NCBI RefSeq assembly: GCF_011045215.1
Contig: NZ_CP049201.1
Length of the DNA stretch: 64,000 nucleotides
DNA from: Escherichia coli
GTDB taxonomy: Bacteria; Pseudomonadota; Gammaproteobacteria; Enterobacterales; Enterobacteriaceae
Reading direction: 5' to 3' (one strand)
Shown: positions 1-64,000 of the stretch, piece after piece
Layout: every line of letters begins with the position of its first letter
How positions within the stretch are numbered: the stretch's first letter is position 1
Program-made: the position numbers and the translations under genes
The notes under the pieces: generated by a model
What the model was told of the DNA's origin: nothing
Databases searched by the model: none
The model's input: the letters and a program-made list of their open reading frames with translations, nothing else

Positions 1-229
1 GGCCGGGGTTTTCCGCTTTATTGACTACCAGCGCTTGCTGGAAGGGGAAGTGGGTTACACCTCAAACGAACCCGTTATGCTGTGTCTGATGTCGGCTATC
101 GAAACAGGGGTCATTTTCCTGATTAATGATGGTATTGACCGTGGTCTGTGGGATTTGCAGAACAAAGCAGAACGGCAGAATGACATTCTGGTGAAATACC
201 GCCATATGTCGGTTCCACCGGAATCCTGA
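1..229 (+). CDS. csgG: Curli secretion channel lipoprotein CsgG, C-terminal end (partial, runs off window start)
   Basis: Open frame to stop at 227-229; C-terminal peptide ...NDILVKYRHMSVPPES matches the CsgG C-terminus as recalled; convergent with ycdZ as in K-12 synteny. Confidence 0.8.
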   Translation, partial: AGVFRFIDYQRLLEGEVGYTSNEPVMLCLMSAIETGVIFLINDGIDRGLWDLQNKAERQNDILVKYRHMSVPPES

Positions 230-230
230 C

Positions 231-306
231 AGATAAAAAAGCCGGAATTATCATCCGGCATTTTACTGCTTAAGCGAAAGCGTGAGTGCCCCTCACGCTT
301 TATTTT
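231..306. terminator. Bidirectional rho-independent terminator region between convergent csgG and ycdZ
   Basis: Hairpin gccgga-N7-tccggc (241..259) flanked by A-run and T-run; second hairpin cgtgag/ctcacg (281..297) followed by tttattttt. Confidence 0.6.
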
Positions 307-784
307 TGATTTCCTGCTCACGGTGCGCCGTCTTTGCACTACGCGCCGCCAGCCACAGGCCGCTGTTTTTCATTGCGTAACCAAATATCAGCCCAAGCGC
401 CAGCGAAGGTAACACCAGTTTCCAGTCACCCTGCCCGGCAAACGTCGCGCATGCGCCTATAAACGTCCCCGGAACAAATGAAAGCAGCAGCTGTTTGGCC
501 TGAATACACATCAGAAACGCGACAATACCGGTTATGACATAACCGAGAATTTCCAAATGTGGCGTCAGTGCACTACCGTAAATAATGACCATCGCCCACA
601 CCACGCCACTAAGCAGGGTTGCAGCGGAGATCGCCAGCCCTTTCAGCCCACCTTGCGGGCAGGCAAAGTAGGCCGTACAGCCCAGGAAGCCCGCCCAGCT
701 TAGTAAGCCCAGGGAAACAGCCACCCATCCCCAGATACCGGAGAGAATGCCTGTTGTGATTGCAATAGAGAGAAGTATGTTCAT
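293..784 (-). CDS. ycdZ: Inner membrane protein YcdZ (DUF1097)
   Basis: 163-aa hydrophobic multi-TM product from internal ATG (MNILLSIAITTG...); position next to ycdY/ycdX matches K-12 synteny. Confidence 0.85.
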   Translation of the reverse strand: MNILLSIAITTGILSGIWGWVAVSLGLLSWAGFLGCTAYFACPQGGLKGLAISAATLLSGVVWAMVIIYGSALTPHLEILGYVITGIVAFLMCIQAKQLLLSFVPGTFIGACATFAGQGDWKLVLPSLALGLIFGYAMKNSGLWLAARSAKTAHREQEIKNKA

Positions 785-885
785 GCCGCGCATGATAGCA
801 GAAAACGCGGCCATGAATGAGATCGAGCACACATTTTATGCAACAACAAATTATCTGTTGCAGTTATGAGTGACGATGATCACAT

Positions 886-1440
886 TTACTCTTCAGAATC
901 TTCTTCCAGCTCGTCCCACATTGCACTAATGGCATCACGGGTTAGCGGTGCCATGGTGCGCCAGAAAGGCGTGGTTGCATGGGCCTCCACTTTGCCGAGG
1001 AACGCACCACACCAGGGTAACAGATACTCACTGAACAGTGTTTCCAGTGCTTCGCTCTCATCTTCCGTTGACTGATCTTCCAGCCAGGAAGCCGCAAGCA
1101 GCAATGTGCCGATGTGATCGGCTGGCGTATCCGCCAGTGGCATCCCTCGTTCGGAAAGAAAAGCGCGCACTTCCGCTTCCGTTGCGTCCTCAACCCATGC
1201 GCTACGATATGGCGGCACGGCACATTCATCGCCGATAAACAACGCATTGTAATCGGCAGAGACTTGCGCCATATCACAGCTTTTCTGTAAACGCGTCAGT
1301 AACTCATCCTGCTCCAGTGGCCAGTTCGCAGCCAGTTTCCCCTCACGAATCAGGGTAAACAGCGGCACCAGTAAAGGATCTTGCGGTTGGCGGTAATAGA
1401 GCGAACCCAGCACACGACAGAGGATAGAAAACTCGTTCAT
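886..1440 (-). CDS. ycdY: YcdY, TorD-like redox enzyme maturation chaperone (partner of YcdX)
   Basis: 184-aa ORF MNEFSILCRVLGSLYYRQPQDPLL...; immediately downstream of ycdX. Confidence 0.85.
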   Translation of the reverse strand: MNEFSILCRVLGSLYYRQPQDPLLVPLFTLIREGKLAANWPLEQDELLTRLQKSCDMAQVSADYNALFIGDECAVPPYRSAWVEDATEAEVRAFLSERGMPLADTPADHIGTLLLAASWLEDQSTEDESEALETLFSEYLLPWCGAFLGKVEAHATTPFWRTMAPLTRDAISAMWDELEEDSEE

Positions 1441-1463
1441 TAATATATTTCCATTACTAGTAA

Positions 1464-2201
1464 TTAAAGGTCTGCAAATTCCGCAATCGGTGCCATACCG
1501 CGAGATTCAAGGAAGTTCAGTAAGCGGCGCGGCGAAACATTCAAAATGCGCTCTGGCGGAAAATCTACCGCGTCGAGGATTTTAAGACACTCTTCAAATT
1601 CCCCCATGGTAAACGCGGTGTGAGAATCCGAGCCTAATGCCACCCAACCTCCAGCATCACGTACCGCTGCGGCTACCGCACGACAGTTGTCTTCACTGCC
1701 CTTACGTGAGTGTAAAAATGAAGAATTATTGATTTCCAGCGCCACCTGATGTTTCGCGGCTGCTTCAGCAACGGCTTTCACATCTATTTCATATTTGGGA
1801 TTTCCGGGATGGCTTATTATATGCACATTGCCGCTGGCGATAGTGGCGATCATCGCTTGTGTATTGGTCGCTTTGTCATGTGGTGCAAAAACCGGCTCAT
1901 GAAAACCGGCAATAATCAGATCCAGCGAGTCAAACATTTTACCGCTGCAATCAATTTCACCATCAACATTTTTAATGTTAGCTTCGATGCCGCGCAGGAT
2001 CCCTACCCCATCAACCACTCGCGGCCAGATACGCATGTTAATGAAGTGCCAGTGATGCGGAGCATCTTCCATATCCGGGCCATGATCGGTGATCGCAAAA
2101 AGTTTAATGCCCTTTTGTTTGGCCTGGGCAATGTAATCACTCAATGTGCTATATGCATGTGTGCTGGCAACGGTATGCATATGAAGGTCGACGGGATACA
2201 T
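1464..2201 (-). CDS. ycdX: YcdX, PHP-family zinc phosphatase
   Basis: 245-aa ORF with PHP-domain metal-binding histidines ([18 protein letters not shown]... ITDHGP). Confidence 0.9.
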
Positions 2202-2255
2202 AACTCTCTCCTGTATTCAATTCCCGCCAAGGATAGCAGGAATCCTGATGCTTTA

Positions 2256-3233
<978 letters not shown>

Positions 3234-3427
3234 TTATCGTTATGATCTACAAAGACCACCAGCATAACAAATCCGTGGTCGGTGGCAAAAAAAGCAGATT
3301 TCGCTTATTAAAACCACATATTGATTGAAGTTTGAATAAACGCGCGATTTTTTAAAAAAGTTTGTTGACCTCAGGTCATGATTTCCCTAAATTAGCGCCC
3401 GTTCCAGCAAGACAGGAACGACAATTT

Positions 3428-3515
3428 GGTGAGGTGTCCGAGTGGCTGAAGGAGCACGCCTGGAAAGTGTGTATACGGCAACGTATCGGGGGTTCGAATC
3501 CCCCCCTCACCGCCA
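3428..3515 (+). tRNA. serX: tRNA-Ser (anticodon GGA), serX
   Basis: 88-nt sequence GGTGAGGTGTCCGAGTGGCTGAAGGAGCACGCCTGGAAAGTGTGTATACGGCAACGTATCGGGGGTTCGAATCCCCCCCTCACCGCCA with long variable arm and CCA end; K-12 synteny between ghrA and ycdU. Confidence 0.95.
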
Positions 3516-3521
3516 GATTAT

Positions 3522-3556
3522 AAGCGCATGTTATTGTTTAACATGCGCTTTTTTAT
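3522..3556 (+). terminator. Rho-independent terminator downstream of serX (island-supplied sequence)
   Basis: Inverted repeat aagcgcatgtt / aacatgcgctt followed by T-run. Confidence 0.6.
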
Positions 3557-3664
3557 TTTCCCTTTCAGACAGTATGCCATCGGGTATGCCATCTGAAACC
3601 GGTTTATATGCCCCGCGATCATATCTTATCGGACAATTTCCGATCTTTGAGCATACTGGCAAAG

Positions 3665-4507
3665 CTATACTGCCAGCATATCAGGATAGTGTTTTGCGAT
3701 AATATCATTCAGTCTGTCAACCAGTTCTGGTTTTCTGAACGTGATATGCGCGGAGCCCTTCTTAAAGTATCTGATGCTGAACATCTCATCTTCATAGCTC
3801 TCTTTACCCTGAACAGACTGAATGTGATCATCCAGACGAAGGGTGATGTTTCCCCGGTTGTCGGGGATTGGTTTACCGCTGAACAGGTGCAACATTCTTT
3901 CCAGATCGGCGAGTCGATCTGCCTGTTGCCCGGTGATAAGGTGAAATCCCCACCGGTCCCACCTCACCAGGTTGTTGACGATAATTTTACTGCCAAATTT
4001 GCAGGGGCAATTGGTTTTGTAATTCCAGTTCAATCCTCTGAAGACGTTGATCACCCCTCGCTCAAACACCTCATCCTTATTCTGGTGCAGTTGTTCAAAT
4101 GTGCTCAGAATGTTCGCTTCGCTGATTTCCGGAAAATTATCGTACTCCAGTGACCGGTACCATGTATCACGGGCCTGCGTATCCATTAATGACAGCATCC
4201 CGGAACGTTGCATCAGGTCACGCCAGATTTCGCGATCAAGATTCCGGGTAATGGCTTTCATTGCTGTTTCGGGTTTCTCCATCAGCCAGCAACCGCAGCG
4301 AAAATCCTGTTTCATGGCCCAGTCCGGGGCAGTTTTACCTCCGATGCTTTCCGTCAGCACCGAGATTTCAGCCAGTTGTCGGATAAGTGTGTCGATTTGC
4401 AACAGTGTACTCTTTCGTACAGCCAGAATGTGGCGAATGCTGGTTGAGCAGATAACGTCCGTATGCCCGTTGACCACTTCCGGACGGGAGATTGTGATAT
4501 CTGACAT
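3665..4507 (-). CDS. Hypothetical protein, first island gene next to tRNA (possibly DUF4942-like)
   Basis: 280-aa ORF; occupies the position after the cbtA/yeeW block typical of CP4-like islands; family assignment from memory only. Confidence 0.5.
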   Translation of the reverse strand: MSDITISRPEVVNGHTDVICSTSIRHILAVRKSTLLQIDTLIRQLAEISVLTESIGGKTAPDWAMKQDFRCGCWLMEKPETAMKAITRNLDREIWRDLMQRSGMLSLMDTQARDTWYRSLEYDNFPEISEANILSTFEQLHQNKDEVFERGVINVFRGLNWNYKTNCPCKFGSKIIVNNLVRWDRWGFHLITGQQADRLADLERMLHLFSGKPIPDNRGNITLRLDDHIQSVQGKESYEDEMFSIRYFKKGSAHITFRKPELVDRLNDIIAKHYPDMLAV

Positions 4508-4591
4508 AATCGATATTCCTTTTTGCAGATAAATGAAAACGCCAGCCCTGTTCAGGCTGGCGTCAGAGGAATGAAGTCTGGTGAGTGAGCT

Positions 4592-4789
4592 TCACCGGTT
4601 CTGGTGCAGAAGCTGCAGATGACGCAGGGTACGGACATCCTCCCGGGCCTGTTCGATACAGGGCAACAGTGCTGCTGAATCCGTTTTATCCTCATCGTTG
4701 TCAAAGATAATTCCCGATCCGCAGTCGATATTGTCCTGCAGCCACGCAATCAGAATATCCAGCGCTGTTTCCGTGGTTAATGATTTCAT
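4592..4789 (-). CDS. Small hypothetical protein (65 aa from MKSLTTETALD...)
   Basis: Short ORF between DUF gene and yeeW-like gene, same strand. Confidence 0.4.
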   Translation of the reverse strand: MKSLTTETALDILIAWLQDNIDCGSGIIFDNDEDKTDSAALLPCIEQAREDVRTLRHLQLLHQNR

Positions 4790-4800
4790 GTTGTTTCTGG

Positions 4801-5289
4801 TTACCAGTCGAAAGTGGGTAAACCCGGCAGGCATTCAGCGCTGGCATCCAGATGAATGAGACTGACGCCATAACGTCGGGTAAGTGTGACAACCAGACGA
4901 CGGAACGTTTTTGACAGGCCCAGGCGCTTAAGCCGCAGAACCGGGTATGACCACGCATCGGTACGTAACAGATATCCGCTACCTGTGAAATGAATCCATT
5001 CTGATTCGCCGGTGTCATTCGTCTGATGTGACAGCGAGTACAGCCAGGCGTTGTCCTTTTCCGTGATATGTGCGGTACTGCAGCGTATGCCGGTAAGGGC
5101 AGCAAATGGTGGCGTGCAGTCTGCTGAGGTCCGGTCAGATTCATCAACAACACGAAGGGAGTAGCCGTTATCGCAGACCATGTTAATCAGTTCAGCGAGC
5201 TCAATACCATCAACGTCAACGACAATGCGCCCCATGTTCAGTGCCTGCACGTTAATGCTGTCGGCTTCCAGCGTCAGGGCCAGTTTCAT
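4801..5289 (-). CDS. YeeW-like protein (gene downstream of cbtA in CP4-44-type modules)
   Basis: 162-aa ORF overlapping the cbtA stop by 4 nt; position-based assignment. Confidence 0.55.
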   Translation of the reverse strand: MKLALTLEADSINVQALNMGRIVVDVDGIELAELINMVCDNGYSLRVVDESDRTSADCTPPFAALTGIRCSTAHITEKDNAWLYSLSHQTNDTGESEWIHFTGSGYLLRTDAWSYPVLRLKRLGLSKTFRRLVVTLTRRYGVSLIHLDASAECLPGLPTFDW

Positions 5290-5663
5290 TGTTTCGCCCC
5301 CGGATGTTTACCCAGGGTAATGTTATTTACCGTTCTGTAGTTGTCGCGTGTCATCAGGCCGGTTGCCCGGCGTGCCCGGAGGATATCAATACTGTTTATT
5401 AACTGAGAACGGGTACAGGCGCTGAATCCCGGCTGGTCGGTACGCACCAGTGCGTATTTTTCAACGAGAAAGTTCACCGCATTGCACAGTGAAATGCCTG
5501 CCTCAATATGCTGCTCAATCACACGTTCATCAGCGAACGGTGTGTCATTCAGTGTGAGACCGTAATGCTGGTCCAGCAGTCGGGTGAGCAGTGTCTGCCA
5601 GATGGTGACGGGAGACGGGCAGCGCGATGCCTCCCGTACGTGTGTGTCAGGTAATGTTTTCAT
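5286..5663 (-). CDS. cbtA: CbtA/YeeV-family toxin (cytoskeleton-inhibiting type IV TA toxin)
   Basis: Product from MKTLPDTHVREASRCPSPVTIWQTLLTRLLDQHYGLTLNDTPFADER... strongly resembles YeeV/YkfI/YpjF; directly downstream of cbeA. Confidence 0.85.
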   Translation of the reverse strand: MKTLPDTHVREASRCPSPVTIWQTLLTRLLDQHYGLTLNDTPFADERVIEQHIEAGISLCNAVNFLVEKYALVRTDQPGFSACTRSQLINSIDILRARRATGLMTRDNYRTVNNITLGKHPGAKQ

Positions 5664-5709
5664 CTTAAGTTCTCTGTAACTGGTAGTGCTAAAGGTGAGA
5701 TATTCGGGG

Positions 5710-6084
5710 TTATGAGGTGGTTGCGGGTGCCAGTGTCGAATAAACAGCCATATAAACGTAACCACAGCTGCCGAGGGTGTCGGCTTCGCAGGTCAGCCCT
5801 CTGGCATACAGCGTGACGGTATGCTGATGGCGGGGATTCAGTTCACCGCTGGTGAGCATGAGTTCCAGTTGTTTCATCAGCAGCGGAAAGGCCTGGTCCA
5901 GATGGTACGCATCCGCGTCGCTGAACCGGCCTCTGATACCGGCGCGGTCTGCAAGGTAATGCAACCGGTTACCCTCCTGCACCAGACGTGCTCCGAAACA
6001 AGGTGTCACGGTACAGGGCAGTCCCCACCAGGGGCGGCCGCGATTGTCGTCGGGATGAGTTGTCTCATGGAGTGTGTCTGACAC
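5710..6084 (-). CDS. cbeA: CbeA/YeeU-family antitoxin
   Basis: 124-aa ORF MSDTL...RPWWGLPCTVTPCFGARLVQEGNRLHYLADRAGIRG... matches YeeU/YafW/YfjZ family. Confidence 0.85.
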   Translation of the reverse strand: MSDTLHETTHPDDNRGRPWWGLPCTVTPCFGARLVQEGNRLHYLADRAGIRGRFSDADAYHLDQAFPLLMKQLELMLTSGELNPRHQHTVTLYARGLTCEADTLGSCGYVYMAVYSTLAPATTS

Positions 6085-6158
6085 AATAAAATCCTCACAA
6101 AAAATCAGTTAAGAATGGTCCGGTGGCAGCGATAATTCTGCTCATCATTTCTCCTGAC

Positions 6159-6380
6159 TCAGTTCAGAGTGACGCTCATCAGCCGGACATACGGGCCAAA
6201 ACTGTCCTTACGGCGTTCTGCAAACACGGCCAGCACACCGGGAATATCCTGCACTTCACGACCGGTATACGCCTCAGCACTGCCGTGCCAGCGGTATTTG
6301 CCGGTACAGAACGGAAAAAGACGGGATGCAGGATGTTGTTGGTGAATACGCATGGCTTCACCACGGGTGATAATTTTCAT
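6159..6380 (-). CDS. yeeT: YeeT-like DUF987 protein
   Basis: 73-aa ORF MKIITRGEAMRIHQQHPASRLFPFCTGKYRWHGSAEAYTGREVQD... near-identical to recalled YeeT. Confidence 0.85.
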   Translation of the reverse strand: MKIITRGEAMRIHQQHPASRLFPFCTGKYRWHGSAEAYTGREVQDIPGVLAVFAERRKDSFGPYVRLMSVTLN

Positions 6381-6448
6381 GGTGGGATACCTCTGAAGAC
6401 AGAAGATAAAAGTGAAAACAGGTGTGATGTGGTTGTGACGGTGACGGG

Positions 6449-6940
6449 TTAAAGCAGACCGTGTTCCGCAAAGGAGAAAACCTGGTTGCCTCCGACTATC
6501 AGATGGTCCGGCACCCGGATGTCCACCAGGGCCAGCGCCTGTACCAGACGTTCGGTGATAAGCCGGTCTGCCTTACTGGGTGTGACTTCACCGGACGGAT
6601 GATTGTGTGCCAGCACCACGGCTGCGGCATTGTGATACAGGGCGCGTTTAATCACTTCCCGGGGATGGACTTCCGTGCGGTTGATAGTGCCGGTGAAGAG
6701 GGTTTCACCGGCAATCAGCTGATTCTGGTTATTCAGATACAGCACCCGGAATTCTTCACGCTCCAGTCCCGCCATGTTCAGAATCAGCCATTCCCGTGCC
6801 GCATGCGTGGAGGTGAAGGCCACGCCGGGTTCATGAAGATGGCGGTCCAGGGTTTTCAGGGCCCGCTGAATGAGACTGCGCTCGCCGGGCGTCATCTCTC
6901 CGGGCAGAAAGGAAAGCTGTTGCATTGCCCCTGCCTCCAT
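6449..6940 (-). CDS. RadC-like JAB-domain protein (YeeS/YfjY/YkfG family)
   Basis: HNHPSG JAB/MPN metalloprotease-like motif; true start possibly the internal ATG 15 nt downstream (MQQLSFLPGEM...). Confidence 0.85.
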   Translation of the reverse strand: MEAGAMQQLSFLPGEMTPGERSLIQRALKTLDRHLHEPGVAFTSTHAAREWLILNMAGLEREEFRVLYLNNQNQLIAGETLFTGTINRTEVHPREVIKRALYHNAAAVVLAHNHPSGEVTPSKADRLITERLVQALALVDIRVPDHLIVGGNQVFSFAEHGLL

Positions 6941-7426
6941 TCAGTCGATGATGCGCATAATGGCGCTGCATTCCGGATGTTGCAGGGCGTAATCCCGCAA
7001 CCGATAATAATGGACCGTCATGGCATAACACTCCGTACGACAGGCATGATGACTGTACGTCATCAGACAGGCGGCAATGCCGGCGGCTTCCGGACTCATT
7101 TCAGCGCGGTTACCGTTCATGGCATTGAACAGTACCCATGTTTCGTCATCATCGTCATCCGGTTCGGGTGCCATAAATGCCCCGCCGTTGTTCAGGGTGT
7201 ACAGATTCCAGATACCACCGCAGTAGTCTTCGCACAGACGGTCCATCCAGCCGAAGACACGGGGTTCCAGGGTCACCCACTGTGGAATGAGGCCAAAGTG
7301 CTGCGGCCAGAAGCTGATGCGCTGTTCATCAGGGACGGGAGTGGCAACCAACTGAGACTGGTTATTCCCTGATGCAGTAGTTACGGAAACAGAAGGTGTG
7401 GTGGAGCTATGCGAAAAGGTTGTCAT
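6941..7426 (-). CDS. Antirestriction protein (KlcA/ArdB-like; YfjX/YafX family)
   Basis: 161-aa ORF with acidic DDDDDE patch; family placement between DUF932 and radC-like genes. Confidence 0.75.
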   Translation of the reverse strand: MTTFSHSSTTPSVSVTTASGNNQSQLVATPVPDEQRISFWPQHFGLIPQWVTLEPRVFGWMDRLCEDYCGGIWNLYTLNNGGAFMAPEPDDDDDETWVLFNAMNGNRAEMSPEAAGIAACLMTYSHHACRTECYAMTVHYYRLRDYALQHPECSAIMRIID

Positions 7427-7517
7427 GAGATGATTCCTTATAAAAAGTAAATGAATGGAAGAATGCCTGGGGATTGGTACAGACGTGAGTCAGGGCTGCA
7501 CTTTCAGGGAAACAGCA

Positions 7518-8336
7518 TTAGCGCATGCTCTCCAGCAGCGTTTCTGCCATCACCCACAATGCGCGATTGAGCTTAATGTCCGTGTCGATGCTGTGAATGG
7601 CACGGGTGTGGATACGTTTTCCTTTAGCGCTGCGACCGGAAATTCCGCCTTTCAGCATATTCTCCTGAATGGTCTGATAAGCACTCCACAGGTCCTTACC
7701 GTAATCCTCCCTGCGTCGTGGTGTCAGAATGTCGGCGGTGGTGACGGGCTGATGTTCGTCACCATAACGGTAAGTCAGTGCCGCCTGTGCCAGCGCCTGG
7801 TGTGCCGGTGGCGGCAGAATCAGCGACTGCATGGCATCACGCTTTTCCTCAATCCGGTCAAAAACGCCCACCACTTCGTAAGCCCCTTCAATAACTTTCT
7901 CCACCACGTCTCCCCGGTGCGGAACACGCACCTCTCCCAGAGACTGACCGCAGACGCACCCGTTCTGACAAACGAATCTGAAGTAACCCGGCAGCATCTG
8001 GTAGCTGGAGGTACCGTCATGGGAATTGAGCAGGATGATTTCCGGGACATGCTGTCCGTTTATCTCTCCGGCCCGCCGCAGACGCAGCATGTGTTTGGTA
8101 TACCCCCGGCGGCCCGGGTCACGTACGCGGGTCTGGCAGGCGAAGAAGGGCTGAAAGCCCTCCCGCTGCAGACTTTCCAGCACGGTGATGGTGGGGATAT
8201 ACGTATAGCGTTCACTGCGGGAGGTATGCCGGTCTTCCCCAAAAATACCGGGTACATAGTGCATCAGCTCTTCATGTGTCAGCGGACGGTCACGGCGTAT
8301 CTGGTTCGCATAACCAAAACGACTTGCTAATCGCAT
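7518..8336 (-). CDS. DUF932-family protein (YfjQ-like)
   Basis: 272-aa ORF; conserved island-module gene upstream of the antirestriction gene. Confidence 0.7.
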   Translation of the reverse strand: MRLASRFGYANQIRRDRPLTHEELMHYVPGIFGEDRHTSRSERYTYIPTITVLESLQREGFQPFFACQTRVRDPGRRGYTKHMLRLRRAGEINGQHVPEIILLNSHDGTSSYQMLPGYFRFVCQNGCVCGQSLGEVRVPHRGDVVEKVIEGAYEVVGVFDRIEEKRDAMQSLILPPPAHQALAQAALTYRYGDEHQPVTTADILTPRRREDYGKDLWSAYQTIQENMLKGGISGRSAKGKRIHTRAIHSIDTDIKLNRALWVMAETLLESMR

Positions 8337-8610
8337 GATCTGCTCCTTATGAATGATTAAGCGGTATAAATGAAAAAGCCGCAGCTCCCGGAGAAGACGC
8401 GGCCTGATGGATGATGTTTATTGTCTGAGGTACCCTTCACGGGCGGGCCACGCATTAAGCTGTTATGACAGCAACCGCCTGCCCGTATGAGAAAGATCCT
8501 TCAGCCAGGACATACTCTGTGTAACCCGGCATATCTGTTTTCTCCTGATAAATAAAAAGCCTCTGCCACGCGTTGTGACAGAGGCTGAAGCATGAAACTG
8601 ACTTCAGGGA

Positions 8611-9066
8611 TCAGTTAACGTTTTTTCCGGAAACGGTAATTAGCAGTGGATGGTAGTCCTGGGGATCGAAAACCGATAACGGCAGACTGACACGATGGCC
8701 GTTACTTTCTTCAGTTGCTTTAATGATTTCGGTTGTGGCGACATTTTCCACGCACTCCGTTTCCAGAAATGCGTCTGTGGTTCGCGTGGCATCACTGTCA
8801 CCAAAGGCTTCCGTTTCCATTTTTCTGGTCACCAGCCTCTGACCATATTTGTCTTTGAGTTGCAGAGTGATGGTGAGGGGGCCAAATCCTTCTCCGTTTC
8901 CGCCATTATCCAGCCGGAACTGGTAAGCACAAATATTTCCCGGGAGCCATATCGTATCTGTATTGCGTATACTGATGTAACGTTGATCCTGTGCCCGGAG
9001 TGGGGCAGACCACGTTAACCCCAGAATGACGCCGGTAATAATGCAGGTTTTGAACAGGTGAATCAT
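8611..9066 (-). CDS. Hypothetical secreted protein (signal peptide)
   Basis: 151-aa ORF with N-terminal hydrophobic signal MIHLFKTCIITGVILGLTWSAPLRA; strong GGAG-type RBS region upstream. Confidence 0.55.
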   Translation of the reverse strand: MIHLFKTCIITGVILGLTWSAPLRAQDQRYISIRNTDTIWLPGNICAYQFRLDNGGNGEGFGPLTITLQLKDKYGQRLVTRKMETEAFGDSDATRTTDAFLETECVENVATTEIIKATEESNGHRVSLPLSVFDPQDYHPLLITVSGKNVN

Positions 9067-9141
9067 GGTATTTACCTCTCTGAGTCATGACGATGACACT
9101 GACAAATCAGGTGATAAAACGTAAAAGGTGCAGAATACTCG

Positions 9142-11664
9142 TTATGCCGGTAACTCCGGGGGTAATGCTTCTTCCAGCCGGTTAACCATATTGCCGAGAT
9201 GGGATGCATCATATTCCATGACGGGGCGTTGCCTGATGATACTGACCACCAGTGGTTTGATTAACATATTGGTCGCGGCCCGTTGTTGTATACCGGCGGC
9301 GAAAATGATCTCCAGAGCATTCTGATCGATAACACGGGCCAGATTCGCGTTCAGATTTTCTGTTTCATGTCCGGTCAGCAGGAAACTGCCGGCAAGCCAT
9401 GTCACCTGTTCCTGAATCATTGCCAGAATTTTGACGCGATCTTCTTCAACCAGCGCTCCGGCAATTTTTCCTGATACAGCGGAGGCAATCATTCCCCCCA
9501 GAACACCGCCAACCACACGCCCTGTCAGTGCACCAAATGGTCCCAGTGGACTGAACAGTATCCCGCCCGCCACTGACCCGACAGCTCCACCTGCCACACC
9601 GGAAGATGCCACGGCAAGATTCCTGATGAACTGCGTACCGGAGATCCGTCCCCGCAACATTTTGATCATGTCAGGGCCGGTTGTGACAGCTACCAGTGCC
9701 AGAGATGTCACCAGCGTACCCTTCATCACTTTGTTCAGGGCACTGATATTTCCTGCACCGGTCCCCTTCTGAAGAGCCAGTCGGACAGTCGGGCTGGCAG
9801 TCGAAAAATCAATGTGCTTCAGCATACCCTGAACAACACTGAGCCGGTGGAGTTGCTGGGTTGTGACGTAGACAGCCAGTGTGCGGGTGAAGGTTTTTCC
9901 TGCCTGGACAGCAGCTGTCTGCAGAGCAGCATCGCGATCGCCGGTGCTGAGCCAGAAGACCGATGCCGTCAGGGCAAAACTGATCCCTCCGGCCGCCAGA
10001 CTGACAACCGAACCCTCGGCAATATCATAAGTGACCGATTCGATGGTCCCGAACCGGGTGATATTACGGGCCTGAGTATAAGTCAGATGTCCCCGACGAA
10101 TCAGCCGGGACGCTTCTGCGGGATCGATTACACCGGGTACTTTACCTTCGCGGATCTTATTCCTCATGGTTTCAACAGCGCCGGCATACTGATCACGGGG
10201 GACTTCCAGTTGCATGGGGCCATTATTTCCCATGTAACGATACTGTCCGTTTTGTCCGTCGAATGCCGCACCGACGCTACGGGCTGCAGTTGAACAATAT
10301 TTCGTCTGGATTTCTGTTCCGCTGACCAGTCTGTCTGCTCCATTTCTGGCATTATTATCACCGAGGATCCGTGCGTTTTTCAGACGGATTCTGTCGACAA
10401 TATGGTTTCCCCGTTCAGCGGCAAACCCATGTCCCTGCCCTCCGGAAGCAAACATTTTCTCATTTGTACTCCAGGTTTCCGGCAGTTTCATGAGAATCAG
10501 ACCATTCGCCGTTGCATCGGAAATAAAACTGTTGTAGGGGCGTTCATAAATTTCCTGACACAGTGTTTCTGTTTCGCGACAAAGAGAGGAGCAGTACCAT
10601 TCCGGATCCGGCTTATGATTTTCCGGGGCATGATGTACTTCTGTCAGCCCGCAGGAGGCACAGACACGAAGCTCATCCACGTGATGGAATGATACAAAAC
10701 GGCGACCTTCTGAAAAGGGATACCAGTCACCGCCGTCCAGGCAACGATCGAGAAAATCGTCATTCGCTTCCGGTGATAAATTCAGGCGGTTCCGGAAGAG
10801 TGTTTTCAGTTCATCAGGTGTGAATGACAGGTTCTCTTTCAACTGTTCGTTAAACCCTGCCATGTTTCTTTCATACCAGGCATTGTTCAGTAACCAGTTT
10901 CCGTCTGCCAGTTCAAATTCCCTCAGCTCTCCCCGGGAAATCCGTTGAGAAATAAGCGTCAGCCAGATGCGCTCCGTCAGTGAGTCAGGAAGGCTGTAAT
11001 CGTTTTGCAAACTGGTCAGCCACGATTTACTGTTGAGCACCGGTTGTTCTTCCAGTGTCTGGCTGATGGCACAGGTCAGTTTTTTCAGCGCCTGGATTTG
11101 GCTGGCCGCCCATAGCAGCGTCACTAATGCAGCCAGCCAGTACAACAACCCGCCCCACCACATCAGTGACGGTGAAATATCGTACTGTAACGCGATCAAT
11201 GGTGCGCATGCAGAACAAGCCATAAGGAAAAAGGCAGTATAAAAACAGCAGTAATATCCGTTAATTTCCTTGCTGATATCTTCTGGTGTGATCCCGTTCT
11301 GCTGAATGTTTTTGATCTGCAGGGGAACAGCCAGCAGACCACCGGCGAGAGCGGTGGTCAGAATAAATTTCACGGAGTCAAAGGTGTGAGACTCCAGCGC
11401 AATATGTTTACCATCAAGTCCCCACATGAAGCTGATGATCATTCCGGCAATCGTCAGAAATACGCCTGCCAGCCAGCGAATATGGAACAACCGGGTTATG
11501 CGTTCGGTGATATAGCCAGCCAGTAAGGCCGGGCCGAACAGACACAGCAATATGAGCCCTGCCAGCGCAGAAGCCGTGCTGATTAATGCTCTGAACAAAA
11601 GGCGAAGAATGGCAAATCCTGCGATCAGCAGGATCAGCGCGCCGACTATCTGTAACATAGTCAC
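9142..11664 (-). CDS. Large inner-membrane protein (YeeR-like by position), 840 aa
   Basis: N-terminal ~200 aa with multiple hydrophobic helices, central cysteine-containing soluble region, C-terminal glycine-rich hydrophobic segment; immediately downstream of the Ag43 gene. Confidence 0.6.
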   Translation of the reverse strand: MTMLQIVGALILLIAGFAILRLLFRALISTASALAGLILLCLFGPALLAGYITERITRLFHIRWLAGVFLTIAGMIISFMWGLDGKHIALESHTFDSVKFILTTALAGGLLAVPLQIKNIQQNGITPEDISKEINGYYCCFYTAFFLMACSACAPLIALQYDISPSLMWWGGLLYWLAALVTLLWAASQIQALKKLTCAISQTLEEQPVLNSKSWLTSLQNDYSLPDSLTERIWLTLISQRISRGELREFELADGNWLLNNAWYERNMAGFNEQLKENLSFTPDELKTLFRNRLNLSPEANDDFLDRCLDGGDWYPFSEGRRFVSFHHVDELRVCASCGLTEVHHAPENHKPDPEWYCSSLCRETETLCQEIYERPYNSFISDATANGLILMKLPETWSTNEKMFASGGQGHGFAAERGNHIVDRIRLKNARILGDNNARNGADRLVSGTEIQTKYCSTAARSVGAAFDGQNGQYRYMGNNGPMQLEVPRDQYAGAVETMRNKIREGKVPGVIDPAEASRLIRRGHLTYTQARNITRFGTIESVTYDIAEGSVVSLAAGGISFALTASVFWLSTGDRDAALQTAAVQAGKTFTRTLAVYVTTQQLHRLSVVQGMLKHIDFSTASPTVRLALQKGTGAGNISALNKVMKGTLVTSLALVAVTTGPDMIKMLRGRISGTQFIRNLAVASSGVAGGAVGSVAGGILFSPLGPFGALTGRVVGGVLGGMIASAVSGKIAGALVEEDRVKILAMIQEQVTWLAGSFLLTGHETENLNANLARVIDQNALEIIFAAGIQQRAATNMLIKPLVVSIIRQRPVMEYDASHLGNMVNRLEEALPPELPA

Positions 11665-11778
11665 TCCGTGATGAATATCATGTTATTGTTAATGCCAGCG
11701 AATGTGGCGTTGAATATCCGTTGCGCCGGTCCGGGTCCCGATCATGATGACCGGGACCACAGAGAGGCGATGGTTCTG

Positions 11779-14628
11779 TCAGAAGGTCACATTCAGCGTG
11801 GCCTGACCGTTATAGCCTTCGGCGCTGTTGCCGCTGACACTGTGGGCATAACCGGCCTGAACGCCCAGGGTGATATTTTCCCGGACACGGGCTTCCAGTC
11901 CGGCCTGCAGGTCCAGTGACGTGCCATTCCGGGACGGTGAAAACGTCATGTTACTGCCGGCGGCGGCTGTACCCATGCTCATGTCACCCCGGGAGCTGAA
12001 AGTGCGGATAACAGAAGGCTGTACCCACCAGTTCACCGGCAGTTCACTCACACGGTGTTTTGCACTGTCGCGCAGAGTGTCACGGGATGAGGTGCCTTCG
12101 CCAAAAGTCATATCGTTGTGGCTGCCCAGACGGAAGCCGGCACGCACATGTTGTGCACTGCCATGCCCGAACTTCACATAACCGGCGTTATCCTGGCCGT
12201 CATCCAGGGAGAGCCCCTGCCAGGTGTACTGCAGTTGTGGCTCCAGCATCAGGTTGTCAGTGATACTGAAGGGCAGACCGGTTTCCAGTGAGCCCAGCCA
12301 GCCCCAGCCCCGGGCGCGGAAGTCGTTATTGTCCGATGACGCTTTCATGCTGTGGCGGGTTCCCTGGGCCACAATGTCAGCCCACAGGCCGGAGGACGTG
12401 TGTACCAGATTCAGGTATCCGCCCAGGCTGCCGGCATCATCCCGGACCGTGCCGGCACGGGAGCCGTCATCATCCTTAACATCAACGGAAGAATGGCCAG
12501 CAGCACCATACACTCCTGTCGTCAGTGACATACCGGCAACCTCTGTTCTCAGCAGGTCACCCTCCAGACGGACGAGGCCATAGCTGCCGCTGCTTTCCGG
12601 CGTGGCCCCACGGGCAATACCACCGTTGTTATCGTGCCCGAGATGACCGCCCTGAATGCTGAGACGGACGCTGTTATTTTCACCGCTTACACCGGTCTGA
12701 TGGCTGCGGGAACCTGCCAGAATCCGGTCATAGTCCATTGCCTGTGTCAGCATGGAGGCATACAGGGGGACTTCAGCACGATAAGCATTTTCACTGCGCA
12801 GGTACCAGTCTTCATCGCTGTCACGGTTCAGGGTGTAGTTAAAGGCGCCGGCCTGAAGCGGGCGACTCAGGGCAAACGCACCTTCTTCTGTGGTAGCACC
12901 ATTCTGTGCATCCACAACCCGGATACCCTGTCCGGAGGTTGCCACCCCGAGGTTACTGTTTCCGACATTTGTAAACGCAAGCCAGGTTTTGCCGGTTGCC
13001 TGACCACCATTAATCACCAGCTGGTCAGAGGCATTACTGCCATCAAGGCTGACACGCATATTGATGGTGCCGCCCTGGCCGGTGAGGTTCGTGGTGGTTA
13101 GTTTATGGAACGTTACCGGGGAGTTACTTTTTGCAACAGCACGGCTCAGCGCGGCATCCGGTGTCGTCTGATTATCAAAGTGAATCTCTCCTGCGTTAAT
13201 AATATCGCCGGTACTGACCACATCACCATTCAGTACCATACTGGCGCCTTTACTGAGCTGTGTTCTGCCACTCAGACTTCCCCCGGCAGCCAGCGTCAGT
13301 GTTCCACGATGTCCGACAGTGGTGTTGCTGGCCAGTCCTCCGGCATTAACCGTAAAGCTGCCGCCATTTTCCAGCAGCAGGCCGCTGGCCTGACCGGATA
13401 TGCCATCAATACTGAACTTACCGCTGGCATTGGTCCCCTCAACAGTGGCACCACTGTCTGCAATCAGGGCACCACCGGATGTCATGGTGACATCTGTTGC
13501 CTTACCACCGGCAGACACTGCCAGGGTACCGCCGTCATCCACCAGTGTTTTCCAGGCTGAATGGCCCTCCAGTACATCCAGGCGACCGCCGGACTCCAGA
13601 ACAACGCCGTCAGCCTTACCGTTTTCCACTGTGAAATTCCCCAGGCGGTTTGTGCCGGTGACAGTTGCAGCAGTACTGGTAACCAGTGCACCGCCCGTGT
13701 TCTGGGTGACTGCAGTGGCTTCCCCGCCGGCATGTACCCTCAGTTCACCGTTCTGATTTATGGTGGTGTTACCGGCAGCGCCACCGGCCTTAACAACCTG
13801 CCAGCCCCCCTCGTTAATTACCGTGTTCAGCGCCAGTCCGTCCTTGTGCACATACTGGTAACCGCCATTCAGTGTGGTATTCAGGGCCCTTCCGTGTACC
13901 GACTGGTCACCACCTGCGTAAATGAGAGTGTCACGGGCTATCCCGGAAGATAAGATAATCTGCCGTCCATTTTTGTTGATGGTGGTGGATTCTGCTGTTC
14001 CCTGGACCTTCTGACCCGTGTACGAGTTGTCAGAATCCGGGCCGCCTTCTGCGCCGGTGTTGATGATGGTTCCTGTTGCCAGCCCGCCACTTTTAACGCT
14101 CTGGTAACCGTCGCGGTTGATAATTGTACCGGTGGCAACCCCGCCCTCATGAACCCACTGCTCGCCTCTGTTATTCAGCGTGGTGTTCACCGCCAGCCCG
14201 TTCAGGCTCTGTCCCCCGCCGTCACGAATAACCGTATCACTGGCTGTTCCCCCCTCCAGCACGACCTGACGACCATTTGTGGTGACAGTGGTGTTTCCGG
14301 CTATCCCGCCATTCTGTATCCATTGCCCACCGGTGTTTTCTTCACTGTCCGGCCCCAGTTCCAGCCCGGTACTGATGGTCATTCCGTTGGCCGTACCGAG
14401 GACAATCTGGTTGTCATGATTTGTCAGTGTTCCGCCGCTCATGGTTTCTCCCGCCTGTACAACCGTGTCAGCAGCCAGTGCCGGGACTGACGTGACAGCA
14501 GCAAGAGACAGCGCAACCGCCACACCGGTGCGTTTTCCCCGTGAGCGGGCCAGTTCGGAGGCCACCACCAGGGTGCCCGTAATGTGATTCCATACCAGCC
14601 TGTAGCTGGTGTTCAGATGTCGTTTCAT
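11779..14628 (-). CDS. flu: Antigen 43 / Cah-type self-associating autotransporter adhesin (949 aa)
   Basis: Extended signal peptide MKRHLNTSYRLVWNHITGTLVVASELARS..., repetitive passenger, C-terminal beta-barrel ending ...GYNGQATLNVTF; length equals the recalled Cah variant. Confidence 0.9.
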   Translation of the reverse strand: MKRHLNTSYRLVWNHITGTLVVASELARSRGKRTGVAVALSLAAVTSVPALAADTVVQAGETMSGGTLTNHDNQIVLGTANGMTISTGLELGPDSEENTGGQWIQNGGIAGNTTVTTNGRQVVLEGGTASDTVIRDGGGQSLNGLAVNTTLNNRGEQWVHEGGVATGTIINRDGYQSVKSGGLATGTIINTGAEGGPDSDNSYTGQKVQGTAESTTINKNGRQIILSSGIARDTLIYAGGDQSVHGRALNTTLNGGYQYVHKDGLALNTVINEGGWQVVKAGGAAGNTTINQNGELRVHAGGEATAVTQNTGGALVTSTAATVTGTNRLGNFTVENGKADGVVLESGGRLDVLEGHSAWKTLVDDGGTLAVSAGGKATDVTMTSGGALIADSGATVEGTNASGKFSIDGISGQASGLLLENGGSFTVNAGGLASNTTVGHRGTLTLAAGGSLSGRTQLSKGASMVLNGDVVSTGDIINAGEIHFDNQTTPDAALSRAVAKSNSPVTFHKLTTTNLTGQGGTINMRVSLDGSNASDQLVINGGQATGKTWLAFTNVGNSNLGVATSGQGIRVVDAQNGATTEEGAFALSRPLQAGAFNYTLNRDSDEDWYLRSENAYRAEVPLYASMLTQAMDYDRILAGSRSHQTGVSGENNSVRLSIQGGHLGHDNNGGIARGATPESSGSYGLVRLEGDLLRTEVAGMSLTTGVYGAAGHSSVDVKDDDGSRAGTVRDDAGSLGGYLNLVHTSSGLWADIVAQGTRHSMKASSDNNDFRARGWGWLGSLETGLPFSITDNLMLEPQLQYTWQGLSLDDGQDNAGYVKFGHGSAQHVRAGFRLGSHNDMTFGEGTSSRDTLRDSAKHRVSELPVNWWVQPSVIRTFSSRGDMSMGTAAAGSNMTFSPSRNGTSLDLQAGLEARVRENITLGVQAGYAHSVSGNSAEGYNGQATLNVTF

Positions 14629-14845
14629 CAGCTTTTCCTTACAGAGGGTGAATAAAAAAGCCGGTACCCACAAATGTGGATACCGGCAGGTACAAAACAG
14701 CATGGTCAGATAAAGTGGTTTTTCCCGGACATAAATGCTTCCCCTCTCTCATCCGCCAGAGAAGTATCAGTCCGTTGTGTGCAATTCCGTTCTGCATGAT
14801 GAAGAGATTCAGCTGCCTTTTCGCAGGCCATTAACCACTACAAAC

Positions 14846-14881
14846 GATCGATACTAACGATCGATACCTGTTTTATCGATC
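14846..14881 (-). promoter_or_regulatory. Three clustered GATC sites: agn43-type Dam/OxyR phase-variation switch
   Basis: aaacGATCGATactaacGATCGATacctgttttatcGATCGtttta about 220 bp upstream of the flu start; GATC at 14846, 14859, 14878. Confidence 0.75.
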
Positions 14882-14999
14882 GTTTTATTCTATTGATAGC
14901 AGGGCAGTCACGCAAGAGAAACAGGAGGGTATGAGGGGTTTGTATCATGTTTTCAGTTGGTTAACGCAATGTAATCAGGCATTTCCCCTGGCAGAGTGT

Positions 15000-15872
15000 T
15001 CAGAAGAAAATCCAGTTCCATACCGCACGGGCAACAGAGACCACCGTGTCACGAACAGCGCGCAGGGCCGTACGGACAACAGAGGCAACACAGACGCTCT
15101 CCGCTGTGTCAAATATCCGGTCCACCGCACCGGTAAACTGTTCACGGGCCTGAGAGCGGACAGATTCCGTGCGCAGCTCGTCCTGCAGTCGGGTCATCAG
15201 GGGACTGGCGGCATGGTCGGGAAGCGCTGTCATGAGCGCACTGACCAGCGTATCCAGTTCCCAGCCGGTGCGGGCCGATACGGCCACAACCGGATGTGCG
15301 GGCCGGAACAGACGGAATACCGCCTCCGTTTTTTCGCGAATGTTCCGTGCCTGTGCGGGAGAGGGCTGAATGCCGGCCATATCCCATTCATGGCAGGGCT
15401 CCGTTTTGTCGGCCTGCGTCACCACAAACAGCACCTGCTGATGTCCCCGGTGCAGGATGTGTCGCCAGAAATACTCATCCACAGACAAGGCACGGTCATC
15501 GGCTTTAATCAGCCACAGTACCAGGTCCAGTTCAGGCAGAATGTCACGGTACAGGGCTTCATACTCTGCATCCCTGTCCCGACTCTCGCCCACCCCGGGC
15601 AGGTCAGTAATAACCATGCTGTGACCGTGGCCACTCAGACGGAAGCGCCGCACTTCCCGGGTGCCGGCGTGAACATCACTGACCGGTGTGACCTCTCCCT
15701 GAAACAGGGCATTACAGAGTGAGGATTTACCGGCCCCGCTTTTCCCCATAATGCCAATCACGGGTTCGTGACTGGTGAGTTTGCGCAGATGTTCCAGGAT
15801 GTGACGGGAAAGTGAGTAAGGCAGGGAGGAGAGCGGTTTTTCAATTGCCTCAATGGCATCAGACGGATTCAT
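15000..15872 (-). CDS. YeeP/YkfA-family GTPase
   Basis: P-loop GIMGKSGAGKSS and G-domain motifs; 290 aa from MNPSDAIEAIEK...; upstream of the Ag43 gene as in CP4-44. Confidence 0.8.
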   Translation of the reverse strand: MNPSDAIEAIEKPLSSLPYSLSRHILEHLRKLTSHEPVIGIMGKSGAGKSSLCNALFQGEVTPVSDVHAGTREVRRFRLSGHGHSMVITDLPGVGESRDRDAEYEALYRDILPELDLVLWLIKADDRALSVDEYFWRHILHRGHQQVLFVVTQADKTEPCHEWDMAGIQPSPAQARNIREKTEAVFRLFRPAHPVVAVSARTGWELDTLVSALMTALPDHAASPLMTRLQDELRTESVRSQAREQFTGAVDRIFDTAESVCVASVVRTALRAVRDTVVSVARAVWNWIFF

Positions 15873-16087
15873 ACATGTATTCCCGGTGAAAAAAGACAAA
15901 ACCCCGCGCACCGGAAAAGTGGCGGGGGACTCACGGAGATAATATCTGCCTAAAATTATTTGGAATGCAGGTATATGCAGCTAATTTGTATCGGCTCATT
16001 AGTACAGAACTAAACCTCATCTGACAGTCCGCTCTGTGCCAAGAGCGGACTTTGCAAAATGGGGGTTATTTCAATCAAAACGTAACG

Positions 16088-17032
16088 TCACAACCAGCCG
16101 ACGCTCTCTCGCCATTTATAATTAGTAACTTTATCATTTTCGCTTATTTTTTTAGATATAGAGCGCGGCTCTCTTCCTAGATACTCAGATATTTCTATCG
16201 GGGACAAATCAAAATCGACAAGCATGACTCTAAGTTTTTCCATTTCCTTTAAAGTCCAAGGCTTGCCATAATTTTCATAAAGAGATACCTTATGCTCCCT
16301 GATAGTTCGCTTTCTCTGAGTTTCACTTTCCCTCTGAAAAATCTCGCTTTTAAATTGTGAACGGAACTCTTTACAGAAGTTGTTATCAGTTTTTTTGTTA
16401 TATAGATTGCTAAAAATAAGCTGGGATGCCGGGTCTAAATCAGGTGTGTTAATAATGAAAACTTTGACCTTTTCCATATAGGGATATTCAATTTTACCCA
16501 ATATGCTTAATTGCTTTATATTAAAAAAACCTCTCAAATCAAAAGATTTAATGAGCTTTGATTGGATTACACTTTCAATCCTGCTTGCATTTGAATAACA
16601 GTACTTTGCCATTGGAAGGGCCCATACTACCAGTTGAGGAATATATTTTTCTAATGCAATGCTCTGCCAATCAGTATCAAAGGTTTGGCTTTTTGCTAGC
16701 ATGTTTTTCGGCAAATCAGAATACATTGTGGTAGATGCCCATATCTTATAATCATTCGCCAAGGCTTGATAGTATTTTGTGTGGTTATGAATTTTATAAG
16801 CTGACATGAAGCGATAAACGTCTTCGTCGTGACCAGCGTCGTAAATTGTTCGATTTCCTCTAAGATAACCGTCGTAATGTTCGGTTATCCTTCTACCTAC
16901 ATTACAACTTACCCCAACGTAAACCACACGACTGAAAAGTCCTTTATGGACAATAAGATAAACTCCGCTACAGCCAGATTTCCTGGCCTCTGATAGAGAA
17001 CCTAAAAATCTCCATTCCATAATTAAATCCAT
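16088..17032 (-). CDS. GIY-YIG nuclease-domain protein, AT-rich, otherwise uncharacterised
   Basis: N-terminal GVYLIVHKGLFSRVVYVGVSCNVGRRITEHY resembles the GIY-YIG catalytic motif; low GC and Asn/Lys/Ile-rich; start uncertain (ATG at 17032 or 17020). Confidence 0.55.
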   Translation of the reverse strand: MDLIMEWRFLGSLSEARKSGCSGVYLIVHKGLFSRVVYVGVSCNVGRRITEHYDGYLRGNRTIYDAGHDEDVYRFMSAYKIHNHTKYYQALANDYKIWASTTMYSDLPKNMLAKSQTFDTDWQSIALEKYIPQLVVWALPMAKYCYSNASRIESVIQSKLIKSFDLRGFFNIKQLSILGKIEYPYMEKVKVFIINTPDLDPASQLIFSNLYNKKTDNNFCKEFRSQFKSEIFQRESETQRKRTIREHKVSLYENYGKPWTLKEMEKLRVMLVDFDLSPIEISEYLGREPRSISKKISENDKVTNYKWRESVGWL

Positions 17033-17494
17033 AATTATTGCTACTGTTTTTGTTTATCATTATTTTCGTGAAACTTCAACAATTTTATCCAAAAGCTAAG
17101 GGCAAAGACTTATATAATTATACTTGTCATCGTTAGCGATTATATAGAGTAGTGGCGCTGACCTGCTCCCTGGTGATTCACACAGAATGCTGTTAGTAAT
17201 GTCCGTTCCTCGCTCAAAGCAGACCATTCGCTCAGTTAACGCATCAGTGTCGTGCTAAAAGTAGACGTGGTTAACAACAATGTGAGTTAATCAACGGAGA
17301 GCAGGTCAACTCTAACCTGTATCAAAAAAACAAATGTGTCACAAAGATGCCGCATGCCTTAATTTGAGTATAATTGAGACGGAAGTAGACGGTTTATGGC
17401 TAAATATTGTTGATATATAGCTATTTGAAGAGTTGTAGCGCAAGTGTATAGCCCAAACTAATAACGCTACGCCCCTTACCTTTGACGCGTCTTA

Positions 17495-17803
17495 TCAAAG
17501 AGCGGCGATGATGCACAGCCCGCACGAGGCAATATTCGCACAAGAATCAGGTTCAGAAATAACCTGATCTGGCATGGTGGGGAGAGTATCACTGAGCAGG
17601 CTTTCGGTAAAATGCGGCGGGATGAGGTCGGCGTGGGTTGCAGCAGTACAATGTCGCCCGCAGAGGGTAAGCCACAGCGCGGGATCCTCGGTTTCTATCA
17701 GGGATTCGACGAAGTGGGCGCAGTTGTCGACCAAGGCGGTGAAATCCATAGTGACATTATAAGGAAACGAACAATAGATCGAGTAAATCGCAGTCAGGGA
17801 CAA
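17495..17803 (-). CDS. Hypothetical ORF (weak)
   Basis: 102-aa ORF in intergenic space; no recognisable motif. Confidence 0.2.
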   Translation of the reverse strand: MSLTAIYSIYCSFPYNVTMDFTALVDNCAHFVESLIETEDPALWLTLCGRHCTAATHADLIPPHFTESLLSDTLPTMPDQVISEPDSCANIASCGLCIIAAL

Positions 17804-18024
17804 GGATTGTAGTCATAGAGAAGTCTCCTGTAACGGTTTTCAGGAAGCTAATCCCGACGCCTGATTTTGCAGGCGCGGAAGGAGAAGATACTGCGGCCAT
17901 TAATCCGCCACAAGGCATTTACGTGCATAAATCGCGCAGTCAAATCCGACTCCCACTGTAGTTCTTGAACCTGATACCACATTTAGCTAATTTAGCTAAC
18001 TTATCTATTATACCAGTGGTTGCC

Positions 18025-18270
18025 ATGAATATGAATGAAGACGAGATTTATCGCCATATCCGGCAGGCACTTTCCAGTGCGCCTCGTAACCAGTACACCG
18101 TCGAGCTGCACCTGCAAATGATTAAATATGCCGACAAACTGGAACACATTACGGCAAAAGCCTTTTGCGAAGGCACTGGTCTGAACCAGAGCCTCGGTAC
18201 CGAATTCAGCAAAATGCGTAACTTAACCCATCGGTTAAAGGCCGCCGGTCTGAATACCGATCTGCTGTAA
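18025..18270 (+). CDS. Small hypothetical protein upstream of hsdM (81 aa from MNMNEDEIYRHIRQ...)
   Basis: Co-oriented ORF ending 40 nt before hsdM; function unknown. Confidence 0.4.
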   Translation: MNMNEDEIYRHIRQALSSAPRNQYTVELHLQMIKYADKLEHITAKAFCEGTGLNQSLGTEFSKMRNLTHRLKAAGLNTDLL

Positions 18271-18309
18271 CCGACTTACGGCACATTATCGCGCAAAACG
18301 AGATATTTA

Positions 18310-20748
18310 ATGGCTATCAAAAAAACCGAACTCTATTCTTCCCTGTGGGCAAGCTGCGACGAACTGCGTGGCGGGATGGACGCCAGCCAGTACAAAGACT
18401 ATGTACTGACCCTGCTGTTTATGAAGTACGTTTCCGATAAGTATAAAGGCGATCCTTACGGGATGATCGTGATACCCAAAGGAGCCAGCTTTGACGATAT
18501 GGTTGCGCTGAAAAATGACAAAGAGATCGGCGACAAAATCAACAAAATCATCCACAAGCTGGCGGAAGAGAACGGCCTGAAGGGCGTCATCGACGAAGCC
18601 GACTTTAACGACGAAGATAAGCTCGGCAAAGGCAAGGAAATGATTGACCGCCTGAGCAAGCTTGTCGGTATCTTTGAAGGGTTAAATCTCTCCAGCAACC
18701 GGGCCGAAGGCGACGATCTGCTGGGCGATGCCTATGAATATCTGATGCGTCACTTCGCAACCGAATCCGGTAAGAGTAAAGGGCAGTTTTACACTCCAGC
18801 GGAGGTGTCACGTATTCTGGCGAAGGTGATTGGTATTACTCCCGATACTCCGCAAGATGCAACGGTTTATGACCCAACCTGTGGCTCTGGTTCGCTGCTG
18901 TTGAAAGTGAATGATGAAGCCCGGCGCGGACTGTCGATTTTCGGCCAGGAGATGGATAACGCTACCAGTGCGCTGGCGCGGATGAACATGATTCTGCATA
19001 ACAATGCCACCGCGAAAATCTGGCAGGGCAATACGCTGAGCGATCCGCAGTGGAAAGAGGCGAACGGCAAACTGAAAGCCTTCGATTTTGCCGTGGCGAA
19101 CCCGCCTTTTTCCAATAAAAACTGGACCAACGGGCTGACGCCGAAAAAAGATCCGTTTGAACGCTTCGGCTGGGGTATTCCGCCGGAAAAAAACGGCGAT
19201 TATGCTTTTTTGTTGCATATCATTAAAAGCCTGAAAAGTACCGGCAAAGGCGCGGTGATCCTGCCCCACGGCGTACTGTTTCGCGGTAACGCCGAAGCGA
19301 ATATCCGTGAAAATCTAATCAAGCAGGGCTATATCAAAGGCGTTATTGGTTTGCCAGCCAACCTGTTTTACGGCACCGGCATCCCGGCGTGCATCATTGT
19401 GATTGATAAAGAGCACGCCCACAGCCGCAAAGGCATTTTTATGATCGACGCCAGCCGGGGCTTTATCAAAGATGGCAACAAGAACCGCCTGCGTAGCCGA
19501 GATATTCACCGCATTGTGGACGTGTTCAACCATCAGCGAACGGTACCTGGCTACAGCCGGATGGTGCCCTCCAGCGAGATCGCCGGAAATGATTACAACC
19601 TGAATATTCCTCGCTATATCGAGAGCGGCGAGCCGGAAGATTTACACGATCTGACCGCGCACTTACAGGGCGGTATTCCGGCACGCGATGTGGATGCTTT
19701 GCAAGATTACTGGCGGGTATTCCCTGCCCTGCGCAACGTGCTGTTTGCTGACGACCGTCCCGGTTACTGTCGGGCGCAGGTGAACGCGCAACAGGTGAAA
19801 CCGACCATTCTGGCGCATCAGGAGTTTAAGGATTTTGCCACCCGCAGCCTGCTACCGTTTAAAGCGTGGGTGAAAGAGGCAAGTCTGGAAGAGATTCGCA
19901 AAGGTGATAAACCCAAAGCGCTAATCCACGATATCAGCGAAATGCTATTGGCGCAGTACGCCAACAGTGAGTTGCTGAACAAATACAGCGTGTACCAGAT
20001 CCTGATGGATTACTGGACTGATGTCATGCAAGACGATGTGTATGCGATTATGCAGGATGGCTGGCAAGCCGCCGCGCAAATCCGCGAGCTTCAGCCGGTG
20101 AAAGGCAAAGATGGCAAAAACATCTGGAAAGAAACGCACGATTTCGAGTTTACCAAACGGCGCTACAAGGCCGATGTGCTGCCCCGTTCGCTGGTGGAAA
20201 TTCGCTGTTTCCCGGAACTGCTGGATGCGCTGAACCGCGCGCAGGAGCGCAGTGAAGAAGCCAGTCGTCAGCTAGTGGAATTCATCGAGGAGCAGGCAGG
20301 TGAAGAGGATCTGCTGGCCGAGGCGAAGAACGATAAAGATAAGGTGACGCAAAAGCTGGTGAATGCCCGTCTAGCACAGTTAAAGAAAACCACTGCCGGC
20401 CCAGATGAGCTGGCAGTGCTGAACCGCTGCCTGGCGCTAATTAAGGCCGAAGCCAGTGCGAAAAAAGCGCTGAAAGCCGCACAAGAAGCGCTGGATCGGG
20501 CGGTGTTTAAACATTATCCCACGCTGGATGAAGCAGCGATTAAAACGCTGGTAGTGCAGGATAAGTGGCTGGCAACGTTGCAGGCAGGGATCAAGGCGGA
20601 GATTGAGCGTATTACCCAGCAACTGGCGTCGCGCGTAAAGGAGCTGGAAGAGCGTTATGCTGAACCGTTGCTAGCGCTTGAAGCCTCCGTTGAGGCGTTG
20701 AGCGAGAAAGTGGCCGGGCATTTGCGGGCGATGGGGCTGGAGTGGTGA
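18310..20748 (+). CDS. hsdM: Type I restriction-modification methyltransferase subunit HsdM (long form, 812 aa)
   Basis: AdoMet motif DPTCGSGSLL and catalytic NPPF; long coiled-coil C-terminal extension; stop overlaps hsdS start. Confidence 0.9.
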   Translation: MAIKKTELYSSLWASCDELRGGMDASQYKDYVLTLLFMKYVSDKYKGDPYGMIVIPKGASFDDMVALKNDKEIGDKINKIIHKLAEENGLKGVIDEADFNDEDKLGKGKEMIDRLSKLVGIFEGLNLSSNRAEGDDLLGDAYEYLMRHFATESGKSKGQFYTPAEVSRILAKVIGITPDTPQDATVYDPTCGSGSLLLKVNDEARRGLSIFGQEMDNATSALARMNMILHNNATAKIWQGNTLSDPQWKEANGKLKAFDFAVANPPFSNKNWTNGLTPKKDPFERFGWGIPPEKNGDYAFLLHIIKSLKSTGKGAVILPHGVLFRGNAEANIRENLIKQGYIKGVIGLPANLFYGTGIPACIIVIDKEHAHSRKGIFMIDASRGFIKDGNKNRLRSRDIHRIVDVFNHQRTVPGYSRMVPSSEIAGNDYNLNIPRYIESGEPEDLHDLTAHLQGGIPARDVDALQDYWRVFPALRNVLFADDRPGYCRAQVNAQQVKPTILAHQEFKDFATRSLLPFKAWVKEASLEEIRKGDKPKALIHDISEMLLAQYANSELLNKYSVYQILMDYWTDVMQDDVYAIMQDGWQAAAQIRELQPVKGKDGKNIWKETHDFEFTKRRYKADVLPRSLVEIRCFPELLDALNRAQERSEEASRQLVEFIEEQAGEEDLLAEAKNDKDKVTQKLVNARLAQLKKTTAGPDELAVLNRCLALIKAEASAKKALKAAQEALDRAVFKHYPTLDEAAIKTLVVQDKWLATLQAGIKAEIERITQQLASRVKELEERYAEPLLALEASVEALSEKVAGHLRAMGLEW

Positions 20749-22088
20749 TGGTGGATTTAATGGTGAATGAGCAACGGTCGAGTACGGCGGGGAAAGATGT
20801 GCCTGCGGGGTATAAACTGACTGAGGTGGGCGTGATTCCTGAGGATTGGGATTGCGTACCATTTGGTAATCTGTTTAAAACAAACACAAAGAAAAAAAAA
20901 GTCAGCGATTATGAGCTAGTTTCATTTATTGGGATGCAGGATGTTAGTGAAGATGCACAATTAAAAAATAATACTCAACTTCCTTTTAAAGAAGTTAAAA
21001 GTGGTTTTACTTACTTTGAAAAAGGGGATGTTTTATTAGCTAAAATAACCCCTTGTTTTGAAAATGGAAAAGGATGTCATACCGCTGATTTACCTACTAA
21101 TGTAGGTTTTGGGAGTACGGAATTTCATGTATTAAGGGAAAATGAAGACTCCGATTCTCGCTTCATCTATTTTTGGACAACTGATAAAAAATTCAGAGCA
21201 TCACTGGAATCTGAAATGGTGGGAAGTGCGGGACACCGTCGTGTGCCGCTAGTTGCTATAGAAAAATATTTGATTCCATGTCCCCCAAATTTGCAAGAGC
21301 AAAGTGCTATTGCTGATTCATTATCTGATATTAATAATTTTATTCTAGCTCTAGAAAAGCTTATCGTTAAAAAACAAGCCATTAAAACCGCTACTATGCA
21401 GCAACTACTGACGGGTAAAACCCGTTTGCCACAGTTTGCGTTACGCAAAGATGGCTCTGCTAAGGGATATAAAAAGAGCGAGTTGGGGGCGATTCCTGAA
21501 GATTGGGTAGTCACAAGCATTGGACAATTTACTGACTGCTGTGCTGGTGGAACTCCGAGTACTAAAATTTCAGCATATTGGGGAGGAACTCATCCTTGGA
21601 TGAGTTCCGGCGAATTACACTTAAAACAAGTGTATGCTGTAGCCGATTATATAACCGACGAAGGGCTTGTTAACTCCAGTACAAAGTATGTGCCTAAAAA
21701 TTCTGTATTAGTCGGATTGGCAGGACAAGGAAAGACTCGAGGGACTGTAGCAATTAATCGCATTGAATTATGTACTAATCAGTCTATTGCTGCGATTTTC
21801 CCCAGCAAACATCATTCCACAGAATTCCTGTTCTATAACCTCGACAGTCGTTATGAGGAACTGAGAAGTTTATCTACTGGTGATGGGGGGCGTGGTGGGT
21901 TGAATCTTACTATTATCAGGAAATTACATCTTGCATTTCCGCCAAAAGAAGAACAAGCCGCCATCGCCGCCATCCTCTCCGATATGGACAAGGAAATCCA
22001 GATCCTGCAACAGCGTCTGGACAAAACCCGCCAGCTTAAGCAAGGGATGATGCAGGAACTGTTAACCGGGAAAATCCGCTTAATATAG
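20748..22088 (+). CDS. hsdS: Type I R-M specificity subunit HsdS
   Basis: Two target-recognition-domain architecture with conserved central and C-terminal repeats (LLTGKTRLP / LLTGKIRL); ATG overlaps hsdM TGA (ATGA). Confidence 0.85.
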   Translation: MVDLMVNEQRSSTAGKDVPAGYKLTEVGVIPEDWDCVPFGNLFKTNTKKKKVSDYELVSFIGMQDVSEDAQLKNNTQLPFKEVKSGFTYFEKGDVLLAKITPCFENGKGCHTADLPTNVGFGSTEFHVLRENEDSDSRFIYFWTTDKKFRASLESEMVGSAGHRRVPLVAIEKYLIPCPPNLQEQSAIADSLSDINNFILALEKLIVKKQAIKTATMQQLLTGKTRLPQFALRKDGSAKGYKKSELGAIPEDWVVTSIGQFTDCCAGGTPSTKISAYWGGTHPWMSSGELHLKQVYAVADYITDEGLVNSSTKYVPKNSVLVGLAGQGKTRGTVAINRIELCTNQSIAAIFPSKHHSTEFLFYNLDSRYEELRSLSTGDGGRGGLNLTIIRKLHLAFPPKEEQAAIAAILSDMDKEIQILQQRLDKTRQLKQGMMQELLTGKIRLI

Positions 22089-22100
22089 AAGGGAAAGCAC

Positions 22101-22757
22101 ATGGCTTATGATTACAGCGCCAGCCTCAACCCGCAAAAAGCTCTGATCTGGCGTATCGTCCATCGGGACAATATCCCGTGGATTCTGGATAACGGGCTGC
22201 ACTGCGGCAACAGTCTGGTGCAGGCGGAAAACTGGATCAATATCGGCAACCCGGAGCTGATCGGCAAGCGTGCCGGGCATCCGGTACCTGTCGGAACGGG
22301 CGGGACACTGCATGACTATGTGCCGTTTTATTTTACCCCCTTCTCGCCAATGCTGATGAACATCCACAGCGGGCGCGGCGGCATTAAGCAACGCCCCAAT
22401 GAGGAGATCGTTATTCTGGTCAGCAACTTGCGGAACGTGGCAGCACACGACGTGCCCTTCGTGTTTACCGACAGCCATGCTTACTATAACTGGACCAACT
22501 ACTACACCAGTCTGAATAGTCTGGACCAGATCGACTGGCCCATTTTGCAGGCACGGGACTTTCGCCGCGATCCAGACGATCCGGCTAAATTTGAACGCTA
22601 TCAGGCAGAGGCGCTAATCTGGCAACACTGCCCGATCTCTCTGCTGGATGGGATAATTTGTTACAGCGAAGAGGTCAGGTTACAATTAGAGCAATGGCTG
22701 TTTCAGCGTAATCTAACAATGTCCGTTCACACACGGGCTGGATGGTACTTCTCATGA
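22101..22757 (+). CDS. darT: DarT-like DNA ADP-ribosyltransferase toxin (DUF4433)
   Basis: 218-aa ORF immediately followed by a macrodomain gene with overlapping stop/start; family call from recalled DUF4433 features. Confidence 0.7.
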
Positions 22758-23821
22758 TCACATATACACAAGGCAATTTACTGGACGCACCGGTGGAAGC
22801 TCTGGTGAATACGGTTAATACCGTCGGTGTCATGGGGAAAGGCATCGCGTTGATGTTTAAAGAGCGCTTCCCCGAAAATATGAAAGTCTATGCCCTCGCT
22901 TGCAAACAAAAGCAGGTGATCACCGGCAAAATGTTCATTACCGAAACCGGGGAACTGATGGGACCGCGCTGGATTGTTAATTTTCCGACCAAACAGCACT
23001 GGCGCGCTGATTCCCGCATGGAGTGGATTGAAGATGGCTTGCAGGACTTACGCCGCTTTTTGATTGAAGAGAACGTGCAGTCCATCGCCATTCCACCACT
23101 GGGCGCAGGCAACGGTGGTTTGAACTGGCCGGACGTTCGGGCGCAGATTGAATCTGCCCTTGGCGACCTTCAGGACGTTGATATCCTGATTTACCAACCG
23201 ACTGAAAAATACCAGAACGTTGCCAAAAGCACTGGCGTAAAAAAGCTCACTCCCGCCAGAGCCGCCATCGCTGAACTGGTGCGTCGCTACTGGGTATTGG
23301 GGATGGAGTGCAGCCTACTGGAAATCCAGAAACTGGCCTGGCTGTTACAACGCGCCATTGAGCAGCATCAACAGGACGATATCCTCAAACTGCGGTTTGA
23401 AGCTCACTATTATGGCCCCTATGCGCCCAATCTGAACCATCTGCTTAATGCGCTGGACGGCACCTATCTAAAAGCCGAGAAACGCATCCCGGACAGCCAA
23501 CCGCTGGATGTGATCTGGTTTAACGATCAAAAAAAAGAACACGTTAATGCGTATCTGAACAACGAAGCCAGAGAGTGGCTACCTGCGCTGGAGCAGGTCA
23601 GCCAGTTAATTGACGGCTTTGAATCGCCGTTTGGTCTGGAGTTGCTGGCAACCGTAGACTGGTTGCTGAGCCGTGGCGAATGTCAACCAACGCTGGATTC
23701 CGTTAAGGAAGGACTGCACCAGTGGCCTGCGGGCGAACGCTGGGCCAGCCGTAAGTTGAGGCTGTTTGATAATAATAATCTGCAATTTGCCATTAACCGC
23801 GTAATGGAGTTCCATTGCTGA
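22754..23821 (+). CDS. darG: DarG-like macrodomain antitoxin
   Basis: N-terminal macrodomain signature ([36 protein letters not shown]) plus C-terminal extension; ATG overlaps darT TGA; alternative in-frame ATG at 22742. Confidence 0.75.
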
Positions 23822-23839
23822 GGGTTTAAGGAGCGCCTT

Positions 23840-26800
23840 TTGAGTACCGTGGGCCAGCGCGAACGCGCCACACAGCAGCGTCTGATTCAGTTTTTTGTTG
23901 AAGATTTAGGATACCGCCATCTGAGTCACCGCACCGGGTACACCGGGAACAGCAACATCGACACTAATATACTGAGCGCGTGGCTAAAACGGCGCGGCGT
24001 TAATGATACGTTGATCACCCGGGCGTTGCGGCAACTGGATTCCGCCGCCGCCCTGGGCGAAGGCAAAAAACTCTATTACGCCAATAAAGAGGTCTATCGC
24101 CTGCTGCGTTACGGCGTGAAAGACAAAGAAGGTGCAGGCGAGCAGAACCAAACCGTGTGGCTGATTGACTGGGCCAACCCACAAGCCAATGATTTCGCCA
24201 TCGCCGATGAGGTGACGGTCAAAGGCGAGTACTGCAAGCGCCCGGATCTGGTGCTGTACGTTAACGGCATTGCGCTGGGCGTGATTGAACTTAAGCGTTC
24301 GTCAGTGCACGTCAGCGAAGGTATCCGGCAGAATCTCGATAATCAAAAGAAAACCTTTATCCGCGATTTCTTCACCACTATGCAGTTAGTGATGGCAGGC
24401 AACGATACGCAGGGCCTGCGCTACGGCACCATCGAAACCCCGGAAAAATACTATCTGGAGTGGAAAGAAGATAATCCAGGCGACTATACACATAAACTCG
24501 ACTTTCATTTAAGTCGTCTGTGTAGCAAATCCAGGCTGTTGGATATCGTCCATAATTACATTGTCTTTGATGTCGGGGTGAAAAAACTCTGCCGCCATAA
24601 TCAGTTCTTCGGCGTCGAGGCGGCTAAGCAACATATTGCCCGTCGTGAAGGCGGTATTATCTGGCACACACAGGGATCGGGTAAAAGCCTGACGATGGTC
24701 TGGCTGGCGAAGTGGATCCGTGAAAATGTGCCAAACTCCCGCGTGTTGATTGTGACTGACCGCACCGAACTGGATGAACAGATCGAAAGCGTGTTTATGG
24801 GCGTGAATGAAGATATTTATCGCACCTCCAGCGGCAACGATCTTATCGCAACGCTCAATCATCCTAACCCGTGGCTTATTTGCTCGCTGGTGCATAAATT
24901 TGGTTGTCGCAGCGAAGCTGAAGACAATGCGGCTACCGACGCCTTTATCACCGAATTACAGCAGTCCCTGACGAAAACATTCCGCGCCAAAGGCGATCTG
25001 TTTGTTTTTGTGGACGAGTGCCACCGCACACAATCCGGCAAGCTGCATAACGCCATGACTGCCATTCTGCCGGACGCCCTGTTTATCGGTTTTACCGGCA
25101 CACCGCTGATGAAGAAAGATAAGAAGAAGTCGGTTGAGGTGTTCGGCCCTTATATCCATACCTATAAATTTGATGAAGCGGTGGCCGACGGTGTGGTGCT
25201 GGATCTGCGCTACGAGGCGCGCGATATTGACCAGTATCTGACATCAGAGAAAAAGGTCGATGACTGGTTTGAAGCCAAGACTCGCGGTTTGTCGAATTTA
25301 GCCAGGACCCAGCTTAAGCAAAAGTGGGGATCAATGCAGAAGCTGCTCTCCAGCAAGTCGCGGCTGGAGCAGATCGTTAACGACATTTTGCTGGATATGG
25401 ATACCCGTCCACGCCTGATGGACGGGCGCGGCAACGCCATGCTGGTATGCAGCAGTATCTATCAAGCCTGCAAGGTTTACGAGATGTTCAGCCAGACCGA
25501 GCTGGCAGGAAAAGTAGCGATTGTGACCAGCTATCGCCCCGATGCCGCCAGCATCAAAGGCGAAGAAACGGGCGAAGGGTTAACGGAGAAACTCTCTAAA
25601 CACGCCACCTATCGTAAAATGTTGGCTGACTATTTTGAACAAAGTGAAGAGAAGGCCGCCGCACGCATTACCGAGTTCGAGCGGGAAGTGAAACAACGTT
25701 TTATTGAAGAGCCGGGGCAAATGCGCCTGCTTATCGTGGTGGACAAGCTGTTGACTGGCTTTGACGCGCCGTCCGCCACCTATCTCTACATTGATAAAAC
25801 CATGACCGACCATACGCTGTTTCAGGCGATTTGTCGGGTGAACCGGCTGGACGGTGAGGATAAAGAGTATGGCTATATTATCGATTATAAAGATCTGTTC
25901 CGTTCGCTGGATAAAGCGATTACCGATTACACCACGGGCGCGTTTGATGATTACGATCGGGACGATGTGGCCGGGTTGCTGAAAGACAGGCTGGAGCAGG
26001 CGCAACTGGATCTCGACAGCGCGCTGGAGATGGTTCGCAGCTTATGTGAGCCCGTCAAAACCCCGCGCAGCCTGCAGGACTATCAGCACTATTTTTGCGG
26101 TAAATCAGGAGAGAATCAGACTTCGTTAAACGAAAAAGAGGCGCTGCGCCTGACATTTTACCAGTGCGTCGCCCGTCTGCTACGCGCTTATGCCAGCATC
26201 GCCAATGAAATGCCGGAAGCAGGCTACACTGCCGAAGAGGTAGAGAGCATTCGCGCCGAAGTCGCTGAATTCGAAAAACTGCGCTATGAGATTAAGCTGA
26301 CCAGCGGCGATCTTCTGGATATGAAGCGCTTTGAACCCGCTATGCGTCATTTACTGGATATGTATGTTCGCGCCGATGGTAGCGAAGTGCTGATGGATTT
26401 TGAAGAGTTAAGTCTGATTGAACTGATTGTCGAGAAAGGCTTGGCGGCGACCGTCGCCCTGCCGGATGATATCCGTAATAATCAGGATGCGATGGCGGAA
26501 ACCATCGAAAACAACGTGCGCAAAACCATCGTGGATGAAAACCCGGTTAACCCAAAATACTATGGACGCATGTCGCAGCTGCTGGATGAACTGATTACCC
26601 TTCGCCGACAAAATGCGCTCAATTATCAGCAGTATCTGGAACGTATCCGCGATTTGTGTAAACAGGTCATCCGCCCGGAGCAAACCGCCGGAGCGTGCTA
26701 CCCTGCCACCATGGATACACAAGCAAAGCGCGCCTTCTATGACAACTTCGGCCACGACGAGGTACTGGCGACCCGCATAGATACGACAATTCGCTATACC

Positions 26801-26935
26801 AAAAGGGCAGAGTGGATTGGCGATCGTTTTAAAGAACGGGAAATTGCCAACGCATTACGTGAAGAGACCGCCAGCTATAATATTGATATTGATGAGGTGA
26901 TAGCGCTTGCCCGTCAGCAGAAGGAATATCACTGA
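23840..26935 (+). CDS. hsdR: Type I restriction endonuclease subunit HsdR (1031 aa)
   Basis: SF2 helicase motifs (HTQGSGKSLTM Walker A, VFVDECHR DEAH-box); TTG start 7 nt after AAGGAG. Confidence 0.9.
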   Translation: MSTVGQRERATQQRLIQFFVEDLGYRHLSHRTGYTGNSNIDTNILSAWLKRRGVNDTLITRALRQLDSAAALGEGKKLYYANKEVYRLLRYGVKDKEGAGEQNQTVWLIDWANPQANDFAIADEVTVKGEYCKRPDLVLYVNGIALGVIELKRSSVHVSEGIRQNLDNQKKTFIRDFFTTMQLVMAGNDTQGLRYGTIETPEKYYLEWKEDNPGDYTHKLDFHLSRLCSKSRLLDIVHNYIVFDVGVKKLCRHNQFFGVEAAKQHIARREGGIIWHTQGSGKSLTMVWLAKWIRENVPNSRVLIVTDRTELDEQIESVFMGVNEDIYRTSSGNDLIATLNHPNPWLICSLVHKFGCRSEAEDNAATDAFITELQQSLTKTFRAKGDLFVFVDECHRTQSGKLHNAMTAILPDALFIGFTGTPLMKKDKKKSVEVFGPYIHTYKFDEAVADGVVLDLRYEARDIDQYLTSEKKVDDWFEAKTRGLSNLARTQLKQKWGSMQKLLSSKSRLEQIVNDILLDMDTRPRLMDGRGNAMLVCSSIYQACKVYEMFSQTELAGKVAIVTSYRPDAASIKGEETGEGLTEKLSKHATYRKMLADYFEQSEEKAAARITEFEREVKQRFIEEPGQMRLLIVVDKLLTGFDAPSATYLYIDKTMTDHTLFQAICRVNRLDGEDKEYGYIIDYKDLFRSLDKAITDYTTGAFDDYDRDDVAGLLKDRLEQAQLDLDSALEMVRSLCEPVKTPRSLQDYQHYFCGKSGENQTSLNEKEALRLTFYQCVARLLRAYASIANEMPEAGYTAEEVESIRAEVAEFEKLRYEIKLTSGDLLDMKRFEPAMRHLLDMYVRADGSEVLMDFEELSLIELIVEKGLAATVALPDDIRNNQDAMAETIENNVRKTIVDENPVNPKYYGRMSQLLDELITLRRQNALNYQQYLERIRDLCKQVIRPEQTAGACYPATMDTQAKRAFYDNFGHDEVLATRIDTTIRYTKRAEWIGDRFKEREIANALREETASYNIDIDEVIALARQQKEYH

Positions 26936-27651
26936 TGCCAATCATGCAAATAGGCTCGTTACACTTGCTGGTCAACCGTAAGGCGATTAAGAATCTGCAT
27001 ATCAGCGTGCTGCCGCCTGATGGCAAAGTCCGCGTTTCAGCGCCGGAACATATGACGGAGACGGCGATTCGTATGGCGGTTGCTTCACGCTTTCGCTGGA
27101 TCAGAAAACAGCAGCAGGATTTCGCCAGACAGCCTCGTCAATCAGAGAGGGAAATGGTCAGCGGAGAGTGCCACTATCTTTGGGGCCGAAGATATCGCCT
27201 ACTTGTGATTGAGCGTCACGGGCGTCACGAAGTAAAAGTTGCGGGAAATAATAAGCTCCAGCTTTATGTTCAACCGGGAACCCGTGATGAAAATAAGGCA
27301 TTGGCGTTAAGTGAATTTTATCGACATGAACTAAAACAGCAGGTGGCTAAGCTTCTACCTGAATGGCAAGACCGAATCGGTGTTCCCCTAACATTCTGGG
27401 GCATCAAAAAGATGAAAACCTTTTGGGGCACCTGTAACACTACAACAAAACGAATCTGGCTCAATCTGGAGCTAATTAAGAAGCCGCCGGAGTGTCTGGA
27501 GTATATTCTGGTGCATGAACTGGTTCATCTTCTGGAACGTCACCATAATGCTCGCTTCCGGTTGCATATGGATCGGTTTATTCCTGACTGGCGTGAGCGT
27601 CGGGATTTGTTAAATAATATGCCGTTAGCGTTTGAGGCATGGGAGTATTGA
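26935..27651 (+). CDS. M48/DUF45 (YgjP-like) zinc metallopeptidase-fold protein
   Basis: HEXXH motif (HELVHLLERHH); ATG overlaps hsdR stop. Confidence 0.75.
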   Translation: MPIMQIGSLHLLVNRKAIKNLHISVLPPDGKVRVSAPEHMTETAIRMAVASRFRWIRKQQQDFARQPRQSEREMVSGECHYLWGRRYRLLVIERHGRHEVKVAGNNKLQLYVQPGTRDENKALALSEFYRHELKQQVAKLLPEWQDRIGVPLTFWGIKKMKTFWGTCNTTTKRIWLNLELIKKPPECLEYILVHELVHLLERHHNARFRLHMDRFIPDWRERRDLLNNMPLAFEAWEY

Positions 27652-27907
27652 TTGAGCCTGTAACTGTTTTTTGTCCATAAATTAACCTTCATTTGATGCT
27701 GGATAGAACATATCAAAATCAGACAATTACACAAATCTATGTACAGGCTCAACTCCTGCCATGGAACGTAGTACTCACCAATAAGTAAGCATCAATACGG
27801 CGCTCCGTTAACGCTTACTAGCATGGTTATCTCCTTAAAAAATTGAGGCGACAACTATGCTGACACAGGGGGTTACTCACCGATCTCCTTCACGGTAATA
27901 CGCAGTT

Positions 27908-28024
27908 CTTCAGAACCCGCCTCCGATACCAGCCTGGCGGTCGCCCCGGCGCAAGCAAAATAAATCGACCATTGTCAGACTGCGATCGTTCGGATGCCCC
28001 GCCACCGACGCATCAGTATGAGTT
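27908..28024. repeat. Direct repeat copy A (~117 bp), partner at 36875..37003
   Basis: cttcagaacccgcctccgataccagcctggcg...gcaagcaaaataaatc.accattgtcagactgcgatc shared with copy B at ~88% identity by eye. Confidence 0.7.
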
Positions 28025-28258
28025 AACCGAAACGATACAAAATTGCCTGAGAATCATTACGCTGGCTGATGGAAGGCACACCAAAAGCCTCTGCACAGAA
28101 CGATGTTCGGCAACAACAGAAACATGATTGCGTTCATGGCAATAGTCATTCGTACCGTTACAGGCGGTATTGATTTATTACAGACAAGCGGTACATATAT
28201 GTACCGCTTGGTTAAGTAAAAAAACAGATATGAACGCTATTATGTTCATTCTACTTTA

Positions 28259-28816
28259 TTAAAAGCGATAACCCACGCCAATATTGAATCCATTAATGGA
28301 ATAATTATCGCCAAGTTTTGCTCTGGTTCCTTCATATCCGGCATTAATTGTAATATTACTTGTCGGATTGATCATTACCCCGGCAGCATAAGCAAAAGAT
28401 GTGGATTTTTTCGAAATATTTTCTCTGGCGAAATAACCATCAACGTTTGTCCATGCTGTTTTACCATCAGCTTTAACATGCGCCACGCCGCCAGCCGCAT
28501 ACAGTGACATATAATCGTTAATGCGCCATACGGGGCCGGTCAGTAAGGAATAATATTTTGCATCAACCTGGTTTTTAATTGAATCGCCATATGAATGATA
28601 TTCCTGATTACCATCCCCTTTCATCCAGGAGAAACTGCCCATAATACTGACCGGGGAGTCCCATTCATACCTGTACTGCAGGTTTACCCCTCTAATATTC
28701 TTGAAGTTCTGAATTTTACTCTGTGCATAACCGACAGAAAACGAATGGTTGTCAGCCAGCACGGAACCGCTTGCCACTGATAATATGATGGCTGAAAGAA
28801 CTGACAGTTTTTTCAT
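28259..28816 (-). CDS. Ail/Lom/OmpX-family outer-membrane beta-barrel protein
   Basis: Signal peptide MKKLSVLSAIILSVASGSVLA, alternating amphipathic strands, C-terminal ...NIGVGYRF aromatic terminus. Confidence 0.8.
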   Translation of the reverse strand: MKKLSVLSAIILSVASGSVLADNHSFSVGYAQSKIQNFKNIRGVNLQYRYEWDSPVSIMGSFSWMKGDGNQEYHSYGDSIKNQVDAKYYSLLTGPVWRINDYMSLYAAGGVAHVKADGKTAWTNVDGYFARENISKKSTSFAYAAGVMINPTSNITINAGYEGTRAKLGDNYSINGFNIGVGYRF

Positions 28817-29081
28817 TTTATTATCTCCATTGTTAATGAGAGTTATTTGATGAAATAATGATGCTAATATTTCTATCTGATGTCAATCACTCTGAGGGTG
28901 GTTGATACGTCAGAGGAACAACAGCTACATTAATATGCTATTTCAACCGGTTATCAGCATTAATTACAGCATACTTGTTCTGAATATCTCCGCATTCACG
29001 ATCAGCTTTACGACAGACAGTCATTTCTCTGTCAAAAGCATGTACCTCGTCGTAGCTGAGGTAGTTATTCTCAACAACATT

Positions 29082-29315
29082 TCAGAACCCCTTAACTTTC
29101 ATGATATGCAACAAACCAATACCCAAGCCTAAGATCCCCCCCCCATACACACTCATTTTTAACAGTCTAGAAAACTGAAAAACTTCAAATGATATTGGGG
29201 CATTCAAATAAAAATACATAAATATCTTCAGAAGAAGATAAAAAATCGAACCGACTATAAACAAACCAAATATGCATACAGTCATTAATAAGACAACAAT
29301 AAGAAGGTTCTTCAT
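29082..29315 (-). CDS. Orphan CdiI-like immunity protein (77 aa, two predicted TM helices)
   Basis: Small hydrophobic ORF overlapping the stop of the orphan cdiA-CT by 4 nt. Confidence 0.6.
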
Positions 29316-30343
29316 TTCCCAGCCTCCATTGCATCTTTCTTTTTCTGGATAATGGAGCTTCCAAACTCAGATGATAAACTACCACCCGCATTACCCACAG
29401 CACCAGGGATCTTACTCGGTACCATTTCTTTAGATAGACCTAACTGCCCTTTAACTTCAGTATATTTTAGTAGAGTCGGATCGAATTTAGGATTCCAGCC
29501 ACCGGTTATCCATTTACCGATTGTATTTGCAGCAGGCTTGACCACATAATTGCCAACCCCATATCCAAACCCGGCCCCCGCTCCATTTGTAATCGCCCCA
29601 GTAAGAGGATCATCTCCGTTTATGGCGTTGGTTAATGCTCCACCTGCCGCATTCCAGGCTATTGTCCCTTTCCAGCCCTGCCCCATGGTGATTACATTGA
29701 CCCATCCTGCAATGATTGCATTTTCAGGATCAACTGAACTATCTACCATGTAACCAATTCCTGCATTTGCACCTGTGCCAAGAGCCCACATGGCCTGAGC
29801 ACCGCCAGGTAAGAGAGCTACACTACCAGTGGCCAACGCTCCGGCATACGCTTTATTGACTGCTTCTCCTCGCTTACAGGCTTCACCGCCTGGGGCATCG
29901 TTACAGGAAAGTACATCTGCGCCATGCGTCTGAGCAGCTTTGCTCTGCTCGGACTCTGTGCCACCAACCAAGTTATTCTCAGCAATGTTCTTCCCAACAC
30001 CAGCCCCTGCAGCCGCGCCAGCCACATCGCCACTGGCAATGCCGCCAGCCATACCCGCTGACAGCGTTGCCAGCGTGCTTATCGTCTGCTTCTGCTCTTC
30101 ACTGAGGTCTGACTGTTTCACGCCCGGATACAGCATTCCGATCGCTCTGGCTGCCAGCTCTCCCGTTGCTGCGCCTGCTGCACCAGCAGCAACATTATTA
30201 CTCTGCATTGCCGCTACTGCACCGCCCAGAATGGCGTGAGCAATGGCCTTTACTGCCGGGTCTTTTTCTGTTGATTTCAGCAGGTATGCCAGTTCCGGAG
30301 CCGAAGCTCCCGCCAGTACTGCACCAACGTCACCACCTGCCAG
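29312..30343 (-). pseudogene. Orphan cdiA-CT fragment (pretoxin/VENN-like region plus glycine-rich C-terminal toxin domain), 5'-truncated
   Basis: Translation upstream of the annotated ATG continues as ...[53 protein letters not shown]..., homologous to the CdiA 37491..46565 pretoxin region ([13 protein letters not shown]...VENN); preceded by an in-frame stop at 30344. Confidence 0.75.
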
Positions 30344-31048
30344 CTATGGCTGGAGATGGTGGATGTTACCGATAATCAAGAAGCCTTAGATATAAGGCAA
30401 TGTTTTATCTTTCTTTCATACGAAAACCAGTGCTGCCATACTAGCCCTTTTCCTGTGACATCTAAGCGAGCTCATGTTTATCGGGAAGGGTGTTAGATCA
30501 TTGTTAATCATACACAGGTAATTATGCAGCGGTTATGCATAACTTCATTTCGAGCGTGTGATAACGCCAACACAATCACCAGAATTATAAAATAAAATCA
30601 CAAAACCTGAGAACATGTCACATTTTATCACATTAATAATTTTTCTTTATGATTTCATAACTATTTACAGCCTTTTATTAAGCCAAAAAAAGTTAAATTG
30701 CAATTATTGCATAATTATTCGCGCTACAGTTTTTTTACTTTTAAAATCATATAATATATAATCACCTTAAAACAGCAAACTCCACAAAATAATAACAAAT
30801 AGAAATATTTCCACCCAAATAATGATTATCTATTCATGAGCTGACATTATGAAATTAATCATTATTTGATGCAAATAACACAAATTAAAACAAACACCTT
30901 AATATCCATTCTTGTGTGAATCTCATCACAATAATGTTTATTTTACCGCCTAGTATGAACCACGAAATCAATTGAACTTAGCCGCCATGAAATTAAATAC
31001 ACAACATGGCGCATACCTTTTTATTCTGAAAAAATTAAAGGAATAATT

Positions 31049-32269
31049 ATGGAAAAGCATTACGTCGGTTCTGAAATTGGTCAATTGCGTAGTGTTATGC
31101 TGCACCGCCCAAATTTAAGTCTGAAACGTTTGACACCATCGAATTGTCAGGAACTGCTTTTCGATGATGTACTCTCGGTTGAACGGGCAGGTGAAGAGCA
31201 TGACATCTTCGCAAATACGCTGCGCGATCAGGGGGTGGAAGTCCTGCTGTTAACAGACCTCCTGACACAAACCCTTGATATTAAAGAAGCGAAAACCTGG
31301 CTACTGGAGACGCAAATTTCTGACTACCGCCTCGGACCTACCTTTGCGGGCGATGTGCGCAGCTGGCTGGCGGACATGCCGCACCGTGAACTGGCGCGAA
31401 GATTAAGCGGCGGATTAACTTACGGTGAAATTCCGGCTGCCATTAACAATATGGTGGTGGATACCCACACGTCTAATGACTTTATTATGAAGCCGCTACC
31501 GAATCATTTATTTACCCGCGATACCTCCTGCTGGATTTATAACGGTGTTTCTATTAACCCGATGGCCAAACCAGCCCGTCAACGTGAAACCAATAACCTC
31601 CGGGCAATATATCGCTGGCACCCGGCATTTGCCGACGGCGATTTTATTAAGTATTTCGGCGACGAAAATATTTATTACGACCACGCCACTTTGGAAGGTG
31701 GCGACGTATTAGTGATTGGTCGTGGGGCGGTATTGATCGGCATGTCTGAACGCACAACACCGCAGGGCGTGGAGTTCCTCGCCAACAGCCTGTTCAAACA
31801 TCGTCAGGCCGAGCGAGTGATCGCCGTTGAGCTGCCAAAACACCGCTCCTGTATGCACCTTGACACCGTCATGACCCACATCGACGTTGACACTTTCTCC
31901 GTTTACCCGGAAGTGGTGCGCAAAGACGCCCAGTGCTGGACGCTCACTTCGAACGGACGCGATGGCCTACAACGGACCCAGGAAACCGACCTGTTGCACG
32001 CCATCGAGAAAGCACTCGGTATTGACCAGGTACGCTTGATCACCACCGGCGGCGACGCCTTTGAAGCCGAACGTGAGCAGTGGAACGACGCCAATAACGT
32101 TCTGACCATCCGCCCCGGTGTGGTGATTGGTTACGAGCGCAACGTCTGGACTAACGAGAAATACGACAAAGCCGGCATCACCGTGCTGCCCATCCCGGGG
32201 GACGAATTGGGACGAGGCCGCGGCGGCGCACGCTGCATGAGCTGTCCGCTTGAACGCGACGGAATTTAA
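31049..32269 (+). CDS. arcA: Arginine deiminase
   Basis: 406-aa [31 protein letters not shown]... typical ADI N-terminus; RBS aaaggaataattATG. Confidence 0.9.
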
Positions 32270-32279
32270 AGGAGCCATC

Positions 32280-33191
32280 ATGGAACGAAAACCCACTTTG
32301 GTTGTGGCGTTGGGCGGCAACGCATTATTGAAGCGCGGCGAACCACTGGAAGCAGAAATCCAGCGCCAGAACATTGAGTTGGCCGCCCGTACCATCGCCG
32401 GGCTCACGGTGAATTGGCGCGTGGTGTTGGTTCACGGCAACGGTCCACAGATCGGGCTGCTGGCGCTGCAGAACAGCGCCTACGACAAAGTAACCCCTTA
32501 TCCACTGGACGTTCTTGGCGCCGAAAGCCAGGGGATGATCGGCTACATGCTCCAGCAGGCGCTGAAAAACAGCCTGCCACAGCGTGAGGTGAGCGTCCTG
32601 CTTACTCAGGTGGAAGTGGACGCTACTGACCCGGCGTTCAGCAACCCGACCAAATATATCGGACCGGTGTACAACGAAGACCTGGCAAAAACACTGGCAG
32701 CAGAAAAAGGTTGGGGGTTTAAGGCCGACGGCAGCTACTTCCGTCGCGTGGTGCCATCTCCACAGCCGAAACGCATTGTCGAGAGCGATGCTATTACGGC
32801 ACTGATCCAGCGCGACCATCTTGTTATCTGCAACGGCGGCGGTGGTGTGCCAGTTGTGGAAAAGGCTAACGGCTATCGCGGAATTGAGGCGGTGATCGAC
32901 AAAGACCTCTCTGCTGCCCTGCTGGCATACCAGATAGGGGCCGACGCACTACTGATTCTCACTGATGCCGACGCGGTTTACCTCGATTGGGGCAAACCGA
33001 CCCAGCGTCCGCTAGCGCAGGTGACGCCAGAACTGCTCAGAGGCATGCAGTTTGACACCGGATCGATGGGGCCGAAAGTGGCCGCCTGCTGCAAGTTTGT
33101 TGAAGCTTGCAACGGTATTGCCGGGATCGGCGCTCTGGTCGACGGGGCTGAGATTTTGGCGGGCAAGAAAGGCACATTGATTCGTAACTGA
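32280..33191 (+). CDS. arcC: Carbamate kinase
   Basis: MERKPTLVVALGGNALLKRGE... carbamate kinase N-terminal motif; six-frame ORF extends 10 codons upstream. Confidence 0.9.
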   Translation: MERKPTLVVALGGNALLKRGEPLEAEIQRQNIELAARTIAGLTVNWRVVLVHGNGPQIGLLALQNSAYDKVTPYPLDVLGAESQGMIGYMLQQALKNSLPQREVSVLLTQVEVDATDPAFSNPTKYIGPVYNEDLAKTLAAEKGWGFKADGSYFRRVVPSPQPKRIVESDAITALIQRDHLVICNGGGGVPVVEKANGYRGIEAVIDKDLSAALLAYQIGADALLILTDADAVYLDWGKPTQRPLAQVTPELLRGMQFDTGSMGPKVAACCKFVEACNGIAGIGALVDGAEILAGKKGTLIRN

Positions 33192-33275
33192 ATCCCCCTT
33201 CACCTAACCCTCTCCTCAAAGGGGAGATGGCAGAGTGAGGGCATCAGACAGTTAAAATTTAAAAAGGATTTCCTA

Positions 33276-34280
33276 ATGACCATCAATTTGAAAAAACGCA
33301 ACTTCCTTAAACTGCTGGACTACACCCCGGCAGAGATCCAGTACCTGATCGATCTCGCGATCAAACTGAAAGCGGCCAAAAAAGCCGGACGAGAAAAACA
33401 GACCTTGGTTGGCAAAAACATTGCCCTGATTTTTGAAAAAACCTCCACCCGTACCCGCTGTGCTTTCGAAGTGGCTGCGTTCGACCAGGGGGCGCAGGTG
33501 ACCTACCTCGGCCCAGGCGGATCGCAAATCGGCCATAAAGAGTCAATGAAAGACACCGCCCGTGTGCTGGGCCGTATGTATGACGGCATCGAATACCGTG
33601 GTTACGGTCAGGCCATCGTTGAGGAGTTGGGCAAATACGCGGGCGTACCGGTGTGGAACGGTCTGACCGACGAATTTCACCCAACCCAAATCCTCGCAGA
33701 TTTGATGACCATGCTGGAACATTCCCCGGGCAAAAAACTGTCGGAACTGAGCTTTGCCTACCTTGGCGACGCACGCAACAACATGGGTAACTCCCTGATG
33801 GTGGGGGCTGCCAAAATGGGGATGGATATCCGTCTTGTAGCCCCAAAATCCTTCTGGCCGGATGTGGTGCTTGTTGAACAGTGCCGTTCCATCGCGGAAG
33901 AGACGGGCGCACGTATCACCCTGACCGATGACGTGGAAGAAGGCGTGTGGGGAACGGATTTCCTCTACACCGATGTTTGGGTCTCCATGGGTGAACCGAA
34001 AGAGGCGTGGACCGAACGCGTCAGCCTGATGAAGCCTTATCAAATCAACGCTGACGTGATGAACGCCACCGGCAACCCGAACGTCAAGTTCATGCACTGC
34101 CTGCCAGCCTTCCACAATGAGCACACCAAAGTGGGCCGAGAAATTGAGATGGCATACGGCCTGAAGGGACTGGAGGTGACGGAAGAGGTCTTCGAATCCC
34201 CTAACTCTATCGTCTTTGATGAAGCAGAAAACCGCATGCATACCATTAAAGCGGTCATGGTGGCGACACTCGGCGACTAA
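33276..34280 (+). CDS. arcB: Ornithine carbamoyltransferase (catabolic)
   Basis: STRTR carbamoyl-phosphate binding motif and HCLP motif. Confidence 0.9.
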
Positions 34281-34327
34281 TCACCACCCGGTGCGTCGTA
34301 GGGTGCACCGGGTCTCAGGAGAACATC

Positions 34328-35731
34328 ATGGGTAAGTTCAAATTTCCCTCCGCATATACCATTCTCTTTTTTCTGATTGCCATCGTTGCCGTCCTGACGT
34401 GGATCATTCCAGCCGGGCAGTATCACATGGCAATGAACGAAGCTCTCGGCAAGGAGGTTCCTGTTGCCGGCACCTATGCACACGTAGAGGCCAATCCGCA
34501 GGGACTGATTTCAGTGCTGATGGCCCCAATTGCCGGGTTGTATGATCCAGACTCCGGTCAGGCTAGGGCGATAGACGTTGCGCTGTTTATTCTGATCATC
34601 GGAGGATTCCTCGGGATCGTCACCAAAACCGGGGCCATTGACGCCGGAATCGAGCGCGTCACCACCCGACTACGTGGTCGCGAAGAGTGGATGATCCCGA
34701 TCCTTATGGCGCTGTTTGCTGCTGGCGGTACAATTTACGGCATGGCCGAAGAATCCCTGCCGTTTTATACCCTGCTGGTGCCGGTGATGTTGGCAGCACG
34801 CTTCGACCCTGTGGTAGCCGCCTCCACCGTGCTGCTCGGCGCCGGGATCGGCACGCTCGGTTCCACCATTAACCCTTTCGCGACGGTGATCGCCGCCAAT
34901 GCAGCCGGGATCCCCTTCACCAACGGTATCACCTTGCGTGTGGTGGTGCTTGTCATCGGCTGGATAATCTGCGTGACATGGGTGATGCGCTATGCCCGGA
35001 AAGTTCGCAAGGAGCCGTCTCTCTCCATTATTGCGGATAAACAAGAGGAGAACCTCGCCCACTTCCTCGGCAATAAAAGCGAACAGGCTCTGGAGTTCAC
35101 CCCGGTACGCAAAATTATTCTGGTGATTTTCGCCCTTACCTTCGCGGTCATGATCTACGGCGTGGCGGTGCTGGGTTGGTGGATGGCGGAGATCTCAACG
35201 GTATTTCTGGCCAGCGCAATTATCATCGGCCTGATCGCCCGCATGAGCGAAGAGGAACTGACCTCTACCTTTATCAACGGCGCGCGAGATTTGCTGGGCG
35301 TTGCACTGATTATCGGTATCGCGCGCGGTATCGTAGTGATCATGGATAAAGGTATGATTACCCATACTATTTTGCACTACGCCGAGGGAATGGTTACTGG
35401 ATTATCGACAGTAGCATTCATCAACGTGATGTATTGGCTGGAAGTGGTGCTGTCGTTTCTTGTGCCTTCTTCGTCCGGTCTGGCCGTTCTGACGATGCCG
35501 ATCATGGCACCTCTTGCCGACTTCGCTAACGTCAACCGCGACCTGGTAGTTACGGCTTACCAGTCTGCGTCCGGTATCGTTAACCTGATCACTCCCACCT
35601 CTGCCGTTGTGATGGGCGGACTGGCTATCGCCCACGTGCCTTACGTGCGATATCTGAAATGGGTTGCGCCGCTGCTTGGGATATTAACAGTGGTAATTAT
35701 GGTGGCATTAAGTCTGGGGGCATTGTTGTAA
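34328..35731 (+). CDS. YfcC-family membrane transporter (putative arginine/ornithine antiporter of the ADI operon)
   Basis: 467-aa polytopic membrane protein, co-directional and immediately downstream of arcB. Confidence 0.7.
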   Translation: MGKFKFPSAYTILFFLIAIVAVLTWIIPAGQYHMAMNEALGKEVPVAGTYAHVEANPQGLISVLMAPIAGLYDPDSGQARAIDVALFILIIGGFLGIVTKTGAIDAGIERVTTRLRGREEWMIPILMALFAAGGTIYGMAEESLPFYTLLVPVMLAARFDPVVAASTVLLGAGIGTLGSTINPFATVIAANAAGIPFTNGITLRVVVLVIGWIICVTWVMRYARKVRKEPSLSIIADKQEENLAHFLGNKSEQALEFTPVRKIILVIFALTFAVMIYGVAVLGWWMAEISTVFLASAIIIGLIARMSEEELTSTFINGARDLLGVALIIGIARGIVVIMDKGMITHTILHYAEGMVTGLSTVAFINVMYWLEVVLSFLVPSSSGLAVLTMPIMAPLADFANVNRDLVVTAYQSASGIVNLITPTSAVVMGGLAIAHVPYVRYLKWVAPLLGILTVVIMVALSLGALL

Positions 35732-35811
35732 TTTGCCGGATGGCGCTGCCCCTATCCGGTCTACGGAATGGTGTGGTGTCACCGGTTATTTCGAGAACTG
35801 AATATAGGATT

Positions 35812-36291
35812 ATGATGGATTACGAAGATTTCTCTCCCAAAGAGCAACTACAGCTAACGGTCTGCCAACGTCTGATTGCAGAAAAGAGCTATTTTTCCCA
35901 AGAGGAGCTCCGCCGCGACTTACAGGAGCGTGGTTTTGAGACAATCAGCCAGTCCACCGTTTCTCGTCTGCTCAAGTTGTTAGGTGTCATAAAAATTCGA
36001 AATGCCAAAGGGCTAAAAGTCTATTCGCAGAATCCACAGTTGCGTCCGGCTCCTGATGCCGCGCGCACTGTGTCCGAAATGGTGGTGAGCGTTGAGCACA
36101 ATAGAGAATTTATCCTTATCCATACCGTTGCTGGATATGGCCGCGCAGTGGCACGTGTCCTTGATTATCACCAGTTGCCAGAAATTTTAGGCGTGGTGGC
36201 CGGAAGCAGTATCGTCTGGGTCGCTCCTCGGATGGTGAAGCGTGTCGCTCTGGTGCATAAGCAAATTAATTATTTACTAAGAACGTATTAA
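35812..36291 (+). CDS. argR: ArgR-family arginine-responsive repressor
   Basis: 159 aa from MMDYEDFSPKEQLQLTVCQRLIAEKSYFSQEELRRDLQERGFETISQSTVSRLLK... winged-helix N-terminus plus C-terminal oligomerisation domain. Confidence 0.8.
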   Translation: MMDYEDFSPKEQLQLTVCQRLIAEKSYFSQEELRRDLQERGFETISQSTVSRLLKLLGVIKIRNAKGLKVYSQNPQLRPAPDAARTVSEMVVSVEHNREFILIHTVAGYGRAVARVLDYHQLPEILGVVAGSSIVWVAPRMVKRVALVHKQINYLLRTY

Positions 36292-36538
36292 TATTCACAA
36301 ATGCCCGCTTGTATTGACTAATACATACATTAAATCGCTTCATTCGCAAAGCGAGTTTCCTATAATGCCTGATAATGTGCCAGGAGGGAGCATAGTCAAG
36401 CGTGTACGATATAACGTCTCACCGCGTCTGAAATCAGACACTGGCTTGGTGTTTTATTCCCGTTGCTTAATCTATTCCTTGGGTCCCTCATTTGAGGGGC
36501 TTTTTTTGCTCGGCATCAGGAGATAAACATGAATCCGT

Positions 36539-36688
36539 TTTATCAAAAAATAAATGCCCCTAGCCGCGAAGTGCTGGAGCTCGTTCTAAAAATCGCAGCA
36601 AAAATTGAAAACCATTCCTCAACCATCGCGGCGTTCGTATGCGCCGCCAATGATGCGCCCGAAAACGCGTCAATATGAGTTCGCCGGA
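36539..36688 (+). CDS. Small ORF (49 aa, MNPFYQKINAPSREVLELVLKIAAKIENHSS...) with strong RBS; speculative
   Basis: aggagataaacATG; its 3' end is the sequence that is repeated at 36946..37016 and 27975..28024. Confidence 0.25.
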
Positions 36689-36874
36689 ATATTACTCTGC
36701 TGTCGGGAGTTGAACGCCTGACGACAGGAAATGAGCCAGGCCAGCCACCACGCGGGCTGACAGCGAATCAGAACCTGAGTCAGCCCGGAGCCATTCCCGG
36801 GGCTGCACTTCATCACCTGCCACCAGTACCCGTGTCAGTACTTCGCGACCTGACGCAATTATCCGACTCAGTCC

Positions 36875-37003
36875 TTCAGAACCCGCCTCCGATACCAGCC
36901 TGGCGCTCGCCCCTGCGCAAGCAAAATAAATCAACCATTGTCAGACTGCGATCATTCGTATGCACCGCCGATGACGCGCCCGAAAACGCGTCAATATGAG
37001 TTC
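36875..37003. repeat. Direct repeat copy B, partner at 27908..28024; embedded in a block of sub-repeats (36655..37040)
   Basis: Same sequence as copy A; cgcccgaaaacgcgtcaatatgagttcgccggaatattac occurs at 36655 and 36975, with tatgagttcgccggaatattac again at 37021. Confidence 0.7.
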
Positions 37004-37064
37004 GCCGGAATATTACTCAATATGAGTTCGCCGGAATATTACGCCTAGCTGGGGGTTTTCTGTG

Positions 37065-37095
37065 CACAAAAAAATCCCGGCATAATGGCCGGGAT
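37065..37095 (-). terminator. Rho-independent terminator after cdiI (end of cdiBCAI operon)
   Basis: Hairpin atcccggc-ataatg-gccgggat preceded on plus strand by A-run (T-run on the transcribed minus strand). Confidence 0.6.
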
Positions 37096-37110
37096 TTGCG
37101 AGCTTTCCCA

Positions 37111-37485
37111 CTATTTCTTGATTCCTAAACGGAACATATCAGTTGGGAATAAAGGTTGTATTATCACTTCATCATTAAAAATGAATAATTTGGGCGATAA
37201 AGCTGTTACGTCATAGATATTTTCAGCGATTAATCTTAGATTTGACCTAAAAACTGGAATACTTGCATCATCTACAAAGACAAACATGTCATCGTTTTTT
37301 ACAGAGTTTGCACACAATAGCTCATCAAAACTCTCATAATCAGAATGCCAGATCTCTGACCAAGTAACACTTCCTTTCGCGAGAGGGTACTTATTTAAAA
37401 TGCCCAGAGCCTCCTGCTGAGCCAGCCCCTCTACTATATTAAAATCAGCACTCAGTGCTTCCCGACACTCATCAAATAAAGTCAT
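37111..37485 (-). CDS. cdiI: CdiI immunity protein cognate to the CdiA C-terminal toxin
   Basis: 124-aa ORF starting 6 nt after the cdiA stop; AT-rich relative to cdiA. Confidence 0.7.
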   Translation of the reverse strand: MTLFDECREALSADFNIVEGLAQQEALGILNKYPLAKGSVTWSEIWHSDYESFDELLCANSVKNDDMFVFVDDASIPVFRSNLRLIAENIYDVTALSPKLFIFNDEVIIQPLFPTDMFRLGIKK

Positions 37486-37490
37486 TTGCT

Positions 37491-40400
37491 CTACCTGTTT
37501 AGCTGTTTCAATATTGTTTCAAAAGACTTTTCATTGCCTTCAAAAGGTATGACTTGCTTCACCGCTTTTCCAGGGCCTTTACCCTGCGAGTAATCCCATA
37601 TATTGATGTGTGTGCCTTTTTCAGGATCATAATCAACACGCCAACCAACTTTTCCGTCGCTGGATTGCCGCCCTATGACTTTCCCATTACCAGCGCTGAC
37701 TTCCAAACGTCCGATAACTGGCTTAGAGTCCGCTCCTAAATTACCTACAAGATCCAATGCCTTGTTTCGAGCAGTTTCCCAGTTTTTCTCTGGCTTGAGG
37801 ATTTGTTCAATTTTAGGCTGGGAATTCCCTTTAACCTTACTAATTCCCCCAAATGCTGACGCCGCAGCGCTCGCGACTATTCCCGCCTGAACTTCATCCA
37901 AACCGTATTCTTCTTGGAGTGCTTCCGAGACTTTGTTGGTCGCGACAACCCCTTCAGCCTGCATTTGCTGCGCAAAAGTCGCCGTCAGATCGTAGACCAT
38001 TTTGATCGGGATATCTTCACCCAGAGCACGATCTATTGCCTGCTTCACCGCCAGACTGTCAGTCAGTACATCACCGTATTTCTGCTGGCAGGTTGCCGGG
38101 CTGGCTGCACAGTCACTGATCAGTTGCTTTTGCTGTGCCGTACTCAACTCTTCGTACTTTTTGATAATACCGCCGCAGTCACCGCCTTTCGCCTGACAGG
38201 ACTTCATTTCAGCGGACCAAGCATCTATCTGCTTACTGCTCAGATAGTTATTCTCAACAGTTGTCTTACCTGACTGTGCGCCGGCTACCGCTGAAGCCCC
38301 CGAGTCTCCCACCAGACCACCGGCCAGGCCGGCAGCAACCGTTGCCAGTGTCGAGACCGTCTGCTTCTCTGTCTCGCTCAGTTCACTCACCGGCTTACCG
38401 TACATCTGTGTGGCTATCATTCCCACCACCTCGCCGGTGGCTGCACCTGCAGCACCGGCAAGGGCATTCTTACCCTGTGCCAGAGACAGGGCGGCATTCA
38501 CTACTGCATGAGCTGCCACACGCCCCGCACCGTCCGGGGTGGTCTGTTTGATAATTTCAGCAATATACGGCGCTGCACCACCTGCCAGGGCTGCACTCAG
38601 ATTACCGCCGGCCAGTCCCTGTACCGCTGCCGTTGCGGCCTGTATCGCCTGCTGGTATTTGCCTCCCGTTCCAAAACCGGAGGCTGCCATACCGTTATTG
38701 TAGGCCCGCTGTGCCACATCCTGTTCCGTGTACGGTTTTCCTGCTGCCTCAAGCTCTGCGCGGGCCTGATTCAGTGCTGCCGGGTCCCGCTTCGCTTTCT
38801 CACCGGCTATCTGTCCTTCCGTTCTGGCAATATCTGCCACCTGGTTACCAATCTCACCAATGAGTTGCGCCTGCTGCAACCGCTGCTGCTCTTTTTCCCT
38901 GTCAAAGATGGGGGACAGCGTCTGGTTTGCATGCGCAACGTCACGGTTCAGGTCTGCCACATCCTGTTTCTGGCTCTGTGTATCCCGGATAGTGATATTC
39001 CCGGCAGACACAGCCGACTGCGTGGTACTGTCCGCATGGCCTTCATGATTTGCACCGACCAGCAGATTGTTTGCCATGTTCCCCAGGAAATTTCCGGCAA
39101 CACTGCCACCGGTACTGAGCCCTGCACTCTGATGTTCCGTTTTAAAGTCAGCCCGGTTTTCAGTGTCACTGAAGCCCAGTGTGCCGGTATCCAGCCTGTT
39201 TTTATCTGCCGTTGCCGTGGACGCAATCACCGCACCGTTCAGTTGCGTATGCTGTCCGGTGGTGACATCAAACCCGCCCCTGCCGGCAAAAATCCCCGTC
39301 TGCTCCTGTACACTGTCGTAGTTACTGTGCATTTTATCCCGGCTGAGGTTCACACTCGCCGAACCGCTCATGGACCCGAAAGTGAAGCTGCCTCCGGCGC
39401 TGGCATTCTGCTGCTTACTGTCATAACGGTCACTGTCCTGCTCACTGGTCAGTGTCAGATGACGACCGGCATCCACTTTCACCGTTTCACCGCCAGCCTG
39501 CGCGCCGGTAAGCGTGGTGTCCCGCCCGCTGATAATGGTCAGCCGGTTTCCCGCATCCACCGTGGTTTCTGTATGGGTGGTACCGTTGCCTTTTTCACTG
39601 CCCTTACCCTGGTTTGCGCTGGCTGACAGACTGAAACCAGGCCCTCCGGGCCCCACACCGATACCGACACCCACGCTGCCACCACTGGATGTGTTCTTTC
39701 CTTCCAGCTTTGACGTGTTTTCTGCTGATACCAGATTCACGTCACGGTTTGCCTGCAGCAGAACGTTGTTCCCGGCCTTTATCTGACCGCCCTGTATCGT
39801 CAGGTCACCATCCACGCCCTTCACGCCGGAGCCGGTGGCCTGAATACTGAGGTTATTACCTGCGGTCAGTGTACTGCCCTTCGCCACCGTCTGCTCTGAC
39901 TGCTGTTCTGATTTCGAAGACTGGCTGCCGTAAGAGAGGCTGATACCCACGGTATTGTTATTCTCTTTCTGGTTGCCCTGTGCTTCTGCCAGTCGTCCGG
40001 CCTGCACGGCCTGAGCCCCCGAGAGCGCGGCCTTCACCCCCTGCAGGGCTTCAAGCCGGCTGTTTCCGGCAGATTTCGCCGCCTGTACGGTCTCCACCGT
40101 CGTGTTCAGGGCGCTGCCCGCTGTGCCGGACAGGGCAAGCGTCAGACCGGAGGTTTTCTGCTCCACCGTATGTGTCTGCACATGCCGGTCAGTGGCGGCG
40201 GTAATGCTGACCTCCTTACCACTGAGTGCCATGTCCCTGCCGGCAATCAGGTCAGAGCCGTTGACGGTCAACCGGTTACCTGCCTGAAGGGAAACATCAC
40301 CGTGAACACTCCCCACCGTGCTGCCTTTCTGCGTGGTGTCTGTTGCGGTGTCCGTGACCTTCAGACTCTGGCTGCCCACGCTGAATCCCACACCTCCGGA

Positions 40401-43400
40401 GCTCATCAGTCCGGATTTTTTCTCCTGTTTCAGGTGTGTTTCACGGTTGCTTTCTGTCAGCGTTCCGATACTCAGGTTATTTCCGGCAGCCAGGGAGACA
40501 CGGTTATCCCCGGCCACACTGCTGCCCGTGACGTTCAGATTATGTCCGGCACCGATACTGACCGTATCCCCGTTCAGTTCACTGCCCGTCATGGTCCGGC
40601 GGTCAGTGACATCATGCGTGGTAGTGGTGGTTTTCGATAACATCCCGCTGTTGCCGGTCACTTTATGGTATTCATCCAGCGAGCGGGTATTCTGTGCACC
40701 GGTCAGCGTCACGTCATGACCCGCCATCAGGGCCAGGCCTTTCTGAGCTGACAGCGATGCCGCCTGTGACGTCATATCCCGTCCGGCGGTCAGCGTGACA
40801 TCACCGTTACCGGCAAGTGTGCTGCCCGTATTCTGTGTGACGCCCTGCGACAGACGATTATTTTTATCCCAGGTAATATTGTCCTGCGCGGATGTGGTCA
40901 CCGTGGAAAGCGTCATATCCCTGCCGGCACTGAGTTGTGTCAGGCTGTCCTTACCCTGATTCACCACCGTTGCCGCCGTCAGATTCATATCCCGTCCGGC
41001 CTGCAGCACCAGTCTTCCCTGGTCGTTCTGCACATACACGCCGGCCACACTGTCGATACTGGTACGTTCAAAATGGTTCTGCCCGGCGTCGCGCTGTGCC
41101 GTACGGGTGGTGGTGGTCAGACTGATATCCCGTCCGGCCATCGCCAGCAGGCTGTCCGTGGCCTGCAGCAGCCCGCCGGTACTGTTAATATCCGTCCGGG
41201 CCGTCAGGCTGACATTTGCTCCCTGAATGGTGCCGGCCTGGTTGTGAATGTTTTCTGCACTGAGCTGCACGGCCTGCTTCCCGGCCAGTTTACCGCTGTT
41301 AAACAGGTCACCATCCAGCTTCATCACCATGTCCCTGCCGGCAATCAGCGCACCGGCACTGTTCACATCACCGGGTTTTACACGGGCATACACCTGAGGT
41401 ACCTGAACCGTCTGCGTGCTGCCGTCCGGCAGTGTCACCGTGGTGTTAACCAGCCAGACAATATCACCGGTCAGTAACGCCATCTGCTCAGCAGTCAGCG
41501 CCACACCTGGTGTCAGGTTGTATTGCTTACCAAATGCAATACCCGCATCCATTAACGCCTTAAACTGCTCTTCATCATTACTGTATCCGTCCAGGTACCG
41601 TTGCCCGGTCAGAGCGACAACCTGCTCACGAATCAGACGCTGTTCGTAAAAACCATCCCCCAGGCGTTTGAGCATGTTATCCCCGTTCTGAGAAAACGCC
41701 TTCTGCATGTAATCACTGCCCAGCCACGTCTTCTGGTTCGTAAAACGCGGGTCCGTTTCAACCAGATATGGCACATTCACTGCCGGATTTGTTTTAAACA
41801 GGCTGCTGTCCGGCAGACGGGTATCCGGCCCGGCAACATGGATACTGCCCTGAGGTGCGCTGACTTCAAACTGCTGCCCCGGCAACAGAATGACCGGTTC
41901 ACCGGCTGACACCACCGGGCGAAGCGGTATCCGGTCAGTAACGGCTACTGTCGCATCCACATTTCCGGTCAGTCCTGTCTGTACATCCGTTCCCTGTGGC
42001 TTCAGGGGAGAAAGCGTGACCTGGCTGCCCTGAACCTGTCCGTGGCTGGTGAGCTCTCCCGGCTTCAGCGTGATGGTCTGAATGACGGGGGGCGGCTCGT
42101 AAGGGGAAATTCTTTCCCCCTGCCTGTCATTTTTATTTTTTCTTTTTATCCGGTAATAATATGTGGATGTCCCTTTATCAGTAACATGGCGCTCTCCGCT
42201 GACACTGACGTTTTCCACATCACCGGCCTGCATATCCAGCAGACCACCTGCAACCACCTGGCTCTTGTCATTAAGCAGTTTGTCTGCCACAACCGTCATG
42301 CCGGCACCGGACAGTATTTTCCCCGGGTCGGAGTCTTTTACCCGGGTTTCCTCCACGGTACGGGTGTATTCATATTTTGTGAACCGGTCGTTGTTATGTC
42401 CGGTATCATCCGGCGTGTTCAGGTTCAGCAGTCCATCAGAGGAGTTGTTATCAATGAACACCCCCTCATCTTTTGCATTCCAGCGGACATCTGACCCGCG
42501 ATGCTGATACTCAGTCACCTTTTCCGTGGAGACCACCACGCGCTCCGTGGTGAAATGGTCATTGACGTTATTGATTTGCCCGGCACTCAGTGTCAGGGAA
42601 CCGGCGGCTTCAATCGTGGCACTGTGATTATTCAGTACACCGGCTTTCCCCGTGGCGGCGCCATTCGCATCCAGCATGCCACCGATATGCATATCACCTG
42701 CACTGTAAATCAGGCTGTGCGTCCGGTTATTCAGGGTCTGTACCCCCAGGTCCACACGCTCACGTCCGGCCAGCGTCGCCGCCACGCCATTTTCATCCAG
42801 ATTATTAAATGTGGCAGCGCTGACACCAACAGCATCGCCGTAGATTCGCCCGGTACCGGAATTCGTCAGGGTGTTCGCCTGAAGATGCGTATATTTCCCG
42901 TCAATCAGCCCACGGTTCAGCAGTGTGTCCGTCACGTTAAGCCAGGTCTGCCCGGCACTGATTTCACCTTTCTCTGTGTTTTCAAGGCGGATGCTGTTCA
43001 GGTCAAGCCGGCTGCCTGCCAGCAGGCTGCCGGTATTAGAGACATCGCCATTAACGGAAAGCGTAAGGTTTCCGTTTGCAATGGTCTGACCACTGTTACT
43101 GAACGCTGTGTTACTTTTCAGCGTTATATCGCCCGGCGAAAGCAGTTTCCCGTCACCACCAAGCTGACCGACATCCACAGAGACTGACTGCCCGGCCTTA
43201 ACCACGCCGTCACGGTTCGAAAACGCCAGCTGACGGCCACTGACAGACAATGTCGCGCCGGAAGAGAGCACGCCATCATTATTACTGAGCGTCCTGTCTG
43301 CCATAACCGTAAGCGCCCTGTCTGCCAGAATACTGCCCTCCTGGTTATCAAGGTCCTGCGTCGTGATGTGTATTGTCTGCGCTTCCAGCCCCTGGCCGGT

Positions 43401-46400
43401 ATTCTGCGTGTGGCGATTGATAAACTGCAGGGCGTTCAGCGTAATGGCAGAACCACTGCGAATCAGACCAGAGACGTTGTCCACAACGCCCCGTACACTG
43501 TCGAACAGAATGTCGCCCACAGACTGTATCTGTCCGTGGCTGTTCTGCAGGCCTCCCGTATGCAGACGGAGTTCACCTTCACTGACCAGCCGGCCACCCT
43601 CACGGTTATCCAGCGAGGTGGTGCTCAGGTCAGCTGTCGTTTTCGCCCCCACGGTCCCGCCCCGGTTATCCATTGCTCCGGTACTGACAGTCAGTTCCTG
43701 CAGGCTGTTCAGCGTACCCCCTCTGTTATCCAGCGTCCGGCCTGCGCTATTAATGCTGATGCCTTTCCCCTGAATAAGACCGGACTGATTGTTCAGCGCC
43801 AGACTGTTCCGGCCGGGCAGACCGGTCGCCACAATCTGACCATTCGCCACCACCTGACCGGATGTATTGTTAACCACGCCTGCAGTCAGGGACAGCGCAT
43901 CTCCCGACAAAAGCACACCGGCAGTGCTGTCCAGTGTGCCGGCATTCAGCGTCATCGGGCCCTGACTGATAACCCCGCCCCGGTCACCACTGTTACGGTT
44001 GCTCAGTGTGTCAGCACGGAGATTCAGTGTGGCACCGCTCTGTATCAGACCACCTGCATCATTGCTGATATCCGTCGAGGAAAGGGTCAGTGACTGCTGT
44101 GCCACCAGTCTGCCGCCCTGATTATCAGAGCGGGTGACATCCAGCCTGCTGTTACCGTTGCTGACCACCGTCCCCTGCTGATTTTCCAGCACATTCAGGT
44201 GCGCATTCAGGTCCCCGCCGGCGGCAAGCGTCCCTTCCTGATTACTGACATCGCCACCACTCAGCAACATATCCGTCCCGGCCTTCAGTGCGCCTTTCTG
44301 GTTCATCAGCGTACCTGACGATATCTGTAATGACGCCTGACTCCCCAGCACGCCCTGACGGTTATCGAGCGTTCCGGCGTTCAGGGTCATATCCTTCTGA
44401 CCCGCCATAAATCCCTGCTGGTTATTCAGCATACCGGCCCGTACTGTCAGGGTACCGGCGCTGCTGATACCACCCCGTGTTTTCGTGTTCCGGTTACTGA
44501 GAACCCCGTCCTGTACATCCAGCGTCATGTCACTGCCGGACTGAATCAGACCATCATCAGAGACCAGTTCGCTGCCTGACACAGACAGCGTTTTCTGTGA
44601 AAGCAGTCTGCCGGACGTATTATCCAGCGCACCATCCAGCGTCACGGACAGCCCGTCAGACACCACCGTACCCTGGTGGTTATTCAGACTCCCTGCCGAA
44701 ATATCCAGCCTGCCGGCGGACTCCATTCGTCCCTCAGTATTGCTGACAGCCTGCTGTGTTTTTATCCTGCCCGTTCCGGCAGCAGCTGAAATCAGTCCGT
44801 TGTCGTTATTCAGTGCCTGTGTATTAATCAGGATGTCACGGCTGGCAATCAGACTTCCCTGCTGGTTATCCACGGCGCCGGTTGTCCTCACCTGCAGACT
44901 ACCTGACTGCGCCGCCTGCACTTTCCCCCTGCGATTATCAAGGCTCAGTGCATCCAGGCGCACCGCGCCATTTGCCGCAAGCAGCCCTTCCCGGTTATCC
45001 ACACCTCCCGGCAGGTTCAGTGAAAAATCCCCTGTTCCCGTCTGAATCAGTTTACCCCTGTGGTTTGACAGGCTCTGTGCTGATATCTGCAGTGTGTCGG
45101 CATTTATCGTGCCGTCATTATTGCTGAACTGCCCGGCAGTCCGGGCGGAAAGCGTACCGGCACTCAGTTGCGCATTTTGCGTGAACAGATTTCCGCTGCC
45201 TGCATCCAGCTCAGTATGTTGTCCCTGTATCCGGCTGTTGCTTAAATCCAGCCCCTGCCCCTTCAGTTGCATGTCCCCACCGGACAGAACCTGTCCGTGT
45301 GCCGCCAGTTCGCCGGTGGTACTGACAGTCAGGTTGCCCGCTGCCGCCAGACGTCCGTCATCTTTCACCCCGGCGGCCAGCAGACTCCGCTCACCGCCGG
45401 TCAGACGCGCTGTCTGAATCCGGGTGTTGCGACGTGATGCCACAGAGCCTGTATGGGTGAATACACCATCACTCTGTATCTGCGTATCCTGCCCCGCATA
45501 AACAGAACCACTGTTATGCAGCTCCCGGGTTGTCACCAGATGCACATCCGTTTTCGCACTGATACTGCCACTGTTTTCAATTCGTCCGTCAGCCGTCAGG
45601 GTAACCGCCCCTGCCTGCGCACCAATATGACCGGCGTTACGAACACCCACCCCCGTTTCCGTACCGACAAGGCGAATTTTTCCGGCATACATTCCACCAA
45701 GGCTGGACACATCCAGCGCCACCTGTGGCTGCGAAGAGGCATCAGCGGCTTTTTTCTCAGTCTGCCCGTGTGCAATATCCACATTGTTACGTCCGGTGGT
45801 CACTTTCAGGTCCTGCGCCCAGATACCCGCATTAATCTTCACAGACCGGGCAATGATATCGGTATAATCCGTGCGCGAGGCATCCATCCCTTTGCCCGTA
45901 ATCTGAATCTCACCACGTTCAACACTGAATCCGGTCAGACTGCCGTTTTTCATCTGAGGCTGCCCCGTGGTCAGCGTGGCCCGGTTCGCATTAATAAAAC
46001 CGCACCCGTCGCAACTGATGCCGGCCGGGTTCGCAATCACCACCTGCGCCTTTTTCCCGGCAACCTCAACAAAACCGTTCAACTGGCTGGGATTGCGACT
46101 GTTCACTTCATTAAGAATGATTCGGGCCTCTCCCTTCGCCAGCCACGGGTTACCGGCAACCATGCCGCCCAGTTGGGTCTGCACATTTTTATGCGAGTTA
46201 TTCAGAATGACACCCTGATGACTGACATCAAACTGACTGTAAGTATTGTGCGATACCCCACCTGCAGAAGGTGTCTGGATATTGACCTGAGGAATGCCGC
46301 TGGCTGTCTGCGTAATCGTGGGCTGCTGATGCCCCGGTGCGCCATGGTCTGCGACAATGCCTGCAGCACTGACAGAATGCACCATCCCCGAGGCCAGCCA

Positions 46401-46565
46401 CAGGGAGAATGCAAGCGATGTGACACGGCAGATACGTTGCCTGCGTGGATATCCTGTACGGGAGGAGGGTGATGCACCGGCGCGACCGGAACGGGCAATA
46501 TCTGCCACCACCATCAGCATTCCCCGGGCTTTGTTAAAAATAATGCGGTAACAATTTTTGTTCAT
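37491..46565 (-). CDS. cdiA: CdiA contact-dependent growth inhibition exoprotein (two-partner secretion TpsA), 3024 aa; CT toxin 37494..38246 after VENN at 38247..38258
   Basis: Extended signal peptide MNKNCYRIIFNKARGMLMVVADIA, TPS domain, long hemagglutinin-type repeats, VENN motif (TTVENNYLSSKQ) 251 codons before the stop. Confidence 0.9.
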   Translation of the reverse strand: MNKNCYRIIFNKARGMLMVVADIARSGRAGASPSSRTGYPRRQRICRVTSLAFSLWLASGMVHSVSAAGIVADHGAPGHQQPTITQTASGIPQVNIQTPSAGGVSHNTYSQFDVSHQGVILNNSHKNVQTQLGGMVAGNPWLAKGEARIILNEVNSRNPSQLNGFVEVAGKKAQVVIANPAGISCDGCGFINANRATLTTGQPQMKNGSLTGFSVERGEIQITGKGMDASRTDYTDIIARSVKINAGIWAQDLKVTTGRNNVDIAHGQTEKKAADASSQPQVALDVSSLGGMYAGKIRLVGTETGVGVRNAGHIGAQAGAVTLTADGRIENSGSISAKTDVHLVTTRELHNSGSVYAGQDTQIQSDGVFTHTGSVASRRNTRIQTARLTGGERSLLAAGVKDDGRLAAAGNLTVSTTGELAAHGQVLSGGDMQLKGQGLDLSNSRIQGQHTELDAGSGNLFTQNAQLSAGTLSARTAGQFSNNDGTINADTLQISAQSLSNHRGKLIQTGTGDFSLNLPGGVDNREGLLAANGAVRLDALSLDNRRGKVQAAQSGSLQVRTTGAVDNQQGSLIASRDILINTQALNNDNGLISAAAGTGRIKTQQAVSNTEGRMESAGRLDISAGSLNNHQGTVVSDGLSVTLDGALDNTSGRLLSQKTLSVSGSELVSDDGLIQSGSDMTLDVQDGVLSNRNTKTRGGISSAGTLTVRAGMLNNQQGFMAGQKDMTLNAGTLDNRQGVLGSQASLQISSGTLMNQKGALKAGTDMLLSGGDVSNQEGTLAAGGDLNAHLNVLENQQGTVVSNGNSRLDVTRSDNQGGRLVAQQSLTLSSTDISNDAGGLIQSGATLNLRADTLSNRNSGDRGGVISQGPMTLNAGTLDSTAGVLLSGDALSLTAGVVNNTSGQVVANGQIVATGLPGRNSLALNNQSGLIQGKGISINSAGRTLDNRGGTLNSLQELTVSTGAMDNRGGTVGAKTTADLSTTSLDNREGGRLVSEGELRLHTGGLQNSHGQIQSVGDILFDSVRGVVDNVSGLIRSGSAITLNALQFINRHTQNTGQGLEAQTIHITTQDLDNQEGSILADRALTVMADRTLSNNDGVLSSGATLSVSGRQLAFSNRDGVVKAGQSVSVDVGQLGGDGKLLSPGDITLKSNTAFSNSGQTIANGNLTLSVNGDVSNTGSLLAGSRLDLNSIRLENTEKGEISAGQTWLNVTDTLLNRGLIDGKYTHLQANTLTNSGTGRIYGDAVGVSAATFNNLDENGVAATLAGRERVDLGVQTLNNRTHSLIYSAGDMHIGGMLDANGAATGKAGVLNNHSATIEAAGSLTLSAGQINNVNDHFTTERVVVSTEKVTEYQHRGSDVRWNAKDEGVFIDNNSSDGLLNLNTPDDTGHNNDRFTKYEYTRTVEETRVKDSDPGKILSGAGMTVVADKLLNDKSQVVAGGLLDMQAGDVENVSVSGERHVTDKGTSTYYYRIKRKNKNDRQGERISPYEPPPVIQTITLKPGELTSHGQVQGSQVTLSPLKPQGTDVQTGLTGNVDATVAVTDRIPLRPVVSAGEPVILLPGQQFEVSAPQGSIHVAGPDTRLPDSSLFKTNPAVNVPYLVETDPRFTNQKTWLGSDYMQKAFSQNGDNMLKRLGDGFYEQRLIREQVVALTGQRYLDGYSNDEEQFKALMDAGIAFGKQYNLTPGVALTAEQMALLTGDIVWLVNTTVTLPDGSTQTVQVPQVYARVKPGDVNSAGALIAGRDMVMKLDGDLFNSGKLAGKQAVQLSAENIHNQAGTIQGANVSLTARTDINSTGGLLQATDSLLAMAGRDISLTTTTRTAQRDAGQNHFERTSIDSVAGVYVQNDQGRLVLQAGRDMNLTAATVVNQGKDSLTQLSAGRDMTLSTVTTSAQDNITWDKNNRLSQGVTQNTGSTLAGNGDVTLTAGRDMTSQAASLSAQKGLALMAGHDVTLTGAQNTRSLDEYHKVTGNSGMLSKTTTTTHDVTDRRTMTGSELNGDTVSIGAGHNLNVTGSSVAGDNRVSLAAGNNLSIGTLTESNRETHLKQEKKSGLMSSGGVGFSVGSQSLKVTDTATDTTQKGSTVGSVHGDVSLQAGNRLTVNGSDLIAGRDMALSGKEVSITAATDRHVQTHTVEQKTSGLTLALSGTAGSALNTTVETVQAAKSAGNSRLEALQGVKAALSGAQAVQAGRLAEAQGNQKENNNTVGISLSYGSQSSKSEQQSEQTVAKGSTLTAGNNLSIQATGSGVKGVDGDLTIQGGQIKAGNNVLLQANRDVNLVSAENTSKLEGKNTSSGGSVGVGIGVGPGGPGFSLSASANQGKGSEKGNGTTHTETTVDAGNRLTIISGRDTTLTGAQAGGETVKVDAGRHLTLTSEQDSDRYDSKQQNASAGGSFTFGSMSGSASVNLSRDKMHSNYDSVQEQTGIFAGRGGFDVTTGQHTQLNGAVIASTATADKNRLDTGTLGFSDTENRADFKTEHQSAGLSTGGSVAGNFLGNMANNLLVGANHEGHADSTTQSAVSAGNITIRDTQSQKQDVADLNRDVAHANQTLSPIFDREKEQQRLQQAQLIGEIGNQVADIARTEGQIAGEKAKRDPAALNQARAELEAAGKPYTEQDVAQRAYNNGMAASGFGTGGKYQQAIQAATAAVQGLAGGNLSAALAGGAAPYIAEIIKQTTPDGAGRVAAHAVVNAALSLAQGKNALAGAAGAATGEVVGMIATQMYGKPVSELSETEKQTVSTLATVAAGLAGGLVGDSGASAVAGAQSGKTTVENNYLSSKQIDAWSAEMKSCQAKGGDCGGIIKKYEELSTAQQKQLISDCAASPATCQQKYGDVLTDSLAVKQAIDRALGEDIPIKMVYDLTATFAQQMQAEGVVATNKVSEALQEEYGLDEVQAGIVASAAASAFGGISKVKGNSQPKIEQILKPEKNWETARNKALDLVGNLGADSKPVIGRLEVSAGNGKVIGRQSSDGKVGWRVDYDPEKGTHINIWDYSQGKGPGKAVKQVIPFEGNEKSFETILKQLNR

Positions 46566-46580
46566 TCTGATAAACCTGAC

Positions 46581-47108
46581 TTATCTCTCCGGCACATCCA
46601 CAGCAAGCGGGTGCTGCACACGCCACTGGCGCGCCTCTTCACGACTGACCTGTGCACCCCGGAAATTCATCACCCGCAACCCGGTCTGCTGCCCACGGTG
46701 GTACAGCGAACGCCAGCACAGACGGGGAAAAATATCCTGCCGGACAAGACGACTCATATCCGGGGTATGTCCAAAAGGGGCAATCCAGTCACAGACCCAC
46801 ATCCGGTCGCCGCTGTTCCAGTCCGACTGAGGCATGAGAATTGCCGGCTGCGTAAGATAACGCGCCTCTGCCTCCGGGCTGAGCCAGGCCTGGCTCATGA
46901 AGAAAACCGGTCGCCCCTGCTCTGTTGCCACCACATACTGTCGGTGCTTAATCACCGGCAGCAGCAGGTCCGGCAGGGTATGCAGTGGCGCATCACGATG
47001 CAGGGGGGAGTGCATCCACAACCAGACGGCCGCCCCCAGGACTTCCGCCTCATTGACCGGCTCACCGGAATACAGGGGACTCAGAACGTCATATTTCCCG
47101 TTACGCAT
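46581..47108 (-). CDS. cdiC: CdiC, HlyC/RtxC-family toxin-activating lysine acyltransferase
   Basis: 175-aa ORF between the TpsB and TpsA genes; size and position typical of RTX-activating acyltransferases. Confidence 0.7.
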   Translation of the reverse strand: MRNGKYDVLSPLYSGEPVNEAEVLGAAVWLWMHSPLHRDAPLHTLPDLLLPVIKHRQYVVATEQGRPVFFMSQAWLSPEAEARYLTQPAILMPQSDWNSGDRMWVCDWIAPFGHTPDMSRLVRQDIFPRLCWRSLYHRGQQTGLRVMNFRGAQVSREEARQWRVQHPLAVDVPER

Positions 47109-47117
47109 GAAACTTTC

Positions 47118-48857
47118 TCAGAAATCCCGGAACAGATTAAAACCGGCTGTCACATCACTCGTCATAAAACCCGCCGGCTTTGAAAACGGACGACCGATGA
47201 AAACGTCATAATCCGTACTGAACAGTTGCCCCCTCAGCCCCACAACACCACCAGCCAGATGACGTCCCACCAGGTATTCACTGCCGGCTCCCCCCACCTC
47301 GCCGTAATCCATTCCCAGATATAACTCCTGCTCCGGCAGTGGCGTACGCCAGGCCAGGTCGTTGCGGATATACCAGCCGTTACTGGCATTCAGCGTTCGC
47401 TCCCCGTCAAAACCACGAACCGTCCAGCGGTTACCGATGGCAAACTGTTCCTGTGGGGTCAGCGGGGTATTGCTCAGCTGGCGCTGATACCGGAAGGAAT
47501 AACTGAAGGGCTGCCCTGCAAGGGTAAAGGGCAGATTAAAGGATGCATTCAACTGCAGGATCTTACTGAGCGCCGTTGCCTCACCGAACGTTTCTTCCGG
47601 CGCCGGCTGTGCACCAAACCAGCGGGTTCCCCGTTGCCAGCTGACACCAGCATCCAGTGTGGCCTGAGAAATATAATGACGGTGCTGCAGCCCAAGTCGC
47701 CAGGCCGCTGTCTGCCGGCGCTGCACCTGGATTTCCGTATCATTAATGTAGTTACGCGACCTGCGGGCCTGAACATCGTAGGTCAGCACCGTTTTCTGCG
47801 TCCCGTTACGGTGCAGTACCCGGCTCAGCTGCATACCCAGATTCTGACTCTCGCCACTGTACTGGTAATCCTCAACCGCACCAGCTACCGTCTGATGGTA
47901 ATCGTAATCACTGGCGGTGACGGAAAACTGCCAGTAGCCGAAAGGCACAGAGTAATGGGCCGTGTAGTTTTTACTGCCCTTACCCCCGTAATGTGGAAAA
48001 TTACGGGTGGCAGAAACATACAGCAGGTCACTCAGGGAAAAAGGATTATCCAGAGAAAATGTTATACCACCGAGATAACGCCCTGTGCTGCGGGTACCTG
48101 AATCATCAAGCGAAAACCCCAGTCGCCAGTATTTGTCCTGTTTGCGGGTAATAAGAATGTCACTTTCCCCTGGCTGCTCACCGGGTACAATTTCCATATC
48201 AGCCTGCACACCCGGCAGTCGTTGCATATTCTCCAGCCCCTGCTCAATGTCCCGTAAATCCAGCAGAGAACCTTCGTGTGCCGGGAATGAGGAATACAAC
48301 TGAATATAGTCATCACTGTCCGGTGTCAGACGCACATGTCGCACAACACCGGGAATAACAACCAGCCGGAGGATACCGCTTTTTAAATCCTGCGAAGGTG
48401 CCAGAACACGGGTGGTGACATAACCATGATCGACCAGACGGTTCTGCAATGTACTCATCAGCAGATTAATTCCTTTCGCCCCCAGGCAATGCCCGACCGC
48501 CCCGTTGGCGATTTTTTGTAAAGGCAGCCAGTGTGGTAACGCATCAGCCCCCTCCAGTTCCGTCTGTTTAATCTGAAAACAGGGCGTTTCAACAGGAAAA
48601 TTAATCTTACGGGCAAAAGAGCCAGGTGCAGAAAGGCGAACATCAGGGGCTGAAGGCGTCAGTTGTTGCTCAAGGGCTTCCTGACGCTGCTGCTGAATGA
48701 TAAATGCATTATCTCCGCTACGCCGGACATCCGCGGCCTGAAGAGATAAAGGCGATAATAAAACAGACATCAGTGTCAGTGACAGCAAGGACGGACAGCG
48801 CCGGAATACGCTTTGTTCCTCAGCCCTCTCGTTCCTGCAACATAATTTTCCAGTCAA
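47118..48857 (-). CDS. cdiB: CdiB, TpsB/FhaC-family outer-membrane transporter
   Basis: 579-aa ORF with signal peptide ([12 protein letters not shown]), POTRA-like region and C-terminal beta-barrel ending in F; true start may be an internal ATG ~87 nt downstream. Confidence 0.85.
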
Positions 48858-49448
48858 ACGAAAAACCTTTTATTCATGTCATACCAACAATCACCAGCCT
48901 CCTGACGATACCTCCCACCATGTTTTGCGATGGTACGCTACCGCCCTTCCGGTATTTACCCGCATCAACCGGTACCAGAATGTTGAGTAATAAATTTGTC
49001 AACTCTGAATTGGTTTAATTTTGATCATTATAGAATGAAGATCTGAAAATTCTCAATATTGCAGACATATCGATCGATATGTAGTTATCACGTAGTTATT
49101 TATTCCAACTAATATCGCAAAAGCAGCATATTGCAAAACTTATAACCACGGAGAACAAAAAACGACAGAAAATTATTCCGTAAGATGCTTCAAATACAGC
49201 CAGTCAACACTGAAAAAAGTGATTTTTGATTAAAATCATTGAAGTTTATGCAGTACAGAATCTGAGCGGTTCTCAGCGAAAGTCAGAAGAAAGGGAGGTG
49301 AGGTAAAAGGCAGAAATCAGAGTGACAGGAATGCACAAAAAGCAAAAAAAAATCAACAAAACAATAAATTAACATACCCCGAAAAAGCATCCGCAACGTA
49401 CCGGGTAATAACAACAATATCGTGTAAAACAACATTGTTCCGGAAGTT

Positions 49449-49640
49449 ATGTCTGAAGATATCCCGTTACCCAAAGTCGGTCAGCGATACAGAGACGATC
49501 ATGGTGCGCTTGTCACCGTAACCAGTGTTGAGGAAACCCGGGTGGTATTTATGCGGGACGGCTATCCACATCCCTGTATGCGGCCAATGTACAACTTTCC
49601 AGGAAAATTCAAACCCGAACCCCGGGAAGAAACAGAATAA
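49449..49640 (+). CDS. Small hypothetical protein (63 aa)
   Basis: ORF only. Confidence 0.3.
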   Translation: MSEDIPLPKVGQRYRDDHGALVTVTSVEETRVVFMRDGYPHPCMRPMYNFPGKFKPEPREETE

Positions 49641-49692
49641 AACGAAATTCCTGCCGGCAATCACACTGCCTGATGGCAGCATAATCCACTTT

Positions 49693-49926
49693 TTAATTCT
49701 CATCCCCGAAGACAAGCCCAGAAAACCACTCCGGGTGTTCACTGTATGCCGTGTTCAGCGCATCCCAGGAAACGTTTATATAAAAGCTGTCCTGCAATCT
49801 GCGGGTAACAACTTCTGCCAGGCGATTCCGGTTATCCGCCAGTCCGGCATAACCTCTCTCTGCCAGCCACTCATTCAGTTCATGTTCCAGAGACAGATTG
49901 ATAATATCGTAATCGGACCTTGCCAT
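49693..49926 (-). CDS. Small hypothetical protein (77 aa)
   Basis: ORF only. Confidence 0.3.
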   Translation of the reverse strand: MARSDYDIINLSLEHELNEWLAERGYAGLADNRNRLAEVVTRRLQDSFYINVSWDALNTAYSEHPEWFSGLVFGDEN

Positions 49927-50012
49927 TCCCGTTTCCTTAGCACATGTTTTCAGGCACGGGTAAAAGTATAAAGAATGTCATACTGCTGCCAGAGCCCCCC
50001 CTGATGGTCGTA

Positions 50013-50636
50013 TCAGAGATGGTATGCCGGCACTTTGCGGGTTGTTCCCGTCAGGTTATCGTGCACCTCCACATTCGTTGTCACTACCGGCATTCCGCTC
50101 TGTCTTAATCTCAGGACATCAGCCGCAATACGCTGACTGCCAGACCAGAACAGCCCGTCCAGTGCGGTCACCAGTAAACCTGCTTCCAGCGCATACTTCA
50201 GCCGTTCACGGGACGCTTTCACTTCCCGGGCAACCTGCTGATATGGCAATGATGTGTTTTCATTCCCAACCACGCGACGAATACGGTGAGACAGATGATA
50301 CCGGAATGTATCCGGCACACCCGAAAGGCTGGCCTTCAGGCTGTACACGCAGCCAAACCGTTTATCGTTGAACACCACATTTTTCTGGCTGATGCCCCAT
50401 TCTTCACGCAGCGCGGCAATCAGTTGTGGTGTCCGGGTAAGCAGCAAGCGAAAAGGCAGCTCAAAACTGGTGACGTAATCCACATTCAGCAGTGCAATAC
50501 GCAGCCGTTCTTCTGGCCCGGCCCCTGTCTGCCGGCACTCATCCAGAACATCCTGCCACTGCCGACGAAGACGTGGAGATTCATTCAGTTCTGTAAAACA
50601 GTATTTATTCACCAGATAATCAATTCGTGTACGCAT
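50013..50636 (-). CDS. Hypothetical island protein (207 aa)
   Basis: ORF with reasonable coding potential; no motif recognised. Confidence 0.5.
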   Translation of the reverse strand: MRTRIDYLVNKYCFTELNESPRLRRQWQDVLDECRQTGAGPEERLRIALLNVDYVTSFELPFRLLLTRTPQLIAALREEWGISQKNVVFNDKRFGCVYSLKASLSGVPDTFRYHLSHRIRRVVGNENTSLPYQQVAREVKASRERLKYALEAGLLVTALDGLFWSGSQRIAADVLRLRQSGMPVVTTNVEVHDNLTGTTRKVPAYHL

Positions 50637-50895
50637 AATATAGATTCAGGAAACAATAAAAGCTGAATAAGCCCATATTTCATTGGGAAAACTGCAGTGT
50701 CAATACCAAAATGTTGCTCAAATCGTAGTAGAAGTATGGGATGTAGCGTTCAGGGTATTAAGAAACTTTTAGTTGACTACGATTGGTAAAATACATTAAT
50801 TTTTATTGCGGTTGCGTTTAATAGACTGCGGAGCGTGTTAACGCTCTAAATAAAAGTACTTAAGATGGCATAAATGTTACAAGACCAGGATAATT

Positions 50896-51291
50896 ATGGC
50901 TGAATTTACTGTAAGATCGAAGGATGAACTCGAAAAAGCTCAAAACAGCAGAGCTGAAATTATAATTATTGAAGGAGAGTTAGCAAATAAAATTAAAAAA
51001 GCAAAGGCTGTAACAAAAGTAAGTGGTGTTGTTATTGCTGCCATGATCGCAACTTGTGCTACTATTCCACTCACTGGTGGAGGTTCTGTTTTAGCTGTTA
51101 GTTCTTTAGCTGCATTATCCGGACTTGATATCGCTGTTATTATTGCTGCAGCATCCATTGGTATTGCTCTGGTTATTACTGTTTTCCGCGATTACGAAGA
51201 AATTGAATTTAGCAATGGAAAGATGATATTAAAGTTAAAACGTAAAAAAACTGAGTCTACAACTGACAAAAATGAGAAAAAGCAGAAGTGA
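50896..51291 (+). CDS. Small membrane protein with glycine-zipper-like hydrophobic core and lysine-rich tail (131 aa)
   Basis: Strong RBS region (ccaggataattATG); AT-rich. Confidence 0.5.
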   Translation: MAEFTVRSKDELEKAQNSRAEIIIIEGELANKIKKAKAVTKVSGVVIAAMIATCATIPLTGGGSVLAVSSLAALSGLDIAVIIAAASIGIALVITVFRDYEEIEFSNGKMILKLKRKKTESTTDKNEKKQK

Positions 51292-51598
51292 AAGGTCTGT
51301 GCATCGGAATATGAACATATTTTAGTAATATTTTAATAAATCGTAAAGCCTCTATATTCAGAACCACGAAATAGAGGTGTTTTAAACTGCAACTGTTATC
51401 TCAATTTTTATCGAGGCGCCATTAAAACAAATACCCCGTTCTGCTGTTTTCTGATTATGCCATGAGATTAAAAACACTAATTTTTGATTGAATTGTATAT
51501 ATACATTGTAATACAAGATTTAAATACATATTTCTTCTTTTTTATCTGTAATCTATTATTATCAATAATCACATGAACAATATCAGAGGCAACACATT

Positions 51599-52372
51599 AT
51601 GAATAAAGCTGAAGTTCTGGAAAAAGGTTATTGGATTGAAATCAGTATTGATGCATATGCACAAAAAGTTAAGGGTATATCACGAGATGACTACCCACCA
51701 TTACGTTGTATCTCATGCGAGAAACCTGTCCATGATAGCGGATTAGTCACTCCCAATCCTGATTATAGCCCCAGATTCTCTCATTCCGCTTCACCAGAAA
51801 ATAAAGAGTTCTGTCCCCTAAGCGCAAGATCTCAACGTTTTTCTGGTTTTTCAGGTAATGAACGCTCTGCTTCAGCAGAAATTGCAGTATCTCGCCGAAA
51901 TCAATTCATGCAATTTGATAACCTCTATCGGGCCTGGGTTGTTTGTAGAGCATTAAGGGGAGGTGAAGGGAAGCTTGATCAAAAATCATTCATTCGGATG
52001 GTCAGGATCGCGGATAGTTTTGGGATCTGGCATTATAGCTATATGCCTGACTGGGGAATCCCTCTTATGCTAATGTTAATGGATAACCACCCGACACCAA
52101 ATGGTAAATCAACTTTTTTCTATTCATTAAAAAAAGAACGTGTTCGAAAAGGTGTAAAATGGCAAGATCTAAATGTCAGACTTGAAGCACATTGGGTAAA
52201 TGGTGGTAACCGCATAGTTCCAAATAAAGATAAAAAAGCTTCATTCTTGCTCACCATTCCATTTGCTAAGTCTGTTATTGATGAAATACTGAGTAAAGAA
52301 AATCTGTCATGGTGCTCAAAAAACTCTCTACCAATATTGCATTCTTTTAGCATTAGAGCTTTAACCACTTAA
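51599..52372 (+). CDS. Hypothetical protein (257 aa), AT-rich
   Basis: ORF co-oriented with 50896..51291; no motif recognised. Confidence 0.5.
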   Translation: MNKAEVLEKGYWIEISIDAYAQKVKGISRDDYPPLRCISCEKPVHDSGLVTPNPDYSPRFSHSASPENKEFCPLSARSQRFSGFSGNERSASAEIAVSRRNQFMQFDNLYRAWVVCRALRGGEGKLDQKSFIRMVRIADSFGIWHYSYMPDWGIPLMLMLMDNHPTPNGKSTFFYSLKKERVRKGVKWQDLNVRLEAHWVNGGNRIVPNKDKKASFLLTIPFAKSVIDEILSKENLSWCSKNSLPILHSFSIRALTT

Positions 52373-52662
52373 TTGAGGAAGTAATGATACAAGCTACAGT
52401 ATTGGTGACGAATCTATAGACAAGGAGATAAAAACCAAATATCAGAATTATTTTTGATAGTGCTGGTAAAGAAGCGGTGTTTGATATCAGCATGTTTATC
52501 GGAAAAAAGCTTACCTGGAGCTTTGAAAAATTGCAAAGCAGGGCCTGACAATGAAGGCCCTAATACTGTACTAAATGTTAACTCAGTACCAAATCACAAG
52601 GAAAAGTATTTTTTCTGGTAAGATTCTATATACATAATAAATCACCTTATAGTTACAATAGG

Positions 52663-53166
52663 TCAAAAACCGCTGTAGCCAAAGTTACGCTGGCCTGATG
52701 CTTTAGTGTCGAGCTTCGTCAAATAATCCAGACGTACCAATAAGCGCTGGTACTGCTCAGGGAAATCAGGATCGTTAATATCCAGGATGTAACGCCCATT
52801 AGTAGGGAAATGAACTAATCCCTGGTGATCTTCCAGTTCCAACCCTAAGGCACTGTACCAGGCTCCGGTAATTAACCCTCTCAGGGTGTCAGAGCGCTCA
52901 TAGTCTCCCAGGTGGTAATAGGCGTCTTTGTTAAACAACAGGCAGACGTGATAATGACATTTAAAGGACTGCGTATATTCTTTCGCCCAGATAATACAAA
53001 CCGACGTTGCGTAGGTGCGTTTGCCTTGTTGTTTTTTACGGTGTTGATCTGCATTAATTTTCGCATTCAGCGAGTTACGGAAACGAGATATTTCTCCGGG
53101 GGTCAGGTTAGGAAAACAGGTAATGGTATCCCCGTTGTCAATCACAGGAGGGTAATGGAGATCCAC
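52663..53166 (-). CDS. YagK/YfjJ-family (inovirus Gp2-type) protein, short form
   Basis: CHYHVCLLFNKDAYYHLG resembles the conserved HYH-x-LF-x-x-DAY motif region of YfjJ-like proteins. Confidence 0.6.
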   Translation of the reverse strand: MDLHYPPVIDNGDTITCFPNLTPGEISRFRNSLNAKINADQHRKKQQGKRTYATSVCIIWAKEYTQSFKCHYHVCLLFNKDAYYHLGDYERSDTLRGLITGAWYSALGLELEDHQGLVHFPTNGRYILDINDPDFPEQYQRLLVRLDYLTKLDTKASGQRNFGYSGF

Positions 53167-53280
53167 CCGTATTGCTGTTATTCTGGAAGTATTTTTAATA
53201 TTCGTATTGATAGTTCTCAGAGATATATCACACTCTAGATATTTTAATTAAGTATCAGTTCGATATCGGCATATTGTACA

Positions 53281-53644
53281 CTACCTCTGGTAGATGATGA
53301 GATCAGATACAGGGATCAACTGACGGTGAGCGCAGTCCCCACATTTTATCCAGGGCTTACTGCATATTCCCAACAGCCATTCGTTAGCCAGGTAGACGAA
53401 TACCCTTTCCGCTGGTTTTGCTTTCCCATCGAAGGGCCCATACATCATCACGCCCGCGAAACAGTCGACAAAATAACGCAACTTTCTCATCCGTGGATAA
53501 TACGAAAACGCACTGCACAGGGCTCTGCGGTTTACGTCGCCATTCAATCCCATGAGCTTCAAGTAATGAGACCAGCCGGGTATTTTCTGCCCGCAGTACT
53601 GCTAGTTCATCGCTGTCAGATTTATAAACCATATGCGTTATCAC
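53281..53644 (-). pseudogene. Frameshifted 5' remnant of a larger gene
   Basis: Two overlapping minus-strand ORFs in different frames (53384..53644 and 53281..53562) that read like consecutive parts of one N-terminus; no continuation downstream. Confidence 0.4.
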
Positions 53645-53738
53645 TTGTACCTGTCTCCCGGCGGCACCACGACTGAAATTCGTGTGAAGGCAAATCCACG
53701 CGATAACTTACGATAGTTCGGACATAAGCCCCCATAAT

Positions 53739-54302
53739 TCAGTTATGTCGTGGTCGGCCGCGGTTACTTTTTTCGGGAAGCCTGCTACGCCCCAGAATAA
53801 TACCGTGTTCTTTCTGATCCTGTTTCGCCAGATAGCTAAGGGCGTAACGTAAGTCGTCTACCGCAGATTTATCACTATAGTGAATTACATGATCGATACG
53901 CACCGGGTATTTATCTTTAGCCCGGCACAGGTGAAAATAACCCTCCCCTTCCGTGATCCGCCTCCAGATATCTCCCAGTTGCCTGGATATCTGATAAGAG
54001 TTCTTGTGACGTTGTCCATCCAGATAGCCGATAAAATGAATATGAAGCCCTTTGTCTGGTGTATATTCCATTACCCAGTAATATCCCGCCAACATCGTCT
54101 GGGTTTCGCTAAGTAAGCGGTACATTTCCATACACATACTGTGCTTACAGGAAAGACCAAAACTGGGCGTGTCTTTCCTGTAAGCAAAATCAATTCTGAA
54201 AGGTAACAGTTTAGAAAAACGTTGAAACAGACCTTCCATGTGTTCATTCACATCTTTCAGAATCGCGAAATTCATTTCGTAATTGGGATTGGCATTATAC
54301 AT
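53739..54302 (-). CDS. YagK/YfjJ-family (inovirus Gp2-type) protein
   Basis: LPFRIDFAYRKD ... GLHIHFIGYLDG pattern as in YfjJ-like island proteins. Confidence 0.6.
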   Translation of the reverse strand: MYNANPNYEMNFAILKDVNEHMEGLFQRFSKLLPFRIDFAYRKDTPSFGLSCKHSMCMEMYRLLSETQTMLAGYYWVMEYTPDKGLHIHFIGYLDGQRHKNSYQISRQLGDIWRRITEGEGYFHLCRAKDKYPVRIDHVIHYSDKSAVDDLRYALSYLAKQDQKEHGIILGRSRLPEKSNRGRPRHN

Positions 54303-55240
54303 TTTATAGTCCTTACTTTATAAAACTGACAGGAAAGTGGAATTACATAAATACTGAGAGTACAGAAACGCCGTACCGCGGCATTAATAAAAGAGGTAAC
54401 CAGCAGCACAGACAACCTGATAAAACTGTTTCGTATTACCTCATTACAGTAATAGGGTAATGATTCAGAATACAGTAAGACTTTCTTAAACTGAGGACCA
54501 GAACGAATTACAATAAAAAACACACCTCATATAATTGAGTTTAAGAAAGCACCATTCAATTACTTACAGGATATAATCTGATCTTCACAAAAGTCAGTAC
54601 CGGGTAGCCACAGACAACATCGCTATTAATATTGCCGTACCATTAAGTAAAAACAGAGACTCTGCAGAGAGAGCCTACAGATATTTAACCTCACAATAAG
54701 AAGATTATTTCATACAGAAAATATTATATTTACCTATGCTTATAAACTGTAACGGAGCCATAACATACTCTAATAGTGTTCCGGTACGTAACCAGTGTTA
54801 AGTGCGTACAAGACAACATAACATAACAGATTTATGTTCCCAACATTACACCACATAATTCACCATACAGCTTCCCCCCATATGCTTCACTGCGTAGTGT
54901 ATGGAGATATATGTATTACACACATACAGAATACTTAGCATAGAGAGGAGTGACATTACGATAAAAGAGACAACATAACAGATCACATAACTCCCACTAA
55001 TAATACTAATTAACCTAAATTATTTATTGAACACGAAAACAATGAAGGCCCCACCTCACCTCAGACTAAAGCCGACAATATCCTGAGCAACACTCTATCC
55101 AATAGTAAATAGTGGTTACACCAGTTATATTTACTGACTGACCTGTACCAGAGTTTTCTAATACAACGCTGACATGGTAAAGACATTAGTCTCCTCCGCA
55201 AGTAGCAGAGGAGACTATATGTACTCAACGATTAAGTCGT

Positions 55241-56692
55241 TCAGAGGTCAAAGTTAGGTGCGACACACAACGTTTTTCCCTCAATAACCGGTACAACTCT
55301 GTTTTGTTCATACAGTAAATCCAGTAACCAGTTGATTTTATCCTTTTTCCGGAAACGGTTCGGGCCACGCTGTAAAATGTCATTTTTTTTCATACAGAGG
55401 ATCCCCTTCTCAATGCAATAGCTTTTTATCCAGTTGAAAAGTTCAAGCTCCTCTGGAATGAGTCGCACAGGTACGGTCAGGGCGGAGTTGTCAAAAGTTA
55501 ACGGATTAGACAACCGCACATACTCATTACCGTACCATATTGCTAATTCTCTCGCCATTTCTGCAGTGTAAGGGGAAATCTCCCCCTCTTCACCGCTCGA
55601 ATGGTAAATAAGTCCTGCCAGTCTTGCCATATACTCTGCATTTTTAGCAGCATATTCCCGGCAATGTCTTAAAGGCCCCAATCCCCCCAGCTTCGATTCC
55701 ACATCATTGTAATAATCCGTCCAGATTCTGGCAGCCTGAGGAGAAAAGTGAAGGCAACGTCGTTCACCACTCATCGCCAGACTTTCATCAATAAGCTCAT
55801 TGATCCTCTCTTCAAACAAATCCTGATACTGTGATGAATAATTATCTCCGGTTATTATCCTTGTCCCCTGCGTTGATGTTGGTTGACACATCAAAAACCT
55901 TGCATGATGTCCTGACGTTTTCACAAGTTCTTTTTTTCGCGTACAAAAACCTTTGTGGTAAACATCAGGCTGAATCATCACCGATATCGTCAGTCTTGGC
56001 TCCTTCAAATTAATTCCGGGAGATGATTTCCTGTCGATGAAAAGAGAACCTCCATCCCACAAAGTGTTAATAATTCCCAGTTTACTCATGGCCCGGCTGT
56101 CAAAAATTACCCCCCCTTCACTGGATACAAGAGCAAAAGAGCGATTGCTATCAGAGTAATATTTTAACATTCCCTCTATCGTTGTCTCATTAAAAATTGT
56201 TCGACGTATCTGCGGCGGAACAGGAGATTTATTCAGATGCGTTTCAAGCTCTGATTCTGTTGCCTTGTAATCTTTACCGGCACGAATCTCTTTATGAAAT
56301 TTTGATTCCAGCGCTTTTTGTTTTTGCTCCCATATTTCCTTTTCTGTACTGTAATTCTCAACCAGTTTCGCGTATTCTTCCGCCAGGGCTTCATCCCTGA
56401 GATAAAATGCTTTCATAAACACTTTATCCACGGTCGTTTTCCTTTCACCGGAATCAGCCAGAATCAGAGAGTAAAGATTAACAGGCCCATGTAAATTTCC
56501 AGGTCTGCACACGTCAATCTGATTCTGACAGGCAATTGAGATCGCTGTTAATGCGGATGTTGCCACCATAGCCAAAGGTGCCTGTGTATTTTTTTGAGTT
56601 TCAATTATTGCATTTCTCACCAGCGGTGGTAGTGCATATATCGGATAAGGATTTTCTGGTGCAAGTAAGCACATAAAAGCCTCTCTTTTCAT
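55241..56692 (-). CDS. DUF3987-family protein (YfjI-like), usual partner of AlpA in P4-type islands
   Basis: 483-aa ORF downstream of alpA; start codon uncertain. Confidence 0.65.
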   Translation of the reverse strand: MKREAFMCLLAPENPYPIYALPPLVRNAIIETQKNTQAPLAMVATSALTAISIACQNQIDVCRPGNLHGPVNLYSLILADSGERKTTVDKVFMKAFYLRDEALAEEYAKLVENYSTEKEIWEQKQKALESKFHKEIRAGKDYKATESELETHLNKSPVPPQIRRTIFNETTIEGMLKYYSDSNRSFALVSSEGGVIFDSRAMSKLGIINTLWDGGSLFIDRKSSPGINLKEPRLTISVMIQPDVYHKGFCTRKKELVKTSGHHARFLMCQPTSTQGTRIITGDNYSSQYQDLFEERINELIDESLAMSGERRCLHFSPQAARIWTDYYNDVESKLGGLGPLRHCREYAAKNAEYMARLAGLIYHSSGEEGEISPYTAEMARELAIWYGNEYVRLSNPLTFDNSALTVPVRLIPEELELFNWIKSYCIEKGILCMKKNDILQRGPNRFRKKDKINWLLDLLYEQNRVVPVIEGKTLCVAPNFDL

Positions 56693-56892
56693 TAATGGGT
56701 TAGTAAAATAGCAGCAACTCCCGCTACAATAGCGAAAATAGCTGCTATTCAGACCTGATGCTCTGAGAAATACTGAGCATTTGTAGATCTGATGTTTAAT
56801 AAACCGATAAGGTTAATTCAGTGCAGACTGTATTATTTACCACGAAATATCATTCATATTTCTCATTCTTAATACCTCCAGAAATTATTTCA

Positions 56893-57090
56893 CTAATACC
56901 TTTCCCCCGGTCTTTTCCCTTTCTCCAGAACCATAGTGTAAATATTAACGGCCCCACGTAAATTTCCGGGGCTGCATACGTCAACCTGATTCTGACAGGC
57001 AATTGACATCGCTGTTAATACTGACATTGCAACCAGAGTCAGAGGTACTTGTTTATTGTATTGAGCTTTAATTATTGCCTTCCCTATCAT
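56893..57090 (-). pseudogene. Duplicated 5' fragment of the DUF3987 gene
   Basis: 65-aa ORF ...LTLVAMSVLTAMSIACQNQVDVCSPGNLRGAVNIY... paralogous to residues ~35-80 of the 55241..56692 product. Confidence 0.6.
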
Positions 57091-57316
57091 TGATGGTCAC
57101 GTATATACTGAATACGGCATATCCGGTTTGATGTAAGACATAAATGCTTCCTTTTTCGTAATACGTTTCGGTTATAGCAGCAATTACCGCTACAATAGCG
57201 ACAATAGCTGCTCTTTCAACAATGAATGCTGGAAATTCTGTTTATCAATTAAACTTCTGGCTAAATTGTTCTTATGCTTCTTTTTCCTCCTGAGGTGATC
57301 ACGTGATGACAAAAAC

Positions 57317-57625
57317 TTATCTGCTCATGGTCATATCTGAAGAAAGCGTATGTCGCACTTCGTCATTAACACCTTTGACTGCTGATCTGGCAGGTACAGT
57401 ATGTAAAGTAAGCCATTCGTCAATAGCTGATGAACGCCAGCCCACAGAACCACTACCAAGACGTACCGGCCTGGGGAAGGTTGCATCGTAGTATTTCGAT
57501 AACGGATTCATTTTTTCGTAAATTGTCGAACGAGATATACCTAACAATTGGCTCAGTTCAGGCATCCGTAAGATGCGTGAAGGAGTCCAGCAGTATCCGG
57601 ATTGATCTGGCATTTTATCCCCCAT
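57317..57625 (-). CDS. alpA: AlpA-family phage-type transcriptional regulator (excisionase-like)
   Basis: LRMPELSQLLGISRSTIYEKMNPLSKYYDATFPRPVRLGSGSVGWRSSAIDEWL matches the AlpA HTH core; start uncertain (ORF extends to 57697). Confidence 0.75.
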   Translation of the reverse strand: MGDKMPDQSGYCWTPSRILRMPELSQLLGISRSTIYEKMNPLSKYYDATFPRPVRLGSGSVGWRSSAIDEWLTLHTVPARSAVKGVNDEVRHTLSSDMTMSR

Positions 57626-57836
57626 AGTGTGGTGAACTGTCGTTACAGTTTGTATTCCCCGGGTAAATTTGTCTGCGTAAAAAAATGGGCTGAGCAAAAA
57701 GACAATAAATAATTAAAAATCAATACGATAGAAAACAACAGCATTATTGTTATTTTACTTTCTCCTTATCACTGTCGATTCTCATTATCATTCATTGGTA
57801 AAAAAACAGCAAAAGAGGCCCTGGTAATGACTCCAG

Positions 57837-58229
57837 TCAGTAGTACAGTGTTTTCGATAAATGAACCAATGGCTTTTCGTGAATTTCCAGGGAGCGTGAA
57901 AAGCAAATCGTTTTCCGGGCTGGTCGTTTGATGTGAGTACGAAGTGTCAGATTGTTGCGCTCAATGCGCCGGGTAAATATCTTGCCGACAAGATGCTTAT
58001 CCTGTGGCATTTCTCTGGTATAACTGCTCCGGTTGTCTCTGGTTATCATGCCTGTGGAGAATGGCTTCAGGAGTTCCGGCAACTCACGACATGTTTCATC
58101 AGTGCGAGGACCAAAAGTGTAAGCCAGCACACCTCCAGATTTGGTGTTATACGCATACCAGTGCCACTGCTGACGAGCTTTGTTTTCGACAAAACTCCAT
58201 TGTTCATCAAGTTCGCAGATAAGCGCCAC
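57837..58229 (-). mobile_element. IS1-family transposase (InsB-like) remnant, diverged and truncated
   Basis: ICELDEQW...YAY...RIERNNLTLR resembles the IS1 InsB core; no intact InsA or terminal repeats identified. Confidence 0.45.
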
Positions 58230-58725
58230 ATCGGCACTGACGTCTGGAGATGTGGTTACTTTGCGTGGTGAGCGTTTTATAAAGTGAGAATGACGGTGTT
58301 GATATCCACCTTCAGCGTTCTGGAGCTATCGCGAACCCGACTCCGTTATGAACCATTTCAACAATTTGCTCTTTGATGCCTGGTTTTCGGGTTTCGTAGA
58401 TGTAATTCAGTTGAAATACACACATTTGCAGGATTAGCACTGGAAACGCTCATGATCTGAGGTGCTGTGATCATAATGGTACACTTTATAGGAATTACAG
58501 CGGGGAGAATGTACTGTAACTGTTGCCATATGGTCTCCAGATACCAATAGAATATCACATTAATCTATCGTCAGAAGGCATCACCGGGGCCTTCTGACAT
58601 AATCTGTTAATACGTGTACTATTACCCTGTTCAGAAAATATTGATTCAAAAATGAAAACCAGTTAACAGAAAAGCAAAATGATATAATGTTAAAATTTTA
58701 TATAGTGCAATAAAAGGAGAATGTT

Positions 58726-60543
58726 ATGTATAATTTTATCACTATAATGTATGATGTCTTTTCATGTTTTGGTGTTCTGGCTAAAAACCAGAATACCCGT
58801 GACATCCGAAATATTAAAAATTTTTCCTCACATCAACATTCACTGGGCGACATGTTTGATGAATTAATAAACATTATTGATAAAGAACAAGTATTGAGTA
58901 CAGAACAACGAAAAGTTATATTTAGGAGATATGAAGATCTCTATGTTAAGCTAATGCACTATTCTGTTTTTACAGACAAAACACATCAAATAATAAAACA
59001 AAAATATTTTAATGACATTGTACCAATGATTCTCGCACTCGACATCAGGAACACATATCGCCCGGATAATGAGATGGCATTTTACTATCATATTCATTCT
59101 TTTCTCACTCAGATACCGGATAATGAGGATGATATATATCATGCTGCAAGGACATATCTGCGAAATTACATTAAGTTATGTTTATCCGGATACACACCAG
59201 CGAATGCGCATTTCAAAGATATCTTTGATGGCGTATATGAATTCATTCGTAATATTCGCAAAAACAGTACACCAGGAAAAACAAAACTTACCGCAACTAT
59301 CAACACATGCAAAGAAACCTGTAAACATCTGCTTTATTTAAGTAATGAAGACAAGGAAAAAATAATTTCTGACTTAGATAAAATTCAAGTTGCATGTTAT
59401 TATCTCACCATATTACTGGCTTTCGAAAGACGAACTTCATTAACAAGCGCCCTGGCAACTTTATATAAAATGCTGATAAGCGAAAGAGAAGTTTCAGAAT
59501 ATGAATGCCAGTTATTATATTTAACCAACCCAATAGATGTAATGAATATACTGAACAAACACATATATTACTTTCCTAATGAGAACTCACCATTTTATAC
59601 ACTGAAAATTGACAGTGCATTATCGTGGGAGGCCATTGACGCAATACGAGACTATAGTATTTCTGATATTTATCTTTATCCTGAACAAAAAACAATAAAT
59701 TGTGTCGTTGAGATTGAAAACATTGTCTTTGGCGGTTACATTTATACATTGAACAACGGCGTCACATTACAAAACATAGAAAACACTTTAAAAGATTCTT
59801 CATGCCATTATGTCTTAAATGGCTATACAGAATTTGTTAACTGTTTGATACAACTTACTTCAGGAAAGACTGAAAGTGTTCATCGCACCATCAATAAACT
59901 GAACTATGAGAAATTACCTTTTGGATTTATCATTGCCGCGTTTGCTATACTAAAGATAGCATTTAAAATAAAATTCAGTAAAAATCATGTAAATATCCGA
60001 GCATTATTAAATGACATCAATTATTTTATGACTTATCAGGGCGAGTCCATTAACCTTATTTCACTGGATCACGAATACCCAGAGTCCTGTCTTCAAAATG
60101 ACACAAACACATATTTATTAGGAAGAGTAATATTTCTGTATAACTCAATGATTTATAAGTTCATAAACTGTCAGGAACATGAAACCAATAACATTCACTC
60201 AGCTATGATAAATAACCTATTACAGGAAGTTGATATAGCCCTTGGTAAAATAAATAACATTATAGACAGCAGAAATATATCAACCCCCCATGAACTAGCA
60301 AATATTCTTACCCGCGAAAAAATACTTACAACACGGGAAAAAAAAGGAAACCTGATAAGCCTGTTTGATGGATTCACTTTATTCCATTGTGTTGGAATGA
60401 TAACCTTTCTTATCCATTATCTCAGAACACCTGAAGAAAAAGTTGAAAATATATTTATGTTATATGGTGCAGATAAAAACAATAAACTACGCAGAAGACT
60501 GATTTATGACGCACTAGGAATAATTCAGTCTCAGCAGGAGTGA
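58726..60543 (+). CDS. Large hypothetical protein (605 aa), very AT-rich, no recognised domain
   Basis: Long uninterrupted ORF with Asn/Ile/Tyr/Lys-rich composition; convergent with the integrase gene. Confidence 0.6.
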   Translation: MYNFITIMYDVFSCFGVLAKNQNTRDIRNIKNFSSHQHSLGDMFDELINIIDKEQVLSTEQRKVIFRRYEDLYVKLMHYSVFTDKTHQIIKQKYFNDIVPMILALDIRNTYRPDNEMAFYYHIHSFLTQIPDNEDDIYHAARTYLRNYIKLCLSGYTPANAHFKDIFDGVYEFIRNIRKNSTPGKTKLTATINTCKETCKHLLYLSNEDKEKIISDLDKIQVACYYLTILLAFERRTSLTSALATLYKMLISEREVSEYECQLLYLTNPIDVMNILNKHIYYFPNENSPFYTLKIDSALSWEAIDAIRDYSISDIYLYPEQKTINCVVEIENIVFGGYIYTLNNGVTLQNIENTLKDSSCHYVLNGYTEFVNCLIQLTSGKTESVHRTINKLNYEKLPFGFIIAAFAILKIAFKIKFSKNHVNIRALLNDINYFMTYQGESINLISLDHEYPESCLQNDTNTYLLGRVIFLYNSMIYKFINCQEHETNNIHSAMINNLLQEVDIALGKINNIIDSRNISTPHELANILTREKILTTREKKGNLISLFDGFTLFHCVGMITFLIHYLRTPEEKVENIFMLYGADKNNKLRRRLIYDALGIIQSQQE

Positions 60544-60564
60544 AACGTTAAAACAGGCAAATTG

Positions 60565-60610
60565 TTTTTTATAAACAGGAGATTGTTGAGTAATCCCCTG
60601 TTTATAAAAA
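60565..60610. terminator. Bidirectional terminator between the 605-aa gene and int
   Basis: Perfect inverted repeat tttataaacagg ... cctgtttataaa with 17-nt spacer flanked by T/A runs. Confidence 0.6.
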
Positions 60611-60730
60611 TACGCTTTCCTGACGATCTGATAATTATCAGCTCAATACATTTGACATAAAAGCGGTTCCTTAATTACTACTGCCACGATCACATATCAA
60701 ATCATGATCGTACAATATACATTTTCACTA

Positions 60731-61933
60731 TTATTTATTCACAATTTGAGACATCACATAATCCGCCCATGCCTGCATCATCGGTACACGCTGCTCCAGT
60801 AGATCAGTGCGATGATATGCCGCCTCAACCTTATTTTTCAGCGTATGAGCGAGCGCCCTTTCCGCCAGATCCCGCGAATACCCCTGTTCACTACACCAGT
60901 CCCTGAATGTTGAGCGAAAACCATGTGCCGTGGCAACTCGCCCCGGAATGTCACTGACGGCTTTCTTTTTACGCAGAAAACTTGTCAACACCATATCGGA
61001 AAGGATCTGCTGCTTTCTGGGTGAAGGGAACACCAGTTCATCATGCAGGCCACGTATATTTTCCAGAATGTAAATAGCCTGCCGGGATAAAGGAACACGA
61101 TGCTGTAGCCTAGCTTTCATTCTTTCTGCAGGTATAGTCCATACCCGCTTATGAAAATCAATTTCAGCCCAGCGCATTCCCCTGGCTTCGCCCGAGCGAG
61201 TTGCTGTAAGTATCACCATTAATAACAGTGCGCGGGTAACATTATAAGGTTCATCACTATACACACTGGTCGCCACAAAAAGCGGTAACTGCCTCCAGGG
61301 CATTGCGGGTTGGTGTTCATCACGTCCTCTTGTCTGCTGAGGAAGCAAATGGTCAACCACATCAACAGGATTTGCCACACAAAAACCGTGCGCCCATCCC
61401 CACTGCATAACAACATGAATGCGCTGTTTAACCCGGCTTGCCGTTTCTGACAAGGTTAACCAGACTGGACGCAATGTTTCTGCCACGTCCGCAGCCGTAA
61501 TCGAATCCAGCGTTTTTGCTCCCAGTTGAGGAAACGCGTAATTCTCAAGCGTCGATAACCACTGCCTTACATGCTTTGGATTTTCCCATCCAGGAGACAG
61601 TTCTGCATGTACACGCCTGGCTGCATCGGCAAATGTTGGGATAACGACTTTCTCAGATTCAGCCTTTTTAATCTCCAGAGGATCATCACCTGCAGCAAGT
61701 TGCTCTCGCATTATCCGGGCAGTACGTGCAGCTTCAGCAATACTGACCTCTGGGTAAGTTCCCAATCCAGCATTACGTCTTTTTTGTGTCACCGGACTTA
61801 CATAACGAAAAACCCATTTCCCCCGCCCCTTTACTGAAGAAGGATGAAGGGTCAGTCCGGTAATTCCCCCATGGGGCAATGGTTTGTCATCAGGTTTGAT
61901 ATGTCTTGCTTTCGTATCCGTCAATACTGCCAT
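60731..61933 (-). CDS. P4-type tyrosine integrase
   Basis: 400-aa ORF with catalytic R...HxxR...Y core (ATAHGFRSTFRDW; C-terminal tyrosine region) adjacent to the tRNA-3'-end repeat. Confidence 0.9.
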   Translation of the reverse strand: MAVLTDTKARHIKPDDKPLPHGGITGLTLHPSSVKGRGKWVFRYVSPVTQKRRNAGLGTYPEVSIAEAARTARIMREQLAAGDDPLEIKKAESEKVVIPTFADAARRVHAELSPGWENPKHVRQWLSTLENYAFPQLGAKTLDSITAADVAETLRPVWLTLSETASRVKQRIHVVMQWGWAHGFCVANPVDVVDHLLPQQTRGRDEHQPAMPWRQLPLFVATSVYSDEPYNVTRALLLMVILTATRSGEARGMRWAEIDFHKRVWTIPAERMKARLQHRVPLSRQAIYILENIRGLHDELVFPSPRKQQILSDMVLTSFLRKKKAVSDIPGRVATAHGFRSTFRDWCSEQGYSRDLAERALAHTLKNKVEAAYHRTDLLEQRVPMMQAWADYVMSQIVNK

Positions 61934-62090
61934 ACGCTAATTCCCGTCACTCTGGTATGCCATCCAGTATGCCATTAGTCTCTCGCTTCACTAAGAATAC
62001 ATTAGATAATATCGGACAACAAAAAGTGTAATACATTGTTTATAATGAAATTATATAACACCCCTGGATTAAGTCAGATTTATTTCAGGC

Positions 62091-62107
62091 GGTCCCCCTC
62101 ACCGCCA
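62091..62107. repeat. Direct repeat of the serX 3' end (island distal att site)
   Basis: ggtccccctcaccgcca; ccccctcaccgcca matches serX 3' end at 3502..3515. Confidence 0.8.
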
Positions 62108-62149
62108 TATTTAAATAAATATCCTCCGGCATAGCCGGAGGTTTTTCAA

Positions 62150-62870
62150 ATGCGCCTATAAGGCTCTCTTACCAGCCGCGCCCTAACAGGCGCACACGAT
62201 CTGACATTTGCATCCAACTTCGTTACTTACGGCCCGTAAACGGGCTGCCCGGATAGGGAATCGATAACTGCTCTCCCATTTCATCCTCTTCAAGCTGGTG
62301 CTTTATGTAATCCTGTATCTTCGCCGTGTTCTTACCCACCGTATCGACGTAGTACCCTCTGCACCAGAACTCCCTGTTCCTGTATTTGAATTTCAAATCC
62401 CCAAACTGCTCATAAAGCATCAGACTGCTTTTCCCTTTCAGATATCCCATAAAGCCGGATACGCTCATTTTGGGCGGGATCTCCACAAGCATATGGATAT
62501 GATCTGCACAGCATTCAGCTTCAAGAATCCGTACGCTTTTCCACTCACACAGCTTTCTCAAAATACTGCCTATTGCTCTACGCTTCTCTCTGTAGAACAC
62601 TTGTCTTCGGTATTTTGGCGCAAAAACTATGTGATATTTACAGTTCCATCGGGTGTGCGCTAAGCTCTTTTCGTTCCCCATTGGGACCCCCTTTTGATTT
62701 CTTGTTTGACACTTGCAGTTGCCAGACCGCAAGGTGTTTTAACAAATCAAAAGGGGTTTTAATAACTGGCTCAAAGCTGAAAGCTTTCCGGAACCCCCAG
62801 CCTAGCTGGGGGTTTTCTGTGCACAAGAAGAGCCCGTACGAAAGTACGGGCTTTTTTTTCGTATATTGCA
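62150..62870 (-). mobile_element. IS200-family insertion sequence (approximate ends)
   Basis: Contains a Y1 HUH transposase gene and a hairpin agcccgtac-gaaa-gtacgggct followed by T-run at 62831..62861; ends estimated from typical ~0.7 kb size. Confidence 0.7.
62223..62681 (-). CDS. tnpA: IS200 transposase TnpA (HUH Y1 family)
   Basis: MGNEKSLAHTRWNCKYHIVFAPKYRRQ...ADHIHMLVEIPP... near-identical to recalled IS200 TnpA. Confidence 0.9.
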   Translation of the reverse strand: MGNEKSLAHTRWNCKYHIVFAPKYRRQVFYREKRRAIGSILRKLCEWKSVRILEAECCADHIHMLVEIPPKMSVSGFMGYLKGKSSLMLYEQFGDLKFKYRNREFWCRGYYVDTVGKNTAKIQDYIKHQLEEDEMGEQLSIPYPGSPFTGRK

Positions 62871-63010
62871 CACACCGGGTGCCCCCGCCCACGTCTGTTA
62901 GGGCGAGGGGAAATCGTGCACATCAACTGTCTGATTGCTCAGTCAACAATCAAAATGCGCAAGAGAGTACAGAACATATATGCGCTATCTGGTCACTTCC
63001 TGTAACTTCC

Positions 63011-63997
63011 TCACTTATTAAAATGCCCCCAACGGAAATACATGTCACATGCCATCATAAAATCGTTATGCCAGAGGAACCGACAATGGAAAAAATAGTA
63101 AATTAAGCACGGTACATAGCAGAGTAAAAAATAGGCTTCAAACCAAATCCGCCATTCCACAAGCGTTGCCAATACCGACACCAGCGTAATCCACATCACT
63201 TCAATAACCAGCAATATGAATAACCGAAGCCAAAGCGGCTTGGCAAAAAAGGTCGACAACGCATTTTCACTGGAGAAAAACAGATCGATTTCCTGCAAAA
63301 AAAGCCTGCCCAGAAAAGCGTACCGCTTGGAGAAGCGCAGAAAAAACAGATTAATCGCCAACACTACGCCACAAAGAATGAGCAATGCAATTATCGATTT
63401 AAACGTTAACCACTGCCCCTCTGTCACAAAAGAGTTACTGTTACGCAACGGGCTGATAGTAAGCAGGTTAACAACCGTTGAGATACAAACCGAAAGCAGC
63501 ACATAGCGAGTCAGACTTTTATATTTTACTTTTTTCGCTACTGAAATAGCGACCTGCTTGACATAACTGGTGCGGATCATCCGAAACAACAGAAAGATGA
63601 CCAACGGCCCAAGTAACGAAATCAGGAACAGCGCATATAACGAGGGTAGAAGCTGGTATAGCCCCCAACTCATTGCACTCAACATGATTAACGACAGAAA
63701 TCCTGCCACCAGAGGTTGTGTAAGAAATAATTCTATTTTGTGGTTCTGCTTTTTCTTAAACCACGAAAAATCGATATTCTTCGTGACGCATTTATAAGCC
63801 CAGTACGCCTTGAGATCAAAAATAAAATTATACAGCACCAGGGCCAGAATCCCACTAACTACACCAATATCCTCTGATGGAAAAGTAAACCCTGCATTTT
63901 TCCAATAAAAGCCTATCAGAATAAGTCCAATAGCATAAATGTATATCAGATTTCGTTTATCCTGAAAGCGAATAAAAGTTAAATAATCAGGAATCAT
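63011..63997 (-). CDS. ycdU: Inner membrane protein YcdU
   Basis: 328-aa multi-TM ORF; K-12 neighbour of serX on the side opposite ghrA. Confidence 0.75.
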
Positions 63998-64000
63998 TTG

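Follow-up and report, generated by a model that had tools for sequence, protein, structure and literature searches.

The locus around hsdM in the window (the whole 64,000-nucleotide stretch of Escherichia coli DNA that was analyzed) is, judged from its genes and their order, an intact RRDM allele; this seven-gene island has been published, and the arrangement is therefore already known. RRDM stands for RptR-RMS-DarTG2-M48, and the island was described in enteropathogenic E. coli (EPEC) O127:H6 E2348/69 (NC_011601, 1150268..1159908; Zhang et al., Nucleic Acids Res 2025, PMC12255303); the placement of darTG inside type I restriction-modification (R-M) operons had been noted already in the first description of the toxin-antitoxin system (Jankevicius 2016, PMC5179494). 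Genes, order, strand and junction overlaps are all alike in the window and in EPEC, and apart from HsdS the proteins are 97-100% identical. The gene order, rptR-hsdM-hsdS-darT-darG-hsdR-M48, matches the island definition, with rptR first and at least two putative RptR sites in the promoter. The surroundings differ, since the window locus occupies a tRNA-Ser island whose flanking genes are intact, whereas the EPEC copy has IS elements around it; this tRNA-Ser island also carries IS remnants. We assign a probability of about 0.88 to the overall model, in which this RRDM allele places two layers of defense under one regulator.

A sequence-only reading had proposed the order hsdM-hsdS-darT-darG-hsdR-peptidase in a single direction, and the ORF list and our reading of the sequence agree with it: six listed ORFs, each where it had been placed, run co-directionally on the + strand from hsdM at 18310 to the end of the peptidase gene at 27651. 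The three stop/start overlaps likewise lie precisely at the positions given there, yet darT/darG is the sole ATGA (22754..22757, overlap 4 nt); the hsdM/hsdS (20746..20750) and hsdR/peptidase (26933..26937) junctions both read TGATG, with an overlap of 1 nt. Overlaps of 1 and 4 nt are the commonest classes in bacteria and are ordinary for operons. The spacers are 12 nt between hsdS and darT and 18 nt between darG and hsdR, and range from -4 to +39 nt across the seven-gene island. None of the seven ORFs is truncated, and their catalytic motifs are intact, including DarT E170, DarG K80 and the peptidase HELVH. HsdM, DarT, DarG and HsdR score 262.9-546.4 bits against curated NCBIfam cut-offs of 150-284.55, far beyond chance for an ORF, while HsdS was identified with PADLOC and the peptidase with Pfam.

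The type I R-M assignments were upheld by NCBIfam and PADLOC, the locus encoding an HsdM methyltransferase, an HsdS with two target-recognition domains (TRDs) and an HsdR with nuclease and SF2 translocase. The hsdM gene (18310..20748, + strand) encodes a type I N6-adenine DNA methyltransferase of 812 aa that matches TIGR00497 at 282.8 bits (cut-off 242.75) and PADLOC MTase_I over its full length at 1425.6 bits, shows the motifs DPTCGSG and NPPF, and is identical to EPEC HsdM at 794 of 812 residues. Pfam HsdM_N and N6_Mtase (E 2.2e-103) span residues 10-441 only and PDB relatives span only residues 1-453, so that neither Pfam nor PDB recognizes a domain in the C-terminal ~370 aa. The specificity subunit, hsdS (20748..22088, + strand), comprises 446 aa counted from the ATG at 20748, although the mechanical ORF opens at a GTG at 20742, and matches PADLOC Specificity_I at 424.7 bits over residues 7-445. 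Alignment resolves two variable blocks, the TRDs, between conserved blocks and reveals a hybrid, with TRD1 as in strain LSU61 and TRD2 as in EPEC; because TRD1 differs from that of EPEC, a different HsdS recognition sequence is predicted. No complete E. coli genome covers at least 80% of this HsdS, and the exact protein is present on 20 public contigs. The restriction endonuclease/translocase gene, hsdR (23840..26935, + strand; 1031 aa), starts at a TTG preceded by AAGGAG, a start identical to that of PGAP. Its product scores 546.4 bits with TIGR00348 (cut-off 284.55) and 1631.3 bits with PADLOC REase_I, is identical to EPEC HsdR at 1027 of 1031 residues, and shows motifs of a nuclease (PD..ELK) and of a helicase (DECH); in the Pectobacterium orthologue, HSDR_N, ResIII and SWI2_SNF2 domains are present.

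Between hsdS and hsdR lie the genes of a DarTG2 pair. The first, darT (22101..22757, + strand), encodes a predicted ssDNA thymidine ADP-ribosyltransferase toxin of 218 aa, which had been recognized from DUF4433 features and its macrodomain partner and which indeed matches Pfam DarT (PF14487, formerly DUF4433) across all 201 model positions (E 2.6e-53), NCBIfam toxin_DarT (NF048013) at 262.9 bits (cut-off 150) and PADLOC DarT at 247.6 bits. It is identical to EPEC DarT at 216 of 218 residues, the differences being Q97R and A213S. In the alignment, residue E170, in YQAEAL, falls on the catalytic glutamate of the ART fold that is mutated in the Thermus DarT structure 7OMV (E160A), and E170 and G49 coincide with the published mutant positions E170A, which is inactive in EPEC DarT, and G49D (PMC7003065). 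EPEC DarT ADP-ribosylates thymidine in ssDNA and stalls replication; it prefers TTT/TCT, not TNTC, and both its toxicity and the rescue by DarG were demonstrated outside the island (PMC7003065).

The second gene, darG (22754..23821, + strand), encodes a predicted DNA ADP-ribosyl glycohydrolase antitoxin of 355 aa; the length of 359 aa given earlier results from counting from an in-frame ATG further upstream, at 22742, and T. aquaticus DarG is homologous from the Met of 22754 onward. The expected macrodomain was recovered with Pfam Macro (E 4.5e-21), NCBIfam antitoxin_DarG (NF048014) matches at 451.2 bits (cut-off 250), and the protein is identical to EPEC DarG (DARG_ECO27) at 355 of 355 residues. 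With these profile matches for both proteins, the DarTG call withstands the check that the earlier reading had proposed for it. DarG consists of an N-terminal macrodomain (not NADAR), as in the DarTG2 subfamily, which matches 5M31 with E 4.2e-55, and a C-terminal DarT-binding domain, with residues 183-351 matching the M. tuberculosis DarG chain 7YK3_B of a DarT-DarG complex (E 5.4e-13); Pfam adds a weak SocA_Panacea match. The catalytic Lys is K80, in FPTKQHW, which is K54 in older numbering, and in EPEC the macrodomain reverses the modification while the C-terminal domain sequesters DarT by binding it (PMC7003065).

The last gene of the block (26935..27651, + strand) encodes a zinc metallopeptidase of 238 aa, identical throughout to the EPEC protein (238/238), with an HExxH motif, HELVH, at residues 194-198. 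The name "M48 peptidase" is a PGAP product name, and the Pfam family is YgjP-like (DUF45; PF01863, E 1.6e-61), with a further SprT-like match at E 4.3e-06. Membership in Peptidase_M48 (PF01435) was rejected (E 0.1, 12.8 bits), and NCBIfam, PADLOC, PHROG and PDB returned no match for this protein.

The seventh gene of the island and the first in order, rptR (18031..18270, + strand), was absent from the earlier account together with its promoter and operator. It encodes a transcriptional repressor of 79 aa that is identical to EPEC RptR at 76 of 79 residues and matches the RptR crystal structure 9R2Z (E 5.7e-47); RptR of strain LSU61 is identical to that of the window and is named "HTH-like domain-containing protein" by PGAP, and the Pectobacterium orthologue matches Pfam HTH_73. 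Reading of the sequence and alignment to the EPEC promoter place a putative promoter and RptR operator at 17965..18008 (+ strand), with a -35 box TTGAAC at 17965..17970 and operator repeats spanning 17982..18008. Two 9-bp direct repeats TTTAGCTAA occupy 17982..17999, with TAGCTA at 17984 and 17993, and are followed by CTTATCTAT, with TATCTA at 18002..18007, all three in a 9-bp register. The -35 box and the TTTAGCTAA repeat sequence are common to the window and EPEC, whereas the EPEC operator has three canonical TTTAGCTAA repeats and that of the window two canonical repeats and one TATCTA variant, which is among the RptR-binding variants expected for EPEC (PMC12255303). Experiments on EPEC established that the promoter is active and that RptR binds TAGCTA: a sigma-70 promoter lies upstream of rptR, RptR dimers repress it from TAGCTA repeats spaced by 9 bp and overlapping the -10 box, and hsdM transcripts rise >15-fold after phage infection (PMC12255303).

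With spacers of -4 to +39 nt, neither promoters nor terminators would fit between the genes, so that the rptR promoter probably drives all seven as a single unit that extends through the peptidase gene. We infer translational coupling from the overlaps only; ribosomes finishing hsdM, darT and hsdR would go on to translate hsdS, darG and the peptidase gene, and the darT/darG overlap would tie synthesis of the antitoxin to that of the toxin. Such coupling may be dispensable, given the plausible individual Shine-Dalgarno sequences of hsdS, darT, hsdR and the peptidase gene. The TTG start may keep initiation of HsdR low. An unlikely, though reasonable, alternative to one transcription unit is that internal promoters in upstream coding sequence drive darTG and/or hsdR, making the locus several abutting units. 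A consensus scan found promoter-like sites inside darT (a weak + strand site, 22658..22686) and inside hsdR (24165..24193), stand-alone darTG cassettes elsewhere must have a promoter of their own, and the wording "native promoter(s)" is used for EPEC (PMC12255303). However, the promoter-like matches total 10 against a shuffle expectation of 13.4, and so neither support nor exclude internal promoters; the hsdS-darT spacer is just 12 nt, the scan found no promoter-like site in the 3' part of hsdS, and no junction carries a terminator-like site.

The description of the region as a composite defense locus finds support in experiments on the 97-100% identical EPEC island, which, carried whole in pBR322, cut the plating of 5 of 27 phages by ~3 to >7 orders of magnitude, a protection measured for R-M, DarTG and peptidase together (PMC12255303). 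On the model of two layers under one regulator, type I restriction would form the first line, by sequence-specific cleavage of unmodified DNA, and DarTG2 a second, abortive-type layer.

The whole island is found in 246 of 5,426 complete E. coli genomes, where it coincides with darTG of this type (n = 248) and with this hsdS family (n = 248). A copy in Pectobacterium shares all seven genes and, at ~15% DNA divergence, retains the three overlaps, which are also kept in EPEC E2348/69; its identity to the window is a uniform ~85% at the nucleotide level over hsdM, darT, darG, hsdR and the peptidase gene, suggesting that the block travels as a unit. Outside this block, diverged plasmid darTG loci stand alone in five of six cases (Zymomonas, Moraxella, Sulfitobacter, Burkholderia and Bacillus), with darG directly after darT at junctions of -1 to +14 nt and DarT 34-65% identical to that of the window; hsd genes do not flank these loci, so DarTG can do without an R-M context. 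The sixth, on Meiothermus taiwanensis plasmid pMtWR-220 (locus L012), is nested as here, with co-directional darT-darG directly after hsdS and before hsdR, although its DarT is only 29% identical to that of the window, its hsdS/darT and darT/darG junctions lack stop/start overlaps, and it carries extra cargo (DUF262 between hsdM and hsdS, an AAA ATPase and DUF4276 between darG and hsdR); no YgjP-like gene was found in the stretch examined. DarTG2 of Thermus aquaticus/Thermus sp. and of M. tuberculosis (Rv0059-Rv0060) likewise has the toxin before the antitoxin and shares the DarT fold with catalytic Glu, the macrodomain antitoxin with catalytic Lys and the C-terminal toxin-binding domain, the Thermus DarT being distant in sequence from that of the window (E 2.9e-26).

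The components might do more than share regulation: DarTG could serve as a backup when anti-restriction proteins block the type I enzyme, or the island could be turned on or off by the YgjP-like peptidase through cleavage of RptR or of stalled HsdR. We regard such functional cross-talk as doubtful. YgjP-like genes follow hsdR also in systems without rptR, which counts against it, as do the five of six diverged plasmid loci that lack R-M neighbors and so show DarTG working alone, and the EPEC toxicity and rescue seen outside the island (PMC7003065). Co-inheritance of the seven-gene block with uniform divergence, the coincidence of darTG with this hsd family in E. coli, the overlap of hsdR stop and peptidase start in three lineages and the weak SprT-like similarity of the peptidase speak for it, together with proteolysis or sequestration via some further factor as the authors' probable route of RptR de-repression (PMC12255303) and the crosstalk between methylation and ADP-ribosylation raised by Jankevicius et al. 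(PMC5179494).

It is more improbable still that DarTG here serves mainly as an addiction module, keeping the genomic island or restriction operon stable, instead of acting in phage defense. This alternative was put forward by Jankevicius et al. (PMC5179494) and suits the mobile, IS-rich or integrase-flanked island context, but the whole EPEC island is protective (PMC12255303), and stabilizing and defense roles are compatible. A decayed, non-functional remnant, as IS remnants in the surrounding island might suggest, is effectively refuted by the sequence, with its seven full-length ORFs, intact motifs and, apart from hsdS, 97-100% identity to functional EPEC genes.

We therefore retain the reading as an RRDM allele with two regulated layers. 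DarTG would be a self-sufficient cassette, and not a subunit of the restriction enzyme, placed at an hsdS|hsdR junction that may be a recurrent site for cargo. Relative to the EPEC island, the peculiarities of the copy in the window appear minor: a hybrid HsdS, the operator repeats and 18 residues of HsdM.

Translation of the window yields six large, co-directional open reading frames, and the coordinates that the sequence-only reading had assigned to them prove exact in every case: hsdM (18310..20748, +; 812 aa), hsdS (20748..22088, +; 446 aa), darT (22101..22757, +; 218 aa), darG (22754..23821, +; 355 aa), hsdR (23840..26935, +; 1031 aa, from a TTG start) and a peptidase gene (26935..27651, +; 238 aa). 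All six listed genes are present; what had been overlooked is rptR (18031..18270, +; 79 aa), which lies 39 nt upstream of hsdM and whose product matches the RptR crystal structure 9R2Z (E = 5.7e-47), together with its operator. Base-by-base reading of the junctions reveals that the ATGA overlap, originally proposed at three of them, occurs only at darT/darG (22754..22757, 4 bases); hsdM/hsdS (20746..20750) and hsdR/peptidase (26933..26937) are instead TGATG junctions with 1-base overlaps, in which the hsdS start sits on the hsdM stop codon and the peptidase start on the hsdR stop codon. The hsdS-darT and darG-hsdR spacers are 12 and 18 nt, respectively. The length of 359 aa first given for the darG product would require initiation at another ATG, at 22742, while initiation at 22754 yields 355 aa. 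We do not prefer the upstream start, since the alignment of the macrodomain with Thermus aquaticus DarG (5M31, E = 4.2e-55) sets in at its first residue, the Met encoded at 22754, the 355-aa form is used both by PGAP and by the Pectobacterium gene calls, and the corresponding Pectobacterium codon is GTG.

The assignment of the toxin, first based on DUF4433 features and the macrodomain partner, and that of the antitoxin are borne out by profile searches, and the outcome named beforehand as refuting them, a missing DUF4433 or macrodomain match, did not occur. For the 218-aa protein, the match to Pfam DarT (PF14487, formerly DUF4433) runs end to end (E = 2.6e-53), and the score against the NCBIfam equivalog toxin_DarT is 262.9 bits (cut-off 150); the 355-aa protein matches Pfam Macro (E = 4.5e-21) and scores 451.2 bits against antitoxin_DarG (cut-off 250), and PADLOC agrees with both calls. 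DarT aligns to Thermus DarT (7OMV, E = 2.9e-26), with E170 opposite the mutated catalytic position. DarG has K80 as its catalytic lysine, and its residues 183-351 align (E = 5.4e-13) to M. tuberculosis DarG as solved in complex with DarT (7YK3). Residues corresponding to the published mutants DarT G49D and E170A and DarG K54A (K80 in the 355-aa numbering) are all present in the window, and this positional match confirms the darT start at 22101. In the E. coli O157:H7 LSU61 locus (L001, 10138..10752), PGAP annotates a 204-aa DarT from a later start, compared with 218 aa in the window and in enteropathogenic E. coli (EPEC); the published numbering (G49, E170) agrees with the 218-aa form. EPEC DarT ADP-ribosylates thymidine in single-stranded DNA at TTT/TCT and stalls replication, and EPEC DarG counters it by glycohydrolase activity and sequestration (PMC7003065); these properties most likely extend, by analogy, to the near-identical genes of the window.

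HsdM and HsdR score above the curated NCBIfam cut-offs and also match full-length PADLOC models. The PDB relatives of HsdM all stop near residue 450 of 812, and residues ~445-812 (~19640..20745, the C-terminal ~370) have neither a Pfam domain nor a PDB relative; the existence of a full-length PADLOC MTase_I model indicates that the long HsdM represents a recurrent subfamily. HsdS was placed by PADLOC Specificity_I (424.7 bits), its sole NCBIfam match (34.4 bits) falling far under the model cut-off of 662. Its combination of target-recognition domains (TRDs), at ≥80% coverage, is absent from 5,426 complete E. coli genomes, an absence that at first raised the suspicion of a novel TRD. We dropped this idea because alignment reveals a recombinant of two known domains, TRD1 being shared with many strains, O157:H7 LSU61 among them, and TRD2 with EPEC E2348/69, and because the exact HsdS protein occurs on 20 public contigs. 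The hybrid thus looks like classic TRD reassortment, which predicts that it recognizes a new, hybrid sequence.

The last gene had been labeled an M48 peptidase, a label that does not hold at the domain level: Pfam Peptidase_M48 is matched only at E = 0.1, and "M48 family metallopeptidase" is the PGAP product name. Pfam identifies the protein as YgjP-like (DUF45, PF01863, E = 1.6e-61), with weak SprT-like/WLM similarity and a HELVH motif. This placement comes from Pfam only, since searches of NCBIfam, PADLOC, PHROGs and PDB sequences returned zero matches.

We compared the locus gene by gene with that of EPEC E2348/69 (NC_011601, 1150268..1159908), whose RRDM island comprises seven ORFs (RptR-RMS-DarTG-M48) with DarTG2 between hsdS and hsdR (PMC12255303). 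DarG (355/355) and the peptidase (238/238) are identical, and DarT (216/218), HsdR (1027/1031), HsdM (794/812) and RptR (76/79) nearly so; HsdS matches at 318 of 446 residues, with one recognition domain differing. When carried in pBR322, the whole EPEC island lowers the plating of five phages by ~3 to >7 orders of magnitude (PMC12255303). The view of the locus as a composite defence system is therefore upheld by published whole-island phage protection for near-identical genes, and by analogy with the EPEC copy, from which the experimental validation comes, the locus is a genuine anti-phage island with two layers of defence.

The control region differs in detail from that of EPEC. A -35 box, TTGAAC (17965..17970, +), stands in front of rptR, followed by an RptR operator (17982..18008) that consists of two 9-bp direct repeats of TTTAGCTAA (17982..17999, +) and a third unit, CTTATCTAT, which contains TATCTA (18002..18007, +) and keeps the 9-bp register. 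EPEC instead has three copies of TTTAGCTAA followed by CTTATCCAT, the unit after the three canonical repeats being TATCCA, which is non-binding; the Pectobacterium promoter has its own arrangement of TAGCTA, TAGCCA and TAGCTA. In EPEC, RptR represses the promoter via TAGCTA repeats overlapping the -10 box, just two repeats are needed for repression, RptR is expected to bind certain variants, TATCTA being one of them, and hsdM mRNA rises >15-fold upon infection (PMC12255303).

The seven genes are separated by -4 to +39 nt, and a consensus scan of 17400..28300 found no terminator-like site in any junction; on these grounds the seven genes probably share one transcript. Rfam, run over the entire window, placed no RNA family inside the locus. 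Internal promoters might still drive part of the locus, as weak consensus matches lie within darT and hsdR; however, promoter-like matches in the same scan (10 vs. 13.4, observed vs. shuffle expectation) are no more numerous than expected from shuffling, and terminator-like ones (16 vs. 12.5) lie at about the shuffle level, so that the scan speaks neither for nor against internal promoters or an operon terminator. Within the probable single transcript, the weak ribosome-binding sequence upstream of darG, together with the ATGA overlap, suggests that DarG synthesis is coupled to DarT translation, which would tie the antitoxin to its toxin. The hsdR gene has a strong AAGGAG, yet a TTG start.

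Among 5,426 complete E. coli genomes, darTG of the window type and the hsdS family of the window each occur in 248, and at least 80% of the whole island is found in 246, where PGAP places DarT/DarG within a type I system. The coincidence of these counts indicates that this darTG in E. coli is essentially always in the RRDM context. All seven genes are also found on a Pectobacterium carotovorum chromosome, flanked by two integrase genes, with uniform identity to the window of ~85% at the nucleotide level and 88-92% at the amino acid level (hsdM, darT, darG, hsdR and peptidase); only hsdS has diverged beyond that level. The three junctions (TGATG, ATGA and TGATG) are as in the window, and these overlaps are thus kept across ~15% DNA divergence. 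The uniform identity indicates that the composite moves and evolves as one block. Within E. coli, the block (18000..27800) is 99.5-99.6% identical to copies in other genomes, whereas the flanks, including the upstream 18 kb (1..18000), are ~95% identical to their best matches, a difference consistent with recent horizontal exchange of the defence block. Six distant plasmid darTG loci, with DarT 29-65% identical, were also compared; five stand alone, and one is nested as hsdS-darTG-hsdR with other cargo. The nested locus, on Meiothermus taiwanensis plasmid pMtWR-220 (L012, 775..12632; DarT 29% identical), reads hsdM, DUF262, hsdS, darT, darG, AAA ATPase, DUF4276 and hsdR; here, in another phylum, the type I operon serves as a carrier of several cargoes. 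The stand-alone loci and the Meiothermus nesting together argue that DarTG is an autonomous cassette for which the hsdS/hsdR junction is a recurrent landing site, as Zhang et al. likewise conclude (PMC12255303).

The RRDM island lies within a tRNA-Ser(GGA)-associated genomic island adjoining ghrA, which also has a CbtA/YeeU pair, an antirestriction gene and Ag43. The upstream 18 kb takes in csgG to ghrA, tRNA-Ser and a CP4-like island in which these genes are accompanied by YeeR. An IS102 RNA match (Rfam, 74 bits; 14647..14883, -) is directly upstream of the Ag43-like gene. Directly upstream of RRDM is a 314-aa gene (16088..17032, -; GC 0.37), named "GIY-YIG nuclease family protein" in LSU61 and without an NCBIfam or PADLOC match; several E. 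coli genomes have it next to RRDM, whereas EPEC and Pectobacterium do not. Downstream of the island are an Ail/OmpX-like outer-membrane protein gene (28259..28816, -), a possible orphan toxin fragment (29312..30208) and an arginine deiminase operon (31049..36291, +) with arcA, arcC, ornithine carbamoyltransferase, YfcC-like and ArgR-like genes. Judging by the PGAP names of E. coli matches (filamentous hemagglutinin, ShlB/FhaC family), a 3024-aa hemagglutinin-repeat protein (37491..46565, -) and the neighbouring 579-aa ORF (47118..48857, -) resemble a locus for two-partner secretion or contact-dependent inhibition. A low-GC (0.33-0.46) integrative element (49000..62000) carries integrase (60731..61933, -), DUF3987 helicase-like (55241..56692, -) and phrog_25019 (52663..53166, -) genes, and a 605-aa ORF (58726..60543, +) for which Pfam (up to E = 10), NCBIfam, PADLOC and PHROGs all returned nothing; this ORF may represent orphan cargo, carried by an element of satellite type. 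An STnc490 match (Rfam, 146 bits; 62691..62814, -) lies beside an IS200-family transposase gene.

The initial description of DarTG in 2016 (PMC5179494) already remarked on its nesting in type I operons, as did a 2021 review (PMC8385414), the EPEC proteins were characterized in 2020 (PMC7003065), and the exact seven-gene island with its promoter and repressor was described in 2025 (PMC12255303); the window locus is therefore a system already known in detail, with nothing new in kind. The only mildly novel possibility is cross-talk among the components, particularly via the YgjP-like peptidase; its start codon and the hsdR stop overlap in the window, EPEC and Pectobacterium alike. This peptidase might be the missing factor by which RptR is eliminated upon infection, or might clear stalled HsdR; DarTG2, in turn, could serve as a backstop that fires once the type I enzyme is neutralized. 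We consider it unlikely that the nesting is functional beyond regulation in either or both of these ways. A literature search on DUF45/YgjP/COG1451 with type I restriction found nothing useful. If such cross-talk were true, the seven genes would constitute one integrated sensing defence machine, as opposed to two systems with a common promoter. As it stands, the window presents a natural variant of the island, in which the HsdS domains are combined in a new way and the set of operator repeats differs.

Follow-up and report, generated by a model that had tools for sequence, protein, structure and literature searches.

The hsdM-hsdS pair at positions 18310..22088 (+ strand) raises the question of whether its 812-residue methyltransferase subunit and AT-rich specificity segment are peculiar to this Escherichia coli strain or belong to a known kind of Type I restriction-modification (RM) system. 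Below, "the window" denotes the whole 64,000-nucleotide stretch of DNA that was analysed. According to gene order and sequence similarity, the pair forms part of the RptR / Type I RM / DarTG2 / M48 (RRDM) defence island. This island is already known: it was characterised earlier in EPEC E2348/69, and its anti-phage activity there is described in passages of Zhang et al. (NAR 2025, PMC12255303). The window has the RRDM order rptR-hsdM-hsdS-darT-darG-hsdR-M48, the same seven genes that are annotated by RefSeq in related loci, as well as TAGCTA direct repeats in the promoter. The repeats (TAGCTA, TAGCTA, and TATCTA with 9-bp spacing, read in the sequence at 17984..18007, +) form the RptR operator upstream of rptR and agree with the three direct repeats with a TAGCTA palindrome given for the RRDM promoter in passages of the same paper. 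The first island gene, rptR (18031..18270, +), encodes an HTH_73 repressor (Pfam, E 3.5e-28), and its equivalent in loci L001 and L002 is a 240-bp CDS according to RefSeq. Behind hsdS lie the embedded toxin gene darT (22101..22757, +; Pfam DarT, E 2e-53; PADLOC DarT) and antitoxin gene darG (22754..23821, +; Pfam Macro; PADLOC DarG; RefSeq coordinates). They are followed by hsdR (23840..26935, +), the product of which has the N-terminal nuclease region and SF2 translocase of a Type I restriction subunit (Pfam HSDR_N, SWI2_SNF2 as the SWI2_SNF2/ResIII element, and T1R_D3-like; PADLOC REase_I PDLC03044), and by the last island gene, a YgjP-like / M48 metallopeptidase (26935..27651, +; Pfam YgjP-like, E 1e-61). 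Over positions 17900-27700, nucleotide identity is 96.7-98.7% to E2348/69 with the exception of the first target recognition domain (TRD1), and 99.5-99.9% to strain CFSAN061761 with the exception of TRD2. The exact HsdM and the exact HsdS are both already deposited in NCBI, the latter on 20 contigs. Since the island was characterised before and both proteins are deposited, the window itself adds little.

The N-terminal half of HsdM is conventional. The gene (ORF 18310..20748, +) encodes an 812-aa long-form Type I methyltransferase subunit with Pfam domains HsdM_N (aa 10-121, E 2e-17) and N6_Mtase (aa 135-441, E 7e-104), and its score against TIGR00497 hsdM (282.8 bits) exceeds the cut-off of 242.75. 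The N6-adenine methyltransferase catalytic domain (aa 135-441; 18712..19632, +), assigned by Pfam, motifs, and Foldseek, carries motif I DPTCGSGS at aa 188 (from nt 18871) and motif IV NPPF at aa 264-267 (nt 19099-19110), which together with the N-terminal domain make up a Type I HsdM. Residues 1-447 are thus a canonical Type I subunit. The core is matched by PacII M, 3lkd, and EcoR124I HsdM in Foldseek (E 1e-19 to 1e-29), with 28-29% identity to the last of these. The N-terminal domain and core are shared with EcoR124II M and EcoKI M (E 1e-64 and 1e-21, respectively), and complete chains align with the solved EcoR124I / EcoprrI (Type IC) and EcoKI (Type IA) complexes at a target-normalised TM-score (TMt) of 0.62-0.80. 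The difference lies in length: classical HsdMs have 490-530 aa with a helical tail of 35-55 aa past the NIPRY region, also in solved HsdMs, while the window HsdM has about 365 residues there, beyond the methyltransferase core. Subunits of families IA, IC, ID, and IE are described as equivalent in length (PMC3510504), and with 812 aa and a core distant from EcoR124I, and more so from EcoKI, this HsdM falls, by sequence similarity and length, outside classical families IA-IE. The large C-terminal addition of the original prediction is therefore real, with 365 residues in place of the estimated 300 or so.

AlphaFold models the addition with confidence (pLDDT 94 and pTM 0.90 for full-length HsdM, 97 and 0.89 when the extension is modelled by itself), and 2 parts can be distinguished. 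The first (aa 448-625; 19651..20184, +) is a helical subdomain that also contains two small beta elements (pLDDT 97), and the second (aa 626-812; 20185..20745, +), delimited by model secondary structure and composition, is rich in E/K/A/L and consists largely of long, antiparallel predicted helices (635-662, 698-738, 741-783, and 787-807). The share of E+K+A+L is 53.5% in the second part compared with 33% in the first and 30% in the core, so the coiled-coil-like character claimed earlier for the whole extension applies only to its last ~190 residues. The most conserved extension motif, YQ.LMDYW..MQDDVY...GW, belongs to the first part (region of nt 20002-20064), where W569, D575, D576, G584, and W585 are each conserved in at least 90% of 150 sequences. 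It is also only this part that is matched in the distant long HsdMs of Streptococcus, Shewanella, and Arsenophonus (tblastn of plasmids), and the second part contains insertions of ~100 aa in relatives P0015, P0058, and P0120. Ten well-diverged comparisons among six E. coli alleles give dN/dS values of 0.07-0.17 for the extension; at about 0.1, these codon-level ratios indicate purifying selection. For aa 448-812 no match was obtained in Pfam, NCBIfam, or PDB sequences, none of the solved HsdM structures covers the extension, and no structural relative was found. The literature found describes no function for it, and the passages on HsdM in PMC12255303 make no mention of HsdM length or of a C-terminal module.

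The extension is nevertheless widespread, which contradicts the claim that this HsdM is unusually long: it is present in the RRDM enzyme of E2348/69, where 18 of the 812 HsdM residues differ, as well as in a Vibrio cholerae locus, in more than 2,100 clusters, and in four PADLOC Type I methyltransferase models. Because it is common to characterised enzymes of its class, HsdM is not unusual within that class. A search at the level of 50%-identity clusters gave 2,101 matches to the extension, 1,108 of which reach E<=1e-10, and plasmids from Proteobacteria, Actinobacteria, Cyanobacteria, and Firmicutes encode it as well. In the matches inspected it is joined to an HsdM core or forms a fragment that is annotated as type I M protein or as N-6 DNA methylase; one listed match, P0212, has the unrelated precomputed Pfam PF00106 instead. 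PADLOC PDLC03027 (MTase_I) is matched end to end, C-terminal module included (E = 0, 1425.6 bits, residues 1-812 on profile positions 1-810 of 810), and the extension alone matches its positions 445-810 with E 2e-134. The 365-aa module thus marks a subfamily of "long" HsdMs that is both large and old. Among Type I methyltransferases this class is very common, and the module it carries is modelled with a confident fold and has no domain-family entry. As for V. cholerae, contig L017 encodes a long HsdM, HsdS, two GmrSD-like genes, HsdR, and YgjP, with identities to the window of 56% for the extension, 79% for HsdR, and 71% for YgjP, and nearly identical HsdS conserved regions. Its cargo occupies the same hsdS-hsdR slot, being a type IV restriction pair rather than DarTG. 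By gene order and domain content, L017 is probably the published VPI-2 Type I RM cluster with embedded TgvAB (VC1769-VC1765; PMC11411939, PMC12409362); no rptR homologue was found in this contig, the start of which falls inside hsdM.

Taken as a whole, the locus is probably an RRDM hsdM/hsdS pair in which a long HsdM with a proposed HsdS-docking end accompanies a reassorted HsdS with two TRDs. The last HsdM helices would take the place of the short tail that ends classical HsdMs and pack against the two conserved helices, or coiled coil, of HsdS, which would set the HsdM C-terminus beside the start of a TRD; the remainder of the extension may be an inserted scaffold or arm. We infer docking from the gene overlap, natural fusions, and EcoKI geometry. 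The hsdM stop (20746-20748) and the hsdS ATG (20748) share 1 nt as TGATG, and the same 1-nt overlap occurs in EcoKI, where each HsdM C-terminus lies near a TRD start (PMC3510504). Of 150 representative relatives, at least 10 are natural fusions of a long HsdM with a single TRD and one conserved helix, and behind their last HsdM helix comes the LLTG..RLPGF connector usually found in front of a TRD; locus L003 has a fusion of this kind next to hsdR and ygjP and has no separate hsdS. This arrangement corresponds to the "Type IMS" HsdM-HsdS fusion engineered in EcoKI and named by Roberts et al. (NAR 2012, PMC3510504), while in the window hsdM and hsdS are separate genes linked only by TGATG, which places them outside Type IMS. 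A construct of the core plus the last 42 residues aligns slightly deeper than the native sequence into the C-terminal tails of EcoR124II M and PacII M, with a gain of only 2-3 bits. Profile-profile comparison of the terminal HsdM helices with HsdS (hhalign) returned nothing (probability 0.3%). The ~100-aa insertions fit a freely projecting arm better than packing along an HsdS coiled coil of fixed length, and the docking proposal leaves the strongly conserved motif at aa 559-585 unaccounted for.

Two other readings concern the long HsdM. That the 812-aa ORF is an artefact, either hsdM joined to a downstream coiled-coil gene by a sequencing error or recent frameshift, or a core with a decaying remnant as its tail, might be suggested by the lack of database matches for aa 448-812 and by the many relatives that are fragments of 230-450 aa. 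However, full-length relatives (777-845 aa) from different phyla are collinear, the 90%-identity cluster containing this HsdM comprises 835 members (among those inspected, several are 812 aa long, next to fragments and a few HsdS), the frame is kept in the six E. coli alleles at the low dN/dS given above, and AlphaFold returns a single confident model. In at least 13 of the short entries the first residue is precisely the conserved LMDYW methionine (query position 111); we take these to be genes predicted on truncated contigs from metagenomes. An artefactual or fusion origin is refuted by the relatives, dN/dS, cluster members, and model, and we give it practically no credence. According to the other reading, the extension would be a regulatory or sensing arm coupling the RM core to the YgjP-like metallopeptidase or to the hsdS-hsdR cargo, by analogy with EcoprrI, which restrains PrrC and likewise has an embedded gene (prrC) before hsdR. 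Among relatives with at least 26% identity in the extension, 19 of the 20 loci with sequence available past hsdR have ygjP there, and all 17 HsdMs upstream of ygjP relatives carry the extension. Cargo of more than 500 bp occupies the hsdS-hsdR junction in 12 of ~29 loci (DarTG, GmrSD-like genes, a zeta-toxin-like gene, SMODS+SLATT, DUF4238, and McrBC), so that embedded defence genes are often carried by the long-HsdM operon family. In addition, the length of the helical part varies as in a projecting arm, and 26 of the 30 variable HsdM residues among E. coli alleles fall in the extension. In contrast, the extension is unchanged in cargo-free loci (L003, L006, L019, L023, L037, and others) and is thus not cargo-specific, and in the loci of the more distant long HsdMs from Streptococcus salivarius and Shewanella baltica no ygjP is annotated past hsdR. 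Furthermore, the ygjP link is counted within one co-inherited operon family and may reflect shared ancestry alone, while the extra divergence of the extension is paralleled by higher dS, which fits recombination tracts entering from hsdS. On balance, a coupling arm appears unlikely. The same low weight is given to its fuller version, in which the module would be a functional arm specific to the widespread operon hsdM(long)-hsdS-[cargo]-hsdR-ygjP and act by recruiting or gating the YgjP-like metallopeptidase (e.g., for restriction alleviation or complex turnover) or by reporting the RM state to the cargo; if true, the family would serve generally as a "carrier" platform in which defence genes are embedded. 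Whether as docking end or arm, the function of the module, once found, would improve Type I assembly models and might explain the frequent cargo.

A third alternative concerns hsdS (20748..22088, +; RefSeq start; 446 aa; two stretches of Pfam Methylase_S; PADLOC PDLC03098), which has the TRD1-CR1-TRD2-CR2 layout of a Type I specificity subunit in the six-allele alignment and the same two-TRD, two-helix plan as HsdS of EcoR124I, EcoprrI, and EcoKI. The low GC content reported for positions 20880-21400 is confirmed by a GC window check: the segment has GC 0.345 and GC3 0.22, compared with GC 0.53 for hsdM and 0.52 for hsdR. The island minimum (0.34; mean 0.504, sd 0.041) is located at the TRD1 segment, and only 4.7% of 521-bp windows across the 64 kb are equally GC-poor. 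The tract is, however, wider than that segment. It covers TRD1 (allele A, the interval diverging from E2348/69; 20851..21295, +; GC 0.35, GC3 0.23), the central conserved region with linker (21296..21506, +; GC 0.40), and TRD2 (allele x; 21507..21946, +; GC 0.42, GC3 0.31), while the conserved hsdS ends have GC 0.51-0.53, including the distal conserved region (21947..22085, +; six-allele alignment; GC 0.51) and the stretch adjoining TRD1 (GC 0.53, GC3 0.59). Low GC was originally read as indicating that a TRD had been swapped. Such a swap is considered here as a recent import of TRD1 from an AT-rich donor into this strain, and both the composition of TRD1 relative to its conserved neighbour and its complete dissimilarity to TRD1 of E2348/69 speak for such an event. 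On the other hand, an identical TRD1 (100%) is present in 70 complete E. coli genomes and in the nearest relative (L001), low GC (0.35-0.42) extends to every one of the three TRD1 and three TRD2 alleles as well as to the central region, and the domain exchanged with respect to that relative is TRD2, which cannot be aligned there. Recent import is therefore quite improbable, and low GC, judged by the composition of six alleles, characterises the hsdS variable core in general and is not the mark of one swap.

Reassortment of the TRDs, which belongs to the preferred reading, is visible in the six alleles, and the earlier claim of exchangeable target recognition domains stands. Three TRD1 types (A, B, and C) and three TRD2 types (x, y, and z) occur in 6 of 9 possible combinations, with recombination breakpoints at 20850/21296 and 21506/21947, i.e., at both ends of the central region, which is kept in all six; with such a grid, a few methylomes would suffice to assign half-site specificities. 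Based on these alignments, hsdS is an ordinary two-TRD mosaic of a CFSAN061761-type TRD1 and an E2348/69-type TRD2, reassorted through recombination in the shared central conserved region. In comparison with the RRDM island of E2348/69, gene order and RptR operator repeats are alike and TRD2 is 99.4% identical (as it is to ten other genomes), while TRD1 is another allele, so the predicted specificity differs. Given the mosaic, and under the general rule that TRDs act independently, the enzyme should recognise a bipartite site with one half-site per parental allele. Methylation of such a site to m6A and ATP-dependent restriction by an R2M2S1 complex are likewise predicted. For E2348/69, two bipartite m6A motifs are reported at the level of the strain (PMC8495745).

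The hsd genes at 18310-22088 belong to an already known locus, the RRDM island (RptR / RMS / DarTG / M48) of EPEC E2348/69; what the original prediction had observed there is correct, and its interpretation is half right. According to Pfam, the 812-aa ORF of hsdM (18310-20748, +) carries HsdM_N (aa 10-121) and N6_Mtase (aa 135-441), and the 446-aa ORF of hsdS directly after it (20748-22088, +) has two Methylase_S stretches; the hsdM ORF also scores over the cut-off of NCBIfam TIGR00497 (hsdM). The DPTCGSGS of motif I begins at nt 18871, and NPPF begins at nt 19099, close to the position of ~19090 predicted for the latter. The hsdM TGA (20746-20748) and the hsdS ATG (20748-20750) overlap by one base (TGATG), an arrangement shared with the EcoKI hsdM/hsdS junction (PMC3510504); the mechanical ORF list has a GTG at 20742 as the hsdS start. 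A small HTH_73 gene is the 5' neighbour of hsdM, and hsdS is followed by DarT, macro-domain DarG, HsdR, and a YgjP-like/M48 metallopeptidase (all by Pfam). The same seven genes are annotated by RefSeq in strains CFSAN061761 (locus L001) and E2348/69 (L002). RRDM was shown to protect against phages, and RptR represses it by binding TAGCTA repeats (PMC12255303); TAGCTA, TAGCTA, and TATCTA occur in the window at 17984-18007. Of 5,426 complete E. coli genomes, 257 contain the hsdM-hsdS segment by megablast. Identity equals 96.7-98.7% to E2348/69 outside the first target recognition domain (TRD1) and 99.5-99.9% to CFSAN061761 outside the second (TRD2). An Rfam scan of 17000-28500 gave no match, and promoter and terminator scans gave results at chance level.

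The long HsdM is a real protein. That its ORF might be a fusion or annotation artefact is ruled out by collinear relatives (full-length proteins of 777-845 aa and diverse origin align with it end to end), the kept reading frame (intact in six E. coli alleles of hsdM), the structural model, and the exact copies in NCBI (E. coli entries on 28 contigs). Ten well-diverged comparisons among the six alleles give dN/dS values of 0.07-0.17 for the C-terminal extension (aa 448-812, 365 aa) versus 0.02-0.06 for the core (aa 1-447). AlphaFold2 with a 150-sequence alignment reports pLDDT 94 and pTM 0.90 for the whole protein, and 97 and 0.89, respectively, for aa 445-812 alone. The extension consists of 2 parts. 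In the first (aa 448-625), a helical subdomain that includes two small beta elements, lie the residues with the highest conservation in the module (W569, D575, D576, G584, and W585, each in at least 90% of the 150 sequences). The second (aa 626-812) is built from long helices (635-662, 698-738, 741-783, and 787-807), and E, K, A, and L constitute 53.5% of it versus 30% of the core. The description of the extension as coiled-coil-like therefore holds for the last ~190 residues only.

Searches with the extension returned no structural relatives below E 0.2 in PDB (Foldseek), only noise in Pfam at E ≤ 10, just one sub-threshold ATP synthase b match in NCBIfam, and just Nop5 (E 0.3) in a PDB sequence search. 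Term searches of the RRDM and VPI-2 papers and of the Type I review gave no description of this module. It is common and its fold is confidently predicted, and the wider literature searched likewise yielded no account of it as an HsdM C-terminal extension or coiled coil.

Compared with classical, structurally solved enzymes, the window HsdM is unusual. All solved HsdMs (PacII M, 3lkd, EcoR124I, EcoKI, and others; 445-640 aa) align over only ~500 model columns, with a query-normalised Foldseek TM-score against the window model of at most 0.50. Sequence alignments to them end no more than a few residues from the NIPRY region (aa ~443-453), past which only 35-55 residues remain in the solved chains. 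According to PMC3510504, subunit lengths are equivalent across families IA, IC, ID, and IE. Compared with catalogued proteins, however, the window HsdM is not unusual. Against 1.84 billion representative proteins, the extension alone matches 2,101 clusters at E ≤ 1e-3 (1,108 of them at E ≤ 1e-10), and all named matches are annotated as type I M protein or N-6 DNA methylase, save two "hypothetical protein" entries. Among the PADLOC models for Type I methyltransferases, a dedicated one of 810 positions matches residues 1-812, and three others contain the module. According to tblastn, the extension also occurs on 60 plasmids from Proteobacteria, Rhodococcus, cyanobacteria, and Firmicutes. As for the more distant long HsdMs of Streptococcus salivarius (2,565-bp gene, ~854 aa) and Shewanella baltica (2,592 bp, ~863 aa), the plasmid search aligned the first part of the module alone, and in a later tblastn the alignment covers most of it at 20-26% identity. 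Another representative cluster, P0093 (817 aa), adjoins thyX, DUF2443, and dnaA, a Helicobacter lead; H. pylori HP1403 may be such a long HsdM, and the literature searched gives neither length nor motif for it.

The module is also found in experimentally studied systems. It is present in the E2348/69 island, and the V. cholerae locus L017 (long HsdM, HsdS, GmrSD_N, GmrSD_N+C, HsdR, YgjP) has the layout of the published VPI-2 T1RM-TgvAB cluster, which methylates GATGN6CTT and restricts phages (PMC12409362, PMC11411939). Since one studied system has it and a second probably does, the C-terminal region is common to characterised enzymes of this class, and together with the 2,101 clusters and the PADLOC models this overturns the claim that the HsdM is unusually long.

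Five parts of hsdS emerge from alignment with relatives: a conserved N-terminal piece (20748-20850), TRD1 (20851-21295), a conserved central region that includes a linker (21296-21506), TRD2 (21507-21946), and a conserved distal region (21947-22085). Among six E. coli alleles, three TRD1 (A, B, C) and three TRD2 (x, y, z) types occur in 6 of the 9 possible pairings: the window (A+x), CFSAN061761 type (A+y, 70 complete genomes), E2348/69 type (B+x, 11 complete genomes), UK_Dog_Liverpool (B+y), O157:H7 NE 1169-1 (C+y), and STEC2017-197 (C+z). The window combination is absent from complete RefSeq E. coli genomes (0 of them); the exact HsdS protein, however, is present in NCBI on 20 E. coli contigs, and the allele is therefore not new. 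As predicted, the hsdS segment at ~20880-21400 is AT-richer than its flanks, with a GC of 0.345, the lowest of the island. Its reading as the signature of a swapped TRD1 stands only in part. The gene does contain exchangeable TRDs, but among the six alleles every TRD has GC 0.35-0.42 and GC3 0.22-0.32, and the central region has GC 0.40-0.42 versus 0.50-0.55 at the two ends. Low GC is thus a feature of the entire exchangeable core, whichever the allele. This would agree with a pool of cassettes that has a history of its own, but it does not single out TRD1 as swapped; the domain swapped relative to the nearest relative is TRD2. Neither E2348/69 motif, YTCAN6GTNG or CYYAN7RTGA, could be tied to the island by spacing rules or by the V. 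cholerae GATGN6CTT.

Judging by the allele sequences, recombination tracts or breakpoints appear to extend into hsdM (20185-20745, codons 626-812). The window and UK_Dog_Liverpool alleles are identical over codons 448-625 and have dS 0.136 over codons 626-812. For most allele pairs, the 3' part of hsdM has a dS about double the core value, and 26 of 30 variable HsdM residues in the six alleles lie in the extension (Fisher p = 2e-6).

In EcoKI and EcoR124I, short C-terminal helices of HsdM pack along two conserved HsdS helices. The end of each HsdM is close to a TRD start (PMC3510504). The last helices of the long HsdM would do the same job as this classical tail, packing on the conserved helices of HsdS, as suggested by the TGATG coupling, natural M-S fusions, and the helix-to-connector junction within them. 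At least 10 of the 150 representative relatives are fusions of a long HsdM with a single TRD and one conserved helix (clusters P0016, P0027, P0035, P0040, P0053, P0057, P0072, P0075, P0090, and P0101), natural counterparts of the engineered "Type IMS" arrangement. In locus L003 (376-3420) such a fusion is followed by hsdR and ygjP, without a separate hsdS. In P0016 and P0075 the terminal HsdM helix leads directly into the LLTG..RLPGF..W connector, which usually joins an HsdS conserved helix to the following TRD. The fusions, however, show proximity only, and a simple docking picture has against it the tolerated insertions of ~100 aa in the helical part among relatives, which suggest a projecting arm, the invariant but unexplained motif of the first subdomain, and the lack of HsdS profile similarity. 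Homology of the terminal helices to HsdS conserved regions was rejected at an hhalign probability of 0.3%. An insertion model was likewise dropped: when the core is joined to the last 42 residues, the alignment runs slightly deeper into the tails of EcoR124II and PacII than it does for the native protein, and the gain of only 2-3 bits is too weak as evidence.

Related loci were collected by two viral-contig scans, seeded with the extension and with YgjP (locus scan alignment of 7 sequences), and then by tblastn with the window proteins. The order hsdM(long)-hsdS-hsdR-ygjP recurs across them. In 19 of 20 loci with sequence, hsdR is immediately followed by the ygjP-like/M48 gene (26935-27651 in the window), which often overlaps hsdR or lies within ~20 bp of it. 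The two stay together in L004 and L005, although that pair runs divergently from hsdM-hsdS. Each of the 17 HsdMs detected upstream of a ygjP relative has the extension, a link that is inseparable from shared ancestry on these loci. Read with genetic code 11, the ygjP homologue of L040 (16946-17608) is interrupted by several in-frame stops, and the neighbouring hsdR aligns at full length; either the homologue is a pseudogene or the genome is recoded.

In this operon family the junction between hsdS and hsdR is a hotspot for cargo, with defence genes that differ between loci and a gap of more than 500 bp in ~12 of 29 loci (window 22088-23840, L007, L017, L018, L021, L022, L024, L032, L040, L043, L056, and L057). 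The cargo is DarTG in the window, two GmrSD-like genes in L017 (TgvAB in V. cholerae), a GmrSD_N protein in L018, a zeta-toxin-like gene in L022, SMODS+SLATT_4 in L024, DUF4238 in L056, an AAA_5 ATPase with McrBC in L057, and proteins without a family in L021 and L032 (246 aa each) and L007 (140 aa). The extension is found in loci both with and without cargo and therefore has no tie to DarTG. In E. coli STEC2017-197 (L013, 2003-2392) darT is annotated as frameshifted and darG is intact; the embedded toxin is inactivated in at least one lineage.

The island is part of a larger mobile region. It is flanked by an Ag43/Cah-type autotransporter gene (11779-14703, -) and a YeeP-like GTPase gene (15000-15911, -), the same context as in CFSAN061761. 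Just upstream of the island lies a 314-aa ORF (16088-17032, -) with GC ~0.35, hypothetical in RefSeq; its GIY-YIG match (aa 21-61, E 0.017) is below threshold, and none of the PADLOC models matches it. Further extended low-GC tracts of the window (GC ≤ 0.36 in 521-bp windows) are located at 48921-55202 and 58321-60842.

Follow-up and report, generated by a model that had tools for sequence, protein, structure and literature searches.

The window analysed here is a stretch of 64,000 nucleotides from Escherichia coli, which contains a genomic island of ~59 kb that is probably associated with a tRNA-Ser (serX). The tRNA-Ser(GGA) gene (3428-3515) adjoins ghrA, a P4-type integrase domain protein is encoded at the far end of the island (60731-61933), and the tRNA-Ser 3' end occurs only once within the window. 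Inside this island, a series of insertion sequence (IS) relics has a type I R-M/DarTG/M48 module on one side and a cdiBAI locus on the other (Table 1). Both flanks are well conserved in other strains: the M48 gene is 99.3-99.7% identical to its counterparts in EH031, O157 7636 and 2014C-4135, annotated there as M48 family metallopeptidase, and the right flank (37064-38260) is 99.7% identical to EH031, with annotations at two other loci (L001 and L006) naming a CDI immunity protein, cdiA and a ShlB/FhaC-family transporter. The interval between the outermost relics (27900-37042) encodes an outer-membrane protein, a toxin fragment, a small ORF, five arc genes and a pyrL leader, and no integrase, recombinase or transposase gene occurs among its ORFs of at least 60 aa. 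An earlier note on this DNA had listed the genes of the interval correctly (an Ail/Lom porin, an orphan cdiA-CT/cdiI pair, arcA, arcC, arcB, a transporter and argR).

Table 1. Features of the segment and its flanks (positions in the window)
Feature	Position	Strand	Remarks
M48 family metallopeptidase gene	26935-27651	+	Last gene of the type I R-M/DarTG module; conserved left flank
IS682/ISEc23-like IS66-family right-end relic, 68 nt	27751-27818	+	IRR, ...CGCTTAC; 97% to nt 2467-2534 of IS682 (locus L008)
ISEc12 (IS21 family) terminal 33 nt	27872-27904	+	Solo end relic; 100% identity
Left repeat (L)	27900-28036	+	Relic of last ~150 nt of ISx (nt 2622-2772); diverged IRR (CAGTATGAGTTAACCGAAACGATAC)
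Ail/Lom family outer-membrane beta-barrel gene	28259-28816	-	NCBIfam PRK15240/OmpX-like, E 6e-45
77-aa ORF	29082-29315	-	From ORF list; directly after the orphan toxin
Orphan cdiA-CT fragment	29312-30340	-	PT-VENN domain (Pfam PF04829, E 1.3e-12), then Gly-rich C-terminal domain
Arginine deiminase (ADI) block	30341-36633	+	Enterobacter-like chromosomal origin
arcA	31049-32269		Within ADI block
arcC	32280-33191		Within ADI block
argF/arcB	33276-34280		Within ADI block
YfcC-type transporter gene	34328-35731		Within ADI block; NCBIfam match YfcC
argR-like	35812-36291		Within ADI block; NCBIfam match ArgR
pyrL-like leader	36365-36526		Within ADI block
pyrB' stub	36528-36633		Within ADI block
Partial relic (P)	36634-36695	+	Last 62-63 nt of ISx including IRR; 92% identical to ISx nt 2710-2772
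Right repeat (R)	36693-37016	+	Last 324 nt of ISx (nt 2449-2772); 94.5% identical to ISx
Extra IRR end, 26 nt	37017-37042	+	Exact tandem copy
cdiI	37111-37485	-	Conserved right flank
cdiA	37491-46565	-	Conserved right flank
cdiB	47118-48857		After cdiA

A repeat search and BLASTN within the window revealed one direct repeat pair, 27900-28011 against 36866-36977, in which 101 of 112 positions are identical (90%, ungapped, E 5e-41) with a start-to-start spacing of 8,966 bp. Similarity between the L and R copies runs on past a gap of 12-13 nt to about 28036 and 37016, where both terminate in an inverted-repeat-like sequence. The earlier claim that direct repeats flank a segment of ~9 kb is therefore borne out, and its significance holds on proper alignment. 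The positions given at the time (27908..28024 and 36875..37003) were shifted by 8-9 nt, and the wording "near-identical" was too strong for 90% identity with longest perfect runs of 32, 20 and 18 nt. Two extra copies had been overlooked, one of 64 nt (36634-36697) that is 95% identical to 36955-37018, and an exact copy of 26 nt (37017-37042). A scan of the whole window at Rfam gathering cut-offs gave no match at the repeats, and only tRNA, IS102 RNA and STnc490 elsewhere.

Both repeats derive from the right end of a single IS66-family insertion sequence, of which they are non-functional relics, and they are not attachment sites. We use the name ISx for this element of 2,772 bp, taking as reference three intact copies (L013, L014 and L015) of this same length found in unrelated contexts. 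The genes of ISx are tnpA, tnpB and tnpC, in this order, and a tail of 360 nt with the right inverted repeat (IRR) at its end completes the element. In all three copies the termini are IRL GTAATGTTCCGGGGACCTCATCTTC and IRR ...CAATATGAGTTCGCCGGAATATTAC, complementary at 20 of 25 positions, and each copy lies between perfect 8-bp target duplications (actttacc, tcttcagg and ataaatgc). The ORFs of the L013 copy matched IS66 TnpA (E 1e-11), TnpB (E 3e-33) and the transposase (E 9e-132), all above curated cut-offs. With a query of 2,724 bp, from tnpA to within the tail, we obtained 224 records (201 genomes) covering at least 80% of the query, and among the matches listed the identity was at least 98% over the full length. 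In its gene order, in terminal inverted repeats starting with GTAA and in 8-bp duplications, ISx resembles other members of the family in E. coli records (IS682, ISEc23 and ISCro1). NCBI annotation gives it no specific name, and its tail after tnpC is unusually long.

Unlike those elements, the window holds only dead right-end fragments (324, ~137, 62 and 26 nt), and comparison with ISx found no IRL, tnpA, tnpB or tnpC anywhere in it. The R relic begins 37 nt beyond the tnpC stop and reaches as far as the IRR (CAATATGAGTTCGCCGGAATATTAC), and the same R-type unit lies directly after tnpC at six loci (L004, L001, L008 and L013-L015). With ISx nt 2622-2718 the L copy shares 91.8% identity. It is built as a mosaic from three sequence types found at other loci: 27906-27949 matches the type of empty sites (see below), 27950-27975 that of R and of strain mip270_22, and 27976-28036 the ail-linked type of strains C5 and UMNF18, a pattern that points to homologous recombination among IS relics. 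No target duplications were found around the scrambled ISx copy of mip270_22. Two candidate reading frames, an 82-aa minus-strand ORF within the R copy (without NCBIfam match) and a 213-aa antisense ORF of the intact ISx tail (without Pfam match), were taken as non-genes. Immediately to the left, the 33 nt of 27872-27904 are 100% identical to the ISEc12 end downstream of istB at two other loci (L016 and L017). A query containing this 33-mer found 6,005 places in 2,320 E. coli genomes, and most of the matches listed were the exact 33-mer alone. A reading of this high-copy sequence as an IS66 end or a structured RNA was dropped, as it corresponds to the ISEc12 terminal repeat.

The DNA between the relics is a set of modules, each of which occurs separately in other genomes and other contexts. 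For the ail module (27900-29139), identity to C5 and UMNF18 amounts to 97-98.5%; UMNF18 carries it in a pheV island, and in C5 and 08-00022 it lies downstream of cdi loci. The second module is an orphan cdiA-CT, the frame of which stays open in the 5' direction up to 30340. Full-length cdiA genes of other strains have a 3' end with about 87% nucleotide identity to it, this toxin being their terminal CT. The adjacent 77-aa ORF gave no family match and, judged only by its position, is a putative orphan cdiI. Arrays of orphan cdiA-CT/cdiI modules downstream of cdiBAI loci were reportedly described by Poole and colleagues in 2011. The features of such modules are found here as well: a 5'-truncated cdiA fragment with VENN motif and toxin domain, a putative small immunity ORF, a position downstream of a complete cdiBAI and interspersed IS fragments. 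In contrast with those arrays, a 6.3-kb metabolic operon and IS relics stand between the orphan and the main cdiI. The orphan fragment shows no nucleotide homology with the window's own cdiA at E 1e-5, and we therefore do not expect the resident cdiA to switch its toxin through recombination with the orphan; for the same reason we rejected a scenario in which replacement by the orphan toxin deleted the ADI block.

The third module, the ADI block, is a 6.3-kb piece of Enterobacter-like chromosome (arcA-arcC-argF-yfcC-argR-pyrL-pyrB'). Positions 30341-36624 are collinear with Enterobacter cloacae DSM 26481 from arcA through argR-pyrL-pyrB (84.6% nucleotide identity), where intact pyrB, pyrI and ridA follow. 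Within E. coli, the block is 99.4-99.9% identical to chromosomes and IncF plasmids, the operon reaches 99.0-100% nucleotide identity with hundreds of records, and the block is present in 364 of 5,426 complete genomes, 299 of its 366 places being on plasmids. Products annotated in records with 99.7-99.9% DNA identity include ArcA (WP_000410951.1), carbamate kinase, OTCase, a YfcC family protein and an arginine repressor, and the ORFs of the window are open at the same coordinates and lengths. Judged by these frames, the operon appears complete and intact, with predicted arcA, arcB/argF, arcC, transporter and ArgR-type regulator activities. Such an accessory ADI operon is already known in E. coli: passages of the published work place it on IncF plasmids such as pRCS57 and, as a native operon, in the Nissle 1917 chromosome (Billard-Pomares et al. 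2019, cited in PMC7671891 and PMC7055906; PMC10659395). The operon itself shows no difference from the published one, with arcA, arcC, arcB/argF, transporter and regulator in the same order, whereas its local neighbours differ, with ail/lom and a particular orphan toxin on the left, and the ISx relic and a particular cdiI on the right. None of the 5,426 complete E. coli genomes has this full arrangement, and searching the literature for a connection of ADI with cdiA or IS66 in this species returned nothing relevant.

At the left end of the ADI block, the junction with the truncated cdiA fragment (30340/30341) is common to chromosomal and plasmid copies. On the right, at about 36624-36634, an IS tail begins inside the pyrB stub; the P relic forms this boundary in the chromosomal ADI blocks of other E. 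coli, and homology ends at 36695 in most chromosomal copies. Since both flanks of the segment come from the same IS, each with an IRR-like end, one could think of a composite transposon mobilised by an IS66-family transposase acting on flanking ISx copies, the more so as this region is rich in IS66-family elements in other strains and the ADI block of VTB97074v has a whole ISx-related copy next to it. Several features make this very unlikely. Both relics are right ends in direct orientation, so that inverted outer ends are missing, the IRR of the L copy is diverged, and the window lacks an IRL and all three tnp genes. Instead of an 8-bp duplication around the block, the outer neighbours are the ISEc12 end relic and the second IRR copy. 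Moreover, the pyrB'/ISx junction falls inside the IS tail at a CAACC microhomology and not at the IS terminus, and none of the 5,426 genomes contains the block between complete ISx copies with an 8-bp duplication.

Comparison with related islands lacking the segment agreed with the earlier note: in 31 complete E. coli genomes an empty site is found (M48, one repeat copy, a terminator and cdiI), in which the same flanks (M48 and cdiI/cdiA) are joined through a single repeat copy. These genomes show that the presence/absence indel at the repeats is real and make recombination between both copies a reasonable expectation. The proposal that such recombination would delete the block thus stands as far as presence and absence are concerned, but a search of the 5,426 genomes with a synthetic L x R junction did not retrieve the exact sequence, and the best match over the full length reached 92.9%. 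The empty alleles share the left junction of the window (the ISEc12 relic followed by TTCTTCAG...). To the right of the repeat, however, they read cttacgaaaaaacgtgtaaagctg..., whereas the window has the second IRR copy followed by gcctagctggggg..., so that linking both alleles requires at least one additional event. Their repeat also has variants present in neither window copy (CAG vs GCA, C vs T). An intermediate allele, in which the same flanks enclose a complete ISx and, in addition, a partial repeat copy, occurs in 2014C-4135, and this strain shares with EH031 a 31-bp microdeletion, which suggests that a deletion may have led from a 2014C-4135-like to an EH031-like allele.

A simple history could be read from these data, in which the block was ancestral at the site and the empty alleles arose as plain deletions by L/R crossover. 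Their one repeat copy, the shared left junction and the analogous deletion suggested for 2014C-4135 would fit with it. Nevertheless, the private variants of the empty-allele repeat, the different right-hand junction and the lack of any match better than 92.9% to the synthetic junction render this history improbable, and the 3' part of L, being of the ail-linked type from unrelated loci, fits better with import of the ail side by recombination.

Altogether, we consider it very probable that the segment as a whole is a passive stack of three cargo modules flanked by ISx relics, with presence and absence driven by homologous recombination. The first module comprises an ISx relic with ail/lom, the second the orphan cdiA-CT/cdiI and the third the ADI block, stacked at recombination scars without being self-mobile. 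The Enterobacter-like piece adjoins a truncated cdiA pretoxin fragment at one end and an ISx relic at the other. The sequence comparisons show what the repeats are, how the modules are arranged, that empty alleles exist and where the ADI block comes from. Whether a genome has the block at this site would depend on host recombination of the RecA type, acting homologously between ISx relics and also, further right, within the cdi genes, with no dedicated recombinase involved. The mosaic patterns lead us to infer homologous recombination as the origin of the junctions. Further exchange between the present copies could still take place, though probably seldom, since they are 90% identical and no perfect run exceeds 32 nt.

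The arginine catabolic mobile element (ACME) of staphylococci belongs to the SCC type and enters its attachment site, orfX/rlmH, by means of Ccr serine recombinases. The earlier note had seen in our segment a mobile island reminiscent of ACME, and there is a likeness, namely an arc operon as accessory, horizontally acquired DNA between direct repeats. Under a discrete site-specific island of this kind the repeats would be attL and attR, and a recombinase would excise and circularise the block; bracketing by direct repeats and 31 empty sites with exactly one repeat copy would be expected from it. This reading is already contradicted on its defining points, and we give it hardly any credence. 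The repeats are internal sequence from the tail of an IS66-family element with proven inverted repeats and target duplications, and not attachment-site duplications of a conserved chromosomal target. They are only 90% identical and of mosaic ancestry, and neither a recombinase gene nor an att site accompanies them. The block as a unit was found nowhere else, its modules occurring separately, its arc genes are of enterobacterial chromosomal origin, and the empty sites differ from the predicted excision product. The resemblance to ACME can thus be taken only as an analogy. With repeats that are dead IS fragments and a block that is a patchwork of known E. coli cargo, the segment is an ordinary scar-flanked indel rather than a new mobile element.

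Direct repeats of IS relics around an indel are routine in genomic islands and carry little weight as a discovery. The useful outcome is a corrected annotation, with a passive mosaic, IS66-family tail boundaries and ADI junctions defined to the base pair. We tentatively suggest, at somewhat less than even chances, that all accessory ADI operons of E. coli, those in chromosomal CDI loci and those on IncF plasmids of ESBL lineages, come from one capture event. The captured piece would be ~6.3 kb of Enterobacter-like core chromosome, from the argI-arcA spacer to pyrB', joined to a truncated cdiA pretoxin fragment and an IS66-family tail, with later spread by homologous recombination at both scars. 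If so, CDI orphan arrays would be places where metabolic cargo, like toxins, can land and be exchanged. The left junction, being common to chromosomal and plasmid ADI copies, offers a simple marker for tracing the spread of this fitness-related operon between E. coli chromosomes and IncF plasmids.

The direct repeats that the earlier note placed around the block were confirmed by repeat finding and BLASTN in agreement, 27900-28011 (left copy, L) being identical to 36866-36977 (right copy, R) at 101 of 112 positions (90%, ungapped, E 5e-41), with 8,966 bp from start to start. The longest perfect runs between L and R are 32, 20 and 18 nt, and their similarity extends to ~28036 and ~37016 when one gap of 12-13 nt is allowed. 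The gene content named for the interval (OMP, cdiA fragment, arc genes and an ArgR-type regulator) was also correct, whilst two further copies of the distal part of the repeat had been overlooked, the partial relic P at 36634-36697, which matches 36955-37018 at 95% identity, and a 26-nt tandem copy without mismatches.

The repeat unit is identified as the right-hand tail, 360 nt long, of a true element of the IS66 family, here called ISx, by its adjacency to tnpC, the inverted ends, 8-bp duplications and IS66-family ORFs. The full unit (36693-37016) is present in ~640 E. coli genomes, follows an IS66-family tnpC directly after its stop codon wherever the neighbour is intact, and terminates in CAATATGAGTTCGCCGGAATATTAC; upstream of the matching tnpA we find GTAATGTTCCGGGGACCTCATCTTC, complementary to that terminus at 20 of 25 positions. 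A query of 2,724 bp that starts at tnpA and reaches into the tail was covered to at least 80% in 224 records of 201 genomes, and the matches listed, in chromosomes and several plasmids, were all full length with at least 98% identity. Three unrelated ISx copies, each 2,772 bp long including the terminal repeats, were surrounded by perfect 8-bp duplications (actttacc, tcttcagg and ataaatgc), and ORFs of ISx copies scored above the NCBIfam cut-offs for IS66 TnpA, TnpB and transposase. The tail following tnpC is unusually long and non-coding (360 nt; 2794-3153 of L013, an intact copy), with an RNA fold z-score of -2.87 and an antisense ORF without any Pfam match. The final 150 nt of this tail form a tandem duplication in the O157 tellurite-resistance island (comparison locus L004, 6166-6465). 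Comparison with ISx revealed neither its left end nor its genes within the window, where the copies of this IS66-family member are relics; an active element was rejected, and so was a composite transposon, for which the test failed.

Repeat relics, insertion sequence ends and cargo features of the interval
Feature	Window coordinates	ISx coordinates (nt)	Remarks
IS682/ISEc23-like IS66-family right-end relic	27751-27818		68 nt, ends ...CGCTTAC; 97%; directly after M48 gene
ISEc12 (IS21 family) solo end relic	27872-27904		terminal 33 nt; 100%
L copy		2622-2718	then diverged inverted repeat; by alignment to ISx
Ail/Lom-type OMP gene	28259-28816
5′-open cdiA fragment	29312-30340		PT-VENN domain and C-terminal domain, then 77-aa ORF
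ADI block	30341-36633		6.3-kb arginine deiminase segment
P copy	36634-36695	2710-2772	by alignment to ISx
R copy		2449-2772	by alignment to ISx
Extra ISx end copy	37017-37042		26 nt, tandem

At the left boundary, the M48 gene is followed by the IS682/ISEc23-like end, the ISEc12 end and the L relic, in this order. The string of IS relics, through the start of the ISx relic, is common to EH031, O157:H7 7636 and 2014C-4135, and a fourth allele, in Z1323MEC0001, diverges right at the ISEc12 end. A 201-nt query containing the ISEc12 33-mer hit 6,005 places in 2,320 E. coli genomes (834 of these places on plasmids), most of the hits listed being the exact 33-mer alone.

The 9-kb interval between the repeats reads as a mosaic, since the ail/lom module, the orphan toxin and the ADI block were each matched separately in other strains and contexts. 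The ISx relic together with ail/lom (27900-29139) is 97-98.5% identical to a pheV island of UMNF18 and to the stretch that closes the cdi orphan arrays of C5 and 08-00022, and the toxin at the end of full-length cdiA genes of other strains shares ~87% identity with the orphan toxin. As for the ADI block, the stretch with arcA, arcC, argF, a YfcC-type transporter and the ArgR-type regulator matches annotated E. coli records at 99.7-99.9% DNA identity, and its ORFs have the corresponding coordinates. That E. coli can carry the ADI operon as an accessory trait has been published: the Nissle 1917 chromosome has it natively (PMC10659395), and PMC7055906 and PMC7671891, each with reference to Billard-Pomares et al. 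2019, report it for ST131 clade C and for IncF plasmids, pRCS57 among them. We detected the block in 364 of 5,426 genomes, at 366 places of which 299 were on plasmids. Chromosomal copies keep homology over 30054-36695, beginning in the cdiA pretoxin fragment and extending to where the P relic ends on its outer side, and in the chromosomes examined they lie in or beside a cdi locus or cdi remnants. A plasmid copy, in pSTN0717-20-1, has the same left limit and is ended after argR by a different IS66-family element; the cdiA pretoxin fragment still attached to it suggests derivation from a chromosomal cdi locus. In this IncF plasmid, the ADI block with its cdiA fragment breaks the FII repA gene (L012, 7984-15404).

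Behind argR, a pyrL-like leader with an attenuator hairpin and a decayed 106-bp stub of the pyrB 5′ end (36365-36633) show that the block was cut from a chromosome in which arc adjoined pyrLBI. In this line, 30341-36624 is collinear with Enterobacter cloacae DSM 26481 at 84.6% nucleotide identity, where argR is followed by pyrL and intact pyrB, pyrI and ridA (L020, 6080-7713). This collinearity through pyrL-pyrB identifies the ADI block as a fragment captured from an Enterobacter-like core chromosome. The closest ArcA relatives come from Enterobacter (96-97% amino-acid identity) and Kosakonia in a scan of one genome per species. The true donor was not among the genomes scanned, the 84.6% nucleotide identity of E. 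cloacae being too low. The homology with E. cloacae starts exactly at the end of the cdiA fragment (30340/30341) and ends in pyrB at a CAACC common with the ISx tail, and the junctions look like illegitimate or homologous joins, not transposon ends. The block may go back to a single capture into a CDI orphan array. The base-pair definition of the ADI junctions, together with this putative capture, went unmentioned in the literature searched and may be new.

The earlier note had proposed a mobile island, a reading only partly supported: insertion or deletion at the repeats is real, but mobility was not borne out. Comparison with related islands revealed single-repeat empty sites in 31 complete E. 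coli genomes, where the M48 gene and the IS relics are followed by a single copy of the terminal ~150 nt of ISx, a terminator, cdiI and cdiA, with nothing between. With the same flanks, 2014C-4135 has a partial repeat copy and then a whole ISx, interrupted by IS682 and adjoined by ISEc23, and a 31-bp microdeletion common to this strain and EH031 suggests that the latter arose from a 2014C-4135-like state by recombinational deletion. The suggested ACME-like element failed both defining tests, for a recombinase and for an att site, and the likeness to ACME/SCC is limited, by analogy, to arc genes on accessory DNA.

The filled arrangement of the window occurred in none of the genomes compared. 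Its right half (30042-38259, comprising ADI block, ISx relics, cdiI and cdiA-CT) is 99.9% identical to mip270_22, whose left side differs. The L copy is itself a mosaic of three parts, 44 nt identical to the empty-site type, then 26 nt that agree with the R/mip270_22 type and finally 61 nt identical to the ail-linked type found in C5 and UMNF18, a composition that is the mark of crossover or gene conversion between ISx relics. The main cdiA has a further breakpoint, at its VENN boundary (38260). This gene is also a mosaic, with C-terminal toxin and cdiI (37111-38260) 99.7-99.9% identical to EH031, mip270_22 and 2014C-4135, and a body upstream of the boundary (>38260) resembling C5 (94%). The best reading is that the block would have been assembled passively, and could likewise be lost, through homologous recombination by the host, acting on IS relics and on cdi sequences. 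Deletion by recombination between L and R is possible in principle; for RecA-dependent recombination edited by mismatch repair, 90% identity and perfect runs of at most 32 nt predict a low rate. A synthetic L × R junction found no match better than 92.9% in 5,426 genomes, and the empty alleles, which differ from the window on the right-hand side of the repeat, are therefore not deletion products of this exact arrangement.

The surrounding island, of ~59 kb, extends from serX (tRNA-Ser GGA, 3428-3515, beside ghrA) to ycdU. Its sole integrase-like gene (60731-61933), at the ycdU end, adjoins STnc490 and not the tRNA, and the window does not contain the tRNA 3′ end a second time. A 37-nt stretch including gcctagctgggggttttctgtgcac, just right of the tandem copy of the ISx right inverted repeat (37043-37079), is 92% identical to 62800-62836 at the far island end, where it adjoins the minus-strand gene of the STnc490 sRNA (62691-62814). 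DarT and DarG (22101-23821), a toxin-antitoxin pair of DNA ADP-ribosyltransferase and glycohydrolase, are encoded between hsdS and hsdR of a type I restriction-modification operon, and a match to IS102 RNA (14647-14883) was found immediately upstream of a gene for an Ag43/Cah-family autotransporter adhesin (974 aa, 11779-14883).

Follow-up and report, generated by a model that had tools for sequence, protein, structure and literature searches.

Within the window, by which we mean the whole stretch of 64,000 nucleotides of Escherichia coli DNA that was analysed, the first reading frame in Table 1 is a real gene that is predicted, from sequence profiles and structural modelling, to encode a small eight-stranded outer-membrane protein of the Ail/Lom (OmpX) family with a PagC/Rck-like character. 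Within this known family the product is unremarkable. By analogy with characterized relatives, it most likely serves as a surface barrel that confers resistance to complement or promotes adhesion; at a rough probability of 55%, we regard it as a functional protein of the PagC/Rck branch whose surface loops would bind host proteins and thereby confer complement protection and/or adherence. A literature search for the accession of the product, WP_000736772, found no paper.

The gene is a single intact open reading frame of the minus strand in the ORF listing of the window, with an ATG start and 185 codons, its coordinates including the stop codon; a preliminary description of this DNA had given the coordinates exactly and left the strand out. 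The product matches the Pfam family Ail_Lom (PF06316) with E=3.5e-23 and 82.8 bits against a gathering score of 23, and the alignment is full length, with residues 5-185 on profile positions 7-199 of 199, so a chance reading frame is not a credible explanation. Sequence matches among solved structures are Yersinia Ail (3qra, E=1.8e-23), the phage protein Lom (9wso, E=5.4e-19) and OmpX (E=1.5e-16), and identical DNA in RefSeq genomes is annotated as WP_000736772.1, an ‘Ail/Lom family outer membrane beta-barrel protein’. An AF2 model (mean pLDDT 88.3) has eight strands, at residues 23-35, 40-51, 56-75, 78-98, 103-123, 129-149, 155-167 and 171-184, and its best Foldseek matches are Ail 3qra (E=2.3e-15, target-normalised TM 0.81), followed by OmpX 1qj9. 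The proposal in the preliminary description of an eight-stranded barrel of the Ail/Lom/OmpX family is therefore borne out by both the sequence profile and the predicted fold, and the HMM search suggested there does find the Ail_Lom family.

Table 1. Coordinates of the Ail/Lom gene, its signals and the surrounding features in the window
Feature	Coordinates	Strand	Basis
CDS, PagC/Rck-like Ail/Lom outer-membrane protein (predicted)	28259..28816	-	ORF, Pfam, NCBIfam, PDB, AF2, Foldseek, dN/dS
Predicted signal-peptide coding part, residues 1-21	28754..28816	-	Sequence read by eye, AF2
Shine-Dalgarno GGAGA, 7 nt 5' of ATG	28824..28828	-	Sequence reading
Candidate sigma-70-like promoter, TTGACA, 17 nt, CATCAT (10/12 matches)	28858..28886	-	Consensus scan
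Two hairpins past stop, likely terminator region	28185..28256	-	RNA fold
Mobile module of 1.24 kb: repeat copy, gene, upstream region, last 57 bp of orphan cdiI	27900..29139	-	Strain comparison
Direct repeat, left copy, 112 nt	27900..28011	.	Repeat search
Direct repeat, right copy, 112 nt	36866..36977	.	Repeat search
Putative orphan CDI immunity gene, 77 aa, hydrophobic	29082..29315	-	ORF; position only
Orphan cdiA C-terminal fragment (CT), 298-aa ORF, PT-VENN pre-toxin domain	29312..30208	-	Pfam PF04829, E=1.3e-12
Arginine deiminase (ADI) operon: arcA, arcC, ornithine carbamoyltransferase, DcuC/YfcC-type transporter, ArgR-like repressor	31049..36291	+	Pfam
Class IV CDI locus, upstream of and co-directional with Ail/Lom gene	37111..48857	-	ORFs; HlyC, CdiI_ImmP Pfam matches
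cdiB	47118..48857	-	ORF
cdiC	46581..47108	-	ORF; HlyC Pfam
cdiA	37491..46565	-	ORF
cdiI	37111..37485	-	ORF; CdiI_ImmP Pfam

The two ends of the protein have the features expected of an exported barrel. The predicted signal peptide, MKKLSVLSAIILSVASGSVLA, is followed by DNHS and has no lipobox cysteine, as read by eye rather than with a dedicated predictor; in the AF2 model this region consists of a helix (3-15) and a low-pLDDT linker (15-21), and A21 and D22 are almost invariant among homologues. The C-terminal GVGYRF, also read by eye, is a putative beta-signal that ends in an aromatic residue, with G182, Y183 and F185 invariant in 36 homologues. As is usual in this family, the precursor would be exported by Sec and cleaved after Ala21, and the BAM complex would insert the barrel through the C-terminal GYRF signal. 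The barrel would then sit among LPS molecules, and its loops 2 and 3, two long beta-hairpins at roughly residues 64-90 and 112-140, would extend beyond the cell surface.

Within the family, a neighbour-joining tree groups the window protein with Leclercia, Lelliottia and OI-122 proteins, in a clade sister to PagC and Rck. The best NCBIfam model is Rck (NF011777), but its score of 153.1 bits lies below the equivalog cut-off of 258 bits, and the score of 101.7 bits with OmpX (NF006917) is likewise below the cut-off of 176 bits for that model. Together with the tree position and the functional residues described below, these cut-offs rule out that the protein is Rck, PagC or OmpX. Sequence comparison identifies as its nearest named E. 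coli relative the ‘pagC’ of OI-122 (Z4321), LAA module III (ORF42) and PAI I-CL3 (clusters P0086/P0089), which belongs to the same family and tree branch and has 59-61% amino-acid and 66% nucleotide identity. The window gene is thus best described as a divergent allele of this ‘pagC’, in a clearly separate allele group: the OI-122/LAA protein has 191 residues versus 185, the window protein having shorter loops 2 and 3, and the OI-122/LAA type occurs in 507 of 5,426 complete E. coli genomes as opposed to 30 for the window type. Both alleles are located in tRNA-associated islands, co-directional with and 3' of a class IV cdiB-cdiC-cdiA-cdiI locus (tpsB/tpsA), and the joint presence of pagC, tpsA and tpsB on LAA module III has been recorded (PMC5539235; PMC10562709). 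Downstream, however, they differ, as the LAA/OI-122 gene is followed by a NERD/3'-5' exonuclease gene and T6SS remnants and the window gene by the 112-nt repeat and an M48 peptidase gene.

The better-studied relatives are more distant. Salmonella PagC (P0121/P0122), also a 185-residue precursor of an eight-stranded barrel, is 46% identical in the alignment and has an almost identical strand 1 and loop 1, GYAQSK(I/V)Q(N/D)FKNIRGVN, but the window protein falls outside the Salmonella PagC clade, in the sister clade, and its genomic context is also different. His60, His62 and His102 in loops 2 and 3 of PagC, the pH-response motif that drives vesicle production (PMC11322160), align with S79, K81 and A121, so that the motif is absent. 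Salmonella Rck (pSLT PSLT009) likewise has 185 residues and 46% identity by BLASTP; however, its G118 and D43, which have roles in serum resistance (PMC8549739), are V114 and N40 in the window protein, matches along the invasion peptide 114-159 are limited to 16 of 58 alignment columns, and the pefI-srgC operon arrangement of the Rck type is absent around the window gene. Surface-exposed parts are 29% identical to Rck and 33% to PagC, whereas the remainder of the protein is 61-64% identical. Because the exposed parts and the activity residues differ, ligand specificity is not transferable from Rck or PagC. Yersinia Ail (3qra) and E. coli OmpX (1qj8/1qj9) are the closest solved structures by both sequence and fold; they share the C-terminal GYRF and the barrel core, at 39% and 36% identity, respectively, but have shorter loops, with mature lengths of 148-157 residues versus 164.

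In the reading we favour, loops 2 and 3 would bind host proteins, with factor H, C4BP or vitronectin, or extracellular matrix or cell-surface ligands, as candidates. By the precedent of Ail, Rck and both PagCs, such binding would leave livestock-associated E. coli partly shielded from complement and/or more adherent. Salmonella PagC binds factor H and shields against complement (PMC8262969), the PagC and Ail2 proteins of Photorhabdus make E. coli serum resistant (PMC4198210), and Rck confers serum resistance via loops 1 and 3 (PMC8549739). In addition, LAA ORF42 and OI-122 pagC appear in lists of putative virulence factors, and mutation of pagC attenuates C. rodentium (PMC5539235). The label ‘virulence-associated’ in the preliminary description derives from family reputation alone. 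Outside E. coli, the closest relatives of the gene are found on the chromosomes of genera that are mostly environmental or associated with plants, e.g., Lelliottia, Leclercia and Enterobacter, which argues against a dedicated role in mammalian virulence.

OmpX is the housekeeping member of the Ail/Lom family in E. coli, and this speaks against the quite unlikely explanation that the protein serves envelope physiology like Salmonella PagC or Yersinia Ail. In that case, contacts of its loops with neighbouring LPS would alter the curvature of the membrane, the output of vesicles or lipid homeostasis, and the host would be affected only indirectly, if at all. The placement on the PagC/Rck-like branch would suit such a function, as would the 13 Lys/Arg residues in the predicted extracellular parts, given that basic loop residues of PagC contact LPS (PMC11322160), and outer-membrane lipid homeostasis in Y. 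pestis is reported to need Ail (PMC8508112). However, the three histidines critical for vesicle production by PagC are those missing here, and Rck and Ail, which have similar basic residues, induce no vesicles (PMC11322160).

A Shine-Dalgarno sequence, a promoter-like site and terminator-type hairpins accompany the gene. The TTGACA/CATCAT promoter is a candidate only, since shuffled sequence would be expected to contain at least as many such sites as the region does. Downstream of the stop codon, an AT-rich stem with a U7 run is followed by an 11-bp perfect stem, and the folding energy of this region, -26.8 kcal/mol (z = -5.35), was equalled in none of 200 shuffles. The 265-bp upstream region co-travels with the gene in strains UMNF18 and C5. 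A motif scan, which is a weak test, found no PhoP box at up to two mismatches in 28817-29100, which includes this 265-bp region, and no other virulence-type regulatory signal upstream of the gene. The nearest PhoP-box match, at 29247-29263, is at chance level, with 16 matches found and 17 expected in the whole window. The scan thus lends no support to a PagC-like regulation, weak as it is in this respect. An Rfam scan of 27000-31200 found no known RNA element; an OppA thermometer match inside the coding sequence is spurious (18.7 bits versus a gathering score of 290).

Low GC content is typical of H-NS-silenced foreign DNA, and the gene has 41.4% GC versus 49.2% for the window. Together with the IS fragments that surround the gene in other strains, and a poly-A tract frameshift in the related OI-122 copy of O157:H7 FRIK944, this would be in keeping with a decaying, unexpressed passenger gene that has no current function. 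We consider that very improbable, as none of the seven copies examined has a broken reading frame, translation signals are conserved among the copies compared, and dN/dS is 0.015, 0.040 and 0.11 in comparisons with alleles at a dS of 0.12-0.17, the diverged alleles having 0-6 amino-acid changes versus 14-19 synonymous changes. The gene is under strong purifying selection, and on these dN/dS values a pseudogene is rejected.

The gene is rare and mobile, moving between chromosomal islands and IncI plasmids. The 30 complete E. coli genomes with the window type, 27 from pigs and two from cattle, contain 27 chromosomal and four plasmid copies, and the gene is also carried by IncI1 and IncI-gamma plasmids. 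The 1.24-kb module shares 97.4% identity with the pheV island of pig strain UMNF18, and 27900-29075 is 98.5% identical to cattle strains C5 and 52F4.

The preliminary description had placed the gene on an island, in a repeat-bracketed segment next to an orphan CDI cassette and an ADI operon, and all of this agrees with what was found. Compared with K-12, in which serX and ycdU are 735 bp apart, about 59.5 kb that includes the Ail/Lom gene is inserted between them; no second copy of the serX 3' end was found as a far island border at up to three mismatches. The two copies of the 112-nt direct repeat are identical at 101 of 112 positions, and strains F7349 and EC5654 have one copy only and lack the intervening 8,966 bp. 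This 9-kb segment contains the Ail/Lom gene, the orphan CDI module and the arginine deiminase operon (arcA-arcC-argF-transporter-argR). Directly upstream of the Ail/Lom gene lies the small putative immunity ORF, which overlaps the stop of the orphan CT ORF by 4 nt and for which a Pfam search found no match; beyond them lies the arc operon. The ADI operon and the orphan CT occur together in 341 of 5,426 E. coli genomes. In minus-strand order, the window thus reads cdiB-cdiC-cdiA-cdiI, ADI operon, orphan CT with its putative immunity gene, and Ail/Lom gene, a layout shared by strains C5 and 52F4 except that these lack the ADI operon. The window CDI locus is 95.9% identical to that of strain C5 and belongs to class IV, which is defined by the presence of cdiC (PMC8510554). 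Other neighbours of the Ail/Lom gene are the M48 peptidase gene and a type I restriction-modification system with DarTG.

This setting bears on whether the gene came from a phage. The match to PHROG 108, ‘Lom outer membrane protein’ (E=4.7e-46), the Pfam family shared with lambda Lom, and the occurrence of Lom genes in 399 phage records (tblastn) might suggest a Lom-type moron in a prophage remnant. However, every phage match in the tblastn search is at most 37% identical (lambda Lom, 31%), and the surroundings comprise restriction-modification, CDI and ADI genes, with no tail-fibre or other phage structural gene nearby. Given the low phage identities and the absence of a prophage context, the PHROG match reflects family-level similarity only, and a phage origin, effectively refuted, is barely credible.

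The neighbourhood of CDI genes raises a different question. Conceivably, although we consider it unlikely, the protein has an accessory function in class IV CDI systems rather than in host interaction: an LPS-embedded barrel might mask or remodel the receptor, so reducing self-binding or attack by neighbours, release LPS-rich decoy vesicles, or promote cell-to-cell adhesion that aids toxin delivery. Of 60 species-representative homologue loci for which 5 kb or more of upstream sequence was available, 24 have a CdiA-like gene within 10 kb, on the same strand in all 24 and upstream in 23. Typically, cdiB-cdiC-cdiA-cdiI is followed after 27-300 bp by the Ail/Lom gene; in Mixta tenebrionis the latter is flanked by cdiC and cdiA, at distances of 52 and 93 bp, and in Enterobacter wuhouensis the interval between cdiI and the Ail/Lom gene has no terminator-like or promoter-like site. 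The CDI-linked genes are spread over six or more distinct clades of the protein tree and have differing flanking genes, and the two E. coli alleles both lie 3' of class IV loci. A connection through LPS is also plausible, as the LPS core is the receptor of class IV CdiA (PMC8510554), and the loops of PagC touch LPS and drive vesicle formation (PMC11322160).

Several observations point the other way. By our reading of PMC8510554, the STEC_O31 cdiBCAI locus cloned in K-12 is active as four genes, so that the Ail/Lom protein is not required for killing, and an Ail or PagC gene is nowhere mentioned in that paper. Lelliottia amnigena and Leclercia adecarboxylata carry the gene without CDI at the same LysR-SDR chromosomal locus, the gene also occurs alone on plasmids, and it is absent at four of seven E. 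coli cdiC loci in an unbiased sample. In the window, about 8 kb comprising the ADI operon and the orphan module separate the gene from cdiI, and the gene has a promoter-like site of its own. Much of the synteny could be due to common descent of a gene block or to the gene hitch-hiking along with the CDI locus. Papers that deal with CdiA together with PagC, Ail or Lom were found to list both as island genes only and propose no link between them. The more general proposition, that PagC-like Ail/Lom barrels are a conserved and so far unrecognised companion of cdiB(C)AI across Enterobacterales, sometimes within the operon, and act in CDI instead of host virulence, is in our judgement also improbable. 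Such a companion may mask or remodel the LPS-core receptor of class IV CdiA, supply decoy vesicles or provide cell contact for toxin delivery. The strong and widespread linkage to CDI loci suggests that the selective value of the gene may lie in bacterial competition or envelope biology and not in host interaction.

Taken alone, the gene enlarges by one the set of uncharacterised Ail/PagC-type surface proteins in the accessory genome of livestock-associated E. coli. Its product is a candidate factor for serum resistance or adhesion, and the gene may serve as an epidemiological marker for pig ETEC/EDEC and cattle strains. The context is more useful than the gene itself, as the window gene, the OI-122/LAA ‘pagC’ and homologues in a dozen genera are found 3' of CDI loci, and the OI-122/LAA ‘pagC’ is in use as an STEC virulence marker. 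If the linkage is functional, the protein would be a fifth component of class IV CDI systems and the ‘pagC’ virulence marker would have to be read differently; were the barrels true CDI companions, the OI-122/LAA ‘pagC’ markers would be relics of bacterial-competition loci. If the linkage reflects shared descent only, the E. coli island modules would still trace to chromosomal loci of the Enterobacter, Lelliottia or Leclercia type.

The open reading frame at 28259-28816 on the minus strand, which has an ATG start and 185 codons in the ORF listing of the window, encodes an Ail/Lom-family outer-membrane protein, an assignment that is close to certain. Against the Pfam profile PF06316 (Ail_Lom) the protein scores 82.8 bits (E = 3.5e-23; gathering score 23), with residues 5-185 aligned to profile positions 7-199 of 199, and it also matches the generic OMP_b-brl model. 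The top PDB sequence matches are Yersinia pestis Ail (3qra, E = 1.8e-23), phage Lom (9wso, 5.4e-19), and OmpX (1.5e-16). The preliminary description had placed an Ail/Lom gene at exactly these coordinates, and with the Ail_Lom HMM search positive and Ail, Lom, and OmpX all matched, far beyond chance, it is correct and also ordinary. This is not a new kind of protein, and it is already catalogued as WP_000736772.1 under the correct family name, otherwise uncharacterised.

The promoter listed in the table is only a candidate, because the number of promoter-like sites near the gene is not above shuffled expectation. Two hairpins, a likely terminator, lie 3' of the stop codon, an AT-rich stem with a U7 tail and then an 11-bp perfect stem, and the fold of this region (-26.8 kcal/mol, z = -5.35) was equalled in stability by 0 of 200 shuffles. 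With MKKLSVLSAIILSVASGSVLA before DNHS, the N-terminus looks like a Sec signal peptide and has no lipobox. At the other end the protein closes with GVGYRF, of which G182, Y183, and F185 are invariant among the 36 homologues aligned; barrel insertion is usually signalled by a C-terminus of this type. AlphaFold2, run on the same alignment, gave a model (mean pLDDT 88.3, pTM 0.77) with an N-terminal helix at residues 3-15 and then eight strands, and Foldseek against the PDB returned Ail 3qra (E = 2.3e-15, target-normalised TM 0.81) and OmpX 1qj9 first, followed by OmpA-type eight-stranded barrels. By the topology of Ail and OmpX, the long hairpins of strands 3-4 and 5-6 would be extracellular loops 2 and 3.

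Features of the window, of the Ail/Lom protein, and of the Mixta tenebrionis cdi operon
Feature	Sequence	Position	Strand	Remarks
serX (tRNA-Ser GGA)	window	3428-3515		ghrA to its left
112-nt direct repeat	window	27900-28011 and 36866-36977		101/112 identical
Start codon (ATG), Ail/Lom gene	window	28816-28814	-	GGAGA upstream, 7 nt spacing
Candidate promoter	window	28886-28858	-	TTGACA, 17 nt, CATCAT; 10/12 consensus matches
Integrase gene	window	60731-61933		at ycdU end, far from tRNA
ycdU	window	63011-63997		next to integrase gene
Predicted strands (AlphaFold2)	window protein, residues	23-35, 40-51, 56-75, 78-98, 103-123, 129-149, 155-167, 171-184		
cdiB	M. tenebrionis BIT-26, locus L079	8117-9403		Pfam-confirmed
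cdiC	M. tenebrionis BIT-26, locus L079	9406-9930		Pfam-confirmed
Ail/Lom gene, 202 aa	M. tenebrionis BIT-26, locus L079	9983-10588		Pfam-confirmed
cdiA	M. tenebrionis BIT-26, locus L079	from 10682		Pfam-confirmed

Within the family, the best NCBIfam model for the window protein is the Rck equivalog (153.1 bits, cut-off 258), and the OmpX model gives 101.7 bits (cut-off 176). Because both scores fall below their cut-offs the protein is neither Rck nor OmpX, and both identities were rejected. Rck (pSLT), lambda Lom, K-12 OmpX, and Salmonella PagC served as references; the last was located with a PagC query sequence, which led to protein clusters P0121 (1,537 members, 99% identical to that query) and P0122 (NCBI name 'virulence membrane protein PagC'). 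Identity to the window protein is 45-46% for Rck, 46% for Salmonella PagC, 39% for Ail, 36% for OmpX, and 31% for Lom. It is 59-61% for the E. coli 191-aa type (cluster P0086) and 60-68% for proteins of Leclercia, Lelliottia, Cedecea, and Atlantibacter, which are labelled 'putative virulence related protein PagC' in some sources. In a neighbour-joining tree the window protein groups with these proteins and the P0086 type, in a clade sister to PagC plus Rck. Its surface-exposed parts are only 29% identical to Rck and 33% to PagC, whereas the remainder is 61% and 64% identical, respectively. Rck G118 and D43, which have been tied to serum resistance (PMC8549739), align with V114 and N40, and PagC His60, His62, and His102, implicated in pH-triggered vesicle production (PMC11322160), align with S79, K81, and A121.

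The gene is best described as an intact and selected member of its family, whose product is predicted to fold into an eight-stranded barrel and to expose two long hairpins at the surface. From what is known of OmpX, Ail, Rck, and PagC, the protein would be exported by Sec, inserted by BAM, and reside among LPS molecules, with loops 2 and 3 as the binding surface. By analogy, its best-supported function would be to recruit complement regulators and/or to mediate adhesion: factor H is bound by PagC (PMC8262969), Photorhabdus PagC and Ail2 confer serum resistance on E. coli (PMC4198210), and serum resistance requires loops 1 and 3 of Rck (PMC8549739). We give this explanation as a whole a probability of about 0.55. 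As the loops have diverged and the tested Rck and PagC residues are not conserved, a ligand cannot be named.

Comparison with other copies shows that the gene is under strong purifying selection, loops included. The copy of cattle strain C5 differs at no synonymous or non-synonymous site (dN/dS not applicable), that of pig strain UMNF18 by 3 synonymous and 0 non-synonymous changes (dN/dS 0), those of plasmids pRHB39-C22_3 and pUMNK88_Hly by 17 and 1 (0.015) and by 19 and 3 (0.040), and that of strain 08-00022 by 14 and 6 (0.11). The GC content of the gene (41.4%, against 49.2% for the window) fits an acquired origin. The window itself is E. coli, with flanks that match many complete genomes at 95-99.7% identity. 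Copies with at least 95% identity to the gene occur in 30 of 5,426 complete genomes, 27 on chromosomes and 4 on plasmids; 27 of the carriers are ETEC and O139 oedema-disease strains of pigs, 2 are bovine, and the source of the remaining one is given as human / bagged lettuce. PLSDB adds 11 plasmids from pigs, cattle, and sheep with a protein identity of at least 97.8%. Another 507 of the 5,426 genomes hold the OI-122/LAA type, at about 66% nucleotide identity.

The genomic settings of these copies differ. In pig ETEC the gene lies in a pheV island, adjoining a disrupted phosphoethanolamine-transferase gene and an integrase gene. Copies on IncI1 and IncI-gamma plasmids have vapBC on one side and a gene for a phospholipase D or an inverse autotransporter on the other, and in cattle strains C5 and 52F4 and in 08-00022 the gene directly follows orphan toxin/immunity modules of contact-dependent growth inhibition (CDI). 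The unit common to the window and UMNF18 (27900-29139, 97.4% identity) takes in the final 57 bp of the orphan cdiI ORF in the window, and for this reason we infer that the pheV copy, too, was CDI-flanking in origin. The plasmid copies from pig, cattle, and sheep E. coli are 96% identical in nucleotides and 98-99.5% in amino acids; in pUMNK88_Hly (L006 4332-9558; also L002) the inverse-autotransporter gene near the copy is intimin/invasin-like, and vapBC adjoins. Since plasmid and chromosomal copies have only 22 bp before the ATG in common, the plasmid copies must have a different promoter. A 79%-identical homologue directly follows a PerC-family regulator gene (L014 1108-1944), and PerC, IbrA, and IbrB genes lie about 9-10 kb from the 191-aa allele in LAA-type islands (L092 313-582; L093 616-885); PerC-type regulators are possible controllers of such genes.

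Because serX and ycdU are 735 bp apart in K-12, about 59.5 kb of the window is island DNA; a second copy of the serX tRNA 3' end was not found with up to 3 mismatches allowed. The 112-nt repeat pair brackets 8,966 bp that contain the Ail/Lom module, an orphan cdiA-CT with a PT-VENN domain, a small putative immunity ORF, and an operon of arcA, arcC, ornithine carbamoyltransferase, a DcuC/YfcC-type transporter, and an ArgR-like repressor. O157:H7 F7349 and strain EC5654 have one repeat copy, and there the M48 peptidase gene is followed directly by cdiI-cdiA. Annotation, the repeat, and these single-copy strains bear out the island, orphan CDI cassette, arginine deiminase operon, and repeat-bracketed segment previously described around the gene. 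In other strains the repeat continues into a longer element, conserved over about 250-320 nt, close to fragments that annotation gives as remnants of transposases. The arginine deiminase operon and orphan VENN toxin fragment (29140-36860) occur in 341 of 5,426 complete E. coli genomes, where the operon often stands beside VENN pre-toxin genes; from this count, a metabolic operon inside a CDI orphan array is common, and the adjoining Ail/Lom gene is rare. In metagenome contig L013 the equivalent place is taken by a tryptophanase/permease pair. The neighbouring type I restriction-modification operon (18310-27651) runs hsdM, hsdS, darT, darG, hsdR, and then a YgjP-like M48 metallopeptidase gene; its DarT-DarG toxin-antitoxin pair lies at 22101-23821, and this arrangement is kept at 98-99% identity in other E. 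coli strains.

The large CDI locus of the window has cdiC (HlyC family), the gene that defines class IV (PMC8510554), and is therefore of that class. Within 37064-49243 its cdiA looks chimeric: from 38241 to 49243, the cdiA body with cdiC and cdiB, identity to strain C5 is 95.9%, and from 37064 to 38260, the toxin tip with cdiI, identity to EC5654 is 99.7%. In that comparison the cdiA body and cdiB of EC5654 gave no match to the window, and EC5654 has no annotated cdiC. Exchange of toxin/immunity modules by recombination would be consistent with this pattern.

The proximity of Ail/Lom genes to CDI loci extends across genera. One homologue (86% identical) is found some 6 kb downstream of the gene for a 3,431-aa CdiA and the accompanying immunity gene, and a 67%-identical one, in a metagenome-assembled genome, directly follows cdiB-cdiC-cdiA-cdiI and precedes LysR and SDR genes; the CdiC there is 65% identical to that of the window, having diverged about as far as the barrel protein has. 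We scanned 70 loci, one genome per species, with the window CdiA, CdiB, and CdiC. Among the 60 with at least 5 kb of upstream sequence, 24 have a CdiA-like gene no more than 10 kb away, co-directional in every case and upstream in 23 (L017, L022, L030, L032, L035-L037, L039-L041, L043, L063, and others, beside window 28259-48857). They include Enterobacter, Lelliottia, Leclercia, Silvania, Huaxiibacter, Dryocola, Tenebrionibacter, Pantoea, Tatumella, Enterobacillus, and Mixta, and their Ail/Lom genes fall into at least six separate clades of the protein tree. The typical order is cdiB-cdiC-cdiA-cdiI, sometimes orphan modules, a gap of 27-300 bp, and then the Ail/Lom gene. This linkage is real. 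By a rough estimate, not a computed one, naive chance would place such a gene on the same strand within 10 kb, in a genome of some 5 Mb, in well under 1% of cases, far less often than is seen.

Such linkage could mean that the barrel and the CDI loci are functionally connected. The strict co-orientation speaks for this, as does Mixta tenebrionis, in which the Ail/Lom gene sits between cdiC and cdiA inside a class IV operon (8117-18108) with gaps of 52 and 93 bp, and, by a weak test, Enterobacter wuhouensis, where no terminator was detectable between cdiI and the Ail/Lom gene. However, the linked loci do not count as independent in phylogenetic terms, and inheritance of a gene block from a common ancestor could account for much of the linkage. 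The gene is also retained where CDI is absent, on plasmids and at the same chromosomal site: the LysR-SDR site is found with and without a CDI locus, the latter in Lelliottia amnigena. In E. coli, where cdiC occurs in 197 of 5,426 genomes, seven cdiC loci sampled regardless of the barrel gene have an Ail/Lom gene downstream in three (RM7190, M19, RM10410) and none in four (F7349, GPEC349-628, D10, SC406), and cdiBCAI by itself is active in K-12, on our reading of PMC8510554. We found no paper in the literature searched that links a PagC-like gene to CDI functionally or reports the cross-genus pattern, and we regard a functional connection as unlikely.

The co-location of a PagC-like gene with tpsA/tpsB in E. 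coli is already on record, as LAA module III (PAI I-CL3) holds ORF42 (PagC-like), tpsA, and tpsB (PMC5539235), all three of which are named in strain RM10410 (PMC10562709). The 191-aa type is also the 'pagC' of O-island 122, in the pheV island of O157:H7 FRIK944 adjoining espL2, nleB, and nleE, and is named pagC (z4321) in the literature (PMC8565820). In LAA-type and O-island 122 islands it lies between a TssE pseudogene and, at its other end, a NERD/3'-5' exonuclease gene with an ImpA fragment (L092, L093, L095, L008). This suggests that the 'pagC' region of O-island 122 belonged to the same CDI-flanking block and is what was left once the CDI genes had been lost. In FRIK944 (L008 9540-9580) the 5' poly-A tract reads ATGAAAAAAACTCGTT, against ATGAAAAAAAACGTT in the in-frame copy of O91 RM7190 (L092 9640-9690); the altered tract brings a stop codon into the signal-peptide region, and the RefSeq CDS is called from a later start. 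The difference may represent slipped-strand variation or decay of a widely used 'virulence marker'. The linkage of Ail/Lom genes to CDI loci is of some interest both to those who study CDI and to users of STEC island markers.
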